Below, piece after piece: positions 1 to 64,000 of a stretch of 64,000 nt of DNA. The position numbers and the translations under genes were made by a program. Under the pieces are notes generated by a model. That model was not told where the DNA came from, made no database searches, and saw nothing but the letters and a program-made list of their open reading frames with translations. How positions within the stretch are numbered: position 1 is the stretch's first letter; each line of letters starts with the position of its first letter. The DNA is from Acinetobacter phage vB_AbaM_ME3. The stretch lies in sequence record KU935715.1; one strand, given 5' to 3'.

Positions 1-534
1 TTCATCTTCAATAAAGGTAGGACAATCAGACCACTGAGCATCGAAAAACCAAACCTTTTCTACAGATTCTTGTTCAGTAACATTACAGCTACTACCAGTT
101 GTAGAAGTGGAGTCATTAAGGCATTTATAGAATGTATCCTTCCCTTCTTCAATTGTTGTATATTTATCTTCAATTGGAGGAGCATCTCGAAGCTCTTCTA
201 ATAAGTGAATATTATCTTTCCAAGATTTAATGTTTTCAATTTCATCTGAAGTAATAAGAATACAATCTATTAAATATTGAACTGCTTCTTTAAATCCTTT
301 ATTAACACATCCTGCTAGTGTCATATGAGCATTAATATGATTAACAGGATAAATCCAAACTAAAGGTTCTACATTTTCAGGTATAATAAATTCAGCATCT
401 TTATACCCTTCGATATAACCTTTAAGATTTAAATGAATGCCATTACCTAGAGTACAAAATAAATAACTAAGAAAAGCTTTCTTTGTTTTAAAAGAAGAAC
501 TAAACATCAGTTTATAATCTAAATAGTCCATCAT
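1..534 (-). CDS. hypothetical protein, partial (N-terminus at 534; ORF runs out of the window at position 1)
   Basis: Minus-strand ATG-ATG at 534-529 (MMDYLDYKLMFSS...). Reading frame stays open to position 1. Missing from the ORF track only because it is truncated. Confidence 0.45.
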   Translation of the reverse strand, partial: MMDYLDYKLMFSSSFKTKKAFLSYLFCTLGNGIHLNLKGYIEGYKDAEFIIPENVEPLVWIYPVNHINAHMTLAGCVNKGFKEAVQYLIDCILITSDEIENIKSWKDNIHLLEELRDAPPIEDKYTTIEEGKDTFYKCLNDSTSTTGSSCNVTEQESVEKVWFFDAQWSDCPTFIEDE

Positions 535-541
535 GAATACC

Positions 542-808
542 TTAAGGGTTATAGTAAGGACTCGTAATAATATGTGCTAAGACTCTATTATGTTGGTCTA
601 CATCTAAGAAAGTATTAAATTTTTGATAATCACTATTACAACGAATTTTAAAATGTTCAAATAATTTTGAACCAAATTCAGTTCCAAAGATTTCATCAAA
701 AATCATAGGAGTTGCTTTATTTTGAAATTGAATAACACGTTTTTGAACTCTTGACCATATTTGAAGATCAAGCACTTCACTGTTTGTTAAACCATAATTA
801 TTTGACAT
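542..808 (-). CDS. hypothetical protein (88 aa)
   Basis: ORF-track ORF in the same orientation as the dense minus-strand gene array. Confidence 0.5.
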   Translation of the reverse strand: MSNNYGLTNSEVLDLQIWSRVQKRVIQFQNKATPMIFDEIFGTEFGSKLFEHFKIRCNSDYQKFNTFLDVDQHNRVLAHIITSPYYNP

Positions 809-918
809 CTGGAATTTCCTTTATATTCAATTTCAAAATAAAACTGAATAACTAACTAAGAGCCACGCTTAAATACAGAGTTAAAGATAACTCAAAAACG
901 GACTACGTGGATTTTATA

Positions 919-990
919 AACTATAAACTATCAACTGTAAACTATATTTAAACTGTGAACTTTGAACTGTAATCTATAAACTGTAAATGC
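919..990. repeat. degenerate tandem heptamer repeat (~10 units, plus-strand consensus NTNAACT)
   Basis: ATAAACT ATAAACT ATCAACT GTAAACT ... GTGAACT TTGAACT GTAATCT ATAAACT read directly. Lies just 3' of the tRNA-like element on the minus strand. Confidence 0.5.
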
Positions 991-994
991 AAGA

Positions 995-1067
995 TTGAGA
1001 AAATCAGATTCGAACTGATCACGGCCAGAAATTATTCTAGTGCTCTACCAACTGAGCTATTTCACAT
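995..1067 (-). ncRNA. tRNA-like element / possible tRNA pseudogene
   Basis: Reverse complement folds with a 7-bp acceptor stem (one mismatch), canonical D arm (TAGCTCAGTTGGTAGAGC) and T arm (ATCAG-TTCGAAT-CTGAT). The anticodon-arm position is a 6-bp stem with a 4-nt loop (CTAGAA-TAAT-TTCTGG) and no 7-nt anticodon loop. Confidence 0.4.
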
Positions 1068-1191
1068 GTGCAATGTTTTATCTATTTAGATACCAATATT
1101 CATTCATCATTTTTAAATACGTTGATGGTCGTATATCTTTATTAAGTATTTGCCTTAGTTAATTATTCAATCATAATGACTACCTAAGTAA

Positions 1192-1797
1192 TCAGTATTC
1201 GATCATTGTACTTAAATTGATTTCACTTAATGTAATATCAATTTCATTTTCTAAAAAGTCGATACGCTCTTGTAAGTTTTTAACAGTTTCTGTGATAGTC
1301 TTGGAGCTACCTGTTACAATACTTACGCCTAAAGTGTCTTGAAGTTGCTTATATACTTCTTCTTTTTGAGTAGCTTCAACATTAGATAGCTGACCTACAA
1401 TTGCTTGTTCTTGACGTTCTACTTCATTTTGAGCAGTAGATTGTTGACTTTTTAGAACACGCACATATTTCTTTTGAAGACTTAATGTTGATTTAATAGC
1501 TAGTAATTCAGTAATACTTACTTTACTTCCATTGAAATCAACTAAAGTTTCTAAATTCTTTTGAGCAATCTTAGTTTTAAGAGTACTAATTAATTTTAAG
1601 TTGCTTTCAACTGTATCAGTATCTGACTGGATATTAGTTAAAAGTTCTTGTTCGGTTTTGAAAGAACGATCTAAAGGACGTTTAGTTAAACCTTGAATAG
1701 TACTAACAAATTTACCATTAGAAAGTTTTTCATTAATAACGTTCTCAGCTTTTTTAATTAAAGTAAGAGCACGATGAATTGAAATTGTTTGAGTCAT
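1192..1797 (-). CDS. hypothetical coiled-coil protein (201 aa)
   Basis: Long ORF. Gln/Leu/Lys-rich heptad-like sequence. Confidence 0.55.
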   Translation of the reverse strand: MTQTISIHRALTLIKKAENVINEKLSNGKFVSTIQGLTKRPLDRSFKTEQELLTNIQSDTDTVESNLKLISTLKTKIAQKNLETLVDFNGSKVSITELLAIKSTLSLQKKYVRVLKSQQSTAQNEVERQEQAIVGQLSNVEATQKEEVYKQLQDTLGVSIVTGSSKTITETVKNLQERIDFLENEIDITLSEINLSTMIEY

Positions 1798-2326
1798 TTT
1801 AATATCTCATTAAAGTGTAATAATTAAAAATAAATCACATAAGGATGCTAATAGAAATCAGGAACGGTACAATCTAAGAACAACATTACATATAAGGACA
1901 AAATAATGAATTTTTTTTTGAAATTCTATTAGCATCCTTATGTGATTTAAAAAGGTTAAAAATATATGGAAGACAGATAGTGTGTTGTTACACCAAATGC
2001 TCTAAGGGTCTGTATATGCGTCTCTAGATACTTTATTTCCACGTTGTTTCTCTAGATTAAGTGTAAGGCTTCGCCCATCATACACGTTGCTCCAGCATAA
2101 CTTCTAGAGGTGTCGGGAGCGCAATCTAACATTCATGCCTTTACCTAACCGCCCATATTACTTTCTGCATTACATATACAACTGTACTGGTCCTTCCCCT
2201 GAGTTTCTACGTTTAGACATCTTTTGGAATTAGATACTTATTACGGATCACTCTTGCAACTCTTTAAAAGATGGCTACCTTCAGGCCAACTTCCTAACTG
2301 CCTTTCATATATTTTCAATCACACTG

Positions 2327-2554
2327 TTATTGAGTTTGTTGCCAAGAAACTACTTTAGGGTAAGTTTTTAAATCATCAAGAGCTTCATCGATAGTATTAA
2401 ATCTACATGGACATATATGACCTTTAGTAAGATTTATATACGAGTAAGTATTATCATTTTTATTTCGTAATATCATTACTTCAACAATACCATCTGTTCG
2501 TGTAATTTCTAATTTCAAAAGAATCCACCTTGATGTAATGTAACTAAGAAACAA
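2327..2554 (-). CDS. hypothetical protein (75 aa)
   Basis: ORF-track ORF, minus strand. Confidence 0.4.
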   Translation of the reverse strand: MFLSYITSRWILLKLEITRTDGIVEVMILRNKNDNTYSYINLTKGHICPCRFNTIDEALDDLKTYPKVVSWQQTQ

Positions 2555-2620
2555 ACTATTGCAACAACAATAAGTATTATGAAGATAACTCCTAATACCA
2601 TTAAAATAGTTGAAATCATA

Positions 2621-2956
2621 TTAAACTATTTCCTTAAAACGGATCCCAATTTCATTGTAGGCTTCTATATACGTTACAGCACCATCAATTTCAAAACCAA
2701 CTGGTTTTTCTACAATTTCAGTAATGAATCGAAGAAGCGTTCTAACATCAGTAATAGTAGTTAAATAAAAACCTTTTAATGGTAAACGAACTATCCATGT
2801 ATCAATAGAAGGGCATTTTTTGATACCTTGAATTAAGGTAACATTAATATCTTCTTCAATCATATTTTTTAAATTTACTAAACTAGCATTCATAGTAAAA
2901 GGTCTAGAAACTAATTGTTCTCTACATTCTTTTAAAACTTCTAAAGCTGTTTTCAT
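2621..2956 (-). CDS. hypothetical protein (111 aa)
   Basis: ORF-track ORF. Tightly followed by the next ORF. Confidence 0.5.
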   Translation of the reverse strand: MKTALEVLKECREQLVSRPFTMNASLVNLKNMIEEDINVTLIQGIKKCPSIDTWIVRLPLKGFYLTTITDVRTLLRFITEIVEKPVGFEIDGAVTYIEAYNEIGIRFKEIV

Positions 2957-2958
2957 AG

Positions 2959-3201
2959 TTACTCTTCAATATCTTGATATGGATGTAATACGTAATCTTC
3001 TAAAAAAGAATCTATTGAGTCCCATTCAAAGAAACAACATTGGTCACCTTCAGGACAAGTTGCAAAGATTTGATTTTTATACATACGAGCAATTAAAGAT
3101 GCATTAGCTACATCAAAATCCTCATCAGGGTATTTTAAAATAATCTCTTTACATTTAGATTTAATTATTTCTTTAGAATCAGATTCTTCATATATTTTCA
3201 T
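2959..3201 (-). CDS. hypothetical protein (80 aa, acidic, Cys-containing)
   Basis: ORF-track ORF separated by 2 nt from the downstream ORF. Confidence 0.5.
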   Translation of the reverse strand: MKIYEESDSKEIIKSKCKEIILKYPDEDFDVANASLIARMYKNQIFATCPEGDQCCFFEWDSIDSFLEDYVLHPYQDIEE

Positions 3202-3455
3202 AATTAAATCTCAATTAATTTATAAAATTACATTTACTGTTGGTTCTTTCGACAACACTTTTCGGATTTTATATGAAGATCGTATCAAAGGTTCTAGCTT
3301 CGATCCTCTGTTGTCATGCACCTCTAAACATTTGTGTGGTAACCCACTCACTGAACCTTATCAGCTTGAACTCAATGTGCCACCCAGAGATTACTCTGAC
3401 CTCATTTATGTTGTAAATGTAATTTTATATTTAAATAATAAGAGCCAAGTCTTCA

Positions 3456-3534
3456 CAAGAGGATGGATTCGAACCACCGACAACAGTAGGGATTTTACTG
3501 CCTACAATACTCTACCGACTGAGCTACTCTGCAA
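3456..3534 (-). ncRNA. tRNA-like element (aberrant cloverleaf)
   Basis: Reverse complement contains a canonical D arm (TAGCTCAGTCGGTAGAGT) and T arm (GGTGG-TTCGAAT-CCATC). Spacing between the D arm and the anticodon region is ~8 nt too long and the acceptor stem is imperfect. A 7-nt loop AAATCCC flanked by CAGTA/TACTG is possible. Confidence 0.4.
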
Positions 3535-4905
3535 TTTCCACTCTCTTATTATTTAGATGGTAAGAATATAAGTTAGTGTTAAGACGTTGATACATTAGGT
3601 ATTACCCTAACGCCAAGAGTTGAACTTGTTAAAAACCTTCTGTAACCCAACAACTATCTTTATTACTGGACAGTAATCATCTGAGATTATTAACCTATAC
3701 CGTATTCTTACCTCTAAATAATAATTAAAAGACATCTAATAACCTAACTTCAGATAAGGGTACTTACTCGATTATCATGAGACTCTACTAAATGTCTTTT
3801 AATTATTATTTAAAAGGTGTGAGGTACAACTCTCACAATGAACCATGTAGCCATTTTGGTTAGCGTCAAGCTGTATACAGCTTAGTTTCTCTAGTCAGCC
3901 CGCTTTAGGTTGTCCCTAATTGTGTGATATCAACACTACCATTTTTCTATCTTACGATAACACCAATGATCAAGTGCTTGTGGTACTAGAAGTCATTAAG
4001 GTGAATATGCCTTTATAGATCATACCAAATCTACAGGCCCATCACTCCCTTCAAATTTTATTACGCCACATCCTGTTTGGACTTACACCGTGTTGGATGT
4101 TATTTATCGGTAGAATTTGAGCCATTAACCAGAGCGCATTTATTAACTTATACTTTCATATAAGATTAGACCTTTTAGAGTGTCCTGATTTCTCAAGCTG
4201 AACTCTATTACCATCTCATATAAGTTGTCAGACTTATACTAACTACTTTTAGAATTACTCCTAATTTCGAGTGTCTCTACTATACAAAGGATAAATCCTT
4301 CTTAGCTATTATAACCATATGAAATAGAACCTCACTTAGAATTATAATATTTAGGTAATTGAGGAAAAACATGAGAATATAAAAGCATACTGCCATAATA
4401 TACGAGCCGTTAAGCCATCAGAATCGAACTGAGTCCTCTTTTATACCTCGATGCCCTTCATTATCGAAAAAGGGCTTTGGCACAATTGTGTTGTGCATCT
4501 CGTATCACTTGAGGTAATAACTCTTGGAATCTAGCAGAGGAGCGACCTCTCTTATTTTATATACCGATTGGATTCTTGTCTCGGTTTGTGGGTCTATTAC
4601 ATGTCATCGTTTCTCAGTTGACAGTGAGGGATCTACAAAAATTGGAATAGACTGACAATGGAGGTAATCATTAATCCCCTATTACAGAGATTAATCCTAT
4701 AGAATGCCTAAGAATTTCAGTTGCAATCTTACATTCAAAAGGACTTATATCAATTAGTATATTGGACAATATGTTCTGGAGACGGATTAGGCGTCTCACT
4801 CTTTTACTAAAAATTAGTAAACGCTTTTAGCCTCGGATTAAGAGACATTCCACTACATTTTAAGCTACAGACCTCAATACTTCCAATCATACTAAATTCT
4901 ATACA

Positions 4906-5346
4906 TTATATAGAAACTGTTTTACAAACTTTTGATAAAATAACATCATCAAAAGAATTCTTTGTTATTTGTTGCCACTTAATAGAAGAGGAATTTGCAT
5001 CTCTTACATATTTAGCATCTTTTGTAAATTGTACATACCTGACTATAGCAGATTTTCTTAAAACACAACTATAAATATTATAGATCAGTAATACATCACC
5101 ATCACTAGCAAAGTCATTAGTTGATGATTGTATATGCACAATAGCAGGAACTGAGTAAACTAAAGGACGAATTTCAACAATAGCTTTAGGATTTACATAG
5201 TACTTATCTGTACTTGTTTCTCCAACTTTATACCATGACTTTTCAGCTGTCATTAATTCGATATCACTTTGTACTAATTCTGCATTAGCTTGGATTGTTG
5301 TAAATAAGGAACAAGCCATTAAAGCTAAAATATAAAAATATTTCAT
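4906..5346 (-). CDS. secreted/periplasmic protein with N-terminal signal peptide (146 aa)
   Basis: MKYFYILALMACSLFTTIQANA: n-region, hydrophobic core and an AXA-like cleavage site. Confidence 0.5.
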   Translation of the reverse strand: MKYFYILALMACSLFTTIQANAELVQSDIELMTAEKSWYKVGETSTDKYYVNPKAIVEIRPLVYSVPAIVHIQSSTNDFASDGDVLLIYNIYSCVLRKSAIVRYVQFTKDAKYVRDANSSSIKWQQITKNSFDDVILSKVCKTVSI

Positions 5347-5882
5347 TATTTTAAATCCTTCTCTTCTATTAAGGTTATTCGTCTACATAATCCTTGAGAT
5401 TTATCTTTAGCATAAGTTTTAACTAATTTAAAATAAGATTTATTAGGAATCTTTGTAACTATAAATTCAAAGATTTTATTAAACCATATAGCTAAATATG
5501 CACATAAGATAAATATAAATATAATAGCTGAAAGAGTACCTACTACAAATTTAAATAAAAAACCCATTAATAAAAATGGATTAAAACTAGTTAATTCTCT
5601 TGTATCAAAGATTGTTATTGTTTTAACAGCATAAACTAAGATTACACTACATAAGAATAAATAAAGAATAGCTTTCAGTAGTGTAGAAAATAATGTACAA
5701 ACTGATCTTAAGCAACAAAGAGGAGACTTTGGGTTTTCTGGATCAAAACGAGTAACAATCCAACTTGTTAAGAAAAAGTTAGAACAAAAACAAAGAAATT
5801 TGTATGTCTTGCTATTAGCACTTAATTCAAAATTATCATTCATTATGGATGACCTCTTCCTACGATAGTTAAGAGAATCCAT
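5346..5882 (-). CDS. integral membrane protein (178 aa)
   Basis: Multiple long hydrophobic segments. ATGA start/stop overlap with the downstream ORF. Confidence 0.5.
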   Translation of the reverse strand: MDSLNYRRKRSSIMNDNFELSANSKTYKFLCFCSNFFLTSWIVTRFDPENPKSPLCCLRSVCTLFSTLLKAILYLFLCSVILVYAVKTITIFDTRELTSFNPFLLMGFLFKFVVGTLSAIIFIFILCAYLAIWFNKIFEFIVTKIPNKSYFKLVKTYAKDKSQGLCRRITLIEEKDLK

Positions 5883-5992
5883 GCAAAGAAGCCTAAAGCA
5901 CCACTTAGTACAAAACTTGCTATAATGATAAATTTGATAACACCTAACACATCTGATTTTGTCATGGAGTTTATCCTTAAAGGGAATATATG

Positions 5993-6042
5993 TTTAAAGG
6001 ATAGAAAGGAAACTGGAGCGAGAATCCTTTCTATCCTTTAAA
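5993..6042. repeat. 18-bp perfect inverted repeat (hairpin with 14-nt loop)
   Basis: tttaaaggatagaaagga ... tcctttctatcctttaaa read directly. Intergenic, downstream of the HD-domain gene on the minus strand. Confidence 0.6.
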
Positions 6043-6049
6043 CATACAC

Positions 6050-6613
6050 TTAAAAATATTTAATAAATTTACTTAAGTGTTTCTTTTTTATTTTAAAAGA
6101 AGTACTTTCAATTCCACCAAACATTTGACAATTAGCTAGTATCTCTGCCCAAGCAGTTAAATACAAACTAAATCCTATCTCTGATTGAATTAGTTCTTGT
6201 GCTTTTTCATCACTTGCTTTTAATATATGGAAATCCATATCATGTTTAACAAGATCATGACCTATTAAGAGATGAGGAAAGAGTTGTTTATATATCTCAT
6301 ATGACACTTGTGCATGATTGGGAAACTGTTGTTTACCTTCTTCATTTACAATTCTACAATAAGGCTTTCCTAAATCATGATAGATTTGATAATGCTTCAT
6401 TGTTTCATAATCTAAGAGAGTAATCCAATTCTTTTTATATACTTCTATAAGGGATTCAGGAACACCTTCAGGTACTACTCCTTTTTCTAAAGAAAGTAAT
6501 AGCTTTAAATATTCATTATTAACCATTAAACCATGTTGATACATATTGACATTTTCAAACTGATAACAGTTCTTCATATCTTTAAGTACCTTATCAAAAG
6601 TTAAGATCTCCAT
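6050..6613 (-). CDS. HD-domain phosphohydrolase
   Basis: Contains the H...HD-type motif (YQIYHDLGKP) and later His/Asp residues typical of the HD superfamily. Confidence 0.5.
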   Translation of the reverse strand: MEILTFDKVLKDMKNCYQFENVNMYQHGLMVNNEYLKLLLSLEKGVVPEGVPESLIEVYKKNWITLLDYETMKHYQIYHDLGKPYCRIVNEEGKQQFPNHAQVSYEIYKQLFPHLLIGHDLVKHDMDFHILKASDEKAQELIQSEIGFSLYLTAWAEILANCQMFGGIESTSFKIKKKHLSKFIKYF

Positions 6614-6900
6614 AACTGATATCTCCTCAATAATATTCTTTGGTCTTGAGTAAGAGGTTCAGTTCCGAACGCTGTGAGACCATAGTCCCAAGAAGGTTCG
6701 AAGAAAGATATAGTTTTGATACCTTTAGTTTCTAAATCTTTTATAGCTTTCTCTAATTGATATTGATTTTTAACACCAATCACTACTAAAGAACTAGGTT
6801 CAGATTGATCTCTGTCACCTAAATATATTCCTGCTTCTAAAGCAGCATGGCCAGCTTGAACTATTTGTTGTTCAACTGGAATATCTCTTCTAACAAACAC
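6601..6900 (-). CDS. peptidyl-tRNA hydrolase, PTH2 family
   Basis: QAGHAAL...VVIGVKNQYQLEKAIKDLETKGIKT...GLTAFGTEP matches the PTH2 pattern (QCSHAAL ... VVLK..SEEEL...LAIGPGP). Confidence 0.55.
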   Translation of the reverse strand: MFVRRDIPVEQQIVQAGHAALEAGIYLGDRDQSEPSSLVVIGVKNQYQLEKAIKDLETKGIKTISFFEPSWDYGLTAFGTEPLTQDQRILLRRYQLWRS

Positions 6901-6978
6901 ATAAGTATGTTTTTTATTTTCATGAATCTAAGTCATTAATTTTTCTCTATAAGTTAATATAAATTTTTGTGAGTTTAA

Positions 6979-7197
6979 TTACTTATTCCAAGTCTTAAAC
7001 AGTTTCAACACTTGAGGTTTAACTGAGTAAACAAAAGTACCATTAACAAACTTAGCATTAGTTAATTCATTCCAAAGCATAGTACTACTAAGATTATTAT
7101 TAACCATAAAATTATATAATTTTAAAACTTCCATATGTTCAGGAAGTTCACCATCTTTTTTAATTTGAGCTTTAATTCTGTTTAATACTTTACTCAT
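6979..7197 (-). CDS. hypothetical protein (72 aa)
   Basis: ORF-track ORF. Confidence 0.4.
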   Translation of the reverse strand: MSKVLNRIKAQIKKDGELPEHMEVLKLYNFMVNNNLSSTMLWNELTNAKFVNGTFVYSVKPQVLKLFKTWNK

Positions 7198-7347
7198 GGT
7201 ACCTCCTGTTTAAGATACTGGCGTTGCCAACTGGGAGTCTAACCCTAATAGAACTTCAATATTATAACCATGTCTAGAATATTATAATATCGTCTACAGC
7301 CTTTCTCCTTCGAATGGAGCTGTGCTACGTACACTATGACAACATTG

Positions 7348-7421
7348 TGGTCCAAAATCTGAGATTCGAACTCAGACGCAGGGTTTTAGGGACCCCTGTG
7401 CTACCATTACACCAATTCTGG
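7348..7421 (-). tRNA. tRNA with encoded 3' CCA; predicted anticodon CUA (amber-reading), with an unusual C at position 33
   Basis: Reverse complement CCAGAAT-TG-GTGT-AATGGTA-GCAC-A-GGGGT-CCCTAAA-ACCCT-GCGT-CTGAG-TTCGAAT-CTCAG-ATTTTGG-ACCA forms a clean cloverleaf in every arm. Confidence 0.6.
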
Positions 7422-7426
7422 AAAGG

Positions 7427-7639
7427 TTACTTCTCAGATGCAGCTAATATACCACAACAAAGAATTAAAGCTACAAACAAACTACCACCAAATTGGTAGA
7501 ATGGTGTAGCATAAGAAGGAGTAAAATAGTTCGTAAAAGCAATAGCAACAATAGCACTAATAACTACTAGTAAAACCATAGCTATGATTATGCCTACACC
7601 TATTAACATACCTTTAAGAAATTTCAATATGATTTTCAT
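7427..7639 (-). CDS. small membrane protein (70 aa, two TM helices)
   Basis: Highly hydrophobic sequence. Confidence 0.5.
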   Translation of the reverse strand: MKIILKFLKGMLIGVGIIIAMVLLVVISAIVAIAFTNYFTPSYATPFYQFGGSLFVALILCCGILAASEK

Positions 7640-7782
7640 TTTGTTTTATCTGATCTAAAGTATCTTCTTCAGCTTGCATGTTTACAAATAATTTAATCTG
7701 TTTTTGAAATATATCTTTCATATCATTTGAAACATTTTTAAAGTTAGGAATTGCTACAGGTTCATCATTCCAAATAGAATTT

Positions 7783-8013
7783 TTATTTGACATAAGCTAA
7801 AGCCTTAGTGATTGTAGATAAATGCATCTCTTCTACTTTTAATTTTAATTGTTTAATATCTTTTATTTCGTTAAAGAATTTAGAACGAATACCAGTAAAA
7901 CTAAAAAGAGTTGTATCTTTAGTTGTTTTATCAATATGTACAAATCCAAAAGATGTTTGAGCTGTAAAACTTAAAGGAGATTCAATCCACTTTATTTTAA
8001 TAACTTGAGCCAT
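7783..8013 (-). CDS. hypothetical protein (76 aa)
   Basis: ORF-track ORF. Confidence 0.45.
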   Translation of the reverse strand: MAQVIKIKWIESPLSFTAQTSFGFVHIDKTTKDTTLFSFTGIRSKFFNEIKDIKQLKLKVEEMHLSTITKALAYVK

Positions 8014-8024
8014 ATAACACCTAA

Positions 8025-8462
8025 TTAACGATAGCTTATCATACCTAAAGATTTTAATTTTGAAATAATTGCACCTGAAGATCTTTTATGTAATCGAGCA
8101 ATTTCTTCGATACTAAGTTTTTTATTAACCCATTCATCTCTTAAGGCTTTAACTTCTATAGTAGTCCATTCTGAGTATCCTCTATAATCAAAGTAATGAT
8201 TATATTGAGTAACTTCTCTATCTCTTTTTCGAGTTTGCTCTGGACTAGAATACATAGTTGGATAGTAATGTATTTCAGTTTTAATTGGATCAGGTAATCT
8301 ATTTACTTTTCTATCTAATTCTTTTTTCAGCTCTTCTTTAAGTCTTTCTTCTGTTTCTAATAAGAGTTTTTTAAAGTTACATATAGTAATACTGAGGACT
8401 AGGAGGAAAATAGCTGTCATACCTACAACAGTAGCTATTAAATCATTCATACTTGATTCCAA
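8025..8462 (-). CDS. membrane-anchored protein with C-terminal helix-turn-helix-like segment
   Basis: N-terminal TM helix (LIATVVGMTAIFLLVLSITI). C-terminal LSIEEIARLHKRSSGAIISKL resembles an HTH. Confidence 0.4.
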   Translation of the reverse strand: MESSMNDLIATVVGMTAIFLLVLSITICNFKKLLLETEERLKEELKKELDRKVNRLPDPIKTEIHYYPTMYSSPEQTRKRDREVTQYNHYFDYRGYSEWTTIEVKALRDEWVNKKLSIEEIARLHKRSSGAIISKLKSLGMISYR

Positions 8463-8900
8463 AACAATAAGAAAGAAATATTAAAAAGACAAGGTAAAAA
8501 CCTATATTACATATAATTAATTGAATTATTAATGAGAAGTTAATCTTAGGAGCAGAATTAATCATACCTAGTGTACAAACACAACAACCTAGTAATGATA
8601 GATAATGAATTACTTCATACATATAAATTCTCTTTAAAGATGGATAGGACAGAAGGAAAGGTAAAACACGAAAAACAACAACACAGGAGATATGTAATCC
8701 TATCCATCTTTAAAGAGAACGTAAAGGAGTTTTAATGAGACTATTAATATTCTTCACCATCATCATTACTCTCCTTTAAATTTTCTTCTAATTCTTGAAT
8801 ACCTTCATTGATATGCTCTTCATCATCTAATTCATAATCTTTCTTAGAATTAGAATGAATCGAAGATTTATTAAAGGTATTCATATGCTTTGCTATAAAG

Positions 8901-9167
8901 TTATTTTTCATAAGGAATAAATTTCCAACGATCTAACTTTCCATAATATTGCAACTGATGATTCTCTAGAATATAGACAAAGCCAGAATCTTCTTTTTCA
9001 CATTTATTTAAAAAAGATTGAATAGTTTTTGAACTTATAACTTTAGAAGGAATCTTACAATAATGAGCATTGTCATAATAACGATAGAAATGTAATTGTG
9101 GTTTTGAATAAATAACTTCATCATAAACACAATCTAACATTTCACTAAATAAGACAAATTTAAACAT
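8901..9167 (-). CDS. hypothetical protein (88 aa)
   Basis: ORF-track ORF overlapping the upstream gene by 8 nt. Confidence 0.5.
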   Translation of the reverse strand: MFKFVLFSEMLDCVYDEVIYSKPQLHFYRYYDNAHYCKIPSKVISSKTIQSFLNKCEKEDSGFVYILENHQLQYYGKLDRWKFIPYEK

Positions 9168-9822
9168 TTACATTACTCAGTTTTTCTATTTCATTCATAA
9201 CTCTACTAGGTGGAAGAGTTAGTACTAATTTAAAGTATTTTCTACAAGCTTTTAAAGTTTTAGGATGAATACTAAAATTCAATCTAGAAGCGAACCTATA
9301 GACTCTAAGAATTCTAAGATGATCTTCCAAAACCCTCTCTTCTGCTTTGCCATTAAAACGTATTACCTTATTGTTAAGATCATTCAACCCTTGTTTAGTT
9401 GGATCAAGTAATGTATTAGAAAATGGATCATAGTAGAGAGAATTAATAGTAATATCACGTCTAATAGAATCTGTTTCAATTGTTCCTATTGAAACAGTTT
9501 CAGGTCTTCTTCCGTCTGTATAAGTACCATCTTTACGGAACAAAGCAACTTCATATTGCTTTCCATGTTTAGAAGCAATTAACACTAAGAAAGACTTTCC
9601 AGCTTCATTAATATCCCAACCATTTTCTAGTAAAGATGATTCAATATTATCCAAGTTTCCATCTGTTACTAAATCAAAATCGTTAGGAATATCACCTAAT
9701 AATAAATCTCTAACACAACCACCAACTAAATATGTATTAGTGGAATGATTATTAATAATGAGAAAAAGTTGAAGAAGAGTTAAATCAGAGACAATAGGAC
9801 GAGTATTCATATTATTGACCAA
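9160..9822 (-). CDS. cca: tRNA nucleotidyltransferase (CCA-adding enzyme) / poly(A) polymerase head-domain protein
   Basis: GGCVRDLLLG...DFDLVT nucleotidyltransferase signature (GGxVRD...DxD). TTG start preceded by AGGAA. Confidence 0.75.
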   Translation of the reverse strand: MVNNMNTRPIVSDLTLLQLFLIINNHSTNTYLVGGCVRDLLLGDIPNDFDLVTDGNLDNIESSLLENGWDINEAGKSFLVLIASKHGKQYEVALFRKDGTYTDGRRPETVSIGTIETDSIRRDITINSLYYDPFSNTLLDPTKQGLNDLNNKVIRFNGKAEERVLEDHLRILRVYRFASRLNFSIHPKTLKACRKYFKLVLTLPPSRVMNEIEKLSNVNV

Positions 9823-9891
9823 AAATTCCTAAGAGGGTATTACAAATACATAGTACTACTACAATAATACAGATATACTTTGCTGGCATTC

Positions 9892-10533
9892 TTAAACCTT
9901 TATGAAAAAACGTATAGTGCTATTACCTTGAGGATCTGGAGTCATCCAAAAATCTGCTTTTATATCAGGAAATAACTTAACAATTGCTTCTAAAATAGAT
10001 TTTGCTTTTTGATTACGAGCTTCAATATTTCTTATTTGAGAATCAGATGAAATACGTACATCCCACATGTTATATACATTATTCCAAACTAATTTAATCA
10101 GTCGTTCCGTATCTAAACCATAAAGATGAAATAGACTTACTAATTGATAACGAGTTACTTTTGCAAATTTATCTTCTTCTTGGTAAGTCCAAGGAGTAAC
10201 TGGAGAGAAAAATTGATAATGTTGTTTCTCACTAATACGATAATTACATTTAGATACATCTTTAACTAAAGTTAGTAGATTTTCAATGTCAATTGTATCG
10301 TAGTTAACTCTTTGTCGTAGTACTATTGGTTTAGACCGAACTTGTTCAATTTCAACAATTTTATAATAATTATCAAACATATGATAAAGTTTACATACAA
10401 ATTCAACATCGCCAATAGTAATAACATTAAGTTCAGATGTATTAATTACATATGAAGCTTTAATAATCCAAGTACCATCTTCACATTTAATTACACTTGA
10501 CATGCATTTAGAAGAGTATGAAAGACTACTCAT
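9892..10533 (-). CDS. hypothetical protein (213 aa)
   Basis: ORF-track ORF. Confidence 0.5.
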   Translation of the reverse strand: MSSLSYSSKCMSSVIKCEDGTWIIKASYVINTSELNVITIGDVEFVCKLYHMFDNYYKIVEIEQVRSKPIVLRQRVNYDTIDIENLLTLVKDVSKCNYRISEKQHYQFFSPVTPWTYQEEDKFAKVTRYQLVSLFHLYGLDTERLIKLVWNNVYNMWDVRISSDSQIRNIEARNQKAKSILEAIVKLFPDIKADFWMTPDPQGNSTIRFFIKV

Positions 10534-10852
10534 AAATTGATCCTGACTCTATTACAGTATAGAAGTTAATATACGTATATAAGTTAAAGTTTGGAGGGAA
10601 AGACTTGTAAGAATCAAAAAATTCAGATCCACCATTCCCCTCTACTTTAACTCTAAATTTATTTAACAAAGTATGTAATCTTTTTTCAATAATTGAAACT
10701 TCTTTACGTTTTGCATAAACCCACCAACCACCTGATATCACTTTTCCATGTATACGAGACAATTGTTTAACCCGTTTATCCAGATTCTTTGTAATACCAA
10801 TCTTAGTTAATTCTGGGTATTTTTCAAACATTAAGAAGTATAAAGTATACAT
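10526..10852 (-). CDS. T5orf172 / GIY-YIG-like domain protein
   Basis: YTLYFLMFEKYPELTKIGITKNLDKRVKQL is the typical T5orf172 N-terminal pattern. Confidence 0.5.
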   Translation of the reverse strand: MYTLYFLMFEKYPELTKIGITKNLDKRVKQLSRIHGKVISGGWWVYAKRKEVSIIEKRLHTLLNKFRVKVEGNGGSEFFDSYKSFPPNFNLYTYINFYTVIESGSIYE

Positions 10853-10853
10853 A

Positions 10854-11273
10854 TTAATAACCTAAGTCTTTAAATATTTTTCCTGAATCATAATCTTGAG
10901 CATCAAAATATTGTTTGCACTCTTTATGAAACTCTTTAAAATTTTGAAGAGTAGTATGTATTGGATTAAGTACAGTAAGAAGAGAAAGAACTGTTTGAAA
11001 TTTAATTGTTTTAAAATTTAAAAGAGAGAGAAGTTGATTCACTTTCTTAAGGTCTTTCTCTTCACCATTCATTAAATCTTCAACAAACAGAATAATTAAA
11101 TATATTACTTGATCAGTTGTATATACTTCTTCTAATTGATTTAAAAGTGATGATCTTTTTCTTACAGATTTATTATCGTAATACAGTGAGTCCATATACA
11201 TAGCTTCACTGTACGTTAACTCTATAGGAATATGAGAAAATTTACTCATACAGTTACTCACTATCTGAAACAA
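10854..11273 (-). CDS. hypothetical protein (139 aa)
   Basis: ORF-track ORF. Confidence 0.5.
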   Translation of the reverse strand: MFQIVSNCMSKFSHIPIELTYSEAMYMDSLYYDNKSVRKRSSLLNQLEEVYTTDQVIYLIILFVEDLMNGEEKDLKKVNQLLSLLNFKTIKFQTVLSLLTVLNPIHTTLQNFKEFHKECKQYFDAQDYDSGKIFKDLGY

Positions 11274-11448
11274 TACCTATTAAAAATTCTATAGGAATTT
11301 GTTCAATGGTTTTTGAACGATTTTTTAAAACTACTAAAGCTTTTTCTTGATTAGCTGTTATAAGCAAACCTTGTAAACCCTTATGTAAGCCATTATAAGG
11401 ACGAACTAAAGCAACTAATTGATGCCCATAAATATCTTTTAATTTCAT
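11254..11448 (-). CDS. hypothetical protein (64 aa)
   Basis: ORF-track ORF. Confidence 0.4.
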   Translation of the reverse strand: MKLKDIYGHQLVALVRPYNGLHKGLQGLLITANQEKALVVLKNRSKTIEQIPIEFLIGIVSDSE

Positions 11449-11663
11449 TTAATAGATTGATACCACTTAGCTATTTTACCAGTGTGCCATAAATAATAAA
11501 TGATTAAAGATAGAATGCCTGCACCACATAAAGTACAAATCATTCCTACAGTAACAACACTATACAATAAATATGTATGTTCTTGAGATACTGGGGCTTT
11601 CTTATCAGCAAGAATAAATCCAATTGAAAGTAAGCTTACAACAAGAAGAAATAATATAAACAT
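11445..11663 (-). CDS. small membrane protein (72 aa)
   Basis: Two hydrophobic segments. Confidence 0.5.
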   Translation of the reverse strand: MFILFLLVVSLLSIGFILADKKAPVSQEHTYLLYSVVTVGMICTLCGAGILSLIIYYLWHTGKIAKWYQSIK

Positions 11664-12010
11664 TATTCAACTCCTTTAAATATTTTAAAACTATCTAGAA
11701 TTAACAAAGATTCTGAAGGAATACTAAATTCAGTAAACTCAATTCGATTTTCTTTGAAATATTCATAAGTGGACATGAAATTGTTTAAGACAATCCAAGC
11801 AGAGTAAAAACTATCTGCACTTCCAAAATGATCAACATAATGCTGAAAGTAATGAAAGAAAAACTTATTATCATCAACAGTTAATGGAAGCTTTAAAGTA
11901 TTTAAAGGTACTTGAAGATTGTTTAAAGATTCGTATAAAGACGTATAGACATCAATAAGTTGTCTATACGTCTTATCTACGACTAATACACTTAAAGTGA
12001 CATTAATCAT
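11663..12010 (-). CDS. hypothetical protein (115 aa)
   Basis: ORF-track ORF. Confidence 0.5.
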   Translation of the reverse strand: MINVTLSVLVVDKTYRQLIDVYTSLYESLNNLQVPLNTLKLPLTVDDNKFFFHYFQHYVDHFGSADSFYSAWIVLNNFMSTYEYFKENRIEFTEFSIPSESLLILDSFKIFKGVE

Positions 12011-12506
12011 CTACAGCCTTTTTCTTTTTACACTTACCTGTAAAGTTATTAAGCTTACTATCATGAACATATTCAAGTGCAACTTCACCACCTTTATGTA
12101 CAAAGGTAGCAACTTTACGGAATGGAGCTACTTTTTCAAACTTCTTGATACGTGCGTAAGCTTTAGCAGCTGAACGAGTAACAGGAATTGGTTGAGAATA
12201 AGTATTAGCTACTTGTGAAAAATGTTCTACAGATTTAATAACAATTACTTGACCTTTACTATTTAAGTAAGGAACAAAAGTCATTGCATTACGTAACGAC
12301 TCTTTAACCCAGCCAAGTTTTGCTACAGGTTTAGTACGAATTTTACGAGAAGCAACACCAGCTAATGCTGTTACTGCTTGTTGATCGTTAGGGTGAGCCT
12401 TAAGATGCTTGGCTAATTTACGCTTAGCATTCTTAGAGAAATTACCTTTCATTGCATATGAAGTAAATTTTGCTTTACGGCCAGCACCAGGCTTAAGTTT
12501 AGACAT
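12003..12506 (-). CDS. highly basic Lys/Ala-rich protein (possible nucleic-acid-binding protein)
   Basis: 167 aa with high Lys/Arg/Ala content (MSKLKPGAGRKAKF...KCKKKKAVDD). Confidence 0.45.
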   Translation of the reverse strand: MSKLKPGAGRKAKFTSYAMKGNFSKNAKRKLAKHLKAHPNDQQAVTALAGVASRKIRTKPVAKLGWVKESLRNAMTFVPYLNSKGQVIVIKSVEHFSQVANTYSQPIPVTRSAAKAYARIKKFEKVAPFRKVATFVHKGGEVALEYVHDSKLNNFTGKCKKKKAVDD

Positions 12507-12667
12507 TTCTTTAATCCTTTTTTGGAAATTAATTGAAATAAAAAGAGAAATACACAGAGAAGTTTTAATTAGTCTTCAGAATTATCAATCACAATTGAAG
12601 CATAGTAATCTAAGCGACTATTGATCTCACTAATACTTTGAGCTAATACAGTTAATTTAAACATTAG

Positions 12668-13069
12668 TTATCCTTTAATAACACTTGTCATTTTTACATT
12701 TAATTCTACTTCAACCACATCATGATTTTCATAATAATGTACTAGTTGACGTAGAACAGGTTCAGGGATTGTTTCAAATACTCGTTCCTTAAATGTAGGA
12801 ACTTGAGGAGTATATGTTTGATCTTTTGTTTTAGGAATTTCTTTAATAGGTGTCTTAGTTTTCTTAGCAAAAACATCTTTTGAAGAAAGCAACTCTTTAG
12901 TCAATGGAACAATTCCATTGATATGATCTTTATAACGTTCCCAGCGACCTTTATTATAAAGTTCATAACTATCTTTTTCTCTTTGACGAAAAATAGTTAC
13001 AGTGTTCTTCTTTTGATTAAAGCGAACATGTGTAGAAGTCTCAGGAATAAATGTGTTACTTAAATTCAT
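12668..13069 (-). CDS. hypothetical protein (133 aa)
   Basis: ORF-track ORF directly downstream of the vWA gene. Confidence 0.5.
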   Translation of the reverse strand: MNLSNTFIPETSTHVRFNQKKNTVTIFRQREKDSYELYNKGRWERYKDHINGIVPLTKELLSSKDVFAKKTKTPIKEIPKTKDQTYTPQVPTFKERVFETIPEPVLRQLVHYYENHDVVEVELNVKMTSVIKG

Positions 13070-13076
13070 TTTAGAA

Positions 13077-14522
13077 TTACTCTTTAACTAATGCATAACG
13101 ATCTACTAATAGCGTTTCTTTCATAATAGCTTCAGGTGAAAACTCATCTAAAGTATTAGAACAAACTGCTTTTAATAGAGAAGGAGAAAAGCTAGATAAT
13201 AAACAAGCACCTGATTCATCATATTTAACAGGAAAGTTATTATTAGAAGGAGTGTTAAGAACCCAAAAGATTAATTTAGGACATTTTAATCCTGCTTCTT
13301 TAAACTTAACTTGAGCATCAACATATGCTGAGCTTTCACGAGAATTAAAATTAAACTGAGTGTCACTGAAGAAAACTAAATATTCAGGTAATTGATCTGA
13401 AGAAATATTATTAGAAACTACTAGATCTAATAGTAGTTTAAAGACACCTTCAACATTTGTACTATAACCAACTTGACTTTGAGCAATAAGATCATAACGC
13501 TCTTTTAAAGTTTTACAATCTTTGAGATCAACAAAAGAAGGATGATCTGCAAATGTAGTTACAAGGTTTTTAAATGGACCTTCAATACGTTCACTGATGT
13601 AAGCACCTAAAGTAATTGCAATATGTTTATATGTTGCATTACCTACAGCAGGAGCTTCCATTGAACCACTTAAATCAACTACAGGAAGAATCGATAAACC
13701 TTCTTTAATTAAATTAGGAAAGCTATTCCACTGAGCTTCTACAACAGGATTAGGTTCGAAATAAGGAGAATAACGAGACCCTAATATTGAATAAACTTCA
13801 GAAATTTCATGAAGAAATAATGTAGACGAATTTAAAGTTGCAGTTCCCTCACTCACTTTATTAATAAAATCATTAAAACGATCTGAGTCTTTAGACAAGA
13901 ATGTATTTTTATAACGATTAAAAGCTTTAGAAGGAACTGTACTATAATCTATTTCAGCGATACGATGCTCACACAATAAACGTTCAGTAACTTTAGCTCG
14001 TAAAGGGACAATTAACTGTCTTAATTCTTTAGGAGTGACCTTAAGATAAGAACGTAACATAGATGCAACATTGCCTTTCAAAGGTAACCACTTTGCAACT
14101 AATATCTGAGTTTCAGGATTTTTCAAATGTTCAGCTAATAGTCGAATAATCTTTTTCTTAATACGAAGATCAACATCACATTCTACTAAATTAAATAAAT
14201 CAGGATAATACCCTAACTCTACAATTTTAGATAAAAGATTAGTTTTTAAAAATACATCAATATCTATATGAGCTAAATGAATCATACAGAGATTAAATGA
14301 ATTACGAATACCTTTACCTTGTCTAATATCACGAGAATTCAAAAGATTACGAATTGCTAAATCTTTGTCTTCTAGATAAGCTTTTCGAAAATCTAAAATA
14401 GCTTCTTGAGAATAGTTAGGATCACCTAATTTAACAAAGAAATCTAAATTATGAGAAGCAGTACTAGAATAAGCTACTGCCCCATTAGTGGTTTGTGTTT
14501 TTAAAGCTGTTGCTGCAAACAT
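13077..14522 (-). CDS. vWA (MIDAS) domain protein with Ro60/TROVE-like architecture (possibly DUF2828-type)
   Basis: C-terminal vWA with MIDAS: VVDLSGSM ... GYSTNVEGVF ... LVFFSDTQ. A ~280-aa helical N-terminal region precedes the vWA domain, as in Ro60/Rsr. The TROVE assignment is inference. Confidence 0.5.
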   Translation of the reverse strand: MFAATALKTQTTNGAVAYSSTASHNLDFFVKLGDPNYSQEAILDFRKAYLEDKDLAIRNLLNSRDIRQGKGIRNSFNLCMIHLAHIDIDVFLKTNLLSKIVELGYYPDLFNLVECDVDLRIKKKIIRLLAEHLKNPETQILVAKWLPLKGNVASMLRSYLKVTPKELRQLIVPLRAKVTERLLCEHRIAEIDYSTVPSKAFNRYKNTFLSKDSDRFNDFINKVSEGTATLNSSTLFLHEISEVYSILGSRYSPYFEPNPVVEAQWNSFPNLIKEGLSILPVVDLSGSMEAPAVGNATYKHIAITLGAYISERIEGPFKNLVTTFADHPSFVDLKDCKTLKERYDLIAQSQVGYSTNVEGVFKLLLDLVVSNNISSDQLPEYLVFFSDTQFNFNSRESSAYVDAQVKFKEAGLKCPKLIFWVLNTPSNNNFPVKYDESGACLLSSFSPSLLKAVCSNTLDEFSPEAIMKETLLVDRYALVKE

Positions 14523-14537
14523 TATGTTATTACCTAA

Positions 14538-14978
14538 TTATCGAATACGTTTATGAAAAGATATAAAATCAGGATCATCTATAAAACGTTTAAACATTTT
14601 TAGATTATATTCTGAAAAAGGAGAAGAGGAAGGGTTGGTTAATTGTTCAGGAGTTACATACTCTACCTTAGCTCCTTCTTTATTCACAAAAGGAAGTTTT
14701 GGTAAGTCTTTAACAACACCATCATATACATAAGTTAATGTATCATACTCACCATCCCAATCTTGGAATAGAAACATTAATTTTGTAGGATCTAACTCAA
14801 TACCTACTTCTTCACGAACTTCACGAACAAGTCCTTGAATTAATGTTTCTTCTTCCTCTGCCTTACCACCTGGAAGTCCTAATAAATTATGATTGTCTTT
14901 ACGTGATACTGATAACACCTTAGAACCAGTTTCTGGATCAGGGTAGAGTAAGAGTATAGCTTGTTTTAAATCTTTCAT
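14538..14978 (-). CDS. Nudix hydrolase
   Basis: Nudix box GLPGGKAEEEETLIQGLVREVREEVGI (Gx5Ex7REUxEExGU). Confidence 0.8.
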   Translation of the reverse strand: MKDLKQAILLLYPDPETGSKVLSVSRKDNHNLLGLPGGKAEEEETLIQGLVREVREEVGIELDPTKLMFLFQDWDGEYDTLTYVYDGVVKDLPKLPFVNKEGAKVEYVTPEQLTNPSSSPFSEYNLKMFKRFIDDPDFISFHKRIR

Positions 14979-14996
14979 TACGAGCTTCCTATAAGC

Positions 14997-16097
14997 TTAG
15001 AGAGCATATGCTGATTGGTTTGTTAAAAAACTTTTATACATTGGTTGAATAAGGAATTTAAGTCCTTGATGAATAATTGTAATTTCACGTGTCATTGGAT
15101 TTTGACTAATTTCACTATTCATGTGAGTAATATATACATCAAATGCTTGATCACCTAATTCTTCATCAGTTGAGTATGGGTTCCATTCATTACGATGTTT
15201 ATTTAAAAACTCTAATAAACATGAAGAATTAGCTACAAAATCAGCAGGATCATATTCAGAATTAGTATTAAGATTAAACGCTCGAATATTAAATTCAATA
15301 GTGTCATTATTCAATTGAGTTTTAATATTAAGAATTTCAGTTAAACTTGCAATTGACTCTTCAGGATACTGATTCATTTCTTTAATTAATACAGATAACA
15401 TATCAATATTAAATTTAGAGAACTTTCCTACAAATTCCAATACTTCACTAGTACGTGATTGATCTTCTAAGTTATCTTTCATGTACTCTTTAAGTAGTTC
15501 AATATCTAATGATTTGAACTCAATATTAAAATAAACACGACCAGGACGATTGCTAAAGTACTCTAAATGGTGACCATATAAAGTTGTATTAGCAGTCATT
15601 AAGAATAAAGTATGTTGAGGCCATGTACCATCTAATAAGCTTAACATAGAATTACGAGGTTCAGCTTCCATGTATACTTTTTCAAATTCATCAATCACTA
15701 CAATTTTATCTTGAGTAATACTTTGAAGGAATTGATTAAATGTAGAACCAGCATAAGGTTGATCAACAATTAAGACAATTCCTTGATGAGATTCTACAAA
15801 GTTAATACAAATACGTTTAAGTAATAAGCTCTTACCACTTCCTTTTTCACCTACAAAGGCAGCAGATGTAGCTTTGTCTTGACGTTCAAAGTATGTATCT
15901 AAGATACGACCAGCCCAACGATCTGATTTTCCATATACTTTATGGTAAATAGTAAAAGGATTTGTAGGGCTTAAGAAGAATTGTTTAACTTGGTCATCCC
16001 ATTGAACAGAATAATAACCAGCTGGAATAACAGGTACAATAAACTTTGCTAGATTTTCAGCAACATAATAACCATTAGGTTTATTTAAATAAGACAT
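14997..16097 (-). CDS. P-loop NTPase (Walker A GEKGSGKS, Walker B IVVIDEFE)
   Basis: Both motifs read directly. Confidence 0.55.
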   Translation of the reverse strand: MSYLNKPNGYYVAENLAKFIVPVIPAGYYSVQWDDQVKQFFLSPTNPFTIYHKVYGKSDRWAGRILDTYFERQDKATSAAFVGEKGSGKSLLLKRICINFVESHQGIVLIVDQPYAGSTFNQFLQSITQDKIVVIDEFEKVYMEAEPRNSMLSLLDGTWPQHTLFLMTANTTLYGHHLEYFSNRPGRVYFNIEFKSLDIELLKEYMKDNLEDQSRTSEVLEFVGKFSKFNIDMLSVLIKEMNQYPEESIASLTEILNIKTQLNNDTIEFNIRAFNLNTNSEYDPADFVANSSCLLEFLNKHRNEWNPYSTDEELGDQAFDVYITHMNSEISQNPMTREITIIHQGLKFLIQPMYKSFLTNQSAYAL

Positions 16098-16597
16098 TAT
16101 AAAAGTCCTTGTCTGATTTCATTTCGAATTTGCATTAATACTTCACCAAGAAGATTACGACCATTCCATTGAGAAGGATCTGTAGCTCTTGGATCATCTT
16201 CTTCTAAACCAACGCCCCAAATCTTATCATTAGGATTACATTCAACTAAGGTTAGTTCTTTAGTTGCTAATAAGTAGTCACGATACTTAGGAATAGTATA
16301 TTTTTGACGATTAATTTCTAGCATATAGTTATAACGAACTTGTTCCCAAGATGCATCATTATAATTAGATACTTTACGACCGAGTTGCTTAGCTTGGATT
16401 GGCTGTAACTGAGTATTTTCTAAAAGCTTCATTGTAGCTTTATCATTAAAATGAAGAGCTTTAGCATACATAAAAGCATTTTCTGTATATAAAAATGTAA
16501 CACCTTTATATTCAAAACCAGCAAAAGCAAAATTACTAAATGGGCCTCTTAAAAAGAGTAAGTAATTATCTTTAATTGTACATTGAGGAATATTCAT
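16097..16597 (-). CDS. NADAR / YbiA-like (DUF1768) domain protein
   Basis: FLRGPFSNFAFAGF...AFMYAKA...DKIWGVGL matches the NADAR family signature. Confidence 0.6.
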   Translation of the reverse strand: MNIPQCTIKDNYLLFLRGPFSNFAFAGFEYKGVTFLYTENAFMYAKALHFNDKATMKLLENTQLQPIQAKQLGRKVSNYNDASWEQVRYNYMLEINRQKYTIPKYRDYLLATKELTLVECNPNDKIWGVGLEEDDPRATDPSQWNGRNLLGEVLMQIRNEIRQGLL

Positions 16598-16971
16598 TAC
16601 ATTATCCTAGGATTAATAATTTGAAGATATACAGCATTTTTATTAGGACCATTACTAAACTTAAAGTAAGAGTCAGAATTGGGTAAGAGCATTATTAAAT
16701 CATTGTAAACTTGCTTAGTGAAAATAAAAGTAATACCTTCATTTTCAATTAAGATGTTTTCAAAGTTACTGGGATCTTTACTCCCAAAAGCTAGTGCAAA
16801 AAGATCAGAATAACCAATTTGAGGAATAAAAGTAACAACTTCTAATTCAGGAGCTTTCCTATAAACTGAGAAGAAATTTTTCCACATTCGAAGTGTATTC
16901 TGATGAATATTTCCAGGATGTATTCGAATCTCAGGTACATAAAATTTATTTAACTTTGGCATGTTAAGCAT
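16597..16971 (-). CDS. hypothetical protein (124 aa)
   Basis: ORF-track ORF. Confidence 0.5.
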   Translation of the reverse strand: MLNMPKLNKFYVPEIRIHPGNIHQNTLRMWKNFFSVYRKAPELEVVTFIPQIGYSDLFALAFGSKDPSNFENILIENEGITFIFTKQVYNDLIMLLPNSDSYFKFSNGPNKNAVYLQIINPRIM

Positions 16972-17242
16972 TAACTGTTAATTCAAATGTAATCACACTT
17001 GGTTCTGATAAAAATATTAAGCCTGTAGCATTTGAAGTTAATATAAAATATGAATCAGCTCTTGATAACTTATTATTTATATTCTCACGCATAGTGGCAC
17101 TGAATCCAAATACTAACCCATTGGACTCAATAAAGAGCATATCTTGAGATGTATAATGTTCTTTATCTCTAGGTAATACTCTTACTATGTATAATCCTTG
17201 TACGAATATGTTCGATATCATATACATAGAGAAAATCAACAT
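16964..17242 (-). CDS. hypothetical protein (92 aa)
   Basis: ORF-track ORF. Confidence 0.45.
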   Translation of the reverse strand: MLIFSMYMISNIFVQGLYIVRVLPRDKEHYTSQDMLFIESNGLVFGFSATMRENINNKLSRADSYFILTSNATGLIFLSEPSVITFELTVNA

Positions 17243-17344
17243 TATCTCTAGAATTTAAAAAAGTTCTATACGAATCTGCTGTTTCCTGAATGATATGTCC
17301 ACCTACAATATTACATGGACTTACATTAAATTTTAAAAGGGGTT

Positions 17345-17686
17345 TCATCTTTCTTTAAACTCAAATCTGGAGTTTTGAGAATTATAATCCAGAACAAAAT
17401 CTAGTCCTCTAAATTTAGAAAATATTGACTGAATTACATAGAATACATTGTTATCAATATAGAAGGACTTCAGATTAGTTTTAAATATAATCTTTAATGA
17501 ATTTTCAGTTGGTATATAAACAGGTGAAACTAATACAGATTGATTTGAAAGCTGAGATATTAAAAATTTAGAAACACCAGCTTCTCTATAAAGGGCTAAA
17601 GCTGCTTTAGCTGAATCAGATATATATAGTGAGTACTGAGATAAGTCAACAAATTGATTAAGTTTATTCATGAGGTTTGCAATCAA
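17345..17686 (-). CDS. paralog family A member (KL-x-KF leader; probable start at internal Met, MNKLNQF, ~17671)
   Basis: Shares the N-terminal leader with neighbouring ORFs. Confidence 0.5.
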   Translation of the reverse strand: MIANLMNKLNQFVDLSQYSLYISDSAKAALALYREAGVSKFLISQLSNQSVLVSPVYIPTENSLKIIFKTNLKSFYIDNNVFYVIQSIFSKFRGLDFVLDYNSQNSRFEFKER

Positions 17687-18011
17687 TAATTTTATAAGGT
17701 TCTTTAAAATCTATTAAAGGTAATAATCCATATCTAATGCTTTTAGGTCCAAATACATAATCTGTTTCAAATGATTTACGCATAACTTGACCATCTATAT
17801 AAATAATGCATTGATTGATTTTAAACCATACAGAATCTTTTAAATCATATTTTGAAGGAGGAACTCGATAGAATCCTAAACAATCCTCAGCGTATGTACT
17901 ATCACTAATATAGACACTTTTATAGATATCCTTTATTTTTAATAATCTACTATACATATCTAAACACATTCGTATAGAATGATTTATCTTAAACCGAGAT
18001 AAAGTGTTCAT
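17664..18011 (-). CDS. paralog family A member (MNTLSRFKINHS...)
   Basis: Leader motif. ~115 aa. Tandem arrangement. Confidence 0.5.
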   Translation of the reverse strand: MNTLSRFKINHSIRMCLDMYSRLLKIKDIYKSVYISDSTYAEDCLGFYRVPPSKYDLKDSVWFKINQCIIYIDGQVMRKSFETDYVFGPKSIRYGLLPLIDFKEPYKIIDCKPHE

Positions 18012-18013
18012 AA

Positions 18014-18355
18014 TTATAAGACCTCAACGTCAATATATGCTGATGATGGGTTATCAATCATACGAAATGAATAACTAGCAAAAGAGTCTCTAAGCATAAC
18101 ATGCCCAGAGATAAAGAAATCAGTTAAGTCCCCACTAATTGAAACAATTTGTTGATTACTCAATCGTATTTTTATCTCATTATATGATTCATATAAGGCA
18201 GGTTTGATTCCACCTAAATGTACCTGATCGATCCCTTTTGAATAACGAGCAATATGTAGATGACCAAATTTTCCTGTATACTTAATAAGCTCCTCTACAC
18301 AACTTGAGTGTACTTTTATAGTAGTTAATTTTTTAAATTTAAGAAGAGTTGCCAT
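18014..18355 (-). CDS. paralog family A member (MATLLKFKKLTTIKV...; internal ISGDLTDFF motif)
   Basis: Leader plus central SGD(I/L)xxLL-like motif. Confidence 0.55.
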   Translation of the reverse strand: MATLLKFKKLTTIKVHSSCVEELIKYTGKFGHLHIARYSKGIDQVHLGGIKPALYESYNEIKIRLSNQQIVSISGDLTDFFISGHVMLRDSFASYSFRMIDNPSSAYIDVEVL

Positions 18356-18702
18356 TAAATCACATCCACTGGTAAATACTCATTATTTATATTAAAAGGA
18401 ACAGCACAATAAGACAACAATGAACTTCCAAGTTGTTTCTCTAAACAAAAACCATTTGATAGTAAATGAGCTATATCACCACTTATATAAATAGGACAAT
18501 TAATACCTATTCTAATTGCAAAAGAGCCTTCATCAATAAACTGTTTTGGTTTTATTGTCTGCAACAGATTTGCTGAAATATGTTCACTAATTTTGCTAAT
18601 ATATAATCTCATTTGGTATTTAGAATAAATTCGTAAATCATTAAAACAATCTTGACTTAATTTTATAGTTGTTGGAAGTTTAAATTTATTCAATTTTTGC
18701 AT
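18355..18702 (-). CDS. paralog family A member (MQKLNKFKLPTTIKL...; YISGDIAHLLSNG)
   Basis: Leader plus SGD motif. Confidence 0.55.
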   Translation of the reverse strand: MQKLNKFKLPTTIKLSQDCFNDLRIYSKYQMRLYISKISEHISANLLQTIKPKQFIDEGSFAIRIGINCPIYISGDIAHLLSNGFCLEKQLGSSLLSYCAVPFNINNEYLPVDVI

Positions 18703-18718
18703 ATTAATCCTTTATATA

Positions 18719-19042
18719 TTAAGTAATCACTTCATCTAATGTTTTATAAAGGATATTTGATTCTTCTTTTTTACAAAATAATCCTTCTCCAGGAATTCGA
18801 TAAATTACCTTTTGAAGATCATAGTCTTTCTCAACTAAAATAGTAAGATAACCGTCACTATATATATTCATATTATTAATAACAGATTGAGCACAATGAC
18901 GTTTATAATAAACATGAAGTCGTGATCTACGTGTAGTATCTAAAGTTAATACAATAGAATCATTAACTCCTGATAATAATTCATATAGTTCATATTCTAA
19001 TTTTAAACCTTGAAAAGACTTAAACTTTTGTAAACTATTCAT
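18719..19042 (-). CDS. paralog family A member (MNSLQKFKSFQGLKL...)
   Basis: Leader motif. Confidence 0.5.
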   Translation of the reverse strand: MNSLQKFKSFQGLKLEYELYELLSGVNDSIVLTLDTTRRSRLHVYYKRHCAQSVINNMNIYSDGYLTILVEKDYDLQKVIYRIPGEGLFCKKEESNILYKTLDEVIT

Positions 19043-19406
19043 ATACTTCTATAAACTCTTCTTCTCGTATATCTCTAATAATACATCCTCTACCTGGATA
19101 TTCATCATATTTACGAGACATAACTTTGCTATCATTTTGAAGTAATTTAACTATGTCACCTGACATATGTAAGGTACAATTATTTTTAAAAGGAATTTTT
19201 AAAGAATCTTCTTCACAGTAATTCCTGTTGGTTTGAGTATAAAAACTAATAGCTTCTTTAAACTCAGGAACATCTTCTCTAGACATGTATTGTATATAGA
19301 TATTTTTATAAGTTCTTGAATGTTCTAATACACTGTTATAGACATCTTTAGTAAATTTAATAGAAGGTGGTAATTTGAATTTAGATAGTTTCATATTGAT
19401 CCTCAA
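19035..19406 (-). CDS. paralog family A member (MKLSKFKLPPSIKF...; HMSGDIVKLLQND); start probably internal Met at ~19394
   Basis: Leader plus SGD motif. Confidence 0.55.
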   Translation of the reverse strand: MRINMKLSKFKLPPSIKFTKDVYNSVLEHSRTYKNIYIQYMSREDVPEFKEAISFYTQTNRNYCEEDSLKIPFKNNCTLHMSGDIVKLLQNDSKVMSRKYDEYPGRGCIIRDIREEEFIEVYE

Positions 19407-19740
19407 GATTTATTTCAATTACTTCATCTAAGTCACTTAAGTCATCAATTGAACTAATTATATAATCACCTGTAACTCCTCTAGCCATACATGCATTAGA
19501 GTTCAATTTATCTATAATGCTTCCGCATATAACTAAAGTATTATTTTGAAAAAGTTTAATTATACCTTTTGTATCTAATTGCATTCGTTTCCGAGGTATG
19601 GAATACAAAGAAAATTCATCTCGATCAAACCAGCAAGCATACATAATATTATGAGCTTTAGAATAGTTTATAAAGGTATCATAGAGGTCTTTAGTTATTT
19701 TTATAGATTTTGTATCTATAAATTTTTGTAATTTATTCAT
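19381..19740 (-). CDS. paralog family A member (MNKLQKFIDTKSIKI...; VICGSIIDKLNSN)
   Basis: Leader plus (I/C)(S/C)G motif. Confidence 0.55.
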   Translation of the reverse strand: MNKLQKFIDTKSIKITKDLYDTFINYSKAHNIMYACWFDRDEFSLYSIPRKRMQLDTKGIIKLFQNNTLVICGSIIDKLNSNACMARGVTGDYIISSIDDLSDLDEVIEINLEDQYETI

Positions 19741-20071
19741 AATATATTTCTATTAATTCATCTTGAGATACTAATTCTTTATCAATTATTTCATACACAT
19801 TTTTAGATATTCTAGATAAACATACAGACTCATTTAATTGTTGAGCAACTGTACCACATATAAATAATAAAAAGTTATTTTCAAATCTTAAACATATATC
19901 ATTTACAGCTTGATAATTTGGAAGAGCTTTACTATACAGCACAATAGTACTACTACCTTGCTGTTGTATAACTAGTACCTTCTGCATAGCAAAATTATGA
20001 GAGAGATCAAGTGCTACTCTATGTGTTATGAATACACTTTTACGAATTTTAAATTTACTCAATTGCATCAT
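19733..20071 (-). CDS. paralog family A member (MMQLSKFKIRKSV...; FICGTVAQQLNES)
   Basis: Leader plus ICG motif. Confidence 0.55.
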   Translation of the reverse strand: MMQLSKFKIRKSVFITHRVALDLSHNFAMQKVLVIQQQGSSTIVLYSKALPNYQAVNDICLRFENNFLLFICGTVAQQLNESVCLSRISKNVYEIIDKELVSQDELIEIYYE

Positions 20072-20375
20072 AACAGTCTATTTCTATAACTTCTTCAAAA
20101 GTACTATTAAGAAAAACATAAACCCCTGGTTCTTTTCTATATAAATATTTTCCTTCTTCTATATCTAAACTATTTAAATAGAAGCGGGTTTGATCTATAT
20201 AGAAAATTACATATCTATCTAAAGAAAATTTTTTTGGACGACGAGTTCCTAAATATAATCCTTCATCATTAGAATAAAAATAAAAATCTCTTGAATTAAA
20301 TTTAGTCAAAAATTGGTAAAAAGAATGTGTAATTAATAGGGTAGTTTTAATTTTAAAAGACTTAAGAAAAGCCAT
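20055..20375 (-). CDS. paralog family A member (MAFLKSFKIKTTLLI...)
   Basis: Leader motif. Confidence 0.5.
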   Translation of the reverse strand: MAFLKSFKIKTTLLITHSFYQFLTKFNSRDFYFYSNDEGLYLGTRRPKKFSLDRYVIFYIDQTRFYLNSLDIEEGKYLYRKEPGVYVFLNSTFEEVIEIDCYDAIE

Positions 20376-20685
20376 AAATTTCTATCTCCATAATTTCTTC
20401 GTCTACATTATGAAGAAATTGATAATCAGCAGCACCTAATCTATGTAAAATTTTTCCTTGAAGAATACTTTCAAAATGTTCGGGATTTAATAACATATTA
20501 GAAGTTCCAATTCTAAATCTAATATAATTTATTCTTGAAACAGGTCGAATCATTTGAAGTCGCATACCACTATCACGATTGTTAACAAAAGTTAAAGGAC
20601 TTAACTCTATATCATTTATAAATTTATATGTTGACTTCGATATACGTATTACAGAAATTGTTTTGAATTTATTAAGCTTCTTCAT
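20362..20685 (-). CDS. paralog family A member (MKKLNKFKTISVIRI...); the ORF-track 5' extension to 20772 is probably spurious
   Basis: The family-consistent start MKKLNKF at 20685 avoids a 100-nt overlap with the upstream ORF. Confidence 0.5.
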   Translation of the reverse strand: MKKLNKFKTISVIRISKSTYKFINDIELSPLTFVNNRDSGMRLQMIRPVSRINYIRFRIGTSNMLLNPEHFESILQGKILHRLGAADYQFLHNVDEEIMEIEIYGFS

Positions 20686-21013
20686 CAATGATTTCAAAAC
20701 TCCTAAAAGGTATATCAGTTTTAATAAACTTAGATACAATTCCATCCTTAACCAAAGCAGTACCTTCTTCAATACTATTTAAATGCCTTCTTGTTATATA
20801 GCATTTAATATTATCAATATAAAAATGTACATAAGGTCCTAAATCATAATGCCTTGCTAGATACATAACCCAACGATCAGCATCCATATGATAATATGTA
20901 AGGACAATCTCAGTTTCTTCATATCCTTCAAGATGATGTTTTAGTTCAGTAATCAAACTATCTGTTATGTTAATAACTTTAGAAAAAGTTTTAAACTTAT
21001 TAAATTTTTTCAT
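20672..21013 (-). CDS. paralog family A member (MKKFNKFKTFSKVINI...)
   Basis: Leader motif. First gene of array 1. Confidence 0.5.
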   Translation of the reverse strand: MKKFNKFKTFSKVINITDSLITELKHHLEGYEETEIVLTYYHMDADRWVMYLARHYDLGPYVHFYIDNIKCYITRRHLNSIEEGTALVKDGIVSKFIKTDIPFRSFEIIDEEA

Positions 21014-21575
21014 CTTCTATATCCTGATGATATTTTTCGATAATGTCATCTAAAGAAAATACTTTGTGTTCTACGTCAAGACCAACATCATATTGGAACT
21101 TCTTACGATCTTTATAAGTACCGTGACAATGACCAAATAAATTAATTGATCCTCGATGAGACTGATCCCAAGAACCTAATGGATAATGACTCATAGTAAT
21201 ACGAGTAGTTAAAGAATCTGAAATTTTAACATCTCTTAAACAGAAGTAATGATTTATATATTTATGAGGATTTAGTTTATAGACTTGTTGAAAAGCTTGC
21301 ATAATCATATTAGCAAATTTTTCATCATGATTACCTAAAGCGATATAAACCAAAACACCCTTATCTTTAAAATATGTAAAGAACTTAATAAACTCTTGCA
21401 ACTTAATCCTAAAATTACAAGAGATATCTCCTAATAAGTAGAGAATATCTCCTGATTTTAAATGATCAAATTTAGACATGATCCATTGATTATGCTCTTC
21501 TTCAGTACATGGACGATTACAATATTTAATGATATTTTTGTGCGACAGGTGCAAATCCGATGAGAAATGGATCAT
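21000..21575 (-). CDS. calcineurin-like metallophosphoesterase (Ser/Thr phosphatase-type)
   Basis: Motifs SDLHL, LLGDI, GNHD, GHCH in canonical order. Confidence 0.75.
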   Translation of the reverse strand: MIHFSSDLHLSHKNIIKYCNRPCTEEEHNQWIMSKFDHLKSGDILYLLGDISCNFRIKLQEFIKFFTYFKDKGVLVYIALGNHDEKFANMIMQAFQQVYKLNPHKYINHYFCLRDVKISDSLTTRITMSHYPLGSWDQSHRGSINLFGHCHGTYKDRKKFQYDVGLDVEHKVFSLDDIIEKYHQDIEDEKI

Positions 21576-21584
21576 TTTTTTAAA

Positions 21585-21899
21585 TCACTCTTCTTCAATT
21601 TCTAAATCTAGGGATGGAGTATCTCCACGAGAATCACTTCCAAATAATGATTCAATAGTTTTAGCTTCTTCGTCTGTTAATTCTTTAATTTTGAGAGTAC
21701 TGAATACATCATCATAATTACGATAATAGATTTCTTCATTAGTACCAACCCAATGAATAAGGGGCTCACCACCATTTTTAAAATATTTTTCAATATCTTT
21801 TAAATAATTGTCAAGCCAATCTTTATCACAAATAGTCCATCCGTAGATGTCCATTTCATCAGCCCAGTTATCATTAACTTGTACTAACACTTGGGTCAT
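21585..21899 (-). CDS. hypothetical acidic protein (104 aa)
   Basis: ORF-track ORF. Confidence 0.5.
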   Translation of the reverse strand: MTQVLVQVNDNWADEMDIYGWTICDKDWLDNYLKDIEKYFKNGGEPLIHWVGTNEEIYYRNYDDVFSTLKIKELTDEEAKTIESLFGSDSRGDTPSLDLEIEEE

Positions 21900-21902
21900 T
21901 TA

Positions 21903-22223
21903 TTACACTCCTAAACGTTCTTTAAGAACAGCTAAAGGAGCCATACCACGAACAGTATTAGTAACTACACCATTTTCATAAACTAACATAGTAGGTACGG
22001 TAGTAATATTTAATTCTTTAGCTAAATTTTGTAAATCGTCTGTTTCAGGAGTCAAAGAAAAGAAAGACACACCTTCTGTTTCTTGTGAAAGTTTATTAAA
22101 TAAAGGAGCTAAAGCTTTACATGGAGCACAAGTACTTGTACTAATTTTAACAATACTTTTTTGTGTATTTGTAAGCACATCAGATTTATATTGTTCTGAT
22201 GATTGAATTTCAATAATTGACAT
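21903..22223 (-). CDS. thioredoxin-like protein
   Basis: CAPC active-site motif in a ~106-aa protein with a thioredoxin-like layout. Confidence 0.6.
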   Translation of the reverse strand: MSIIEIQSSEQYKSDVLTNTQKSIVKISTSTCAPCKALAPLFNKLSQETEGVSFFSLTPETDDLQNLAKELNITTVPTMLVYENGVVTNTVRGMAPLAVLKERLGV

Positions 22224-22232
22224 ATATTCTTC

Positions 22233-22646
22233 TTATTTTTTATTAACTAATTGTGAAATTGTTTTAGCATCGTATTGAGATACATGGTAATTAGCTTTAA
22301 ACCAGTTCATAACAAATGCAGTTTTATTACCTTTATCTTCAGACCAATTTCCACACACTCTTTCAACAATTTCAATTGTTTTTTCAGGAGATAATGGTTG
22401 AGGTAATAAACTATTTAAAATTTCTAATTCTTCACGTGCAACTTCATTTAAAGGAGAGACACTTAATACTTGTAAAGCTGAATCACGAAACTTTTTTAAA
22501 GTATCTAAAGTAATAGTATTTCTATCTGCTTTTACTTTCTTTTCGGCTTGTTGAACTTCACCTAAAATAGTTGTAAACAGATTTGTATGAACTTTATTCT
22601 TATTTTTACGAGCTTCTAATGATTTTTCAGTAATTGTTTGAAACAT
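22233..22646 (-). CDS. hypothetical protein (137 aa; weak GatB/YqeY-like resemblance)
   Basis: ORF-track ORF. Domain assignment is weak. Confidence 0.45.
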   Translation of the reverse strand: MFQTITEKSLEARKNKNKVHTNLFTTILGEVQQAEKKVKADRNTITLDTLKKFRDSALQVLSVSPLNEVAREELEILNSLLPQPLSPEKTIEIVERVCGNWSEDKGNKTAFVMNWFKANYHVSQYDAKTISQLVNKK

Positions 22647-22660
22647 TTTATATCCAATAA

Positions 22661-22693
22661 AAAAGCCTCTACTATAATTTAGTAGAGGCTTTT
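22661..22693 (-). terminator. rho-independent terminator (also a hairpin on the plus strand)
   Basis: aaagcctctact-ataattt-agtagaggcttt followed on the minus strand by TTTTTTATTGG. Confidence 0.6.
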
Positions 22694-22696
22694 ATT

Positions 22697-23320
22697 TTAA
22701 GTTAAAGGAAGTATAACTGATCTTACAACATCATCTGATCCACGTACAGAGATCTTTAAATTGAAATCATCTATAACACTTAAAGATATATTAGAAGGTA
22801 ATCTAGCAGAATCTACTTTAGTACTCAAACCACTTGTTATTGTGGAATTTAAAGTAGATTCAAGAGTAGATACCTTAGAATCAACATATGGCTTAATAGA
22901 ATGAGGATCTTCTGAAGTTGTATGTTCTTCAATCTTTCTATCTAGTTCCATATCAACATAGTCGACATTATTATTAGAGATTTTGTTTAACATCTCATTT
23001 TGAATATCAACCATATTAACAGTAATAGAGTGGGGATCTAACATAGTAATAGGTAATTGACTAAGAGAGATCATCCCATTAACTAAATCTGCTTTAGTGT
23101 TATTAAGATTTTGAATAGCAGGATTGAATGTATCTCTCACTGCTTGTTCTCTCAAATCTATATACTGTTTTTGACTAATAGATAATGGTTTATCTATATC
23201 ACTAGTATTATCTACTTTATCGAGATCTAAAATTTGAGGAACATCAAGTAGTACCCAATTCTTTAATTTCTGAGTAGTTAGATGATATTTACCACGTCCG
23301 AGCAATAGGTATTTGTTCAA
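22697..23320 (-). CDS. hypothetical protein (207 aa, Ser/Thr/Asn-rich; possibly structural)
   Basis: ORF-track ORF. Confidence 0.5.
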   Translation of the reverse strand: MNKYLLLGRGKYHLTTQKLKNWVLLDVPQILDLDKVDNTSDIDKPLSISQKQYIDLREQAVRDTFNPAIQNLNNTKADLVNGMISLSQLPITMLDPHSITVNMVDIQNEMLNKISNNNVDYVDMELDRKIEEHTTSEDPHSIKPYVDSKVSTLESTLNSTITSGLSTKVDSARLPSNISLSVIDDFNLKISVRGSDDVVRSVILPLT

Positions 23321-23399
23321 TACCTACTAACTCATGAGGAAATTCTGGTACTTGACTTATTGTTTGCCCAAGATAAGCATCAGCCATTATAATTCTTCC

Positions 23400-24845
23400 T
23401 TATGTTCTTTGTTGAAAACCAAAACCAGTATTTACTAATTCTGTGCTTTCATTTTCACGTCTACCTGCTAATAAAGCAAATAGATTAGCTAAAGTAATAC
23501 GATCTGGAAGACTTTCTTCTAAGTCTAAACGATCACAACGATTTAGTACTTTAACTGCTTGTTCTTTATGCAATGCATCTACATGAATAGCTTTATAGCA
23601 ACGGCCTTCACGTAATAGAGCTTCATCAACATCTGCTAAATTATTTAAGTTAGAAGTAAAGATAACTTTCTTTTCTTTCTTAGCTGTTAATCCATCAGTG
23701 ATGTTAAGAAGTTTTTTCATCACTTCATTACCATCTTTCTGACGACTATTAATATAAGTATCAGCATCTTCAATAATTAAGAATCGTTCATCACTATCAT
23801 AGAAATGAGAGAATAACGAATCCATATTAGCAATATCTTTATTGTATGTGATTAAACAAGATTCATTAGCATAATGTAAAATTTGCTTTAATAAACTTGT
23901 TTTACCAGTACCTGGAGCTCCATACAATAATAACACAGCTGAATCAGATTCTAAATAGCCATTAATAAAATCTTGAAGATTAATATCATTTAAGAAAGGA
24001 TAAGCTTCTTCAATAAAAGTCTTATTACGAGGAATTGGAATAGTTTTAATATTCAAATCACCTGACTGTGTAATACGATCAACCCATTGAACTTCAACTG
24101 TCTTAGGTTTTAATTCTAATAAAGGGTGAAGTTCTTCAGCTAATGTAGTAGGCATGATTGCATTATTAATAAAGTAATCAGCAGGAACCTTATGAGTATG
24201 TTCAATAGATATAAAACCACCATCCATTAAAATCTCATAATGCTTTTGAAGCTTTTCACCATAATGAGTAAATACTGTTAAAGCTTTTGATTTAGCAAAT
24301 TCTAAAATAGCTTCAAATGATGCTTTTGTAATTTCAGTATATGTATAAGTAGATAAAGGAATTCCTTTATCTAAAGAATTTTGTTGAATATTAACTAGGT
24401 ACTGCATACCGAATGAAGCAGTAACAATACTAGGACTTAAATTATTTTGAGAAGTCATTGGAGGGCTCATAGGAATATTATATACAGGTACTTTAGTATA
24501 AGCTGGATTTACATCTGGTGAATGATAATAGTTAGGACCACTTACTGCGTAGACATGCTTGCCTGTATAAGATACTTGAAGATCATATGAATCTCTGGGG
24601 TTAGCATTGTACTGTGGACCAACCCCTGTAAGAGTATTATAAATAGACTTATTAAAACTTGAAGCAGTAATTTGTCTTAAAAAAGTTCTATAATACATAG
24701 ATACGTAACTAATACGATCATATGAATTTAACTCTCCAAACTCATTATTAACAGTTGGAGAAACACCTTCAACAATTTTAAAAGCGTTTCTAAATATAGA
24801 CATTATTTGAAATGGTCTATGTCTTCGAAGAGTTACTCTTGCCAT
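23400..24845 (-). CDS. AAA+ ATPase domain protein (481 aa)
   Basis: Walker A LLLYGAPGTGKTSL and Walker B-like FLIIEDAD in the C-terminal half. Confidence 0.6.
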   Translation of the reverse strand: MARVTLRRHRPFQIMSIFRNAFKIVEGVSPTVNNEFGELNSYDRISYVSMYYRTFLRQITASSFNKSIYNTLTGVGPQYNANPRDSYDLQVSYTGKHVYAVSGPNYYHSPDVNPAYTKVPVYNIPMSPPMTSQNNLSPSIVTASFGMQYLVNIQQNSLDKGIPLSTYTYTEITKASFEAILEFAKSKALTVFTHYGEKLQKHYEILMDGGFISIEHTHKVPADYFINNAIMPTTLAEELHPLLELKPKTVEVQWVDRITQSGDLNIKTIPIPRNKTFIEEAYPFLNDINLQDFINGYLESDSAVLLLYGAPGTGKTSLLKQILHYANESCLITYNKDIANMDSLFSHFYDSDERFLIIEDADTYINSRQKDGNEVMKKLLNITDGLTAKKEKKVIFTSNLNNLADVDEALLREGRCYKAIHVDALHKEQAVKVLNRCDRLDLEESLPDRITLANLFALLAGRRENESTELVNTGFGFQQRT

Positions 24846-24851
24846 ATTATA

Positions 24852-25040
24852 CTATTCACTTTTAAATTGCTTAATCATGTATGTGTTATGTTCATTCAAG
24901 AAATCATTCATAATTTGTAGTGTTTCTACATCTTGAGTTAACTTTTGATTTTCTTTAGTTAACTCGTCACATTTTTGATTAAGAACATAAATCGCTGCTA
25001 ATAATAAAAGAATAACAGAGATAACAAGACTAACCAGCAT
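24852..25040 (-). CDS. small membrane protein (62 aa)
   Basis: N-terminal TM helix. Confidence 0.45.
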   Translation of the reverse strand: MLVSLVISVILLLLAAIYVLNQKCDELTKENQKLTQDVETLQIMNDFLNEHNTYMIKQFKSE

Positions 25041-25041
25041 A

Positions 25042-25731
25042 TTAATTCTCTTCTACAGAAGGCGCTACTGTAGCGCCTTTAAGAGCAGCTAAACGTTCTT
25101 GAGCTGATTTTTGAGTAGTATTGTATTTCTTAACTACTTCTTGACCAACTGGTTTAGTCTTCTCTTTTACACGTTTAATACCCTTATAACGAGAAGACAT
25201 TTCATCAGCATCGCGACGAACTTGTTCAATTTGGGCACGTAATCCATTAGGAATACTATCAGAGTGAAGTTCAATTAATGCTTTAGCAGCATCATAACGT
25301 ACTTCAGCTAATGTAAGCGTTTGCTGTGCTTGAACAATGTCTTCATCAATTGTTTTAAGCTCTTCTTCTAGATCTTTAGAATGTTCTACAAAAAGATCTA
25401 AAGTAGATTGTAATACTTCTAGTTCTCTTTCAGCAGCATCTAATTCACTTGCAATTATTTCTACATCTGAAGTATTACCTTCAGCATCAGCTTGTAATAA
25501 AGCTGAATTTAAAGCTTCAATTTGTTTTTGAGCTTCTACTACTTTACCTTCATATAAAGCCGCTTTACCTTCTGTAGTTTCAAAAGTTTTAACTACAGCA
25601 CAACGAGCTTCATTATATTGCTTTAAAATACGATGACTACGATTTTTAATTGAATCTAATTCATCTAATGTACGATCTAATTTAGATCCAAAAATTAAGA
25701 AGAATTTTTTGAGTAACTTAAAAAAGTTCAT
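25042..25731 (-). CDS. PspA/IM30-like coiled-coil protein
   Basis: N-terminal MNFFKLLKKFFLIFGSKLDRTLDELDS resembles the PspA/Vipp1 N-terminal amphipathic pattern, followed by a long coiled coil. Confidence 0.4.
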   Translation of the reverse strand: MNFFKLLKKFFLIFGSKLDRTLDELDSIKNRSHRILKQYNEARCAVVKTFETTEGKAALYEGKVVEAQKQIEALNSALLQADAEGNTSDVEIIASELDAAERELEVLQSTLDLFVEHSKDLEEELKTIDEDIVQAQQTLTLAEVRYDAAKALIELHSDSIPNGLRAQIEQVRRDADEMSSRYKGIKRVKEKTKPVGQEVVKKYNTTQKSAQERLAALKGATVAPSVEEN

Positions 25732-25733
25732 GA

Positions 25734-26144
25734 TTATTCCTTTGTATATCTACGAATTAGTTGTTCACGTCTTGAACCAGTAGTTGACGTATTTAAGAGA
25801 GAAGCTAAAGTTTCAGGATTAAATATCACAGCTGTCTTTTCTCCTCCCATTATCTTATTACGATTAATAGTATCGAATAGAACATGAACTGCTTTAGGAC
25901 AAGTTTTTGGATAATTACTCTTTTGTTTTTCAAGCTTATTATACAACTTAGTAATAGTTGGAAATTCATAAGGATTGAAACCTAACAAACGAGTAACTGT
26001 ATCTGTATATGATTCAATTGTCTCTTCTACTGGTGCAGGAATTCTTTTTAATTTTTTATAACGTTTAAATAAAAATACAATTACAAAAAATAGACATTGT
26101 GCTAGAAGAAGTCCTAGACAAAATGCAGCAATTTTCTCACCCAT
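25734..26144 (-). CDS. membrane-anchored protein (136 aa)
   Basis: N-terminal TM helix. ATGA/TGA overlap with DHFR. Confidence 0.5.
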   Translation of the reverse strand: MGEKIAAFCLGLLLAQCLFFVIVFLFKRYKKLKRIPAPVEETIESYTDTVTRLLGFNPYEFPTITKLYNKLEKQKSNYPKTCPKAVHVLFDTINRNKIMGGEKTAVIFNPETLASLLNTSTTGSRREQLIRRYTKE

Positions 26145-26676
26145 GTAAATTTACCTTTTTATATTTCTTAATTGAAAAAGAGACCCCAGAAGAAGAGACT
26201 TTATCTTCTTGTTCTACTAACTGGAATTCAGAAGTATCTAAGTTATGATTATAGAACTTATTACCATTTTCAATTTCAATACCTACTACTGTAGCTATTA
26301 CTTCATCTGGCGGGTAAGACTCATATACTTTTTCACCACCTACTATAAGAATCTCTTCATTAGGATTAGCTTTAATATAATGATCCAATATTGGTTTAGT
26401 CCAATAAGAAATATTATTAGAATCTAATCCATAATCATCAATTAATTGTTGGGCTTTAATTGGATTTTGAGTAATAACTACAATATTACGCCCAGGAAGA
26501 ACTTCATGACTTTTTGCATAACCCACTACACTACGAAAAGTATTACTTCCCATATAAATAGTTTTTCCTAAAGTTAATTCTTTAAAGAGTTTTAAGTCTT
26601 CAGGTAAATGCCAAGGAAGACCATTGTCAATTCCAATTACATCATTTAAAGATTTAGCTACAATATGTTTAATCAT
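26137..26676 (-). CDS. frd: dihydrofolate reductase
   Basis: IGIDNGLPWHLPEDLKLFKELTLGKTIYMGSNTF...LPGRNIVVIT and GGEKVYES: canonical DHFR motifs. Confidence 0.85.
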   Translation of the reverse strand: MIKHIVAKSLNDVIGIDNGLPWHLPEDLKLFKELTLGKTIYMGSNTFRSVVGYAKSHEVLPGRNIVVITQNPIKAQQLIDDYGLDSNNISYWTKPILDHYIKANPNEEILIVGGEKVYESYPPDEVIATVVGIEIENGNKFYNHNLDTSEFQLVEQEDKVSSSGVSFSIKKYKKVNLHG

Positions 26677-26678
26677 GG

Positions 26679-27017
26679 TTAATCCTCTAGAAGATCTCTA
26701 AAAATTTGTTCTCTTGTTCGTCCTGTCGTTAAATTAGGAACACGTCCATATTCAGAAAAATCAGAAGGTATTACCCTTGAATTCCTAAGTCTTGTACGAC
26801 TTTCTTCTCGGACATAATACTCATTAAATAGACGAGCATCAGTAGGAGGTAGACAACTAACAGAGCCTATTTCAGTCATAGTTGCCAGTAGTTCTTGAAT
26901 TTCTTTTGCCCATAAAGGATCATCTCTAACAATTTTCTTAAATTTAAGAAATGTTCCTTTTTTCTTCGATGGAGGATAGAAAAAAGGAAACCCTATAGTT
27001 GTAATATCATCCATCAT
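26679..27017 (-). CDS. hypothetical protein (112 aa)
   Basis: ORF-track ORF. Confidence 0.5.
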   Translation of the reverse strand: MMDDITTIGFPFFYPPSKKKGTFLKFKKIVRDDPLWAKEIQELLATMTEIGSVSCLPPTDARLFNEYYVREESRTRLRNSRVIPSDFSEYGRVPNLTTGRTREQIFRDLLED

Positions 27018-27417
27018 TTAGATAAGTCTCCAAGCAAGGATTAATACCTTCAGTAGTACCTGTAATTAACGTAGGTTGTCTTATAGGATAAGATGCTGAA
27101 GTTAATGTAAACATTGGAGGACTATAAGCTGTATTTAATTCAGCTCTTTGTGGTCTATACCTATCAGATAACATATATCCATAAAGTTGATCAAGTAAAA
27201 GATCATTTATTAATTTGGAAGTTTCATTCCAAGAACCTTCATACACACCATCTAGCCAACATTTAGAATCTTCTTCTATTAAAGGATTAGTATGAACAGT
27301 AGTCTTAAATTTATTAAGTTTTTGACCTTTATCTTTTTGTTCTTCAGGCTTGGTATATTTATAATATTTAATTTGAATAGGAGTTTCTAGTCTCCAATTT
27401 GAATAATCTCTTCTCAT
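27007..27417 (-). CDS. hypothetical protein (136 aa; contains an internal QKLNKFKT leader-like motif)
   Basis: ORF-track ORF. Confidence 0.45.
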   Translation of the reverse strand: MRRDYSNWRLETPIQIKYYKYTKPEEQKDKGQKLNKFKTTVHTNPLIEEDSKCWLDGVYEGSWNETSKLINDLLLDQLYGYMLSDRYRPQRAELNTAYSPPMFTLTSASYPIRQPTLITGTTEGINPCLETYLNDG

Positions 27418-27425
27418 GAATTCCT

Positions 27426-27638
27426 TTAATATGTAATTGTTTTATGTTTTATATTACCACATTTTTTACATTGTTTAATAAAGGAAACACCATAAGGAAT
27501 AGATTCATCTTTTTCGACTAAACTAATTTCTTTAACAACAACGTATTCATGTTTACAACTTAAAAATCTTGAGTACACTATAAACATACATAACGAGAAA
27601 AAGAAGCCAATAAATAATCCAATTATTTCATTAATCAT
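27426..27638 (-). CDS. small membrane protein with C-terminal CxxC pair (70 aa)
   Basis: Hydrophobic N-terminus. CKHEY...CKKCGN. Confidence 0.45.
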   Translation of the reverse strand: MINEIIGLFIGFFFSLCMFIVYSRFLSCKHEYVVVKEISLVEKDESIPYGVSFIKQCKKCGNIKHKTITY

Positions 27639-27647
27639 ATTAACTCC

Positions 27648-28139
27648 TTAATAAGAGTTAAACACATCTACACTACCATCTGGCTTAATGTGGTATGTCT
27701 CTTTTTTATTTTTTATTGAGTAATTTAATGTATACCATGTCCCACTTAATTTAGGAGATGGGTCTTCGTTTTCTAAAGTAATAGCAATCATAATAGAAGA
27801 TTCATTAACAATATCTCTATTACGAGCAAAGTAAGTTTTATCTTCTCTTACTTGATCACTTTTAAAATCACCTACCAATTTCTTACTGACTGGTGGATGA
27901 GCAACAACAGTAAAGTCATAAAGATCTTTTACTAGTTTTGCAGCTTGAGTATCAACTCCAATACAATCTCCTTGATGAAAGGTATCAAGCATTGGATATC
28001 GTTCTAGTAGTTTAGCTACAACAGAGAGGAAAGCCTTCTGTTGTAGCTTATTCATACCTTGACGAGTACCTGTGATACCTAAATCAGTAATCTTCACCTT
28101 GGATACCATAAGTAACTCCATTGATATTTGAAACACCAT
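27648..28139 (-). CDS. hypothetical protein, possible SLOG/DprA-like Rossmann-fold protein
   Basis: GITGTRQG...HQGDCIGVDTQAA pattern. The start may be an internal Met (~28109). Confidence 0.35.
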   Translation of the reverse strand: MVFQISMELLMVSKVKITDLGITGTRQGMNKLQQKAFLSVVAKLLERYPMLDTFHQGDCIGVDTQAAKLVKDLYDFTVVAHPPVSKKLVGDFKSDQVREDKTYFARNRDIVNESSIMIAITLENEDPSPKLSGTWYTLNYSIKNKKETYHIKPDGSVDVFNSY

Positions 28140-28737
28140 ACATTTTAAGTTCTTTTTTATTTAACTGACGATCATAGTGTTGGACTACAGGATAATATTC
28201 GTAATTATAACAACGAAGTTCTGGATTCCAAATTCTTTTAGATGCAGTAAACCAATAAAACATATATGGTGAAGGTTTATAAAAATACCCATCTTTTAAA
28301 ATTAATTTAACACCTTTTACATTTATTTCAAAGCGACCTTTCTCTTTCAATTTAGAAGGAGACCAACGACAAGAAGGATAACGAGATCGTACTAAGATTC
28401 CATTTTCAATTTTAAAATCAAATGGTCGATAACTAATAACACCTTTTTCAAGATCTTTTAAGTAATGTAATGACCAATTCTTGAAAAATTTATTATGTTT
28501 AAACTTAGAATTATTAATAACCTTATATCTAACTTCAGAGAAAGGTTTATTCTCATATTTAGCTAAAAGTCTTTCAAAGTAGTTTCTAACTTGATCAAAA
28601 TTATTGTGTTCAATACGAGCTACTTTGAAATCAATATAATCCCAATAGTTTTGTTTCTTGTGTTGTAATGTAAAACTTTCTTTTGTATAGATAGGTAGTT
28701 TAGATAGCTTTTCAGCTTTTTGATAGCAATTATTCAT
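28084..28737 (-). CDS. hypothetical protein (217 aa)
   Basis: ORF-track ORF. Confidence 0.5.
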   Translation of the reverse strand: MNNCYQKAEKLSKLPIYTKESFTLQHKKQNYWDYIDFKVARIEHNNFDQVRNYFERLLAKYENKPFSEVRYKVINNSKFKHNKFFKNWSLHYLKDLEKGVISYRPFDFKIENGILVRSRYPSCRWSPSKLKEKGRFEINVKGVKLILKDGYFYKPSPYMFYWFTASKRIWNPELRCYNYEYYPVVQHYDRQLNKKELKMYGVSNINGVTYGIQGEDY

Positions 28738-28801
28738 TTACACCTCCGTTAGTAATTGCACTAATGAGGGTGTAAACTCCTATGATTAAATAAAATCATA
28801 A

Positions 28802-29395
28802 TTAACGACGAGAGGAACGACTACTACTTCGAGTACTATATGACTTAGTTTTTGATAAGGTTGTATAAGACTTTTTAGTAGTAATATTAATAGGTTTCCT
28901 ACTAACTGTTTGAGGAGCTTTTTTAAGACTCACAGTCGAGGGAATAGAGCTAATAGTGGAAGGTTTATTAGCGGGCAAAGAAGTTTTAGATGGACTATCA
29001 GTAGAAGTAGTCTTTACTGGTTGACTATTGTAATTGTTAACTACAACAGTCTTTTTAACCACAGTTTGTTTAGGTTGTCTAACATAATTCTTACGATCAT
29101 AATCATTAGAATTATTAGCAATCATATGACCAGCTACAGCACCTGCAATACCAGAAAGTAAAACATCACTACCAGTATAACCACTCTGAGAAGCTACAGC
29201 TTGAGCTTGCTGAGGGTTTTGTTGGTATTGGGTAGTAAGAGCAACCCATTCATCTAACGTGCCTGTATATCCATCTGATTGAGCTTGCTTGTACGTAGTA
29301 ACAATTTTACTACTTTCATAACTCTCTGGAGCTTTTGTACAACCAACAAAAGACATAGATATAGCAATTACAGAACAAAGAAAAAACTTTTTCAT
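28802..29395 (-). CDS. lipoprotein with glycine-zipper motif and Ser/Thr/Arg-rich C-terminus
   Basis: Signal peptide plus lipobox (SFVGC). GIAGAVAGHMIAN glycine zipper. Confidence 0.6.
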   Translation of the reverse strand: MKKFFLCSVIAISMSFVGCTKAPESYESSKIVTTYKQAQSDGYTGTLDEWVALTTQYQQNPQQAQAVASQSGYTGSDVLLSGIAGAVAGHMIANNSNDYDRKNYVRQPKQTVVKKTVVVNNYNSQPVKTTSTDSPSKTSLPANKPSTISSIPSTVSLKKAPQTVSRKPINITTKKSYTTLSKTKSYSTRSSSRSSRR

Positions 29396-29438
29396 TTCAA
29401 TTTCCTTAAAAAATAAAATTTAATACAACAGTAAGTAT

Positions 29439-29750
29439 TCATTTAATAACAACTATATCTATTTCAGTTGTAATTTGAATTGTTAAAGGGGTAAAAGAAT
29501 TAATAATAGAATCTATTCCAATATTAGAATATTCTTTAAAATCTAATTTGTGATTTAAAGGAAAACGAGTAGCATGATTAATACTATCTGTATAAGTAAT
29601 GTAGTGATGTAGCTGATTAAAAGCTTCTCGAAATTCAATTACTTTTAAATAACGACCTTTTAAATCTTTATATATTTGGTGTTGAACTACTTCTTTAGTT
29701 TTTAAACCATTAGGAAGTTCACCACTACCATACCCATCCCACATTTCCAT
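29439..29750 (-). CDS. hypothetical protein (103 aa)
   Basis: ORF-track ORF. Confidence 0.5.
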   Translation of the reverse strand: MEMWDGYGSGELPNGLKTKEVVQHQIYKDLKGRYLKVIEFREAFNQLHHYITYTDSINHATRFPLNHKLDFKEYSNIGIDSIINSFTPLTIQITTEIDIVVIK

Positions 29751-29762
29751 GCTATACCTCGT

Positions 29763-30254
29763 TTAACGAACATAAAAGAAAGCTATAAGAAGACAAATAC
29801 AAATAACTAATATAACTGCTAGAATATTTGTATAGTCTTTAGGCTTATCTTTTTCCATTTTAAGTTTAGCTTTAGCCTGACACTTATTCCAAATTTCTTG
29901 ATCTCTCACATGACAATCATATACATAATCAAAGAAATTACGGTTGTTTGTAAAAGCTTGAGAAAGATTTCTAAAAAGGTTTTCTTCTGTGTATCCCGTT
30001 TGAACTGTTGTAGTTAAAGCTTGATTAACAGATACTACAAGAGAATCAGGAATTTTATGGTCATTATAATATGAAGCAAATCCATATTTATAACGTAACC
30101 ACCAATATCCCATATGTCTAACTTGTAAAGCATTTAATTGTTTAAAAACTTTTGTATGACATGCAACTATAGTTTTAGCTGAAGGATTTGTTTTGCAGTA
30201 ATGTAAATACTGTTCATGCCAGCTATCTCTTAATTCTTCTTCAGTTAGCATCAT
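29763..30254 (-). CDS. C-terminally membrane-anchored protein (163 aa)
   Basis: C-terminal TM helix LAVILVICICLLIAFFYV. Confidence 0.5.
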   Translation of the reverse strand: MMLTEEELRDSWHEQYLHYCKTNPSAKTIVACHTKVFKQLNALQVRHMGYWWLRYKYGFASYYNDHKIPDSLVVSVNQALTTTVQTGYTEENLFRNLSQAFTNNRNFFDYVYDCHVRDQEIWNKCQAKAKLKMEKDKPKDYTNILAVILVICICLLIAFFYVR

Positions 30255-30453
30255 CTTCTAATATCTCAATAAAAGGGTGTTGATTTCCAGAGGAATCAAT
30301 AAGCGTAACACCTACATGATTCCCATCATCCCCTTTAAAACCAACATATACAGCTGTAAAGCTAATAACTTTATTAACTACAGTGTAAGGCTTATTGATA
30401 GAAACTTTTCCACCAAATGTAAGATAAGGTTGTTCAGTAAATTGAATAATCAT
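30241..30453 (-). CDS. hypothetical protein (70 aa)
   Basis: ORF-track ORF. Confidence 0.4.
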   Translation of the reverse strand: MIIQFTEQPYLTFGGKVSINKPYTVVNKVISFTAVYVGFKGDDGNHVGVTLIDSSGNQHPFIEILEDDAN

Positions 30454-30851
30454 GTATAAATTCCAACTCGTAATTTCTCTGAAAGTTTTAAATCATAGTC
30501 ATTGAAAGCACCAGCTCCATAAAGAACATGAGTTCTTTCTTCTAAACTTTGAAGAATTTTATAACGAAGAGTAGAAGCGTATTCAATATCTTGATGAATT
30601 CCAGGTCGAACAAAGTTACACCAATTAATGTACATTGTAAAAAACTCTGAATTATCAATTGGCTCTTTTATTCTTAAGAACTGTTCTACTTCTTCAACTT
30701 TAAATATTTGCTCAGTCTTAGAGTAAGTATTAAAGAATGTATAAGAAACAATTTCACCTTTTTCATTCTTTGTTATCTTACGACATACAAATCGAATCCA
30801 ATGCTTAGCTTCTACTTGAATTATGTATTCACGTTCTTTTCTGAAATTCAT
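30450..30851 (-). CDS. hypothetical protein (133 aa)
   Basis: ORF-track ORF. Confidence 0.5.
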   Translation of the reverse strand: MNFRKEREYIIQVEAKHWIRFVCRKITKNEKGEIVSYTFFNTYSKTEQIFKVEEVEQFLRIKEPIDNSEFFTMYINWCNFVRPGIHQDIEYASTLRYKILQSLEERTHVLYGAGAFNDYDLKLSEKLRVGIYT

Positions 30852-30854
30852 AAC

Positions 30855-31112
30855 TTAACCTTTATAGTTTTTTAAAACTACTAAACATTTATCCCAATTC
30901 TCTTGAGCACCATTCCAAAAGCCAACTGATGTATCAAATATTTTACTTAACTTCTTACAATCTTTGTCAGTTAATTTTCTTCCACTTGTAACTAATGTTA
31001 CAAGATAATTGATGTGCTTTTTACGAATATTGCCAACTTGTAATTGCATACAAAGCATTTTTAAAATTGCTTCATAAGGATTATCAGGTTTAAGTGGAGT
31101 AATAAGACTCAC
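30855..31112 (-). CDS. hypothetical protein (85 aa)
   Basis: ORF-track ORF. Confidence 0.45.
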   Translation of the reverse strand: MSLITPLKPDNPYEAILKMLCMQLQVGNIRKKHINYLVTLVTSGRKLTDKDCKKLSKIFDTSVGFWNGAQENWDKCLVVLKNYKG

Positions 31113-31525
31113 GAGATTTCCTTAAAACTTAAGTCGTTATTAAATAAAACAACTCGGATAGCGACAATATGAGGAACTGCACCCATTGAATTTGAATTGC
31201 AAAGGTCTGTATCAACATCCCACAATCCTGTTAATCCTTTCGTATCAAGGATCTCTTGATAACGATTAATTAAACTACGATCAATTAGATTACATTCTTC
31301 ATCAATAGTAGGATGATACTCAATTGTAATTTCTTCTAAAATCTTAGAGTACACATCTGAAGGTTGCCAAGTTCCATCTATATAGACATGCTGTTGTTCA
31401 TTTTCCTTGGCAATGAAGATTGTTCCATACTTATCAGCACATAAACAATGAGTTGCATATTTCCAAGGCTTTTTATTCATGTCATCAGTGATAAGCATAA
31501 TGCACCTATTGAGATTTAGGAACAT
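31109..31525 (-). CDS. hypothetical protein (138 aa)
   Basis: ORF-track ORF. Confidence 0.5.
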   Translation of the reverse strand: MFLNLNRCIMLITDDMNKKPWKYATHCLCADKYGTIFIAKENEQQHVYIDGTWQPSDVYSKILEEITIEYHPTIDEECNLIDRSLINRYQEILDTKGLTGLWDVDTDLCNSNSMGAVPHIVAIRVVLFNNDLSFKEIS

Positions 31526-31937
31526 CCGTTAAGTCGACTTTTACATCAACATCAGGAATAATTGATTGAGGTTTAAAGATAACGCGATAATGGTATGCAC
31601 TTACATTAGCACTATTCAATTGTTCACTAAAGTAAGTAACATTATCAGATAAGCCTAATGAATGTTTTTTATATTCATTAGGCCCAGTCTTACACATTAC
31701 ATCAACTTTACGTCCATTTTCATTAGGAGTAAAAGAACACTTACCTTCAATACTGAGAATGTAATCACTCGTAATCCCATTATAGAACACAATACGACGA
31801 TCAATTTCAAAGTTATCAGCAGCTGTAGCTATATTTTGTGATACTGTTTGAGCATCATTTTGTCCACAAGCTGTTAACGCTAAAGCGGACATAGCAATGC
31901 CAAGTCCAAGAGTTAATTTTTTCATTATACCATCCAA
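31506..31937 (-). CDS. lipoprotein (143 aa)
   Basis: Signal peptide with lipobox LTAC (MKKLTLGLGIAMSALALTACGQ). Confidence 0.6.
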   Translation of the reverse strand: MDGIMKKLTLGLGIAMSALALTACGQNDAQTVSQNIATAADNFEIDRRIVFYNGITSDYILSIEGKCSFTPNENGRKVDVMCKTGPNEYKKHSLGLSDNVTYFSEQLNSANVSAYHYRVIFKPQSIIPDVDVKVDLTDVPKSQ

Positions 31938-32101
31938 GGTTTAAACCAATGTAAAGAAATTAAATACATAATAAAAAGTATTAACCAAATGCTTAAAGTA
32001 TTTCTTAATATTTTAACTGGTTTAATTAAAATAGAACTTAATACAACTACTAATATATAAACTAGTAAACCAATTGAAGACCATACAACTAAGTTGTCCA
32101 T
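31935..32101 (-). CDS. small hydrophobic membrane peptide (~55 aa), translationally coupled (TAATG) to the lipoprotein gene
   Basis: Minus-strand ORF MDNLVVWSSIGLLVYILVVVLSSILIKPV... Not in the ORF track (<60 aa). Confidence 0.35.
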
Positions 32102-32946
32102 ACATTACTCTCTATATAAGACTGAAGTTGTTGAGAAATGTTGTCAAATTCATCATCATTTGTATAAAAGAATGGATTAGTATGATGACCAACTTGATAC
32201 CAACCTTCAGCTTCTTTTACTTTACGAATAACACCTAAAGAGCGACCTTCCTTGTCTTCCATTTCCCAACCAAAACGTTCTTCATATAATGCAATACCAC
32301 AAGGAGAAACGTAAACTAATGGTTTTCGAACAATTTTACAAACGGAATAGACATAGATTAAATCAATATCAGGTTCATTATAAAGATAGTCAGCTTGGGA
32401 TTTTTGATTTCCAATATAACTTCCCCACTTTTCCCAACGCCAGCCACCACTTGGAGGTTGATGTTCTTTAAAAATAGGAGTTAAGAAAATACAATATTCA
32501 TCATCTTGTTGTTCAAGCCATTTATACATTCGATAAACTTGATCTTCATTATCACAAACACCATAACCTTTAAAATAATATTGATCTGTATAGGTCTTTT
32601 GAAGCTTTTGTAATTCAGCTCTAGAAAGATCTTTAACAGCATCCCAATGTTTTAAATGAAATTCAGTCTGACGGAAACCTAGCGCTTTACGAAACTTACG
32701 ATTTCGTTGATCAATTGGTTTACTTAATTTAATACGAGTTAAATGAGTTTCAATTTCGTATGAAGGGGGAGTACAAATATGTGGGTTTAAACTACCACAG
32801 ATCATGATACCTTTATATTTTGTTGCATAGAATCTTTCTCCATTTTGATAATCAATATACTTATGCATTGATTCTTCTGGAAAAGCTTCTTTAGCTTTTA
32901 GAGCATATACAGGATGATAGTGTTCAGAAGTAACATTACTTAACAT
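32089..32946 (-). CDS. hypothetical protein (285 aa)
   Basis: ORF-track ORF with a TAG stop. Confidence 0.55.
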   Translation of the reverse strand: MLSNVTSEHYHPVYALKAKEAFPEESMHKYIDYQNGERFYATKYKGIMICGSLNPHICTPPSYEIETHLTRIKLSKPIDQRNRKFRKALGFRQTEFHLKHWDAVKDLSRAELQKLQKTYTDQYYFKGYGVCDNEDQVYRMYKWLEQQDDEYCIFLTPIFKEHQPPSGGWRWEKWGSYIGNQKSQADYLYNEPDIDLIYVYSVCKIVRKPLVYVSPCGIALYEERFGWEMEDKEGRSLGVIRKVKEAEGWYQVGHHTNPFFYTNDDEFDNISQQLQSYIESNVWTT

Positions 32947-33319
32947 TTTCAGATATCCAAGTTTGAATAGCAGATGGAGAAGTTAAATTTACAACAACAT
33001 TTAACTCATATTTATTATTAGAAATTTCATAAATAACTAAACGAGAAGCTTCTGATAAAATTGAATCAGGTAACAATGATGTAAAATTATCATGAACAGA
33101 AGCCATAAGAGTAAAACCAGGTCGAGATGGAGCTGTGTCTTTCCAACTATTACTATACAAATGTAGATCAACTGTACTTAATCTATTCCTTCTATTAAAT
33201 CCACTCCCAAATCTCCAAGTTTCAAAAAGACTACTATAAAAGGCTACAACGTATCTTTTATCTCCTTTCACAACTTCTGAAAACTTCATTAAAGGTTTAA
33301 GAATATTCATCGTAGACAA
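32936..33319 (-). CDS. paralog family B member (ASVHDNFTSLL motif)
   Basis: Shares the (A/G/T)S(V/I)H.(N/D)L..LL motif with ORFs at 34028, 37016, 37362, 37711 and 38094. Confidence 0.5.
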   Translation of the reverse strand: MSTMNILKPLMKFSEVVKGDKRYVVAFYSSLFETWRFGSGFNRRNRLSTVDLHLYSNSWKDTAPSRPGFTLMASVHDNFTSLLPDSILSEASRLVIYEISNNKYELNVVVNLTSPSAIQTWISENVK

Positions 33320-33669
33320 ATTCCTAGAGTCTTTTCTAGAGATTCTATTGTTGGTTGATGAATATCATATATAAGTTTTAATTCATCTTTAGAAATGAAA
33401 GTCTTTTCTGTATCAAAAAATGAATATACTTTAAAAGATGTAATAGCGGATGCAGGAACTTGCATAATATTTAAAATTGCAGCACCTTTTAACTTATCTA
33501 AGCTATCAATTGGATAAGCATGTCCAGAGACATTTTCAATCCTGATAATCCTAGAAGGTAACTCTGAAATTCCACTATTTAAATATACTTCATGTAGAAT
33601 TCCAGCGTTCGAAACCATTACAGAACAGATATACTGTTGAGGGTTAGAAAATCTGCTTAATCGTCGCAT
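33307..33669 (-). CDS. paralog family C member (C-terminal ESLEKTLGI motif; MRRLSRFSNPQQY leader)
   Basis: Leader plus a C-terminal motif shared with ORFs at 33657 and 38467. Confidence 0.5.
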   Translation of the reverse strand: MRRLSRFSNPQQYICSVMVSNAGILHEVYLNSGISELPSRIIRIENVSGHAYPIDSLDKLKGAAILNIMQVPASAITSFKVYSFFDTEKTFISKDELKLIYDIHQPTIESLEKTLGICLR

Positions 33670-34049
33670 TCAATCTCCAAGGCTTCAAATAAAGATTTAA
33701 TAGTTGGATTAGTAAGCCTATGAAGAAGTGACAATTCATTTTTTGCATACACTTTATTCTCATAAGGAGGTAAAGCATATATTTTAATTAGATAAACACT
33801 TCTTCTTGGGTCTGAAAGTATTTGTAAAAGATTAGATTGTTTTAATACATTAGGATCTGTAATAACAAAAGCTAATTGAAGATAAACAGGCATATCACTT
33901 GTTACTGAATGATTAATTGTAACTCGACGTACAGGATTTTCAGTTAAAGAGTGATATAAAAATACTTCATTAGAATCAACTAAAGATTGAATAGAGATAA
34001 CATATTCCACATGAGATTTAAATTTCTTTAAATATTTTGTCTGATCCAT
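33657..34049 (-). CDS. paralog family C member (MDQTKYLKKFKS...; C-terminal KSLFEALEI)
   Basis: Leader and C-terminal motif. Confidence 0.5.
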   Translation of the reverse strand: MDQTKYLKKFKSHVEYVISIQSLVDSNEVFLYHSLTENPVRRVTINHSVTSDMPVYLQLAFVITDPNVLKQSNLLQILSDPRRSVYLIKIYALPPYENKVYAKNELSLLHRLTNPTIKSLFEALEIECDD

Positions 34050-34396
34050 TCTTCTATCTCTTCTTGGGATTTCAGATTTGCAATAAGAGAAGGGTATTCA
34101 TAATACTCTTCAAAACCATAGATTTGAATTGATGTTGATCTTTCAATAAGAGACTTACTAAGTAAAGCTATAAAATTTGTATGAACTGAAGTTGTTAAAT
34201 TTGCAGAGCAAATGTTCTCATGAAACTCAGGAAACATTCTACGAACATTAATACAAGCAATTCGATTCTTGGAATTAATTGCGGATGCATAAATCCAGTC
34301 CGAATCCAAACTATCTTCATAGAGTTTGGATTTAAAAAGAGCAAAAAACTTAGAAGGAAATCTTACAGAAGGCTTAAATATAGATAATATTCTCAT
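34028..34396 (-). CDS. paralog family B member (MRILSIFKPSV...; TSVHTNFIALL)
   Basis: Leader plus SVH motif. Confidence 0.5.
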   Translation of the reverse strand: MRILSIFKPSVRFPSKFFALFKSKLYEDSLDSDWIYASAINSKNRIACINVRRMFPEFHENICSANLTTSVHTNFIALLSKSLIERSTSIQIYGFEEYYEYPSLIANLKSQEEIEEWIRQNI

Positions 34397-34528
34397 ATAT
34401 AGCCTAGGTGTTTTAAAAACATATATGTAATAACAAAACCTAAACCAACAGCAGATAGATTAGTCTTAGGTTTTTCTACAAATAAACTAATTAAAATAAA
34501 AAGAGAACCTAAAACTAAAAAGGGCATA

Positions 34529-35608
34529 CTATTTCCTTAATTCGTTAGGAACAATTCTTTTAAATCGCCAATGGTTACTTCCATCAGCAATATGATTTGC
34601 TCTAACTAATTTACAAAGTTTATTTCGAAATTCAGAATAATGAAAAGATTTAGTTGTACGAACTACTATACCTTCATGTCCTGCTTTAACAACTTGTTTA
34701 AATAAATCATTAATTACAACTTCATCGTATGGTCCTCGATATATTTCTTGAACCATTGTCATACCTAACAATTCAAACCATTCTTTTGTATCATCCCAAG
34801 ATAGACATATGTCCTTATCCCACACTTGGAATCCGTACAAATATGAATCTAAATCTTGATAATGAATTGCATGTTTAGCATATAAATTCTCTGCATAGTA
34901 ACGCATACCTTCAGGAATATTATAAGCAATATGTTGATAATGGAAGTTCTTTGCCCAAGCACGAGATTCATGATCTAAAGAATCGATAGAACGAGCATGA
35001 CAATAATCGGGGTATCCCGCAAAGTTCTCTCCATCCATTTTAATAGTTATTACAATTTCATCAGATACTAAATGATGTGATATATTGTAATTAGTTTTAT
35101 CATCTTCAGTTTTATGAGCACTTAAAGGATGATGATACGAACGAGGATACTTGTAATAATGAGTAAATTCATCTAGTACTCCGCCATCAGATAAAACTTT
35201 CTGAACTGATTCATCATAGAATAATGGACCAGGCATTCTCTTACCATTAAGAAGAATGATGTTACCCCATTTATCATATTGATGATCAGGGTACATATAT
35301 TCAGGAAGAACAACTTTTTGAGCTCCTACCTTCTCTCTTACTTCATCACAACTAATAACTGTTTGTTCGCACTTTAAATGACAAGAATCACAGACGGTAC
35401 CAGCGTTTTCGATATGATAGCCAAAACAATCCGAAAATAAACGTCTTTCGACAATGTGATGCACAGATAATTTCTCTGTACTACCACAGAAGATACACTT
35501 GTGGTTGTCTCTTATTAAACCTTGTTCTCTAAATTCATCTCTAGATAAAGGTTTCCCATCTGTTCCATGACAACCACAAATTGTTGAGTGAGGTTTACTA
35601 GATTTCAT
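34529..35608 (-). CDS. HNH-type zinc-finger fused to an ATP-dependent RNA/DNA ligase-like nucleotidyltransferase domain
   Basis: N-terminal CxxC...HH...CxxC (CIFCGSTEKLSVHHIVERRLF...CDSCH) HNH-like motif. Central TIKMDGENF resembles the ligase adenylation motif I (KxDGxN/R). Confidence 0.45.
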   Translation of the reverse strand: MKSSKPHSTICGCHGTDGKPLSRDEFREQGLIRDNHKCIFCGSTEKLSVHHIVERRLFSDCFGYHIENAGTVCDSCHLKCEQTVISCDEVREKVGAQKVVLPEYMYPDHQYDKWGNIILLNGKRMPGPLFYDESVQKVLSDGGVLDEFTHYYKYPRSYHHPLSAHKTEDDKTNYNISHHLVSDEIVITIKMDGENFAGYPDYCHARSIDSLDHESRAWAKNFHYQHIAYNIPEGMRYYAENLYAKHAIHYQDLDSYLYGFQVWDKDICLSWDDTKEWFELLGMTMVQEIYRGPYDEVVINDLFKQVVKAGHEGIVVRTTKSFHYSEFRNKLCKLVRANHIADGSNHWRFKRIVPNELRK

Positions 35609-35991
35609 ATTGGATTACCTTTTATTACTTTAATAATATCCCATCTAGAGACACCTTGATCAAATATAGTAACTTTAAAAGAAGAGAAGTTAACAGAGTT
35701 ATTATCATCGACTTCATATTCACATATTGCAATCTGATTGACACTACTAAAGTATGGTGAAAAATCATCAACAATTGTTTCTAATGAGGATGTTAATGTT
35801 ATTGAACCAGTATGATTAAAATTATGTTTTTCTATTTGAACCCTATTAGTTCTGAAATATTTTAAGCCTTGACATGACTTTAATGCCATACCATGCCAAT
35901 TTTCAAAGTAATCAGGAACAAATGAATTTAAACGATAGAAAAGTCCATAGTACTTTTGAGTACATAATTTATATTTTTCTAAGTATTTCAT
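35605..35991 (-). CDS. hypothetical protein (128 aa)
   Basis: ORF-track ORF with ATGA overlap to the ligase-like gene. Confidence 0.5.
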   Translation of the reverse strand: MKYLEKYKLCTQKYYGLFYRLNSFVPDYFENWHGMALKSCQGLKYFRTNRVQIEKHNFNHTGSITLTSSLETIVDDFSPYFSSVNQIAICEYEVDDNNSVNFSSFKVTIFDQGVSRWDIIKVIKGNPI

Positions 35992-36006
35992 TTTGTTCCT
36001 GTCTAA

Positions 36007-36225
36007 TTAAATTTCTGTAGAATCTAATTGAAGAACAATAGTTTTAATGATAGATTCTTCGTCTACCATACGAAAAACAAGATGCTTAGTTACAACTAAT
36101 TCTTCAATTTGTTTTTCAGTTAAATTATAAAAATAATTTAGTTTAGAAGTTAATTCTTCCCGACCATTTGCAATTAGAGGTAGGTTATCTCCAACTTGGA
36201 CAGATACTAAATATAAAGTAGCCAT
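36007..36225 (-). CDS. hypothetical protein (72 aa)
   Basis: ORF-track ORF. Confidence 0.45.
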   Translation of the reverse strand: MATLYLVSVQVGDNLPLIANGREELTSKLNYFYNLTEKQIEELVVTKHLVFRMVDEESIIKTIVLQLDSTEI

Positions 36226-36234
36226 AATTATTCC

Positions 36235-36648
36235 TTAAATAATTAATTTAAAATGCTCTGGATTACTATCCAAATTTAAAGTTTCACTACGACCATAACA
36301 AGCTAGCCCATTAGTGAATCCAGCACTTAACTTTTTACGAAAATTTTCATCTACATACTGGACGGCATCAAACATAAAATCATGGTTAATACTTTTACTA
36401 AATAGTACTATTTCCTGAACACCATTTTCATTTTCCATACAAATATATTTCAATTCATCACGGAACATTGGTTTGTAGTCTTCAATAACTTCAAGAATTT
36501 TACGTTCTGGTCTAATCCAAATCCCACGAGTTCCATGTTTAATATATTGAAGATTCTCTCTAAAAGCTTGAAGACCAATAGATGAAGAAACAATAAAAAC
36601 TTCTTCTTGTTCAGTGTGGAGATTTAAAGTTTTAATCTTGATCATCAA
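36235..36648 (-). CDS. hypothetical protein (137 aa)
   Basis: ORF-track ORF. Confidence 0.5.
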   Translation of the reverse strand: MMIKIKTLNLHTEQEEVFIVSSSIGLQAFRENLQYIKHGTRGIWIRPERKILEVIEDYKPMFRDELKYICMENENGVQEIVLFSKSINHDFMFDAVQYVDENFRKKLSAGFTNGLACYGRSETLNLDSNPEHFKLII

Positions 36649-36970
36649 AAGTTATCTCTTGTTCAATAGATAATAATTTAGCTTTAATTGCTTTCGTTGC
36701 CTCTTCTAAGAAGAAACCACGTTCATCGTCTTCAAAGTAACCATCACCTTTTGTATTAGCAGAATATATAGTTTCTCCACCACAATCAGGATAATCAACA
36801 CGAAAGTGACCATGACGAAGTCTTAAATAACCAACTTGAATACCATTGGAAAAGACTTCATATTGTTCAGGACAAGCTGTACATGTTTGTACAAATGTAA
36901 ACTCAGTCATATTATTTCTTCTTAAAAAAGAAACGAGTAATGAGTCCACCAATAATAGTTTTGACAACAA
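36632..36970 (-). CDS. hypothetical protein (112 aa; N-terminal hydrophobic segment, Cys-rich)
   Basis: ORF-track ORF. Confidence 0.5.
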   Translation of the reverse strand: MLSKLLLVDSLLVSFLRRNNMTEFTFVQTCTACPEQYEVFSNGIQVGYLRLRHGHFRVDYPDCGGETIYSANTKGDGYFEDDERGFFLEEATKAIKAKLLSIEQEITFDDQD

Positions 36971-37015
36971 ATAAAGTGACTGTTTTAAATATAGACCACA
37001 TATAAATTCCTAAAA

Positions 37016-37357
37016 TTATTGAAGAGATTGATAATATTCATTTACCTCTTGTCTGGTTTTTAAATGAATAATAGGTGTTAAAGTTTTATCTGAATGGTAG
37101 TAACAGATAACAGCTTGTTGAGCAAAGCGTTGAACTCCTTTAGACATTAAATCTTTTAAATTTTCATGAATAGAAGCTGAATGATTTATAGGAGAATATT
37201 TTTTAGCTACATCACATTTTTGTGAAATAATACTAGATCCTACCCTATTCGCTGCATTGTATCCTAAAGCATATTGCCAACGAGATTCTGTTAATTCTGT
37301 AAAAAGTACAACATATCTAGGAATAAATTGCGTTTTAAAATTAGATAATTTTTCCAT
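37016..37357 (-). CDS. paralog family B member (MEKLSNFKTQF...; ASIHENLKDLM)
   Basis: Leader plus SIH motif. Confidence 0.5.
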   Translation of the reverse strand: MEKLSNFKTQFIPRYVVLFTELTESRWQYALGYNAANRVGSSIISQKCDVAKKYSPINHSASIHENLKDLMSKGVQRFAQQAVICYYHSDKTLTPIIHLKTRQEVNEYYQSLQ

Positions 37358-37361
37358 ATTA

Positions 37362-37727
37362 TTAAGAACCTAGAGATTGTTTAAACTCTCGAATTTGCTC
37401 TTTAGTTTCAAGTTTTTTATATTCGTGAAGATTATAAATATCATCAACTTTAGTTACAGAACAAATAATGATTTCTTGAGAAACTAACATTATATTCGAA
37501 CTTAATAAGTTATTAAGATTCTTATGTAAAGAACCTCGATTATTAATAACTTTATAAGTTTGCATTACTTGATCTTCAGGATCAATATAACATCGTCCTG
37601 TAGAATGTGATGCATTAAACCCTAAGCCTACTTGCCAACGAGGATATCTTTCTTCTCTAAAGAGTACAACATATTCTCCAGTATCAATTTGATTTAAACT
37701 TTTTGTAAAACTATTTAACTTTTTCAT
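37362..37727 (-). CDS. paralog family B member (MKKLNSFTKSL...; GSLHKNLNNLL)
   Basis: Leader plus SLH motif. Confidence 0.5.
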   Translation of the reverse strand: MKKLNSFTKSLNQIDTGEYVVLFREERYPRWQVGLGFNASHSTGRCYIDPEDQVMQTYKVINNRGSLHKNLNNLLSSNIMLVSQEIIICSVTKVDDIYNLHEYKKLETKEQIREFKQSLGS

Positions 37728-38115
37728 AATAGTCTATCCAAGGCTGAAGATGTTCTAAGTCATGTTGTCGAATAAATGCAACGATATTATGAGAAGTTAA
37801 ACTAGTTAGTGATCTAATTTCTGATAAATCAGGAGATAATTCAATAATAGTTTTTGACCAAGATATAGGAAGACTAGTAGGTAAAAGAGTTTTCAAATCT
37901 TTATGAACAGAAACTGTATTATTTATCAAGTCATGCATAATTCTATAATCATTTAACACTTCACTTTCTGTATAAACTTTAACGTGTCTACTTCGTTCAG
38001 TTGCGTTTAATCCACTAGCAAACATATCACTAATGACTAATGCAAATACAGAATCAAATTGAAATCGATTTTGTACATAACTTTTAAATTTAATTAGCTG
38101 TTGTTGACTCGCCAC
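37711..38115 (-). CDS. paralog family B member (QQLIKFKSYV...; VSVHKDLKTLL)
   Basis: Leader plus SVH motif. Confidence 0.5.
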   Translation of the reverse strand: MASQQQLIKFKSYVQNRFQFDSVFALVISDMFASGLNATERSRHVKVYTESEVLNDYRIMHDLINNTVSVHKDLKTLLPTSLPISWSKTIIELSPDLSEIRSLTSLTSHNIVAFIRQHDLEHLQPWIDYYEKVK

Positions 38116-38483
38116 TCTTCAGCCTCTTGTATATTTTTGAAATGAAGAATTTCATGTACTACAGGTTCACCTTTATAATAACGATATACTTTAATTTCTT
38201 TAAAATAGTTATCTTCTACAATTTCTTCAGAAATTAAAGTTAGAAGATTATCATGAACAGAAGCTTGAGTATTTTGACTATCACATGCTTTATGTAATTC
38301 TGGGAACATGTCTTCAACATCTATATATGTAAGTCGATTATCAGATGTTACACCATCTCCATATTCCCAATAGCAAACTTCATAATCTGTTTCATCGTCA
38401 TAATGATTTTCATCAAATCTGAACAGCATGAAATAAAGAGGATCACCTTTTAAGGCAGGGTTAAAATTATCTAATCGTTTCAC
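38094..38483 (-). CDS. paralog family B member (MKRLDNFNPAL...; ASVHDNLLTLI)
   Basis: Leader plus SVH motif. Confidence 0.5.
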   Translation of the reverse strand: MKRLDNFNPALKGDPLYFMLFRFDENHYDDETDYEVCYWEYGDGVTSDNRLTYIDVEDMFPELHKACDSQNTQASVHDNLLTLISEEIVEDNYFKEIKVYRYYKGEPVVHEILHFKNIQEAEEWRVNNS

Positions 38484-38853
38484 GTTTAATCTTAATTCCT
38501 AAATTTTTTTCAAGATCTTCTAATTTAGGATTGGTAAAAGACCAATACAATTTTAAATCAGAAGGAGTTAACTCAGTATCAGATGTAGTCTCAATAAGAA
38601 CTTCATATATTTTAATACTTTGAACATTTCCTTGATTAAATACTTCTTGAGTTACAGCATTAAATTGAAAAGCAGTTTGAAAATCTTCAAATACAGTTAC
38701 AGATGAAGATATTTGTCTGCTAAACATTCCTTCTATATAAGCTTCAAAACCTTCTTTAAGAGAGCTACGTAGAAATACATCTAGAATGTTATGAGAATCT
38801 AAAGAAACAACATATTGACTTCTTTTAGAAAATTTATTTAATTTAGCCATCAT
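38467..38853 (-). CDS. paralog family C member (MMAKLNKFSKRS...; C-terminal EDLEKNLGI)
   Basis: Leader plus C-terminal motif. Confidence 0.5.
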   Translation of the reverse strand: MMAKLNKFSKRSQYVVSLDSHNILDVFLRSSLKEGFEAYIEGMFSRQISSSVTVFEDFQTAFQFNAVTQEVFNQGNVQSIKIYEVLIETTSDTELTPSDLKLYWSFTNPKLEDLEKNLGIKIKRETIR

Positions 38854-39742
38854 GTTCTCTTTGATAATTATCCAAAGTTTTTGTCAAACTATTGAATATA
38901 ACTCGAAGAGAAAATTCATGATCTGTATTTTCTACAATATGTTTAATCTGATCTAAAAGGTTAATGCAACCTTTCTTACGTTTTTCTACTTTACAAGGTT
39001 GTTGCTGTGATAAGTAATCAATCAATCGTTCTAAACTTCGTTTAACACAAGATACATTGTTTGTATAGATGTAATCACCTTCAATCATTGTATCGTTATA
39101 AGAAGTTGGTAATCGAATTTCTCCTATACAACCATTTTTAATATGTTCTTCAGTAATATATTTAAAATAATTAGATGGAAGAGGAATACGGAAAAGATGC
39201 TGTTTAACTTCAGAAGAACAGATCATATCTTGAGAATGTTCATTGAAATAACGTCTATAAGTTGAAAAATCATCAGCTTTATATGTTGGAAAATTTGCAT
39301 CAACTAAAGCGTCATCTTTAGGTAAGTCTACATAACAACTTGCATATGAATAAGCTGCTGCTTTACTAACAGCATTCTTACTACATTTAATTGATTTAAT
39401 CTCTTCTTTAGAGAAAACAAATCTACTAGAAGTTTTAATTACCTTTCCATTTACTAATGTAATTTCAATTTCTTTTCGATTACGATTATGAACAATAGAA
39501 AAAGTAGTATTTAAATATGGAATAACTACTACATAATCTTTATTACTCTTCTCGTCTGGAATAAGAGTGCTATTCATATTTACAAAATTAATAGCAAATA
39601 TTTTTTCAATCATAACTACCACCTGATGATCCACTGTCACATGAACTTGATCCTGAATCTCCACCAGAACAAGATGAGTACCCACCACTATAATCATAAT
39701 GACTAGAAGTTGATGGACTACTATGTGAAGGAGAAGTTTCAC
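38843..39742 (-). CDS. hypothetical protein (299 aa, N-terminal hydrophobic segment)
   Basis: ORF-track ORF. Confidence 0.5.
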   Translation of the reverse strand: MKLLLHIVVHQLLVIMIIVVGTHLVLVEIQDQVHVTVDHQVVVMIEKIFAINFVNMNSTLIPDEKSNKDYVVVIPYLNTTFSIVHNRNRKEIEITLVNGKVIKTSSRFVFSKEEIKSIKCSKNAVSKAAAYSYASCYVDLPKDDALVDANFPTYKADDFSTYRRYFNEHSQDMICSSEVKQHLFRIPLPSNYFKYITEEHIKNGCIGEIRLPTSYNDTMIEGDYIYTNNVSCVKRSLERLIDYLSQQQPCKVEKRKKGCINLLDQIKHIVENTDHEFSLRVIFNSLTKTLDNYQREHDG

Positions 39743-39983
39743 TTTTAGTAGTCTTTTTATTATTTCTGGTCTTTAGTAATTTATCAACAATTGTGGGAGG
39801 GGAGGAAGTTTTTGAAAGAGATCGAGACAATTTATTATATTTAGAAATAAGATTTTCATAGCTCTCTTTCAAAAGTAAATTTGCAGAATTAGCTTGAGCA
39901 AGTTTTCCATTTAAAGATAAAGCTTTAAAAATTAAAATAATATTAGAGACTAATAAAACTATTAAACAAAAAGTACTAAACAT
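39606..39983 (-). CDS. membrane-anchored protein with Ser/Gly/Cys-rich low-complexity C-terminus
   Basis: N-terminal TM helix. C-terminus SSCSGGDSGSSSCDSGSSGGSYD. Overlaps the upstream ORF by ~137 nt, so the start is uncertain. Confidence 0.4.
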   Translation of the reverse strand: MFSTFCLIVLLVSNIILIFKALSLNGKLAQANSANLLLKESYENLISKYNKLSRSLSKTSSPPTIVDKLLKTRNNKKTTKSETSPSHSSPSTSSHYDYSGGYSSCSGGDSGSSSCDSGSSGGSYD

Positions 39984-40016
39984 AACAGGATTTTTCCATA
40001 ATTGCTACTAACATAA

Positions 40017-40592
40017 TCATTCGAAATTAATTCCTAAACCTACTGCACGTAACATTTCAAATGTGAGTTGAGGATGGGTATGATGAATTGCATGACCACC
40101 AGCTTCAAGCCATTGTTTAATAGTTCGATCATAATCATCAATTAGTAAAGAGCCAGATTCAGCAAATACTTGTTTCTCCGCACTACCTTTAGCAAAGTTA
40201 ACTTTCAACTTACAATCGTAAGCTTTTAACCAACTAAGTTTTTGTCTTTCTAATTCTTCACGATGACTATTATACTTCATAGTTGAAGTTAAGATTTCAA
40301 CTTCTATACCTTGTTTTAACCAATGAGGTACATAAACTAAAAACATTTGTAATCCAAAATTAGTAATTGGAGCAGTTTCAAATAATTTTTGTTCAATACA
40401 TTTATTAATTAAAGGAAAAACAACTTTATTTTTATAACCTAAAACTTTAGCTTTTAAGATTTCAGTTGTTGTTCCTTTACCTAATTGTTCAAACATGCCT
40501 AGATCATTTACTAGAACACCATCCATATCTAAATAAATTTTTTTAATACTTGACATAAATATTCCTAATACAAAAAGAAAAGGAGAAGTCAA
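40017..40592 (-). CDS. HAD-superfamily 5'(3')-deoxyribonucleotidase-like hydrolase
   Basis: HAD motif I IYLDMDGVLV (DxDGV) near the N-terminus. Size and layout match phage 5'-nucleotidases. Confidence 0.6.
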   Translation of the reverse strand: MTSPFLFVLGIFMSSIKKIYLDMDGVLVNDLGMFEQLGKGTTTEILKAKVLGYKNKVVFPLINKCIEQKLFETAPITNFGLQMFLVYVPHWLKQGIEVEILTSTMKYNSHREELERQKLSWLKAYDCKLKVNFAKGSAEKQVFAESGSLLIDDYDRTIKQWLEAGGHAIHHTHPQLTFEMLRAVGLGINFE

Positions 40593-40608
40593 TTTTGACT
40601 TCTCCTTT
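40578..40608 (-). terminator. rho-independent terminator after the tail-fibre gene
   Basis: aaaggagaagtc-aatttt-gacttctccttt perfect 12-bp hairpin followed on the minus strand by TTCTTTTTG. Confidence 0.7.
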
Positions 40609-40617
40609 TGTAAAACG

Positions 40618-43600
40618 TTAAGCTATTTTAGCAATAGCTGTAGGGTTAATATAAATCCAATCTGTATAAGATCCATCCCAAGCTGAATTGATTACTAAAT
40701 CATGATCAGTAGGAGATAAGTAACTTACTAGTCTAACATTAGATTCTAAACCACTTCCATAATTTAATTCTACACTACCTAATTTAGCAGGAGTATAATC
40801 AGAAGTACCTTTATAAATAGGTGAAAGGATTCTAAAAACTGATTGCCCAGCTGTTAATGAGACAGGGAGTTTTAATTTTCCTCTAACCCATAAGTACCCA
40901 TCAAGATTAGCAAACTCTAGTAAGCAATTTTCATAAGTGACTCCTGATTGAGGATCACCGATGTTTACCATACTAATCCACTTTTGAATAGGTTTATTAA
41001 GAAGAGAATATTTGTAATTCAGATTATTTTGATCCGAAGTTAAAACTTCAACTACATCTCCAGTATTATAAATAGAACCATCTATTTCTAATCCGTCTAC
41101 AGTAACATTAATCATGTCACCTGACTTAGCTAACCAAGGTTTAAATGAAGTATCTGTATGCCTAATTTTAGAATAACTATTAAAATTAGATGTATCAAAA
41201 CTTACATTTAAAGTATCTTGTAAACTTAGTTTAGTTTCTGACTGCATATTAGGAGTAAAAGTAAAGAAAATAGATCCATCCCAAGATCCAGTCTTAGTGA
41301 CGTTTAATCCATCTGGATATCTATTACTTGTTACAGTAAAAGTATATTCACTTTCAGATATTTTTCTAACAAGGAAACCTAATTGAAGATCAAATGAATA
41401 AGTGACTCCTGGAATTTCAGAAATTCTAAATTGATTTCTACCATCTACTGAAACAGTTGTACCTCCAATAACAATAGCAAAGCTACCCTGAATAGCATTA
41501 ACTGTAAAAGTTGTATAATCTTCTGAAATAGTTAACTTCCTACCATATCGATATGTAGCAGGAGGAGCATATCCATAAATAATTGGTACAGTAATATTTC
41601 CAATATCTGATGTTGGTACTAATTTCCATGCATTAGTATTATCATCACTATGGAGTGATGGTAAATAATTGTTATAAGGTTTAAATCCAACATATGCTTT
41701 AGAATCTAAAGAATTTGATAAAGCTTCTACCTTATTAGTAACAAAAGAAGAAACAGCATTAGAATTAACTGGGTTATATCTAGAAGTATCTAAATCGTTT
41801 AATGTATAATTGGCTACATTATAGTCTTTATCTCTGTATACAACAAAATCAGATGTATCTTCATCAACAAAAACTATTAAATCATTATCTTCTAAAATTA
41901 TCGGATTATTTAATTCAAATTTAGACCAATTAGGAAAACTTCCAATAATCTTATAGTAAGTTTTAAAATTGGCTCCTACTGGTTTCTTAATTCTCATAGC
42001 TGGTTTAACAGCATATTTAAATGAAGTTGCAGAAATATAAGAATTATTTACTGAGAGATCTTGTAAATTAACATAAAGATTAGCTGGTTTTAAATATCCT
42101 AGATAATCTGATAAATCTAAAAATCCTAAAACTTCATTATTAAAATCATAATCAGGAAGGAAGTAAACTTTTCCAACATCTTTATCAAAATAAAGAGTAA
42201 CTGTTGGATCAGTGTTTGTTCCTTGATACCAGTTAAACTGAGCAACATCTATTATGTTGTAAAGATTATTAAAAGCAAATTGGATTTTAATCTTTTTACC
42301 ACCAAAGTCACCTTCTTCATGTGTAAAAATTAACACTGGACTAGGAAGAGAACTTGGATTATTGATATATATAGTATCTAACGAAGCATCATTTGATAAA
42401 CTTAACACTAAAGGCTTTGTTTCAAGTAATCCTATATTAAGTACTGATTTATTACTAATTGGTTGAGAAGCACATAACCCTTGCATTGGAAGTATATTTG
42501 GATTATCCAGAACAGTAGTCGTATCCGTTCCTGAATCATAAGTAGCAGTTGTATAACTTGATACTTGAAATGCATTACCAGTTGTAAAAGACTCTTGTAA
42601 ATCACTACTATTAATAGGAATTACTTGTGAAACAACATCAGGAATTTCTGGGTTAGTTGTTGACTGTTCTGGAACTCTATCGATATAAATAAATTTAGTA
42701 CCATTATCATAAAATGATATTACACTATTAGCTTTAACTGTTTGAGATAGAATAGTTAAATCAACAGGAACAGTATAGAATACACCATCAACAGAATTAA
42801 TAGTTATTGTACTAGTATTTCTTTTACTCAAATCGAAAGGAATTGTTTGCGCATATAAATTTGCTCCATTCATTACAGCACCAACAGATACAAAATATGT
42901 ATTGTCTGTAAACTGATATTCGAATGTATATGCGTCTGTTGCAACAATTGTATCTTCTAAATAAATAGATAACTTATTATTTTTAATTTCTAAATAAATA
43001 AATTCATTTGCATAGTTAGGTCGAGAAAAACTATAAACTGGGGCACCAGTAGATAGTTTAACAACACTGACATCAACTGTACCAGTACCTTTACTTACTG
43101 TAATAATCTCATCATAATTAGATGTTGTACCAATTAAAGGAACAATATCAATAGGACTTGTAACTTGAGTCTCACTAAAAACTACTGAAACAGCCTTTGA
43201 AGAAGCTACAAATCCAAATTTAGATGTAAAAGGAATATTAACATTTGGAATATATGTTGCTTCTGGAACACCACCAGTGAGTGTTTTAGAAGTTATTACA
43301 CCTTTATTAAGAGTCCCTTCAAGTAACTGATCATTAGTTCCTAGTATTAAATTTGTTGATTTACCATCTACTGTATATGGTAAAGGTTCTACACCTACTG
43401 AACCACTTCCACCACCAGTTGGAATTTTACTAATTTCCGTAGTTACATAATCGCTAACTGCTTTAACTGTAGGATACTTAGTAGTATCAGCAATGCTTGT
43501 AGAATCAATTATAGTAGCTTTAGAAGCAATCTTTTCTAAAGATGATGTATCTATAGTAACAGAATTTAAATCTTCTTTAGTAGCGTAATCAGAAAGAACT

Positions 43601-44169
43601 GAAGCATCTGCTTTAGTACTAACAATATTCGTCAAGTTTGTAACTTGAGATTGAGTTGTAGTAATAGCTGAAGAATTAGCTGCAATGCTACTATTTGTTT
43701 CTGTTTTAAACTGGTCTAATTCAGAATTTAAAGTATCTAAACTGCTAGTTGTAGAAGTTTTGTGATTAGCTAAATCTGCTTGTACAGTAGACATAGTTAA
43801 ATCATTAGAACTTTTATAACTATCTATTTTTCCATTAACAGCAGTTATACTATCTTGTAAAGCACTTAAATTTGTCGTAGTATCATTTTTAAAATTATTA
43901 AAACTAGAATTAGTAGTTATAATTCTACCTTCAATCGCAGTTACTGAAATAGTAAGATTTTCTATAAGTGCTGTAGAAGATGTTGCTTTTGTATCAACTG
44001 CGGCTACAGAATCTGCAATTACAGAAAGTTCAGTTTCTGTATTAGTTTTAAGTTCATCTAATTCTAATGATACGTCTGTTAATCTATCTCTTGTTGTTGT
44101 AGCAATTGTATTAGTAGAAGTGAGACTACCTTCAGCAATTGTTAATCTATCATCTAAAGCCTCAATCAA
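40618..44169 (-). CDS. large tail fibre protein (1183 aa as an intact frame; true N-terminus probably at 44425, see frameshift)
   Basis: Very long Ser/Thr/Asn-rich ORF with an N-terminal repetitive coiled segment and a KYPTVKAVSDYV motif typical of phage fibres. Confidence 0.7.
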   Translation of the reverse strand: MIEALDDRLTIAEGSLTSTNTIATTTRDRLTDVSLELDELKTNTETELSVIADSVAAVDTKATSSTALIENLTISVTAIEGRIITTNSSFNNFKNDTTTNLSALQDSITAVNGKIDSYKSSNDLTMSTVQADLANHKTSTTSSLDTLNSELDQFKTETNSSIAANSSAITTTQSQVTNLTNIVSTKADASVLSDYATKEDLNSVTIDTSSLEKIASKATIIDSTSIADTTKYPTVKAVSDYVTTEISKIPTGGGSGSVGVEPLPYTVDGKSTNLILGTNDQLLEGTLNKGVITSKTLTGGVPEATYIPNVNIPFTSKFGFVASSKAVSVVFSETQVTSPIDIVPLIGTTSNYDEIITVSKGTGTVDVSVVKLSTGAPVYSFSRPNYANEFIYLEIKNNKLSIYLEDTIVATDAYTFEYQFTDNTYFVSVGAVMNGANLYAQTIPFDLSKRNTSTITINSVDGVFYTVPVDLTILSQTVKANSVISFYDNGTKFIYIDRVPEQSTTNPEIPDVVSQVIPINSSDLQESFTTGNAFQVSSYTTATYDSGTDTTTVLDNPNILPMQGLCASQPISNKSVLNIGLLETKPLVLSLSNDASLDTIYINNPSSLPSPVLIFTHEEGDFGGKKIKIQFAFNNLYNIIDVAQFNWYQGTNTDPTVTLYFDKDVGKVYFLPDYDFNNEVLGFLDLSDYLGYLKPANLYVNLQDLSVNNSYISATSFKYAVKPAMRIKKPVGANFKTYYKIIGSFPNWSKFELNNPIILEDNDLIVFVDEDTSDFVVYRDKDYNVANYTLNDLDTSRYNPVNSNAVSSFVTNKVEALSNSLDSKAYVGFKPYNNYLPSLHSDDNTNAWKLVPTSDIGNITVPIIYGYAPPATYRYGRKLTISEDYTTFTVNAIQGSFAIVIGGTTVSVDGRNQFRISEIPGVTYSFDLQLGFLVRKISESEYTFTVTSNRYPDGLNVTKTGSWDGSIFFTFTPNMQSETKLSLQDTLNVSFDTSNFNSYSKIRHTDTSFKPWLAKSGDMINVTVDGLEIDGSIYNTGDVVEVLTSDQNNLNYKYSLLNKPIQKWISMVNIGDPQSGVTYENCLLEFANLDGYLWVRGKLKLPVSLTAGQSVFRILSPIYKGTSDYTPAKLGSVELNYGSGLESNVRLVSYLSPTDHDLVINSAWDGSYTDWIYINPTAIAKIA

Positions 44170-44284
44170 CGCTTTATTAGTGTCTCCAGTAATAATACCT
44201 TCAATATCTTCTTTATTCTTTTTAGATTGATAAGCTAATTTAGCAATAGAAGAAATAATAGTATCTTGATCTGTTACAGGAATA

Positions 44285-44425
44285 CTAGTTCCAGGTATAA
44301 CTAATCCGTTTTAATTGAGTATTACGAATTTCTTCTCTTGTATATCCAGATGTACTACCAGTAATAGTTACTTCTTGATCAACAGATTCTACTGCTTGAT
44401 TAATAATTGAAATTGTATTACTCAT
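44285..44425 (-). pseudogene. N-terminal 46-codon segment of the tail fibre gene in a different frame (apparent 1-nt indel in an A4/T4 run near 44305-44310)
   Basis: ATG at 44425 overlaps the upstream stop (TAATG). MSNTISIINQAVESVDQ...TQLKRISYTWN*. The fibre frame is open upstream to a stop lying inside this segment. Confidence 0.5.
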
Positions 44426-44782
44426 TAACGTGTTACCTCTAAGTCTAATGCTAGTGAACCTTGTACTACTCTATATCGATCTCCATTAGGAAATTCTACT
44501 TCTAAGTCATAAACAGCTTGGCAAAAATGAAATGCAGCTGTTTCACTAGCAGTCATTTTTAATTCAATTCGATTATCATCTAAATTAAAATTAATTTTTC
44601 CATTTTCTGTAGATAACTCTAATAGAATATCTGGATCCCCGATAGATTCACGAATTTGCATAGAAGCTTTACAATCTTGAGTTAAAGGATAATCCTCTTC
44701 AACTCCGCCAATTAAAAGCAGCTTTAAATGTTGAACCTTGGTAAATTACAAAGTTTTTTATTAATGGTTTAATACCTATCAT
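44425..44782 (-). CDS. small structural-module protein (~118 aa) with apparent internal frameshift
   Basis: Strong RBS AAGGAGAAATTG-ATG at 44782. Frame A stops at 44699-44701; frame B (ORF-track 44425..44661 plus open upstream sequence) has no RBS-linked start. Confidence 0.45.
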
Positions 44783-44848
44783 CAATTTCTCCTTGATTAA
44801 GATATTTTTGGTTGTATGTGAAGGAGATCCAACCAAAGTCTCCTTCAC

Positions 44849-45208
44849 TTATAATTTCATATAACGGTCTCTAGTACCCTTAAATGTTTCTAATTCTTTT
44901 TGTAAATCTTCTTCAACAAGTTTAGCATGTTCAGTTACTTTTTGTAAATAATGATCAATTGCTTCTTGCTCTGTTGCAAAAGCATATATTTCTGCATAAG
45001 GTGAATAACTGTATAAGTTATTATACCAATTTACTTCCCCATTCTTAGAAACAGGTGAAATAAATTTATCCTTATGGTGTGCAGAAACTGCTATAGGTTT
45101 CCTAACTGTTGTAGCTCTCTTATTTCCTGGTAACCAATTAAAACCAGAGATATAGAAGACATCAGGTAAAAAATTTCTAATAGATGCAATATCACTAATT
45201 TTAATCAT
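44849..45208 (-). CDS. hypothetical protein (119 aa)
   Basis: ORF-track ORF. Confidence 0.5.
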   Translation of the reverse strand: MIKISDIASIRNFLPDVFYISGFNWLPGNKRATTVRKPIAVSAHHKDKFISPVSKNGEVNWYNNLYSYSPYAEIYAFATEQEAIDHYLQKVTEHAKLVEEDLQKELETFKGTRDRYMKL

Positions 45209-45483
45209 TTAGTTACTAATTCAGCTAAAGACTTAGTAGTATGAGTTATAGAAAACTCTTGTACAATTCCTGTACTTCCAATAAAAGTAAACTTGAGTCT
45301 ACCTTTTTTGTTACAAACTTCTAAAGTAGTGGCCTGAACACCTTTAGTAACACTACTTAAGAGGGAAGAATATTTTAATTTATATTCTTTGTCATCAATA
45401 ATAATACTATTTGTATTAGGTTTAGGCGTAATCTCTAAACCATCTATAATTAATTCTTTTAATTTTGTAATTGTGATAAACAT
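45205..45483 (-). CDS. hypothetical protein (92 aa)
   Basis: ORF-track ORF. Confidence 0.5.
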   Translation of the reverse strand: MFITITKLKELIIDGLEITPKPNTNSIIIDDKEYKLKYSSLLSSVTKGVQATTLEVCNKKGRLKFTFIGSTGIVQEFSITHTTKSLAELVTK

Positions 45484-45854
45484 TAAGATCTCATAAATTT
45501 AATAAAATTTTCAATATAACAATTAATATTTTCTTTTCCAATAGGATTCATACTATGAACATACCATGTTAAATCATTAGGTTCTAAACTCATATCAACA
45601 ATAGTATCACATAAATATTTAGCAGCATGATACCCTGTATATTCATTATGAGTATTATCAAAACAAGCTAAATCATGATCAAAAGAAAATACATAATCTT
45701 TCAAGTCTACAGAAAGATGGCATAACGAATCACACCAATCTTTAAATTCATCATATGTTCGTAGAATAGTAATAGAAGAAAATAACTGATTATAATTCAA
45801 CCATGTTACATCTTCAACAACTCGTTCATCATCTAAAAAAATTAATTTTTTCAC
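45483..45854 (-). CDS. hypothetical protein (123 aa)
   Basis: ORF-track ORF. Confidence 0.5.
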   Translation of the reverse strand: MKKLIFLDDERVVEDVTWLNYNQLFSSITILRTYDEFKDWCDSLCHLSVDLKDYVFSFDHDLACFDNTHNEYTGYHAAKYLCDTIVDMSLEPNDLTWYVHSMNPIGKENINCYIENFIKFMRS

Positions 45855-46318
45855 TTAGAATTTCTTTTTAAATAGTCTTCAAAAGTTTCATTATTAGAAT
45901 GATTACAACCCCAATAAAAGAAATCTCTACATAATCCACAAAAGATAAAAATATTAAAAACTAAATATGAAGCTGCAATTACTGCTGCGATATTAACAGC
46001 AAATGTAATTAAACCTCTAATTTCAGCATCTGTTTCATTTGGACGATAGAGAGTAACTTCTTCTCCAACTTCATATTTATAATATGTTTCTTTTGTTACT
46101 GAGATAGGAGCTTGTCTAGGAAATTTAACAGTATATTTAACTCCATAAAGATCCTTAGTCATTTCTTCAATAACACCAGAACCAACTAACTCTTGTTTGA
46201 TAGGATGTTCTTTTCCTAAGTATGTATAACAATATGAACAAATACCAATAGAAATAAGAATTAAACAAGATCTTACAAAATAAAGAAAAATCGATTGAGA
46301 TTTAAACTTTCTTATCAT
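45851..46318 (-). CDS. membrane protein (155 aa, two TM segments)
   Basis: Hydrophobic segments at the N-terminus and near residue 100. Confidence 0.5.
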   Translation of the reverse strand: MIRKFKSQSIFLYFVRSCLILISIGICSYCYTYLGKEHPIKQELVGSGVIEEMTKDLYGVKYTVKFPRQAPISVTKETYYKYEVGEEVTLYRPNETDAEIRGLITFAVNIAAVIAASYLVFNIFIFCGLCRDFFYWGCNHSNNETFEDYLKRNSK

Positions 46319-46520
46319 ACTGGAATATTCCTAATGAAGATTTCTTAATAATTTCAGTATATCCATAAGGGATAGTTGCTGCTAATTGGCCACCATTATA
46401 AATCTTAAATGGTTCAATACATACTATTCTACAATAGTCTTGTTTAATGTTATGAAGCACCTCTACTTTATACCCGATAGGGTGCTTCATAACTTTAACT
46501 TTAAGAAGCTGCCTTGGCAT
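46302..46520 (-). CDS. hypothetical protein (72 aa)
   Basis: ORF-track ORF. Confidence 0.45.
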   Translation of the reverse strand: MPRQLLKVKVMKHPIGYKVEVLHNIKQDYCRIVCIEPFKIYNGGQLAATIPYGYTEIIKKSSLGIFQYDKKV

Positions 46521-46917
46521 CTAAGATAGCAAGTTGAGCTTGAAGATCTTCTAAAGATCCTGAAGTTAATGCTTCTTTTTGTTTAGCTTCAATAGCTTCA
46601 CGAATAGCAGCACGTTGCTCATCAAGACGTTGACGATCTAATTTAGTTTTGTTTTCAGCCATACGTGTATCAATGATATGTTTTACAATATCAAAACGTA
46701 ATTGATTTAATTTATCTGCTTCAGATTGAACTGAATTATCAACAAAACTAATTTGAGTAGATGCACGTAATTCGCTGTGAAGGTCTACTGCAATACTGTT
46801 TAAACTAGATCCAGTCTTAGCTGTAAGAGCTAAATCCCACAGTTGTTCAACTGTTAATTCTCCACGAGTAGAAGGGAAACGTAGTTTAAGACGGCTTGCT
46901 TTTTCAAATAAAGACAT
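46501..46917 (-). CDS. hypothetical coiled-coil protein (138 aa)
   Basis: ORF-track ORF. Confidence 0.5.
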   Translation of the reverse strand: MSLFEKASRLKLRFPSTRGELTVEQLWDLALTAKTGSSLNSIAVDLHSELRASTQISFVDNSVQSEADKLNQLRFDIVKHIIDTRMAENKTKLDRQRLDEQRAAIREAIEAKQKEALTSGSLEDLQAQLAILDAKAAS

Positions 46918-46927
46918 AGCTTATCCT

Positions 46928-48955
46928 TTAAATAGATACTTGATATACACGTTGGGTTTTACCTGATACACGTACTACAAATTCATTGTTAGTACTGTCA
47001 TTAAATCCAACACCACTTAATTGTTCTTCTGAAGGAGCAACACGTAGTTTACTTCCTAAGACTTCGAAGACTTTACGATGTTTCGTTAATTCTGGACGTA
47101 AGAATTCGTTAAAGAAACTACGAGGTGTTTCTGGATTCTTACAACCTTCTAACATAAACATATAATGCTTATTACCTTCAGCTTGATCGCCCCAATGATT
47201 TGGAGAATTCATGACTAAGCTTACAGGAACAAACGTATTTGTATTAATACCCCAAATCTCTTGACCTGGACCATCAGAGCTTTCTAATAATTGACAAACT
47301 TTTTTAACAGTAAAACCAGTACCATCAAATTCAATATCAAGCATTGTTTCATTTTGATTGAAAGCTTTTTCATATGTGAAGTTTTGTACTACACCATCAG
47401 CTTCAACTTGTAAAACAAAACCAACATTAGTATTAGAACGTTTAGAGTAATTATTTACAATTACACGATAAACCCCTTTAGTCATACGACGACGATCAGG
47501 GTAGATAATATTTTCAACTGGCTCTGTATCTGAATGTTTATCCAAACCATTCATATCTAAATCTAATGTACCACCATTACTAGAATGCTTATTTCGATAC
47601 CAGATACGTTGACCTGTTGGCTCCTGAATAGATAGATCTAAATCATCAGCATTAAACCAACTCAATGATACTCGAAGATCACCTTCAACTGAGCCACCAA
47701 ATTTCTTAACAGTTTCACGAATTGAATCTGTAATGTCTCCATTGTAAGCCCATGAAAAACCATTATCCCAACGTAATAATGAAGTACGTGGTTGAACAGG
47801 GGCAATTAAAGAAACAAAGTTTGGTTTCAATTTGTTAGTGACTAACAATTCAACTTTATTAGATGTAGGTAATACATTTGCTAAAAAGTCTTTAATTCCA
47901 ATAGCAATAGCTTTGGTTAAGATTTTAGGATCAAATTTTGAAGAAGCTTCTTGTGTAAGATCATCAAATACATTTAAAGCTTTTTTAGCATTTGCAGAGA
48001 ATAATACTTCAGATACATTAATATCTGTTTCTTTAGCAAATCGACGTTGGAGATCATCTTCGAGTCCTAAACTTTTAACTACTTCTTGTGCTTCTGAAAT
48101 CATACGAGGTGTGATTACAGCTGAAGTACGTTTGTAGTTAGTAGGAGCAACTTTAGATTCAAATTTAGAAACAGCAGTATCTAAATCAATACCTGAACTA
48201 ATATCTTCTACTAATGTTCCAATAACTGTATTACGGAAACGAGCATTAAAATGTTCTGTAGCAACTGTATGCCAAATAAATGCTTCTTTATTAGCTTCAG
48301 GAACAGCTTCATATTTCTTTTTAAGATCTACAAAAGCTTTAACTTGAGAACGGAATTCATTTCCACGATAAATAGAATTACCATCAATTAGCTCAAGAAC
48401 TGTCTCAGCAGCATCTAAAGAAAATTCCTTTAATCCACGTTGAATTACTTGATAAGAATTATTGTATTCACCAACAACAGAAGAAAAATCATTTACCGAA
48501 ACAACTAAAGACTTAGGAACTTCAGCGTAAAAATGATTCCAGCTTACATTACGAACTAAGTCTTTAGTTGTAGCTGAACCAATAATAGCTGTTTCAGAGC
48601 GATATACAGCTGCAATAGGAGTATCAAGAACAAATTTATTTAAAGCATTTGCTACAGCTTGATAGTATCCCTCTACTTCTACATTCCAGATAGATGTTTT
48701 CTTAAATGTACGAGGATCAATTGCAACAACACCACCCATACGACGAATAAAAGACTTACAATTATTACAATCGTATTCACGTCGTTCTTTTAACATTGGG
48801 TTAGTGCCTTCAGGGAATGCAGATAAATAAGTTTCCCAAAGAACATCTGGATTAATATCAACACGAACAAGCACTAATCCAGCAGCAGTTAAAGTACGAA
48901 TTTGTTGATAGATAGCTTTTTGAAAATTAATAAAGTTACTCATCTTCTTCTCCAA
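46928..48955 (-). CDS. large protein (675 aa) with TerD-like C-terminal domain
   Basis: C-terminal SLSWFNADDLDLSIQEPTGQRIWYRNKHSSNGGTLDLDMNG...VYRVIVNNY...FVLQVEADG mirrors the TerD pattern (GLGWD / DLDLSA / GD..G). Confidence 0.4.
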   Translation of the reverse strand: MEKKMSNFINFQKAIYQQIRTLTAAGLVLVRVDINPDVLWETYLSAFPEGTNPMLKERREYDCNNCKSFIRRMGGVVAIDPRTFKKTSIWNVEVEGYYQAVANALNKFVLDTPIAAVYRSETAIIGSATTKDLVRNVSWNHFYAEVPKSLVVSVNDFSSVVGEYNNSYQVIQRGLKEFSLDAAETVLELIDGNSIYRGNEFRSQVKAFVDLKKKYEAVPEANKEAFIWHTVATEHFNARFRNTVIGTLVEDISSGIDLDTAVSKFESKVAPTNYKRTSAVITPRMISEAQEVVKSLGLEDDLQRRFAKETDINVSEVLFSANAKKALNVFDDLTQEASSKFDPKILTKAIAIGIKDFLANVLPTSNKVELLVTNKLKPNFVSLIAPVQPRTSLLRWDNGFSWAYNGDITDSIRETVKKFGGSVEGDLRVSLSWFNADDLDLSIQEPTGQRIWYRNKHSSNGGTLDLDMNGLDKHSDTEPVENIIYPDRRRMTKGVYRVIVNNYSKRSNTNVGFVLQVEADGVVQNFTYEKAFNQNETMLDIEFDGTGFTVKKVCQLLESSDGPGQEIWGINTNTFVPVSLVMNSPNHWGDQAEGNKHYMFMLEGCKNPETPRSFFNEFLRPELTKHRKVFEVLGSKLRVAPSEEQLSGVGFNDSTNNEFVVRVSGKTQRVYQVSI

Positions 48956-49139
48956 AGATTTCTTTTTGTGATTCTTCAGTTAAACCTGTTTTAATGAATT
49001 CACGTTCAGTAGGTGTTAAATGAGGGAAAGCATTTTGAATTAATGTACCACTAGCATAAGAATCTAGTTGAGCTTGAGTTACATTTAAATCAAGAGTATT
49101 CAATTTCCCTGTATAAGGATCAACTCGTTGAATTTGCAT
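48936..49139 (-). CDS. hypothetical protein (67 aa)
   Basis: ORF-track ORF. Confidence 0.45.
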   Translation of the reverse strand: MQIQRVDPYTGKLNTLDLNVTQAQLDSYASGTLIQNAFPHLTPTEREFIKTGLTEESQKEIFGEEDE

Positions 49140-49141
49140 AA

Positions 49142-50209
49142 TTATCTCAAAATAGCTATAGCTTGATAAGGTGAAATATTTGAATCAATCTCTATTTCAA
49201 CTTCTAATGGATCTGCAAGAGATTTCATAAAATGATAAACAGAAGCTGAAGAACCTGAACAAATAATTAATCGAGGTTTTCGACGAAGTAATGCACGAGT
49301 GCATTCACTAATCGTTGGCTTGATCTTTAGTTCATCTTGAACATTATAAGTTTCAGTAACATGATCAATAACAAAATTTGTACGCCGATCACATTGCTGC
49401 TTCAGATAAGAAGTAACCTTAGCAGGAATACTATCAAATTTATCTAATACTTCAGTAATTTGATCAAGAAAGTAGTTAGTTACATCATACTCTTGAAGAT
49501 TCTGATATATTGCACATGTGTGATATTTACCTTTATCTGAAATTACAGAACGAGATAATAACCCACTAATTACACTATTAAGAATTCCAAAAGGAATAAT
49601 TTCATCAGTGTCTGTAGCATAGATATCAGAGATATGATTAATGTCATTTAAGACTACTAAACGAAAAGGTTTCATACCTAAAGGTAAACCTAACTGTCTC
49701 CAACTTTCACGCAACTGATTGAAAATTGTTCCTTTACCAGTCCAACCATCTACAAAGAATAGATCACATTCTGCACTATGTTTTTCGATAATATGATTAA
49801 ATGCTAATTCATCTAATCCAAAATCTCGAATAATAGATAGTGCATAATGGTGTACTTTAATCTTATAACGTAGTTCTAGAGAACGTTTAATTAATACACC
49901 TAAAGGTAGTCCAGCTCGAATTAAACTAGCTAATACAATATTGTTTTTATCTTTTGATTGTTCAAAAATTGCATCAGCTAATCCATTAATCCATTTACCT
50001 AAACTAATACGATATGAGTAAGAACTCATTAAACGATTAAATTCAGATAATTGTTCACGAGATGGAGCATCTTCAGATAACAGAAAAGATGAATAATGTT
50101 CACCAGAAGCAATACGAGCTTCTTTTTCATCTTTAGTGATAAATGTATGATCTGTAGAAATATTTAATAAAAGGGTAACATCTTCTGGTTTAAATGTACT
50201 AAAAGTCAT
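49142..50209 (-). CDS. phosphoribosyltransferase-like protein (Ter-linked PRTase type)
   Basis: DLFFVDGWTGKGTI resembles the type I PRTase PRPP-binding loop (hhhhDDhhTTGxT). Confidence 0.45.
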   Translation of the reverse strand: MTFSTFKPEDVTLLLNISTDHTFITKDEKEARIASGEHYSSFLLSEDAPSREQLSEFNRLMSSYSYRISLGKWINGLADAIFEQSKDKNNIVLASLIRAGLPLGVLIKRSLELRYKIKVHHYALSIIRDFGLDELAFNHIIEKHSAECDLFFVDGWTGKGTIFNQLRESWRQLGLPLGMKPFRLVVLNDINHISDIYATDTDEIIPFGILNSVISGLLSRSVISDKGKYHTCAIYQNLQEYDVTNYFLDQITEVLDKFDSIPAKVTSYLKQQCDRRTNFVIDHVTETYNVQDELKIKPTISECTRALLRRKPRLIICSGSSASVYHFMKSLADPLEVEIEIDSNISPYQAIAILR

Positions 50210-50925
50210 GATAATAACTCTTTAATAATTTGAACATTATCTTTAGTAGGAGTCATTAAGAAATCACATTCTAACATAAAGAACAGATCAGATTTTGAAT
50301 CACCTATACCAATAGTAACTACACCTGGATGTAGCTCTAACATCTTTTTCTTAATGAAACGAACAGCATCTGTTTTAGGTTTTAATGTTTTAGGGAATAT
50401 AGAAAAACCAGTACCATTAATATACAACTCAAGCCCTTTGTGTTGCTTTAGAATAGAATTTAATTTTAATAAATCCGTAGACTTGTTGTTAATGTTCCCT
50501 TCAATATAAAACCCATAAGTTTTATGAGTAATTAATTTTGAATGAACATTATACAAATGAAGGTACTTAATACTTTCTCTTAATTCATTCTGACTACTAG
50601 ATACTTTACCAATAAGGGTGTCAGTAAATTCTGGAATCAATTTATTATCATAGGTATAAATAAATACACCATAATTACAAACTTTAAATGAGTTAAAGTT
50701 AAAAGTTGATTCAACACGTTTTAAACTTTCAATAGATCTAGCAGTTACAGGAATAACACCACTAGAGCCTGAGTTAAATTCATTAAATAAAGAAATTTGT
50801 TTAGGGGTAGTGCAAATATTACTACCAGAATCTGATGTATAAACAACGTGACGTGGTTCATCAGACTCTAGATGGCGTTCAGTTTGAATGAAAGTTAAAT
50901 CGAGATCACAAAAGCTTAAAAACAT
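50206..50925 (-). CDS. HAD-superfamily hydrolase
   Basis: Motif I FCDLDLTF (DxDxT). Motif IV GIGDSKSD (GDxxxD). Confidence 0.55.
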   Translation of the reverse strand: MFLSFCDLDLTFIQTERHLESDEPRHVVYTSDSGSNICTTPKQISLFNEFNSGSSGVIPVTARSIESLKRVESTFNFNSFKVCNYGVFIYTYDNKLIPEFTDTLIGKVSSSQNELRESIKYLHLYNVHSKLITHKTYGFYIEGNINNKSTDLLKLNSILKQHKGLELYINGTGFSIFPKTLKPKTDAVRFIKKKMLELHPGVVTIGIGDSKSDLFFMLECDFLMTPTKDNVQIIKELLS

Positions 50926-52033
50926 TTACATTATTCCATGCAACCAATGATTCTATTAATGAACTTTGAGGAGCATCTTCGATAGATAAACACACAGAAT
51001 CAAGTCCTTTATTTAATAGGTCATCGAAATTATATAGATATGATTCCATTGTGGAATCATAAAGATTAGGAAGTACAAGTTTAGTCTTAATAATAGTATT
51101 AAGCTTTAACGGAGAAGATGAAATAGACAACAATACTGAATCTTTTCCAGTATTATTAAATTTATTTATACAATTTAGAAGAGAAGCAAAGATTAATTCA
51201 TCATAATAAATCTGAATATCAGAACTATTGAAGTACTTAGGATCTTTACATTTAGAGACAATGTCTGACAAAGAGTCAAACGAAGGTAATCTGAAATGAT
51301 CATTAGTTACATTTGTTAATGATACATTATCAGATTTTTTATAAGGAAGATGTGGTACTGGAACATTCGAATCTTGTTCCCAAGTATAAGTACCTTTAAC
51401 TAACGAATAAGTCTTTAGTTCAACATCATCTACTGTTAAATTTGAAGACCAATCTGTTAAAGAGAGAACAATAACTTTTCTTAAACAAGGTAATTTTTCT
51501 TTAAGAGATTCAACTAAATTCTTAATAGTATTACCTGTAGTGACTTCATCATCTACAATAATTAAAGTATTTGTTTGTTCTAAATGCTCATTAACAGATT
51601 TGTCAAAAGACTTATAGATATAATGATTAGGGAAATGACTATGAGGTTCTACAAATTCAGCAAGAACAGGAGCAGATAATGTTCTTCGTGTAGTTTGTAG
51701 ACGTAGAATATTAACCCAATCTTTAGATAATTGGTTATGAACTAAATAACCTAACCCTAAACCAGTTTCTGCTAAAGAGAGCAGAGAAATTTTATTATTT
51801 TCACCTTCTAAGTCTTTAGACTCAATTTGTTCACTAAGAGACTTAGCTATAGAGTTTAATATACTAAAAGGTGTAGGGGTATAACGACCAATTACTTTAG
51901 ATACGAACATGAACTGACGTTTAGGATTTAAACGTTCAGCTAAAGAGCAAATACTATCAAAACGATAATGTTCAGTTTCGAAATTCAGAGATAATTTTCC
52001 AGTATTTAAATTATACTCTTTAAAATTTGACAT
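50906..52033 (-). CDS. phosphoribosyltransferase (type I PRTase fold)
   Basis: LIIVDDEVTTGNT is a canonical PRPP-binding motif. Confidence 0.6.
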   Translation of the reverse strand: MSNFKEYNLNTGKLSLNFETEHYRFDSICSLAERLNPKRQFMFVSKVIGRYTPTPFSILNSIAKSLSEQIESKDLEGENNKISLLSLAETGLGLGYLVHNQLSKDWVNILRLQTTRRTLSAPVLAEFVEPHSHFPNHYIYKSFDKSVNEHLEQTNTLIIVDDEVTTGNTIKNLVESLKEKLPCLRKVIVLSLTDWSSNLTVDDVELKTYSLVKGTYTWEQDSNVPVPHLPYKKSDNVSLTNVTNDHFRLPSFDSLSDIVSKCKDPKYFNSSDIQIYYDELIFASLLNCINKFNNTGKDSVLLSISSSPLKLNTIIKTKLVLPNLYDSTMESYLYNFDDLLNKGLDSVCLSIEDAPQSSLIESLVAWNNVNVFKLL

Positions 52034-52036
52034 GTC

Positions 52037-52336
52037 TTAATCCTTTTTAGGATAGATATATTGTTGGTATTGAGCAATTGCAGCAGCTGAAGAGAAACCT
52101 TTATCAAGAAGAATACATCGAACAGTATCTTCAATATTCTCCAGACTAACCATAACATCTTGTAAAGATAAAGGTGGTTTTGGTTCTTCATCGAAGTCTT
52201 GATAATCTAATTGAGATTCTATCTTTTCAGCAGATCCTTTCTTTTCTTTTTCAGAAATATCTAATAAGGACTCTTCAATATGATGCAGGCTCATTAAGAT
52301 GTCTAAAATGAGTTTTGTATTATCTTGGTGTGACAC
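52037..52336 (-). CDS. hypothetical acidic protein (99 aa)
   Basis: ORF-track ORF. Confidence 0.45.
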   Translation of the reverse strand: MSHQDNTKLILDILMSLHHIEESLLDISEKEKKGSAEKIESQLDYQDFDEEPKPPLSLQDVMVSLENIEDTVRCILLDKGFSSAAAIAQYQQYIYPKKD

Positions 52337-52420
52337 TTTAAATCCTTCTGAAAAAGAAAAGGACAGAATATTTCATCTGTCCATCTCTTTGTTATTTATT
52401 CAATTTAGAAATTTTAAATC

Positions 52421-53032
52421 TTATTCGGTTTTAGCACCATAAGATTGTAATACTTCTTCTAAGCCGTTATCAAATCCAAGATCGATTTTCTTAACTCGCC
52501 AACCACCATCATGACGATAGATTTCAGCAACATTAACAGCTTTAGATGCAGCATGATCTTCAGTCAAATCAATTTTGAGTGAATCCATACCATCAACATT
52601 TACATCAACGTAAGCATTTTCAACTTGACCAAATGTGATACCAAGATTCTTTTCATCATGGATACTCATAAGTACCATGATACATCCAATTTCGGGTGGT
52701 AGGGTTTCTAAATTTAGATTACCATTTTCATCATAACCGTCACCAGAACCATCACGATTGTCTTTATCAAGAACAATACTACCACAAGCCGATTTTAACA
52801 AGTTATAGAAAACAATTCCTGGATTTCCATCAGACTGTGTTACAAGATTTTTAGATTTTGAATCTGCTAATAAAATAAAACTTAAATCTAAGTCATGTTT
52901 AACATTAGATTGACGAGCAGAATCCCAACCACAGCCTACATGTACACTTTTTAAAGATACAGCAGAACCATCAGGTTTAGCTAAACGAATAGGTACACCT
53001 TTAGTTAAAGGGATAACATGTTGAGTAGTCAT
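52421..53032 (-). CDS. terD: TerD-family stress protein
   Basis: VHVGCGWD ... DLDLSFILL ... DNRDGSGDGYDENG: canonical TerD motifs in a ~200-aa protein. Confidence 0.75.
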   Translation of the reverse strand: MTTQHVIPLTKGVPIRLAKPDGSAVSLKSVHVGCGWDSARQSNVKHDLDLSFILLADSKSKNLVTQSDGNPGIVFYNLLKSACGSIVLDKDNRDGSGDGYDENGNLNLETLPPEIGCIMVLMSIHDEKNLGITFGQVENAYVDVNVDGMDSLKIDLTEDHAASKAVNVAEIYRHDGGWRVKKIDLGFDNGLEEVLQSYGAKTE

Positions 53033-53042
53033 AATAAAATCC

Positions 53043-53393
53043 TTATGAAATTGTAAAACGAATAACAGGAGGAAGACCTGTTACTGAATAATTTATAATT
53101 GGTTCACGTTGGTTAGTTTTAATGTGTCTATAAGATGTAAGCTTTTTAACTAACCTTTCATGTTCCCATTTTTTAAACTTAGTCTCAGACTGCTCTAACA
53201 TCTGAGAAATATAAGGCGCCAAAAAACTTCCTGTATCTTTTAAGCTAAGGAGTTCTTTTCTGTACTCTTGAAGAGTTGACGCATATACTAAAATGAGCCT
53301 ACCTGACTGAGTACGAATTAAAGTTCCTTTATCAGTAATAAATAATTCGTACTCAAGTTGAGGTAGTTGTTTATTATGCTGCAAGTGTTCCAT
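53043..53393 (-). CDS. hypothetical protein (116 aa)
   Basis: ORF-track ORF. Confidence 0.5.
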   Translation of the reverse strand: MEHLQHNKQLPQLEYELFITDKGTLIRTQSGRLILVYASTLQEYRKELLSLKDTGSFLAPYISQMLEQSETKFKKWEHERLVKKLTSYRHIKTNQREPIINYSVTGLPPVIRFTIS

Positions 53394-54486
53394 TATCAGA
53401 ACTACTTTCTTTTTTGTTTTCTCGAATAGATGAGAAAACAGCTAAGATGATGAAGGCAATACTAATAAGGCCTACAGCAACTTCTGGTAGATGAATAAAC
53501 GGAGAAGAAAGCATAATCAATGCTAATGCTGCAATTGCATACATAGCACCATGTTCAAGATAACGATATGTATCAAGAGTTCCTTTCTTAACTAAATAAA
53601 CAGTTAAGCAACGAACAACCATAGCACCAATAGCTAAACCAAGCATGATAACAATAATGTCAGTAGTAACAGCAAAAGCTCCAGCTACACCATCAACGCT
53701 AAATGAAGCATCAACTAATTCTAGATAAAGGAAACCACCAATACCTGCTTTAACTGTACCAGTTGCTACTTGACCATTCGCTTCAGATTCTTCTTCAGTA
53801 TCACCAGTAAACATTTCAATAATGGAGCCTAAAGCTTGCACACCAAAATAAGAAGCGATACCTACGAGACCACCTTTAAAAATCTGACTACTTAAAATAG
53901 CATCTGACATTGTAATTACAATTAAGGCTGCAAGAACAATAAATGCAAACATATAAGGAGTAAACCAACCAAAGGTTTTACCTAATACTTCACCAACCTT
54001 CTCTAAAGGTCCTAACCAGTTAACATCTTTTTCATCATCAAAGAAGAAGTTTAAGAACACCAACAATAAGAACATACCACCAAAAGAAGCAACTAATGTA
54101 TGGCTTGCTAAAAGATGTTTAGAGTATTCGGTAGGACTATTAAGTGCTAATGTAAAAGATTCAATAAACGACATTTCTGTTGTGGATGAAACAATTACAA
54201 TAGGAAATACGAGTCGCATACCAAATACAGCAACAAGAATACCAACTGTTAAAAATAACTTTTGCCAGAATGGATTCCAATGTTTTAAAACTGTGGCATT
54301 ATATACAGCATTATCAATTGATAATGAAATTTCCAGTACAGCTAAAATAACTGTAATGAATAAGATATTGAATGCTTGACTTAATCCTGCATCTACACCG
54401 TGATTTAAACCCCAGAAGAAAGCTAAGGTTAAACACACCAGACCAAAGATGATAGAAAGTTTGAAGTTATCCCAAATATTTTTCAT
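53374..54486 (-). CDS. terC: TerC-family integral membrane protein
   Basis: Multi-pass membrane protein with duplicated S(I/V)DNA-type motifs (LSIDNAVYN ... FSVDGVAGAF). Confidence 0.6.
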   Translation of the reverse strand: MKNIWDNFKLSIIFGLVCLTLAFFWGLNHGVDAGLSQAFNILFITVILAVLEISLSIDNAVYNATVLKHWNPFWQKLFLTVGILVAVFGMRLVFPIVIVSSTTEMSFIESFTLALNSPTEYSKHLLASHTLVASFGGMFLLLVFLNFFFDDEKDVNWLGPLEKVGEVLGKTFGWFTPYMFAFIVLAALIVITMSDAILSSQIFKGGLVGIASYFGVQALGSIIEMFTGDTEEESEANGQVATGTVKAGIGGFLYLELVDASFSVDGVAGAFAVTTDIIVIMLGLAIGAMVVRCLTVYLVKKGTLDTYRYLEHGAMYAIAALALIMLSSPFIHLPEVAVGLISIAFIILAVFSSIRENKKESSSDNGTLAA

Positions 54487-54498
54487 GATTAATCCTTA

Positions 54499-55188
54499 TT
54501 AACCAAATTTTGCAATAACTTCAGGATTGACTACAGCATCAATTAATTCTGCATCAGTCTTACTGAAATCAGCAATACTAGAGTAACCAACTGAATCGTA
54601 ACGATCACCTAAGCTACTTAAGAAGTTTGAATGGAAGCCTACACAAATAAGTTGAACATATACATTATTTGATGATTCGATTTGTTTGATTTTAGCTTCA
54701 AACTCACGTTCGTCAGATGAAGAGGTTTCACCATCTGTAATAAAGGTAATAAGTTGTTTACCTTTAATGGAAGCCAATGGGTTACCAAATAACCCACCAA
54801 GGAATCCACCGCCACCAAGTTTCTTAAGAATAGCATCGATAGCTGGTGTATAAGCTGTACCGCCAAAACCATACTTACGAATGCTTTCACCTAAGATATG
54901 TTCTACTTGGTCATATTGGCTTACATTTAATGTCCCAGCATCAAATGCTTGGCTATGATAAACAACAAATGGTAAGTTACCATCATCATCAATTACATTA
55001 CTAATACCAAGAAGATGACGAAGAATATTAGCTACAGTACCATTACCAAAGTAGTTAGACATACTTCCTGATTGATCTAATACTAAAGAGACATTAATGT
55101 CTTTAGGAATATTTGTAACACCTTTCTTTTGAAGAGAAATTACTACATCTTCAGAAACTTTTTTCAGAGAGATTACTTGAGAAGTCAT
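54499..55188 (-). CDS. vWA-domain protein (TerY-like)
   Basis: MIDAS LVLDQSGSM, GGTAYTPAI, ITFITDGETS. Confidence 0.6.
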   Translation of the reverse strand: MTSQVISLKKVSEDVVISLQKKGVTNIPKDINVSLVLDQSGSMSNYFGNGTVANILRHLLGISNVIDDDGNLPFVVYHSQAFDAGTLNVSQYDQVEHILGESIRKYGFGGTAYTPAIDAILKKLGGGGFLGGLFGNPLASIKGKQLITFITDGETSSSDEREFEAKIKQIESSNNVYVQLICVGFHSNFLSSLGDRYDSVGYSSIADFSKTDAELIDAVVNPEVIAKFG

Positions 55189-56150
55189 TATACTTCACCT
55201 ACATAATGGTTAGCGGTAACTTGGTATTGATCACCAAATAATTTAATAAGTTCTTTCTTGAGAACATCCATAGGATAATCATCAATGTTAGAGATTTTAA
55301 CAATTTCATAACGTTCTTGATTATGGAAATTTTGATAAATAATCTTACGACCAATAGCTTTATCAAAATGATCATTTACATGACATAATGCAGAACTTAC
55401 TGCCATATATGTCATTCCATTATGAACGAATAATAAAGCTAATCCAGTAATACCACCAGTAGAATTTAAATCTACTTCTTCGTTAGGATTTTTAACTTGC
55501 TGTTCGCAAATGTATTCAAATGTTCCATACATATTTTCGTAGAACTTATTATTATAACGACGAATATAAATTGGAATTGTTTGAATATTACGTGCAAGTA
55601 ATCCTTCAAATTGGGCAGTAATAGTAGACTTAGCTAAAATCTCTAACTCTGCTTCTTTGGCAAAAGTAAGAGGATGTACACCAGTATCTGGTTTTTCTTG
55701 TTTAGGTAAAGGAGCTTTTTCAAGAACTACTTTATTAATGAAACGATAGAATTGGCTCAATACTTTAGGATATTGGCGATCTTCAGTTTCTAAGATAATT
55801 TGATTATTAATTAATTGAGATTTTAAACGATCTTTTGCTTCTACACGACCGATTAAGCGAGAATAAGTATCTTCTTTACTACAAATAGCATAAGAATACT
55901 GAGGAAGAGAAAGTGAAGGGGAAACTAAAATAGCAACACATACACCGTTAATACGATTTGTGTTATAACGACGAGCGTTATTAATTTTAGTGGCTAATAA
56001 GTGACTGTGGTGAAAGATATATACTTTCGAGTCTGGATAGTTTTCTTTAAACCAACTATTTAGTTGGATGTCAGATTCATGATAAGCAACATTGAAATTG
56101 ACTTGACGATTTTTCTTAGCAGATGGATTTCCAATCTGAGCAACTGTCAT
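55188..56150 (-). CDS. hypothetical protein (320 aa)
   Basis: ORF-track ORF. ATGA overlap with the vWA gene. Confidence 0.5.
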   Translation of the reverse strand: MTVAQIGNPSAKKNRQVNFNVAYHESDIQLNSWFKENYPDSKVYIFHHSHLLATKINNARRYNTNRINGVCVAILVSPSLSLPQYSYAICSKEDTYSRLIGRVEAKDRLKSQLINNQIILETEDRQYPKVLSQFYRFINKVVLEKAPLPKQEKPDTGVHPLTFAKEAELEILAKSTITAQFEGLLARNIQTIPIYIRRYNNKFYENMYGTFEYICEQQVKNPNEEVDLNSTGGITGLALLFVHNGMTYMAVSSALCHVNDHFDKAIGRKIIYQNFHNQERYEIVKISNIDDYPMDVLKKELIKLFGDQYQVTANHYVGEV

Positions 56151-56245
56151 TTTTACTATATCCTTAAAAGGTAAAGTGTGTGGAAAGAAGTTTTAGTTGC
56201 ACATTAAGGCAACTATTCTTCAGTAATAAATAAAAAATAAAAAGA

Positions 56246-56842
56246 CTATAAGCCTAAGTTCTTTAACAGAGTCTTAGATAAGTTCTGTTTAGCCCAAGTG
56301 ATATAAGCTGGATCAACATGTTGAACTTCTTTTACAGTTCTTCCTTTATATCGACCCATAGTAAATGTAGGTTCAGAATAAGTATAGAAGTGCATAGGAT
56401 GTACTTTAATCTTATTAAATACTGAATCAAAGTATTCATTCATTGATTGAATAGCTAAAGGATCTGTTACTACTAAAGCCATATCATCATAGCTACTTCC
56501 TGTAAGATTTATACCACCTATGATAGCTTTATTACCACGAGATATATACTTTAAATGAAGATTTTTAGCTACATGAATATTATAATTTTTAGACAATCCT
56601 AATAAATTATTAGATCGTTTTTGATTATTCACATCACAAGCTTTACAACCTACAGTACAAGAACTATATGAAGTTCCAATCATTATCGATGAGGGTGCAG
56701 CTAAAGTTAAATCTAAAAAACGTTCAGTATCTTCATTACGAACAGATAAATTAAAAGAGGATATACGAACTTGACCTCTTTCTCTTTGCAGTATATTAGT
56801 AGCTTCACTAATAAACTCTGCATAAGTTTTTAATACTTTCAT
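56246..56842 (-). CDS. hypothetical protein (198 aa)
   Basis: ORF-track ORF. Confidence 0.5.
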   Translation of the reverse strand: MKVLKTYAEFISEATNILQRERGQVRISSFNLSVRNEDTERFLDLTLAAPSSIMIGTSYSSCTVGCKACDVNNQKRSNNLLGLSKNYNIHVAKNLHLKYISRGNKAIIGGINLTGSSYDDMALVVTDPLAIQSMNEYFDSVFNKIKVHPMHFYTYSEPTFTMGRYKGRTVKEVQHVDPAYITWAKQNLSKTLLKNLGL

Positions 56843-57474
56843 TAAGGAGTGTACTCAACTATGTAGAGATCTACTAAACCATCTTCAAAGACAGAAGTTA
56901 ACAAAGGAAAAACTTCATCTTCCCAACTCATTCCACCACGATCACTAGCAAGTTTATATGGTACATAAACTGGAATTTTTGCATTCTTAGCTAAGGTTTT
57001 AACTTGTTGTAAACCTTGTTCTAAAGAACTTAAACAAGTATTACGAGATGGAATACGACTAATACGAAATTGAGAAAAGATATTAGCAATAAATAAATCA
57101 GAATTAATTGAATTAAAAGAAACTTTACCTAATAAGTCATCTTTATTATCTTCAATAAAAGCTAAATACTCTTCTTCCCAACCTTGATACATCTTTTTAA
57201 TTGGTACTACAACACCTGAACCACTACGTCCTAGTGTATTAACTTGATGGGTAATAACACCTTTATCTGTATGTGTTATATCTCCCTTAATCCAATGAAT
57301 GTTATTCAAAATAGTAACATCTCCAATAGCAATGTTACCTAACACTGAAGGATTATTCTTGTACTGAGAATAGTTTAAACGTATGTTTCCTTTTACATCA
57401 TCTACTGAATGAATATGAAATGTATGAGAAAGACTAGAATCTTTTAACTTAAAGCACTTACCTAACATAGGCAA
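56842..57474 (-). CDS. macro-domain-like protein (possible ADP-ribose binding/hydrolase)
   Basis: IKGDITHTDKGVITHQVNTLGRSGSGVVVPI parallels the macro domain core (GDIT...DAIVNAAN..L.GGGGV..AI). Confidence 0.45.
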   Translation of the reverse strand: MPMLGKCFKLKDSSLSHTFHIHSVDDVKGNIRLNYSQYKNNPSVLGNIAIGDVTILNNIHWIKGDITHTDKGVITHQVNTLGRSGSGVVVPIKKMYQGWEEEYLAFIEDNKDDLLGKVSFNSINSDLFIANIFSQFRISRIPSRNTCLSSLEQGLQQVKTLAKNAKIPVYVPYKLASDRGGMSWEDEVFPLLTSVFEDGLVDLYIVEYTP

Positions 57475-57720
57475 CTATTCTCCAGTTGTATTAAAAAATT
57501 AAACAATGTAAATACATAGACTTTAAAAGATAACACTTAATAAATATAAGTCTATGTATTTACATTACTACATATTATTTAAGTTTAAAATGTTCATAAA
57601 AGAGTTTTAAAATTCTTTTAGAAAATTAATATTTTTACATTAAAGAGTTTTAAAATGACTAGTAATAATACCTGTTTATATACTACAGATTAAGGTCTAC
57701 TCAGAATGGAAATAAAAGAA

Positions 57721-57746
57721 AAAAGAGACTTGTTAAAGTCTCTTTT
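57721..57746 (-). terminator. rho-independent terminator
   Basis: aaagagact-tgtta-aagtctcttt hairpin followed on the minus strand by TTCTTTTATTTCC. Confidence 0.6.
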
Positions 57747-57750
57747 AATA

Positions 57751-58392
57751 TTAGTCTGGAAAATTAGTAACATCAAATAATTGTCCAGCATAACCTAATT
57801 GAACTGCTAGTTGTTCTAGATCTAAAAGTGAATAACGAGTACATCCAATAGATATATGATTATCTCCTCGATTTAATCGAACACGATAATAATCTTGGTA
57901 AGCTATTTGATGTGAATCATCATATACTTCAATTACTTTCGAAATGTTAACACTATAATGAATATTAAATAAACGTTTAACTGTTAAAATACTAGTACAA
58001 CGTTGCATACCATTACGTTCTTTAATTTTAGAATGCAATATTTCATAATGATCTAAAATATTAAATGAATCCAAAGGTACTATAGTAAGATTATTAAAAT
58101 TAAAATCTTTTATAGACAAACCATCTTTAAGCTCATGAAAAGCATTAATAACTTTTTTAGCATTCTCTTCAGATAAATTATGAGGAGAAGATACTAAAGC
58201 TATTCGTAATAGTTTAGGATTTATTTTAAATTGGTTAAACATATGTCCAATATTATCTAAATTTAATTTAGGGATAACATGAACTTCTAGTTCAACCTTT
58301 TCAAATGTACATTGTTTAATTAAAGCTATTTGATCTTCAGGTTCCATTTTAGACCAAATATCTCTATCTACATATTTAACAGACTTTGTCAT
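57751..58392 (-). CDS. hypothetical protein (213 aa)
   Basis: ORF-track ORF. Confidence 0.5.
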   Translation of the reverse strand: MTKSVKYVDRDIWSKMEPEDQIALIKQCTFEKVELEVHVIPKLNLDNIGHMFNQFKINPKLLRIALVSSPHNLSEENAKKVINAFHELKDGLSIKDFNFNNLTIVPLDSFNILDHYEILHSKIKERNGMQRCTSILTVKRLFNIHYSVNISKVIEVYDDSHQIAYQDYYRVRLNRGDNHISIGCTRYSLLDLEQLAVQLGYAGQLFDVTNFPD

Positions 58393-58402
58393 AAATTATC
58401 TA

Positions 58403-59173
58403 CTATAATTCTGTTCGAAAGATAAAATCAGTATTAAATCTAAATCGTTTAAATTCAGAAGAATTAATTCGATCTTGAATTCGATTAGCTACTGAATGAG
58501 GTACTGTTATTCCTAATTCATAATCTTCAAATTGTTGGTAAGTAAATCCAAGTTCTTGTTCATCTGTTCGTCCTGAAGCTAAACCTCCTTTAGGTGGAGT
58601 ATTTAATATTTCTTCAGGTATATTAAAATATTTAGCAATTGCTATTACTTCACTTTTATAAAATTCAATAATAGGATGAATACCAAGAATATCTAAATAC
58701 TGACTAAACCAACCTAAAGACCATTCAGAATAATTAGTAGTACTTACAAGAATACTATTTTCATTTCGTGTAGCTTCGGCATAAAAAGCCATTGGACGCA
58801 ACCAATAGTCATTTTGTTGTTGAAGATAAGGAGAAGTTAAACTTAAAGCATTTACACAAGCTTTAGCTACTTCTCGTAAACTTATAAATTTTTCTTCATA
58901 TTCGAAATGAGTACAAACAGCTTTACCTAAATTATAAGCTTCTTCTTGTTCTGTAGTTCCATCACTTTCTGAAATAGGAGCAAGAATAGGAATTACTGTA
59001 TATGTATTAGGATACATAGTATCTAAAGCTTTTAGAAATCCTAAAACTACAGCAGAATCAACACCACCTGATACACCAACAATTAAAGTTTTACGACTTT
59101 CTTTTTGTAAAACATTATGAAGAAGATTTACTTTCTTTGTAATCAATTCATGAGTAATTGTTTTATAGATCAT
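58403..59173 (-). CDS. nadE: NH3-dependent NAD+ synthetase (PP-loop ATPase)
   Basis: PP-loop LIVGVSGGVDSAVV (SGGxDS) ~35 aa from the N-terminus. 256 aa, typical NadE size. Confidence 0.65.
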   Translation of the reverse strand: MIYKTITHELITKKVNLLHNVLQKESRKTLIVGVSGGVDSAVVLGFLKALDTMYPNTYTVIPILAPISESDGTTEQEEAYNLGKAVCTHFEYEEKFISLREVAKACVNALSLTSPYLQQQNDYWLRPMAFYAEATRNENSILVSTTNYSEWSLGWFSQYLDILGIHPIIEFYKSEVIAIAKYFNIPEEILNTPPKGGLASGRTDEQELGFTYQQFEDYELGITVPHSVANRIQDRINSSEFKRFRFNTDFIFRTEL

Positions 59174-59808
59174 TTATGAGTAACTCCTATAGAATTTAGG
59201 TCTAATAAAGATTTAAATTCTAAACAAAATCTTCGATAATCATCAAAATAAATACTAGCTTTCTTATATAAGATTTCTTTATTTTGATGATATTTAAAAC
59301 GAGATAAGTAATAAATGTTTGGTAAAAAATCAGCAATTTGAACTACTAGACCTGATGTAAGAAAATCATCAAAATCTAATATTTCATTTTCATTCATTTC
59401 ATCAGGAGAAATATTTAAAAATGAAAATGTTTCAACTGTACAGCCTTGAGATTCCAATAAAGTTTTAACTAAATTGAAACCAATGCCATTTACAATATCA
59501 TGATCATATAAAACAATATTATTGTTATTGTATTTACGACCATCATATTTAATAACATGATGAAGATAATTACCTTCTATATCATGTACACGACTAACAT
59601 CAATGTTATGATCCAGAGTAATGAATTTATCTATAGATACAAATGTTTTTTCAGGAAAGTCTTTAACTAATCCTAATAAAACTTCTTTCTGTTCATGAAT
59701 ATTATAAATAAAAACTTCTTTATAAAATTTCAAAAAGAAATCTTTAATATTTTCTAAAACAGTTTTAGAATATTTAGAACAGTCTATTCGTAAATACAAT
59801 GATTTCAT
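59170..59808 (-). CDS. hypothetical protein, possible degenerate PRTase-like fold
   Basis: IVLYDHDIVNGIGF weakly resembles a PRPP loop. ATGA overlap with nadE. Confidence 0.35.
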   Translation of the reverse strand: MKSLYLRIDCSKYSKTVLENIKDFFLKFYKEVFIYNIHEQKEVLLGLVKDFPEKTFVSIDKFITLDHNIDVSRVHDIEGNYLHHVIKYDGRKYNNNNIVLYDHDIVNGIGFNLVKTLLESQGCTVETFSFLNISPDEMNENEILDFDDFLTSGLVVQIADFLPNIYYLSRFKYHQNKEILYKKASIYFDDYRRFCLEFKSLLDLNSIGVTHK

Positions 59809-59818
59809 GTATTATTAC

Positions 59819-60016
59819 CTATTTTAAATAATGTAAATAAATATAAACCCAACTCATAAGGACATAGGGAAAACAGATGAGAGAAACTAAATATGTCCAT
59901 GAAATTTCTTTTGGAATATTTACACGAATCATCTTTTCATCTGTTTCTCTATATTCATCTATTTCTTCCCCTAATCCATAATATTCAGTCATTCTATGTT
60001 GGCTCCAAATCATCAT
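59819..60016 (-). CDS. small C-terminally membrane-anchored protein (65 aa)
   Basis: ORF-track ORF. Confidence 0.4.
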   Translation of the reverse strand: MMIWSQHRMTEYYGLGEEIDEYRETDEKMIRVNIPKEISWTYLVSLICFPYVLMSWVYIYLHYLK

Positions 60017-60302
60017 CTAATTTTTGAGTAATTAATTCAATTGTATCAAATTTTCCTAAATATGAAAGATCTACAGATTTACCAATTAAACTAGAAAGTT
60101 CTTTATTTAATTTATCACATATTTTGATAAAATCAGCTTCTTGATTATCTGTAAATCTAGAATCATATTTAGGATATTTTGGTTGAAATTCTAAAAATAA
60201 TTTAAGAACTTCTTCTGCTTTCTGTCTATTCAATGTTTTGTAATTAGGACTTGATATGCCTTCAACAGAATGAATAACAGTTACAATATAGATATTTTTC
60301 AT
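59994..60302 (-). CDS. hypothetical protein (102 aa)
   Basis: ORF-track ORF. Confidence 0.5.
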   Translation of the reverse strand: MKNIYIVTVIHSVEGISSPNYKTLNRQKAEEVLKLFLEFQPKYPKYDSRFTDNQEADFIKICDKLNKELSSLIGKSVDLSYLGKFDTIELITQKLDDDLEPT

Positions 60303-60311
60303 AAAATGTGT

Positions 60312-60704
60312 CTAAATTTGAAGATTAATAGCTATTCCATATGTTATTAAAAGACAAGTATAATGCAAAGTTTGATCTAAACCTATAATACTAAAGAATC
60401 CAAAATTAGGAACTGTAGGACTACCAAGTTTACCAGCTGCATATTTTTTGCTAGCTACTCGGCTAGTAACATAGTCAATACCAAAATGTAAATAACCATT
60501 AACTGCACAAAATAGAAAAGTTACTATAAGATTTTTAAAAATAAATAAAGATGGCAAAGTAAAAATCAAACCATAAACCCAGCAATGAAATACTAATGGT
60601 TTATTATCTTTTGATTTATTACGAGCCATCCAATCAGTTTGACAGACAAAGTCTGCAATATAGTGTAACCACACAATGATTAACACATGAGATAAATGTA
60701 ACAT
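60312..60704 (-). CDS. integral membrane protein (130 aa)
   Basis: Three or four hydrophobic helices. Confidence 0.5.
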   Translation of the reverse strand: MLHLSHVLIIVWLHYIADFVCQTDWMARNKSKDNKPLVFHCWVYGLIFTLPSLFIFKNLIVTFLFCAVNGYLHFGIDYVTSRVASKKYAAGKLGSPTVPNFGFFSIIGLDQTLHYTCLLITYGIAINLQI

Positions 60705-60711
60705 TAAATCC

Positions 60712-60897
60712 TTATTTCTTTATACAAAATGCATGATAAATTTTAGGTTGTTGTTTAGTAAACTGTGCAGCTTGTATACAACGTTCACGAGATGAAAGTT
60801 CGACAGCTAACATTTGAGGAGCCAATCTTTCAGAATTATTTGGATTTGTATTAGATCCACTAGGAAAATAACTACTTAATACAATCATAATCCACAT
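60712..60897 (-). CDS. small secreted/membrane peptide (61 aa), paralog of the ORF at 60909..61070
   Basis: MWIMIVLSSYF... hydrophobic N-terminus. C-terminal R..C..AAQF.K......C pattern shared with its neighbour. Confidence 0.45.
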   Translation of the reverse strand: MWIMIVLSSYFPSGSNTNPNNSERLAPQMLAVELSSRERCIQAAQFTKQQPKIYHAFCIKK

Positions 60898-60908
60898 AAA
60901 TTATTTCC

Positions 60909-61070
60909 TTATCCTTTAGGTACACAATAAGCATCTTGAATTAATTGACGCTTTTTACTAAATTCAACTGCCTTTACACAACTTTCTTTAGTTTTAAAGT
61001 TGTCTACAGAAGTAATAATATATGAAGAACTAGTACCATATGTTACAGTAATTAAAATTAAAGCCCACAT
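60909..61070 (-). CDS. small secreted/membrane peptide (53 aa), not in the ORF track
   Basis: MWALILITVTYGTSSSYII...ESCVKAVEFSKKRQLIQDAYCVPKG. Followed by a strong RBS for the next gene. Confidence 0.4.
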   Translation of the reverse strand: MWALILITVTYGTSSSYIITSVDNFKTKESCVKAVEFSKKRQLIQDAYCVPKG

Positions 61071-61071
61071 A

Positions 61072-61851
61072 TTATACTTTACCTATAGCTTGATAGAATA
61101 CATCAAAACGAATAATAATACGTTCTTTGCCTTCTAAATTTTGAGATACATCATGTGGAAGATAATGAGGAAAAAGCAAAACTTTACCTTGTTCACTTTT
61201 GACTGTTCGTAAAACATCAGATTCTTGAGCATCTTCTGTCCAGTCTTCATGATCTCGATTATGAAAAGGTAAATTACCTTGATAGTCTTCAATAAATCGA
61301 GTATAGACTTCATTGTCAGTAAGATATAAAACACCTGAAAGAACAGTTCGAACTAAAGGATTATCTTTAACTTTATAAGTTGCATCATAATGAACTGCAT
61401 GTTTACCACCTTCTTGATATTTCATATAACGAAACACAGGTGACACATGAAGAGGAACCCAATAATTTAAGTTATTAGGATTATCAGATTTCCAATCTAC
61501 AGGTGACTGATCATTAAATACAACAGGTGTTAAACGACCTTGTAATGAGTTCCATATAATTTGTGTTAAATATTTTGAAAAGTTTTCATCATGTACTGTT
61601 ACACGATAACTACCAATCTGTTCATCTTGAGATACATCTGACTTACCTTGAATACCTACAGGATGAAATCGACTATTATTTTCAAAATGTTCAATAATAG
61701 AACTACAATCAGTGTCATTAAATAAAAGCATTTCTTTAATAGGAATATGTGTATTCAATTCTGAAGTACAATCAAACTCTTTAAGAGTTAAACCTTTAGA
61801 TAAAGCTTCTTTTTGATTACTAAGAAAAGACATACTAAACACCTTCTTCAA
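61072..61851 (-). CDS. 2OG-Fe(II) oxygenase superfamily protein
   Basis: HxD...H triad candidates (KHAVHYDAT and a downstream FPHYLPH). Prolyl-hydroxylase-like spacing. Confidence 0.5.
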   Translation of the reverse strand: MKKVFSMSFLSNQKEALSKGLTLKEFDCTSELNTHIPIKEMLLFNDTDCSSIIEHFENNSRFHPVGIQGKSDVSQDEQIGSYRVTVHDENFSKYLTQIIWNSLQGRLTPVVFNDQSPVDWKSDNPNNLNYWVPLHVSPVFRYMKYQEGGKHAVHYDATYKVKDNPLVRTVLSGVLYLTDNEVYTRFIEDYQGNLPFHNRDHEDWTEDAQESDVLRTVKSEQGKVLLFPHYLPHDVSQNLEGKERIIIRFDVFYQAIGKV

Positions 61852-62053
61852 AAGTATTTTCTGTTAATCGTACTGTACTTAAAATAGGTTCTGGTTTTCC
61901 ATGATGATTTACATTAACATTATGTAAATCTCTAATAGTTACAAACTGAGAACTTGTAGCAGGAAAATTCCAAAGCTCTGTTATAACTACCTCACATCCA
62001 TCTTGAATTACAGGACAATTCGCTTTTAATAAAACTTTAGTTTCACCAATCAT
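61835..62053 (-). CDS. hypothetical protein (72 aa)
   Basis: ORF-track ORF. Confidence 0.45.
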   Translation of the reverse strand: MIGETKVLLKANCPVIQDGCEVVITELWNFPATSSQFVTIRDLHNVNVNHHGKPEPILSTVRLTENTFEEGV

Positions 62054-62071
62054 ATAAAAACCTTATAAATA

Positions 62072-62103
62072 AAAAGCGATGCCTGTTTTAGACATCGCTT
62101 TTT
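62072..62103 (-). terminator. putative rho-independent terminator
   Basis: aaagcgatg-cctgttttaga-catcgcttt hairpin followed on the minus strand by TTTTTATTTAT. Confidence 0.5.
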
Positions 62104-62113
62104 AAATTACGTA

Positions 62114-63190
62114 TTAAGACATTAAAGAAATCTCTTTCATAAGATCTTCAAAGCTTTGTTTATTCTGTTCACGTGCAACTTCAGTTTGATGTTCATGCTG
62201 ATAGATTACATTATAAATTGGTTCTAACAACATACCAAAATAAGTATCTTTCTGAATGAACTTCTGATGTTCTTCTAGCTTTTCTTTTACTTTATCTTTA
62301 GGTTGAGTACCTTTATTATAAAGTTTAAGAAAAGCTGCACATGCTTCATACATACCTGTAATTTCAGCCCAAGATGTAATACGAACAATATCACTTACAG
62401 ACTTATCATCTAATTCTAATGGACCTAACAATAATTCACGAACCTTTTTAGAGTTCGCTTCTTTTGCAATATTCTTAAGGAATAACATTTCAAAGTTGGC
62501 ACTGCCACCTTCATTATGTTTAATCCCAGTAACAACGAAATCCTGTAAACCTCGAATATAAGCAAAATGATACTTAAAGAACTTAGCACGAGATAAAGAA
62601 ATCATTGGAATCTTTTTGTTAGGTTCATTAGGTGGTGAATATTCATAATTATTTCGTTTAGCATAACTTTCATATGCTTCAAGAATCATTGCAAATATCC
62701 AACCATCATTAGTTGCGAGTCCTACCGCCCCTTTAGCCTGAACAGCTTGAAATAGGTATGTGCTATAAGATGGAATTACTTCACGACCTTTCTTAGAGTC
62801 TTCCAAAGCAACGTCATAGAGTTTATATGGTTCATCTACTAATTTCTTAGTAACTGGATCAATTAATGCATCATTAGCATCATATTCACCTTTAATGTAT
62901 GTTTGAGTCCATTCAAGTTCTTCTTTACATACATCAGTTAACACAAACTCACGAAGAAGCTTTTGACACTCTGGTGAATTACCTGTAAACACAGGTGAAT
63001 GATCGCCATCAACATCGGAGTGTTCCGCCCCTAATACGTTTTTACTAAATAACAGAATTGATTTATTCTGCTCTTTAAGTAAATACTTTTCAATAGAAAT
63101 ACCATATTGATTCATAAGATAAATACGATAATCATCATAAGACCAGATTTTTACTCGGACGAGCTGGGTTCTCCATAACGAAATCTTCAA
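62114..63190 (-). CDS. hypothetical protein (358 aa; TTG start in the ORF track, an ATG at ~63115 is also possible)
   Basis: Long ORF with no recognisable motif. Confidence 0.5.
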   Translation of the reverse strand: MKISLWRTQLVRVKIWSYDDYRIYLMNQYGISIEKYLLKEQNKSILLFSKNVLGAEHSDVDGDHSPVFTGNSPECQKLLREFVLTDVCKEELEWTQTYIKGEYDANDALIDPVTKKLVDEPYKLYDVALEDSKKGREVIPSYSTYLFQAVQAKGAVGLATNDGWIFAMILEAYESYAKRNNYEYSPPNEPNKKIPMISLSRAKFFKYHFAYIRGLQDFVVTGIKHNEGGSANFEMLFLKNIAKEANSKKVRELLLGPLELDDKSVSDIVRITSWAEITGMYEACAAFLKLYNKGTQPKDKVKEKLEEHQKFIQKDTYFGMLLEPIYNVIYQHEHQTEVAREQNKQSFEDLMKEISLMS

Positions 63191-63573
63191 TACAAGCCGA
63201 AAACTTGTACCAGCAGCATTATCTGCATCTATAGTTATTAACTATACGTCGAGACTATATCTTAATTTATACATATACTTATAGAATGATTATGTTATCT
63301 TTATCATTCAATATATGTATAAACCACAAGCACTTCGGAAACTCTTGTTCCCTACTCCTTCCTACAGGATAGTCGTTGAACCTTACTCTTAGGTAAAACC
63401 CTTAGAGTCTTGGCTGCTGATATTGCATTTACTCAGCGTAATTATAATAACTAATAGATAATTACACATGAATCTTCACACTTTTTAAACATTCACGCTT
63501 GCTATTTCTAGCTACGTTGTAGTGTATGAAGCTTTAGCCTTTCCCAGCAATTCACTTGTGTTACGACAGATGT

Positions 63574-64000
63574 CTATTCATCTGAAGAGCTTTTAATCTT
63601 TTCTTCAATAAAAGATTTAATTTCATTTAAAGCTTTAAATTTAAATAATTCAGTACAGCCTTTAAATGCATTACCATCTGAAATGTAATAACGATCAGAG
63701 TCAAAAGTACTAAGTACTAATTTTTCTATATTAACTACATCTCTAGCTTTAGCTTCTAAGTCTAGTATTACTTCTTTTTCGAATTGTTTATAAACAACAG
63801 GTTTAAACCTATCTTCAACAGTTCGTGAAGTTACACCAACTTTTATAAATTCATACTGTTTTGATTTAAATTTAACTAAATAAATACGAGCAGGTTCTAA
63901 TCCAGATTCATCAAGATTAGTCATTCCACCAAAACGAGAAAGTTTTAATCTTCCACATTTTGGACAACCATTGCCTTGTAAGTGACTATTAGGTTCTTGC
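63574..64000 (-). CDS. T5orf172/GIY-YIG-like domain protein with upstream zinc-ribbon, partial (N-terminus beyond window end)
   Basis: Frame stays open from 63924 to 64000 (…QGNGCPKCGRLKLSRFGG-MTNLDE…). YLVKFKSKQYEFIKVGVTSRTVEDRF is a T5orf172-type core. Confidence 0.5.
   Translation of the reverse strand, partial: QEPNSHLQGNGCPKCGRLKLSRFGGMTNLDESGLEPARIYLVKFKSKQYEFIKVGVTSRTVEDRFKPVVYKQFEKEVILDLEAKARDVVNIEKLVLSTFDSDRYYISDGNAFKGCTELFKFKALNEIKSFIEEKIKSSSDE

Follow-up and report, generated by a model that had tools for sequence, protein, structure and literature searches.

How can protein families whose bodies show no clear resemblance begin with one and the same short peptide? This question is raised by arrays of small genes in the Acinetobacter jumbo phage vB_AbaM_ME3, of which a stretch of 64,000 nucleotides, hereafter called the window, has been analysed. 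All the coordinates below are those of the window, and all the genes lie on its minus strand.

Small genes with a common leader

Nine genes at 32936-34396 and 37016-38853 form two half-arrays and fall into two families, B with six members and C with three. A preliminary description of this DNA had listed all nine at these places, but its count was too low, as a tenth gene with the same leader, X (35605-35991; MKYLEKYK, or MKRLEKYK in the related genome L001), is located between the half-arrays. The nine ORFs and X are true protein-coding genes. They are closely spaced and in most cases overlapping, so that translational coupling is probable, and B and C genes are mixed within the arrays, both in the window and in another related genome, L004. 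A third family, A, whose leader is as in B and C, occupies a 13-member array 12 kb downstream (16597-21013), in which 12 genes are intact and one is frameshifted (16964-17348). Families A, B and C together with X amount to about 23 small proteins of 106-134 aa. In two neighbouring fast-evolving genes at 26679-27417, the motif is internal, about 20-30 residues from the N-terminus (QKLNKFKT and TFLKFKK), and is conserved in relatives; the motif may thus be usable in another context.

Family B corresponds to phrog_17379, a PHROG without annotation, the HMM of which matches all six members in full length, with E values of 1e-44 to 1e-48 for five of them and of 1e-6 for the divergent B5. Families C, A and X fall outside this PHROG, and a search with the C members and X gave no match to it. 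The motif of family B, first described in a narrower form, reads [AGTV]-S-[VIL]-H-x-[ND]-[LF]-x-x-L-[LMI] in the six members. B1 (32936-33319; P0001, ME3 gp205, 124 aa) probably starts from the ATG at 33310 (MNILKPLMKF). The next members are B2 (34028-34396, MRILSIFKP), B3 (37016-37357, MEKLSNFKT) and B4 (37362-37727, MKKLNSFTK). B5 (37711-38115, MASQQQLIKF) is 55% identical to its ortholog, and its predicted structure matches that of B6 with a Foldseek probability of 1.00 and a TM of 0.55. B6 (38094-38483, E value of 2e-48) is strongly acidic with a net charge of -16, and its GTG start (VKRLDNF) is kept in L001 and in a further relative, L002. In family C, the C-terminal ends of the three members read ESLEKTLGI, KSLFEALEI and EDLEKNLGI. 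These are C1 (33307-33669, MRRLSRFSN), C2 (33657-34049, MDQTKYLKKFK) and C3 (38467-38853), for which the second ATG, at 38850, is the probable start (MAKLNKFSK...).

The half-arrays are divided by a gene at 34529-35608, which had been taken to encode an HNH domain and an RNA ligase. This call is correct: the gene matches PF09414 (E value of 1.8e-23) and phrog_24030 (9e-193), and residues 25-91 match HNH PHROGs. The gene is 94% identical in L001 and absent from L004. Besides it, five small ORFs, and not four as first counted, lie between the half-arrays. One is X, and another is a hydrophobic ORF of 44 aa (34393-34527; 91% identity in L001). The others are unrelated genes, namely one of 72 aa (36007-36225; 88% identity in L001) and a conserved one matching phrog_8320 (36235-36648; 93%), both of which are also found in L004, and a conserved one matching phrog_21607 (36632-36970), which probably starts at 36910 (MTEFTF...) and shows 95% identity and a dN/dS of 0.08 to its L001 counterpart.

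Selection on the leader

The leader of B, C, X and family A follows the consensus M-[KN]-[KQR]-L-[NS]-K-F-K. Its description as KL-x-KF holds as to a leader being shared, while the pattern itself is over-strict, its invariant part being L-x-x-F. Over 70 sequences, the first anchor is L in 66, F in three and V in one, and the second is F in 63 and Y in seven. The anchor Leu is at position 4 of the protein in 46 of the 70, and at position 7 in B1, B5 and C2.

Is such a short peptide anything other than an artefact of the nucleic acid or of composition, namely of AT codon bias, of an A/U-rich initiation enhancer, or of an overlapping upstream stop? The G+C content of the window is only 26-33%, and K, N, L and F can all be written with A/U-only codons. 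Nevertheless, [LF]xx[FY] occurs in the first 11 residues of all 22 family genes against eight of 65 others (two if L is required), and when the first 15 residues of the ten B, C and X proteins were shuffled with their composition kept, the motif was found in 1.2 of the ten on average and in five at most over 5000 trials, so that the observed count was never reached; AT-rich codon bias, which the preliminary description had named as the point on which a functional leader would fall, does not explain it. When all 68,679 six-frame positions were ranked by a position matrix trained on family A alone, five B and C N-termini came within the first ~35. At many junctions the upstream stop does lie inside the leader codons, often via the Leu codon (with overlaps of 8, 13, 14, 17 and 22 nt), but the leader is kept in members that do not overlap (A5, B3, X, A3 and A4), and there is no conservation upstream of start codons. 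As for the codons themselves, the anchor Leu is encoded by TTA in 26 cases, CTT in seven, CTA in four, CTC in four, TTG in three and CTG in one, the remaining two of 47 being TTT for Phe. Thus, C or G is present in about 40% of the anchor Leu codons. Their usage agrees with the genome-wide Leu usage and they differ synonymously between orthologs, which argues for selection on the protein; in accordance with the residue counts given above, Leu and Phe are not exchanged for the equally A/U-rich Ile and Tyr. The artefact is thereby largely refuted, and we regard it as extremely improbable.

Comparison among relatives tells the same about the peptide. Between orthologs, identity is 93% at the anchors, 74% at the other leader positions and 65% in the bodies; judged from these sequences, the leader is under purifying selection at the protein level. 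Apart from ME3 itself, no more than a few metagenome assemblies were found to have homologs of families A, B and C, and an exhaustive HMM search over 1.84 billion representatives gave 23 small proteins (113-139 aa) that are credible matches; of the 21 taken for comparison, 20 have L-x-x-[FY] near the N-terminus, the exception being P0046. Families B, C and X are ORFans private to ME3-like jumbo phages. In related metagenomic phages the synteny of the arrays is kept, fully in L001 and L003, and one-to-one orthologs of array members exist in at least three of them. The gene set is hypervariable among these phages by gains, losses and rearrangements of members: L003 has 15 copies of family A against 13 in ME3, and in L004 seven B genes and one C gene, in another order, stand in a single unbroken array, without the second half-array. 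Array members are 50-83% identical to their orthologs with a dN/dS of 0.21-0.70, against 88-99% for most neighbours and a dN/dS of 0.02-0.26; examples are C3 (59% to L001, 0.51) and X (58%, 0.38). Thus, the leader stays fixed while the bodies evolve several-fold faster than neighbouring genes, and the members appear, from these rates, to be under relaxed or diversifying evolution.

Common ancestry or common function

Do the bodies share an origin that has become invisible? It might be supposed that A, B, C and X are one ancient superfamily of ~120 aa, which arose by tandem duplication and diverged very fast, and that the N-terminal peptide has no target but is the most constrained piece of a shared fold, for instance a strand at its edge or a surface for oligomerisation. 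All the members are of similar length (106-134 aa), in tandem on one strand and with the same style of junction, genes of B and C are intermingled in L004 as in the window, full-length profile comparisons reach probabilities of 62-80%, and at the observed rate of divergence bodies could fade past detection. After removal of the leader, however, hhalign gave P values of 0.028 (B-C), 0.036 (B-A) and 0.41 (C-A) with probabilities of at most 2%. The profile comparison proposed earlier brings out no robust resemblance between the bodies of the three families, in agreement with the earlier claim of distinct bodies behind one leader. A leaderless B HMM calibrated by shuffling was marginal only for C3 and X (p of 0.01-0.02, and ~0.02 for X alone), its best non-B matches in the window, which are collinear over the SVH-helix-strand region; X is possibly, on this sequence match, a very divergent relative of B. 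Family A gave no signal, with one of 27 members at p<0.05.

Predicted structures bear on the same point. The AlphaFold2 model of B6 has a pLDDT of 83.8 overall and of ~50 for residues 1-10, which is weak evidence of flexibility as the alignments are shallow (10-13 sequences). In the model of C3 residues 1-10 are at ~47, and with a pLDDT of 58 the whole model is too poor for fold comparison, though the predicted order of secondary structures is alike in B6 and C3 (strands, helices, two strands and a C-terminal helix). In neither model is any part predicted with less confidence than the leader, which according to the models is set apart from the globular domain that is predicted with confidence, and is probably flexible. 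The family B fold had no significant match among solved structures, and a PDB sequence search was likewise empty. Among ME3 proteins in BFVD, Foldseek with the confident B model found B paralogs only, a weak test because ORFan models may be poor, even B1 having E 0.46. In addition, the motif is internal in two more genes of quite different sequence, and even if ancestry is shared, such exceptional conservation of a leader needs a function of its own. A diverged superfamily keeping its most constrained element fits the length, tandem, fold-order and weak-match facts equally well, and we hold it to be a possible, if rather doubtful, account. A leader shared by dissimilar bodies, under purifying selection and outside the folded domain, argues for a functional peptide rather than an artefact of codon bias, so that this part of the preliminary description is supported.

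Possible partners and known targeting systems

What could such a peptide do? Secretion had been suggested, and Sec and lipoprotein signal peptides do have a basic N-terminus (MKK...) in common with the leader. This reading is rejected, as no hydrophobic h-region follows the leader: Kyte-Doolittle maxima over 12 residues are -0.01 to 1.9 (median ~0.8, mostly <1.3), against 2.1-2.3 in three bona fide signal peptides of the window, which speaks against a Sec, Tat or lipoprotein signal. A prohead-protease cleavage site, another earlier suggestion, was not found either; no L/I-x-E type motif follows the leader, conservation stops at the residue after Phe, and in 17 of the 22 members the 12 residues behind it are free of Glu. 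The reading we prefer, with a probability of about one half, is that the leader is a docking peptide for one common partner and the bodies are diversifying accessory or effector domains. The Leu and Phe (i, i+3), flanked by lysines, would insert into a pocket of the partner and dock all carriers onto it, and the variable bodies would serve in host takeover or counter-defence. The partner may be the prohead core, a chaperone, an unfoldase, a protease adaptor or a host protein, and should it be the prohead, a T4-like protease probably leaves the tag in place.

A more specific proposal, that the leader is an uncleaved tag for capsid targeting and ejection by which ~25 diversifying effectors are packaged and injected with the DNA, seems unlikely to us. 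Isoelectric points of the members range from 4.5 to 9.6; a uniformly basic, DNA-compatible character is thus absent, unlike in the 'highly basic' internal proteins of T4 (PMC8442874). The leader might also be an N-terminal tag for turnover or a chaperone, recognized by ClpXP, ClpAP or a phage AAA+/P-loop ATPase, which sets the lifetime of early accessory proteins and has nothing to do with packaging. The peptide is N-terminal, short, exposed, basic and hydrophobic as such a tag would be, and the arrays have two ATPase genes in their vicinity, AAA at 23400-24845 and P-loop at 14997-16097, of which the P-loop gene evolves at the pace of the paralogs (56% identity, dN/dS of 0.40). But proximity is weak evidence where the whole genome is on one strand, and a motif internal in two genes is more readily understood as a generic linear motif than as an N-degron, so that we think turnover quite improbable.

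Should the leader prove to be a portable address tag, ~25 ORFans, or ~7% of the 326 ORFs, would be named as cargo of a single pathway, which would give a testable handle on the dark matter of jumbo phages. If it is an uncleaved packaging tag, the phage would carry an arsenal for counter-defence, packaged beforehand and addressed through a portable peptide, effector tagging for co-injection would be suggested as a general strategy, and a new minimal tag would be at hand for loading proteins, including foreign cargo, into therapeutic Acinetobacter phages. Even with another partner, diversifying evolution, possibly driven by an arms race, seems to be displayed in the arrays as in a clean natural experiment.

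Comparable arrangements are known in other phages. Giant phage SPN3US has large tandem families of head-protein paralogs with conserved N-termini that were read as capsid-targeting sequences (PMC5694885); paralog family B of SPN3US and phiKZ has 2-20 members, and the N-terminal 15 residues of gp53 and gp54 are identical (PMC5694885). These and ME3 are alike as jumbo phages with big paralog families of varying size whose N-termini are most conserved. The head paralogs of SPN3US and phiKZ have been detected in virions by mass spectrometry, several with long cleaved AXE/SXE propeptides, whereas ME3 members are known from genes alone, are smaller and have no cleavage motif, which phiKZ-type targeting peptides do have. 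No Pfam family was matched by the B, C and X proteins at E<=0.01, and hence not PF12699, the SPN3US/phiKZ head family. The genome announcement of ME3 (PMC5000817) and the ME3-citing papers examined report no virion proteome, and its head genes are reported to be 0305phi8-36-like, not T4-like (PMC5000817).

In T4, the capsid-targeting sequence MKTYQEFIAE, ten residues long, is carried by diverse hypervariable internal proteins for loading into the prohead and injection (PMC3012670, PMC8442874). It ends in a prohead-protease site (...IAE) and is cleaved off, unlike the ME3 leader with no conserved Glu or cleavage motif, and its carriers are a handful against ~23 in long tandem arrays in ME3. In both phages, however, a short N-terminal peptide of ~8-10 residues is the sole clearly common part of small, otherwise dissimilar proteins, and these proteins evolve fast and vary between related phages. 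By eye, M-K-x-hydrophobic-(Q/N)-x-F is seen in both (Y4, Q5 and F7 in T4; L4, N5 and F7 in ME3), in a peptide too short for statistics. The T4 cargo consists of counter-defence proteins (PMC3012670, PMC8442874, PMC5694885). By analogy, the T4 sequence may be taken as the closest precedent for the ME3 leader, which, if it addresses proteins to the capsid, would be a second and unrelated case of the same principle in a phage with a 0305phi8-36-like head (PMC5000817).

The leader at the peptide level

The nine small ORFs of families B (32936-33319, 34028-34396, 37016-37357, 37362-37727, 37711-38115 and 38094-38483) and C (33307-33669, 33657-34049 and 38467-38853), all on the minus strand, are present where the preliminary description had placed them, and they share a short N-terminal leader with family A (array at 16597-21013, minus strand) and gene X. 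Aligned on the motif, 70 sequences (members from the window, orthologs of these from three related contigs, and distant family B homologs) give the consensus M-[KN]-[KQR]-L-[NS]-K-F-K. The first anchor is Leu in 66, Phe in three and Val in one, the second is Phe in 63 and Tyr in seven, and Leu occupies position 4 of the protein in 46 of the 70. In 22/22 family genes the pattern [LF]xx[FY] lies within the first 11 residues; the same is true of 8/65 other window genes, or of 2/65 if Leu is strictly required.

Can such a recurrence come from base composition or from the mRNA? The leader goes beyond AT-rich codon bias, which the preliminary description had named as the explanation to fear: when only residues 2-15 were shuffled, so that the AT-rich N-terminal composition was kept, the motif appeared on average in 1.2 of the ten B, C and X N-termini, and in five at most over 5000 trials. 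A position matrix made from family A alone places the N-termini of five B and C proteins (38467-38853, 37711-38115, 33657-34049, 37362-37727 and 37016-37357) in the top ~35 of 68,679 six-frame positions. Codons at the Leu anchor (n=47: TTA 26, CTT 7, CTA 4, CTC 4, TTG 3 and CTG 1, the other two being Phe TTT) are used about as Leu codons are genome-wide and differ synonymously between orthologs; upstream of their start codons the members are unrelated in sequence, and the leader is kept also where a member does not overlap the upstream gene. We regard an artefact of composition or mRNA as effectively refuted: the leader is a real feature of the peptide, without origin in DNA or composition. 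The leader codons differ from one paralog to the next, and gene conversion between 5' ends is rejected on that ground. Between orthologs, the anchors Leu/Phe are 93% identical, the remaining leader 74% and the bodies, that is, the proteins minus the leader, 65%.

The proposal of a functional peptide common to the families is thus supported by the 70-sequence consensus, the shuffles and the synonymous anchor codons. The accompanying idea of a secretion signal is contradicted, since no hydrophobic core follows the leader, which rules out a Sec or lipoprotein signal. A check for prohead-protease sites found no conserved cleavage motif after the leader, and 17 of the 22 members lack a Glu over the next 12 residues. 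Other readings considered are beta-clamp, PIP-box and ClpX-degron motifs; the clamp motif has a hydrophobic residue at position 4, where the leader has Lys.

It is to be noted that the motif is also found beyond the extreme N-terminus. Two adjacent ORFan genes on the minus strand (27007-27417 and 26679-27017; 136 and 112 aa) carry it internally, as …KGQKLNKFKTTVHTNP… and …KKGTFLKFKKIVRDDP…, with the copies QKLNKFKT and TFLKFKK about 20-30 residues in. The copies are conserved in relatives (the syntenic contig L003; the form in the more distant L004 is KKLPNYKTEV), and the two genes keep pace with the array members in evolutionary rate (dN/dS 0.47 and 0.53). They may form a fourth family, in which an N-terminal extension precedes this same motif.

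The arrays and their relatives

The two B/C half-arrays flank a gene at 34529-35608 (minus strand) that was correctly described as HNH plus RNA ligase (PF09414, E 2e-23; phrog_24030; HNH PHROGs at residues 25-91). With it lie a 44-aa hydrophobic ORF, three conserved small genes that are unrelated, and X (35605-35991, minus strand), which had been counted among the unrelated ORFs yet carries the leader as MKYLEKYK and is the tenth such gene of the locus. All six family B members match the unannotated phrog_17379, five with E of 1e-44 to 2e-48 and the divergent 37711-38115 with 1e-6, and have in common [AGTV]-S-[VIL]-H-x-[ND]-[LF]-x-x-L-[LMI]; the three family C proteins end in [EK]-[SD]-L-[EF]-[KE]-[TAN]-L-[GE]-I. 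A six-protein B profile retrieves, at 100% identity, the 'hypothetical proteins' FDH01_gp205 and gp202 of ME3 on a 234,900-bp contig. None of the B, C or X proteins has a significant match in Pfam, the ten family A members scanned have none in PHROGs, and PDB sequence profiles gave nothing below E 0.03.

All window ORFs of at least 90 aa, except one spurious antisense ORF, lie on the minus strand. The G+C content of the window is 26-33% across all 64 kb, while 40% is stated for ME3 overall in the genome announcement (PMC5000817). In both arrays, the lengths of overlap with the upstream neighbour recur (14 nt five times in family A, also 8, 13, 17 and 22 nt), and the stop codon of the upstream gene falls among the leader codons and often makes use of the one for the anchor Leu; the pattern suggests coupling by termination-reinitiation and a junction unit of fixed form that was duplicated. 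A promoter scan gave no enrichment (50 found, 54 expected). Directly after a 1183-aa tail-fibre-like gene, a strong terminator-like hairpin (40578-40609, minus strand; 14-bp stem, then a T-run) overlaps the start of the next gene, and because of it a new transcription unit probably starts with the B/C region. In a thirteenth family A member (16964-17348, minus strand), a single-base insertion near 17200 interrupts the gene and puts its N-terminal part (MKPLLKFNVSPC...) out of frame with the 92-aa ORF 16964-17242. Its ortholog is intact in a relative (127 aa; L003 13040-13423), and the split could be a homopolymer error, as ME3 was sequenced with 454, or a true pseudogene. With a net charge of about -16 and a pI of 4.5, the family B protein of 38094-38483 is extremely acidic, and it has an insert, FDENHYDDETDYEV, absent from its paralogs; both traits are reminiscent of DNA-mimic anti-restriction proteins.

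Homologs of A, B and C are found only in ME3 and a few Logan/JGI metagenome assemblies. Megablast of 32000-40000 and tblastn with 38094-38483 and 38467-38853 gave no match in an annotated phage collection from which ME3 and its kin are apparently absent, and a locus search of IMG/VR and JGI metagenomes by the ligase and a conserved 136-aa protein gave no relatives. An exhaustive HMM search added about 15 more distant small proteins (113-139 aa), and 20 of 21 fetched proteins keep both L-x-x-F and the SVH motif; a 2761-aa repeat protein, its score summed over 13 weak stretches, is spurious. Scanning IMG/VR DNA for M-x-K-L-N-K-F-K returned 104 scattered single matches and no arrays; the sole locus there with several leader-like ORFs is due to chance, its exact match being internal to a 533-aa protein.

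One relative, a 64,478-bp contig (L001/L003), is fully syntenic with the window and has a one-to-one ortholog of every paralog at only 50-83% amino-acid identity; for most neighbours, the ligase, DHFR, NUDIX and TROVE included, the figure is 88-99%. By the Nei-Gojobori method, leader-bearing genes have dN/dS of 0.21-0.70 and neighbours 0.02-0.26; the former are real and under purifying selection, yet their evolution is strongly relaxed or diversifying. Family A counts 15 members in the relative against 13 in the window. The more distant L004 (8.6 kb) has seven B genes and one C gene in a single contiguous array, without X, the ligase or any of the second half-array (32936-34396), and therefore the split by the ligase is a lineage-specific arrangement. 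The block without counterpart there, 30855-35991, runs from X through the ligase and the second half-array to a 285-aa gene and a VG64-like lipoprotein gene; a homolog of 30450-30851 follows the first array region of L004, with one 70-aa ORF between. Conversely, a ~308-aa gene present in all three related contigs (L001 590-1516, L002 1293-2216, L004 1281-2213), between homologs of a 5'-deoxyribonucleotidase-like gene (40017-40592) and a 125-aa gene (39606-39983), is missing from ME3 between 39983 and 40017.

Relation of the bodies and role of the leader

Is the leader then simply the structural N-terminus of one diverged superfamily? Some signals point that way. The best non-B matches of a leaderless B HMM in the whole window are 38467-38853 of family C and X, collinear across an 'SVH-helix-strand' region, with p 0.01-0.02 for that C clade and X in 300 shuffles per target, and the AlphaFold2 models of 38094-38483 (family B; pLDDT 83.8, pTM 0.77, confident) and 38467-38853 have secondary-structure elements in similar order, the latter model being poor (pLDDT 58). 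The same HMM was null against 33307-33669 and 33657-34049 of family C and against family A; leaderless hhalign gave P of 0.028 (B-C), 0.036 (B-A) and 0.41 (C-A), no probability exceeding 2%, whether profiles were shallow or deeper, and Foldseek against BFVD matched nothing but self and B paralogs. Confidence is lowest at the leader in both models (pLDDT about 50). The bodies come out as separate families in all the tests that could be applied, but a very old common ancestry is conceivable; a single superfamily with a purely structural N-terminus is somewhat unlikely in our judgment. Whether or not the bodies share ancestry, conservation of the leader needs a function of its own.

Our preferred reading, with a probability of roughly 0.5, is a common docking tag on diversifying accessory proteins. 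The leader would be a short linear motif in which two lysine-flanked residues, Leu at i and Phe at i+3, plug into a pocket of one common partner, and the variable bodies would be diversifying accessory or effector domains. What could the partner be? A P-loop/AAA-like NTPase lies two genes downstream of array A, after a NADAR gene (14997-16097, minus strand; 56% identity to its ortholog, dN/dS 0.40, unusually fast for an enzyme), and a second AAA ATPase lies between the arrays (23400-24845); to name either as the partner is pure speculation.

Precedents for a tag on diverse phage proteins

For ME3, a jumbo myovirus, the only description is a genome announcement (PMC5000817). A comparative study treats it as a singleton with 11 protein groups purely of ME3 proteins, 'perhaps gene duplication and divergence' (PMC5795418). 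The literature search found no paper mentioning a common N-terminal leader, and the A, B and C families with their tag are undescribed in the literature searched. They look like a new case of the theme of hypervariable phage proteins that bear an address tag. T4 offers the best precedent in its capsid-targeting sequence, MKTYQEFIAE, an N-terminal tag that is the sole conserved element of highly diverse, injected counter-defence internal proteins (PMC3012670, PMC8442874). Unlike it, the ME3 leader has no cleavage site, and its proteins have heterogeneous isoelectric points (4.5-9.6); that the docking tag would by this analogy specifically target the capsid or ejection seems quite improbable. 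The second precedent is the giant phage SPN3US, which has large families of head-protein paralogs of variable size, with gp53 and gp54 identical at the N-terminus (PMC5694885).
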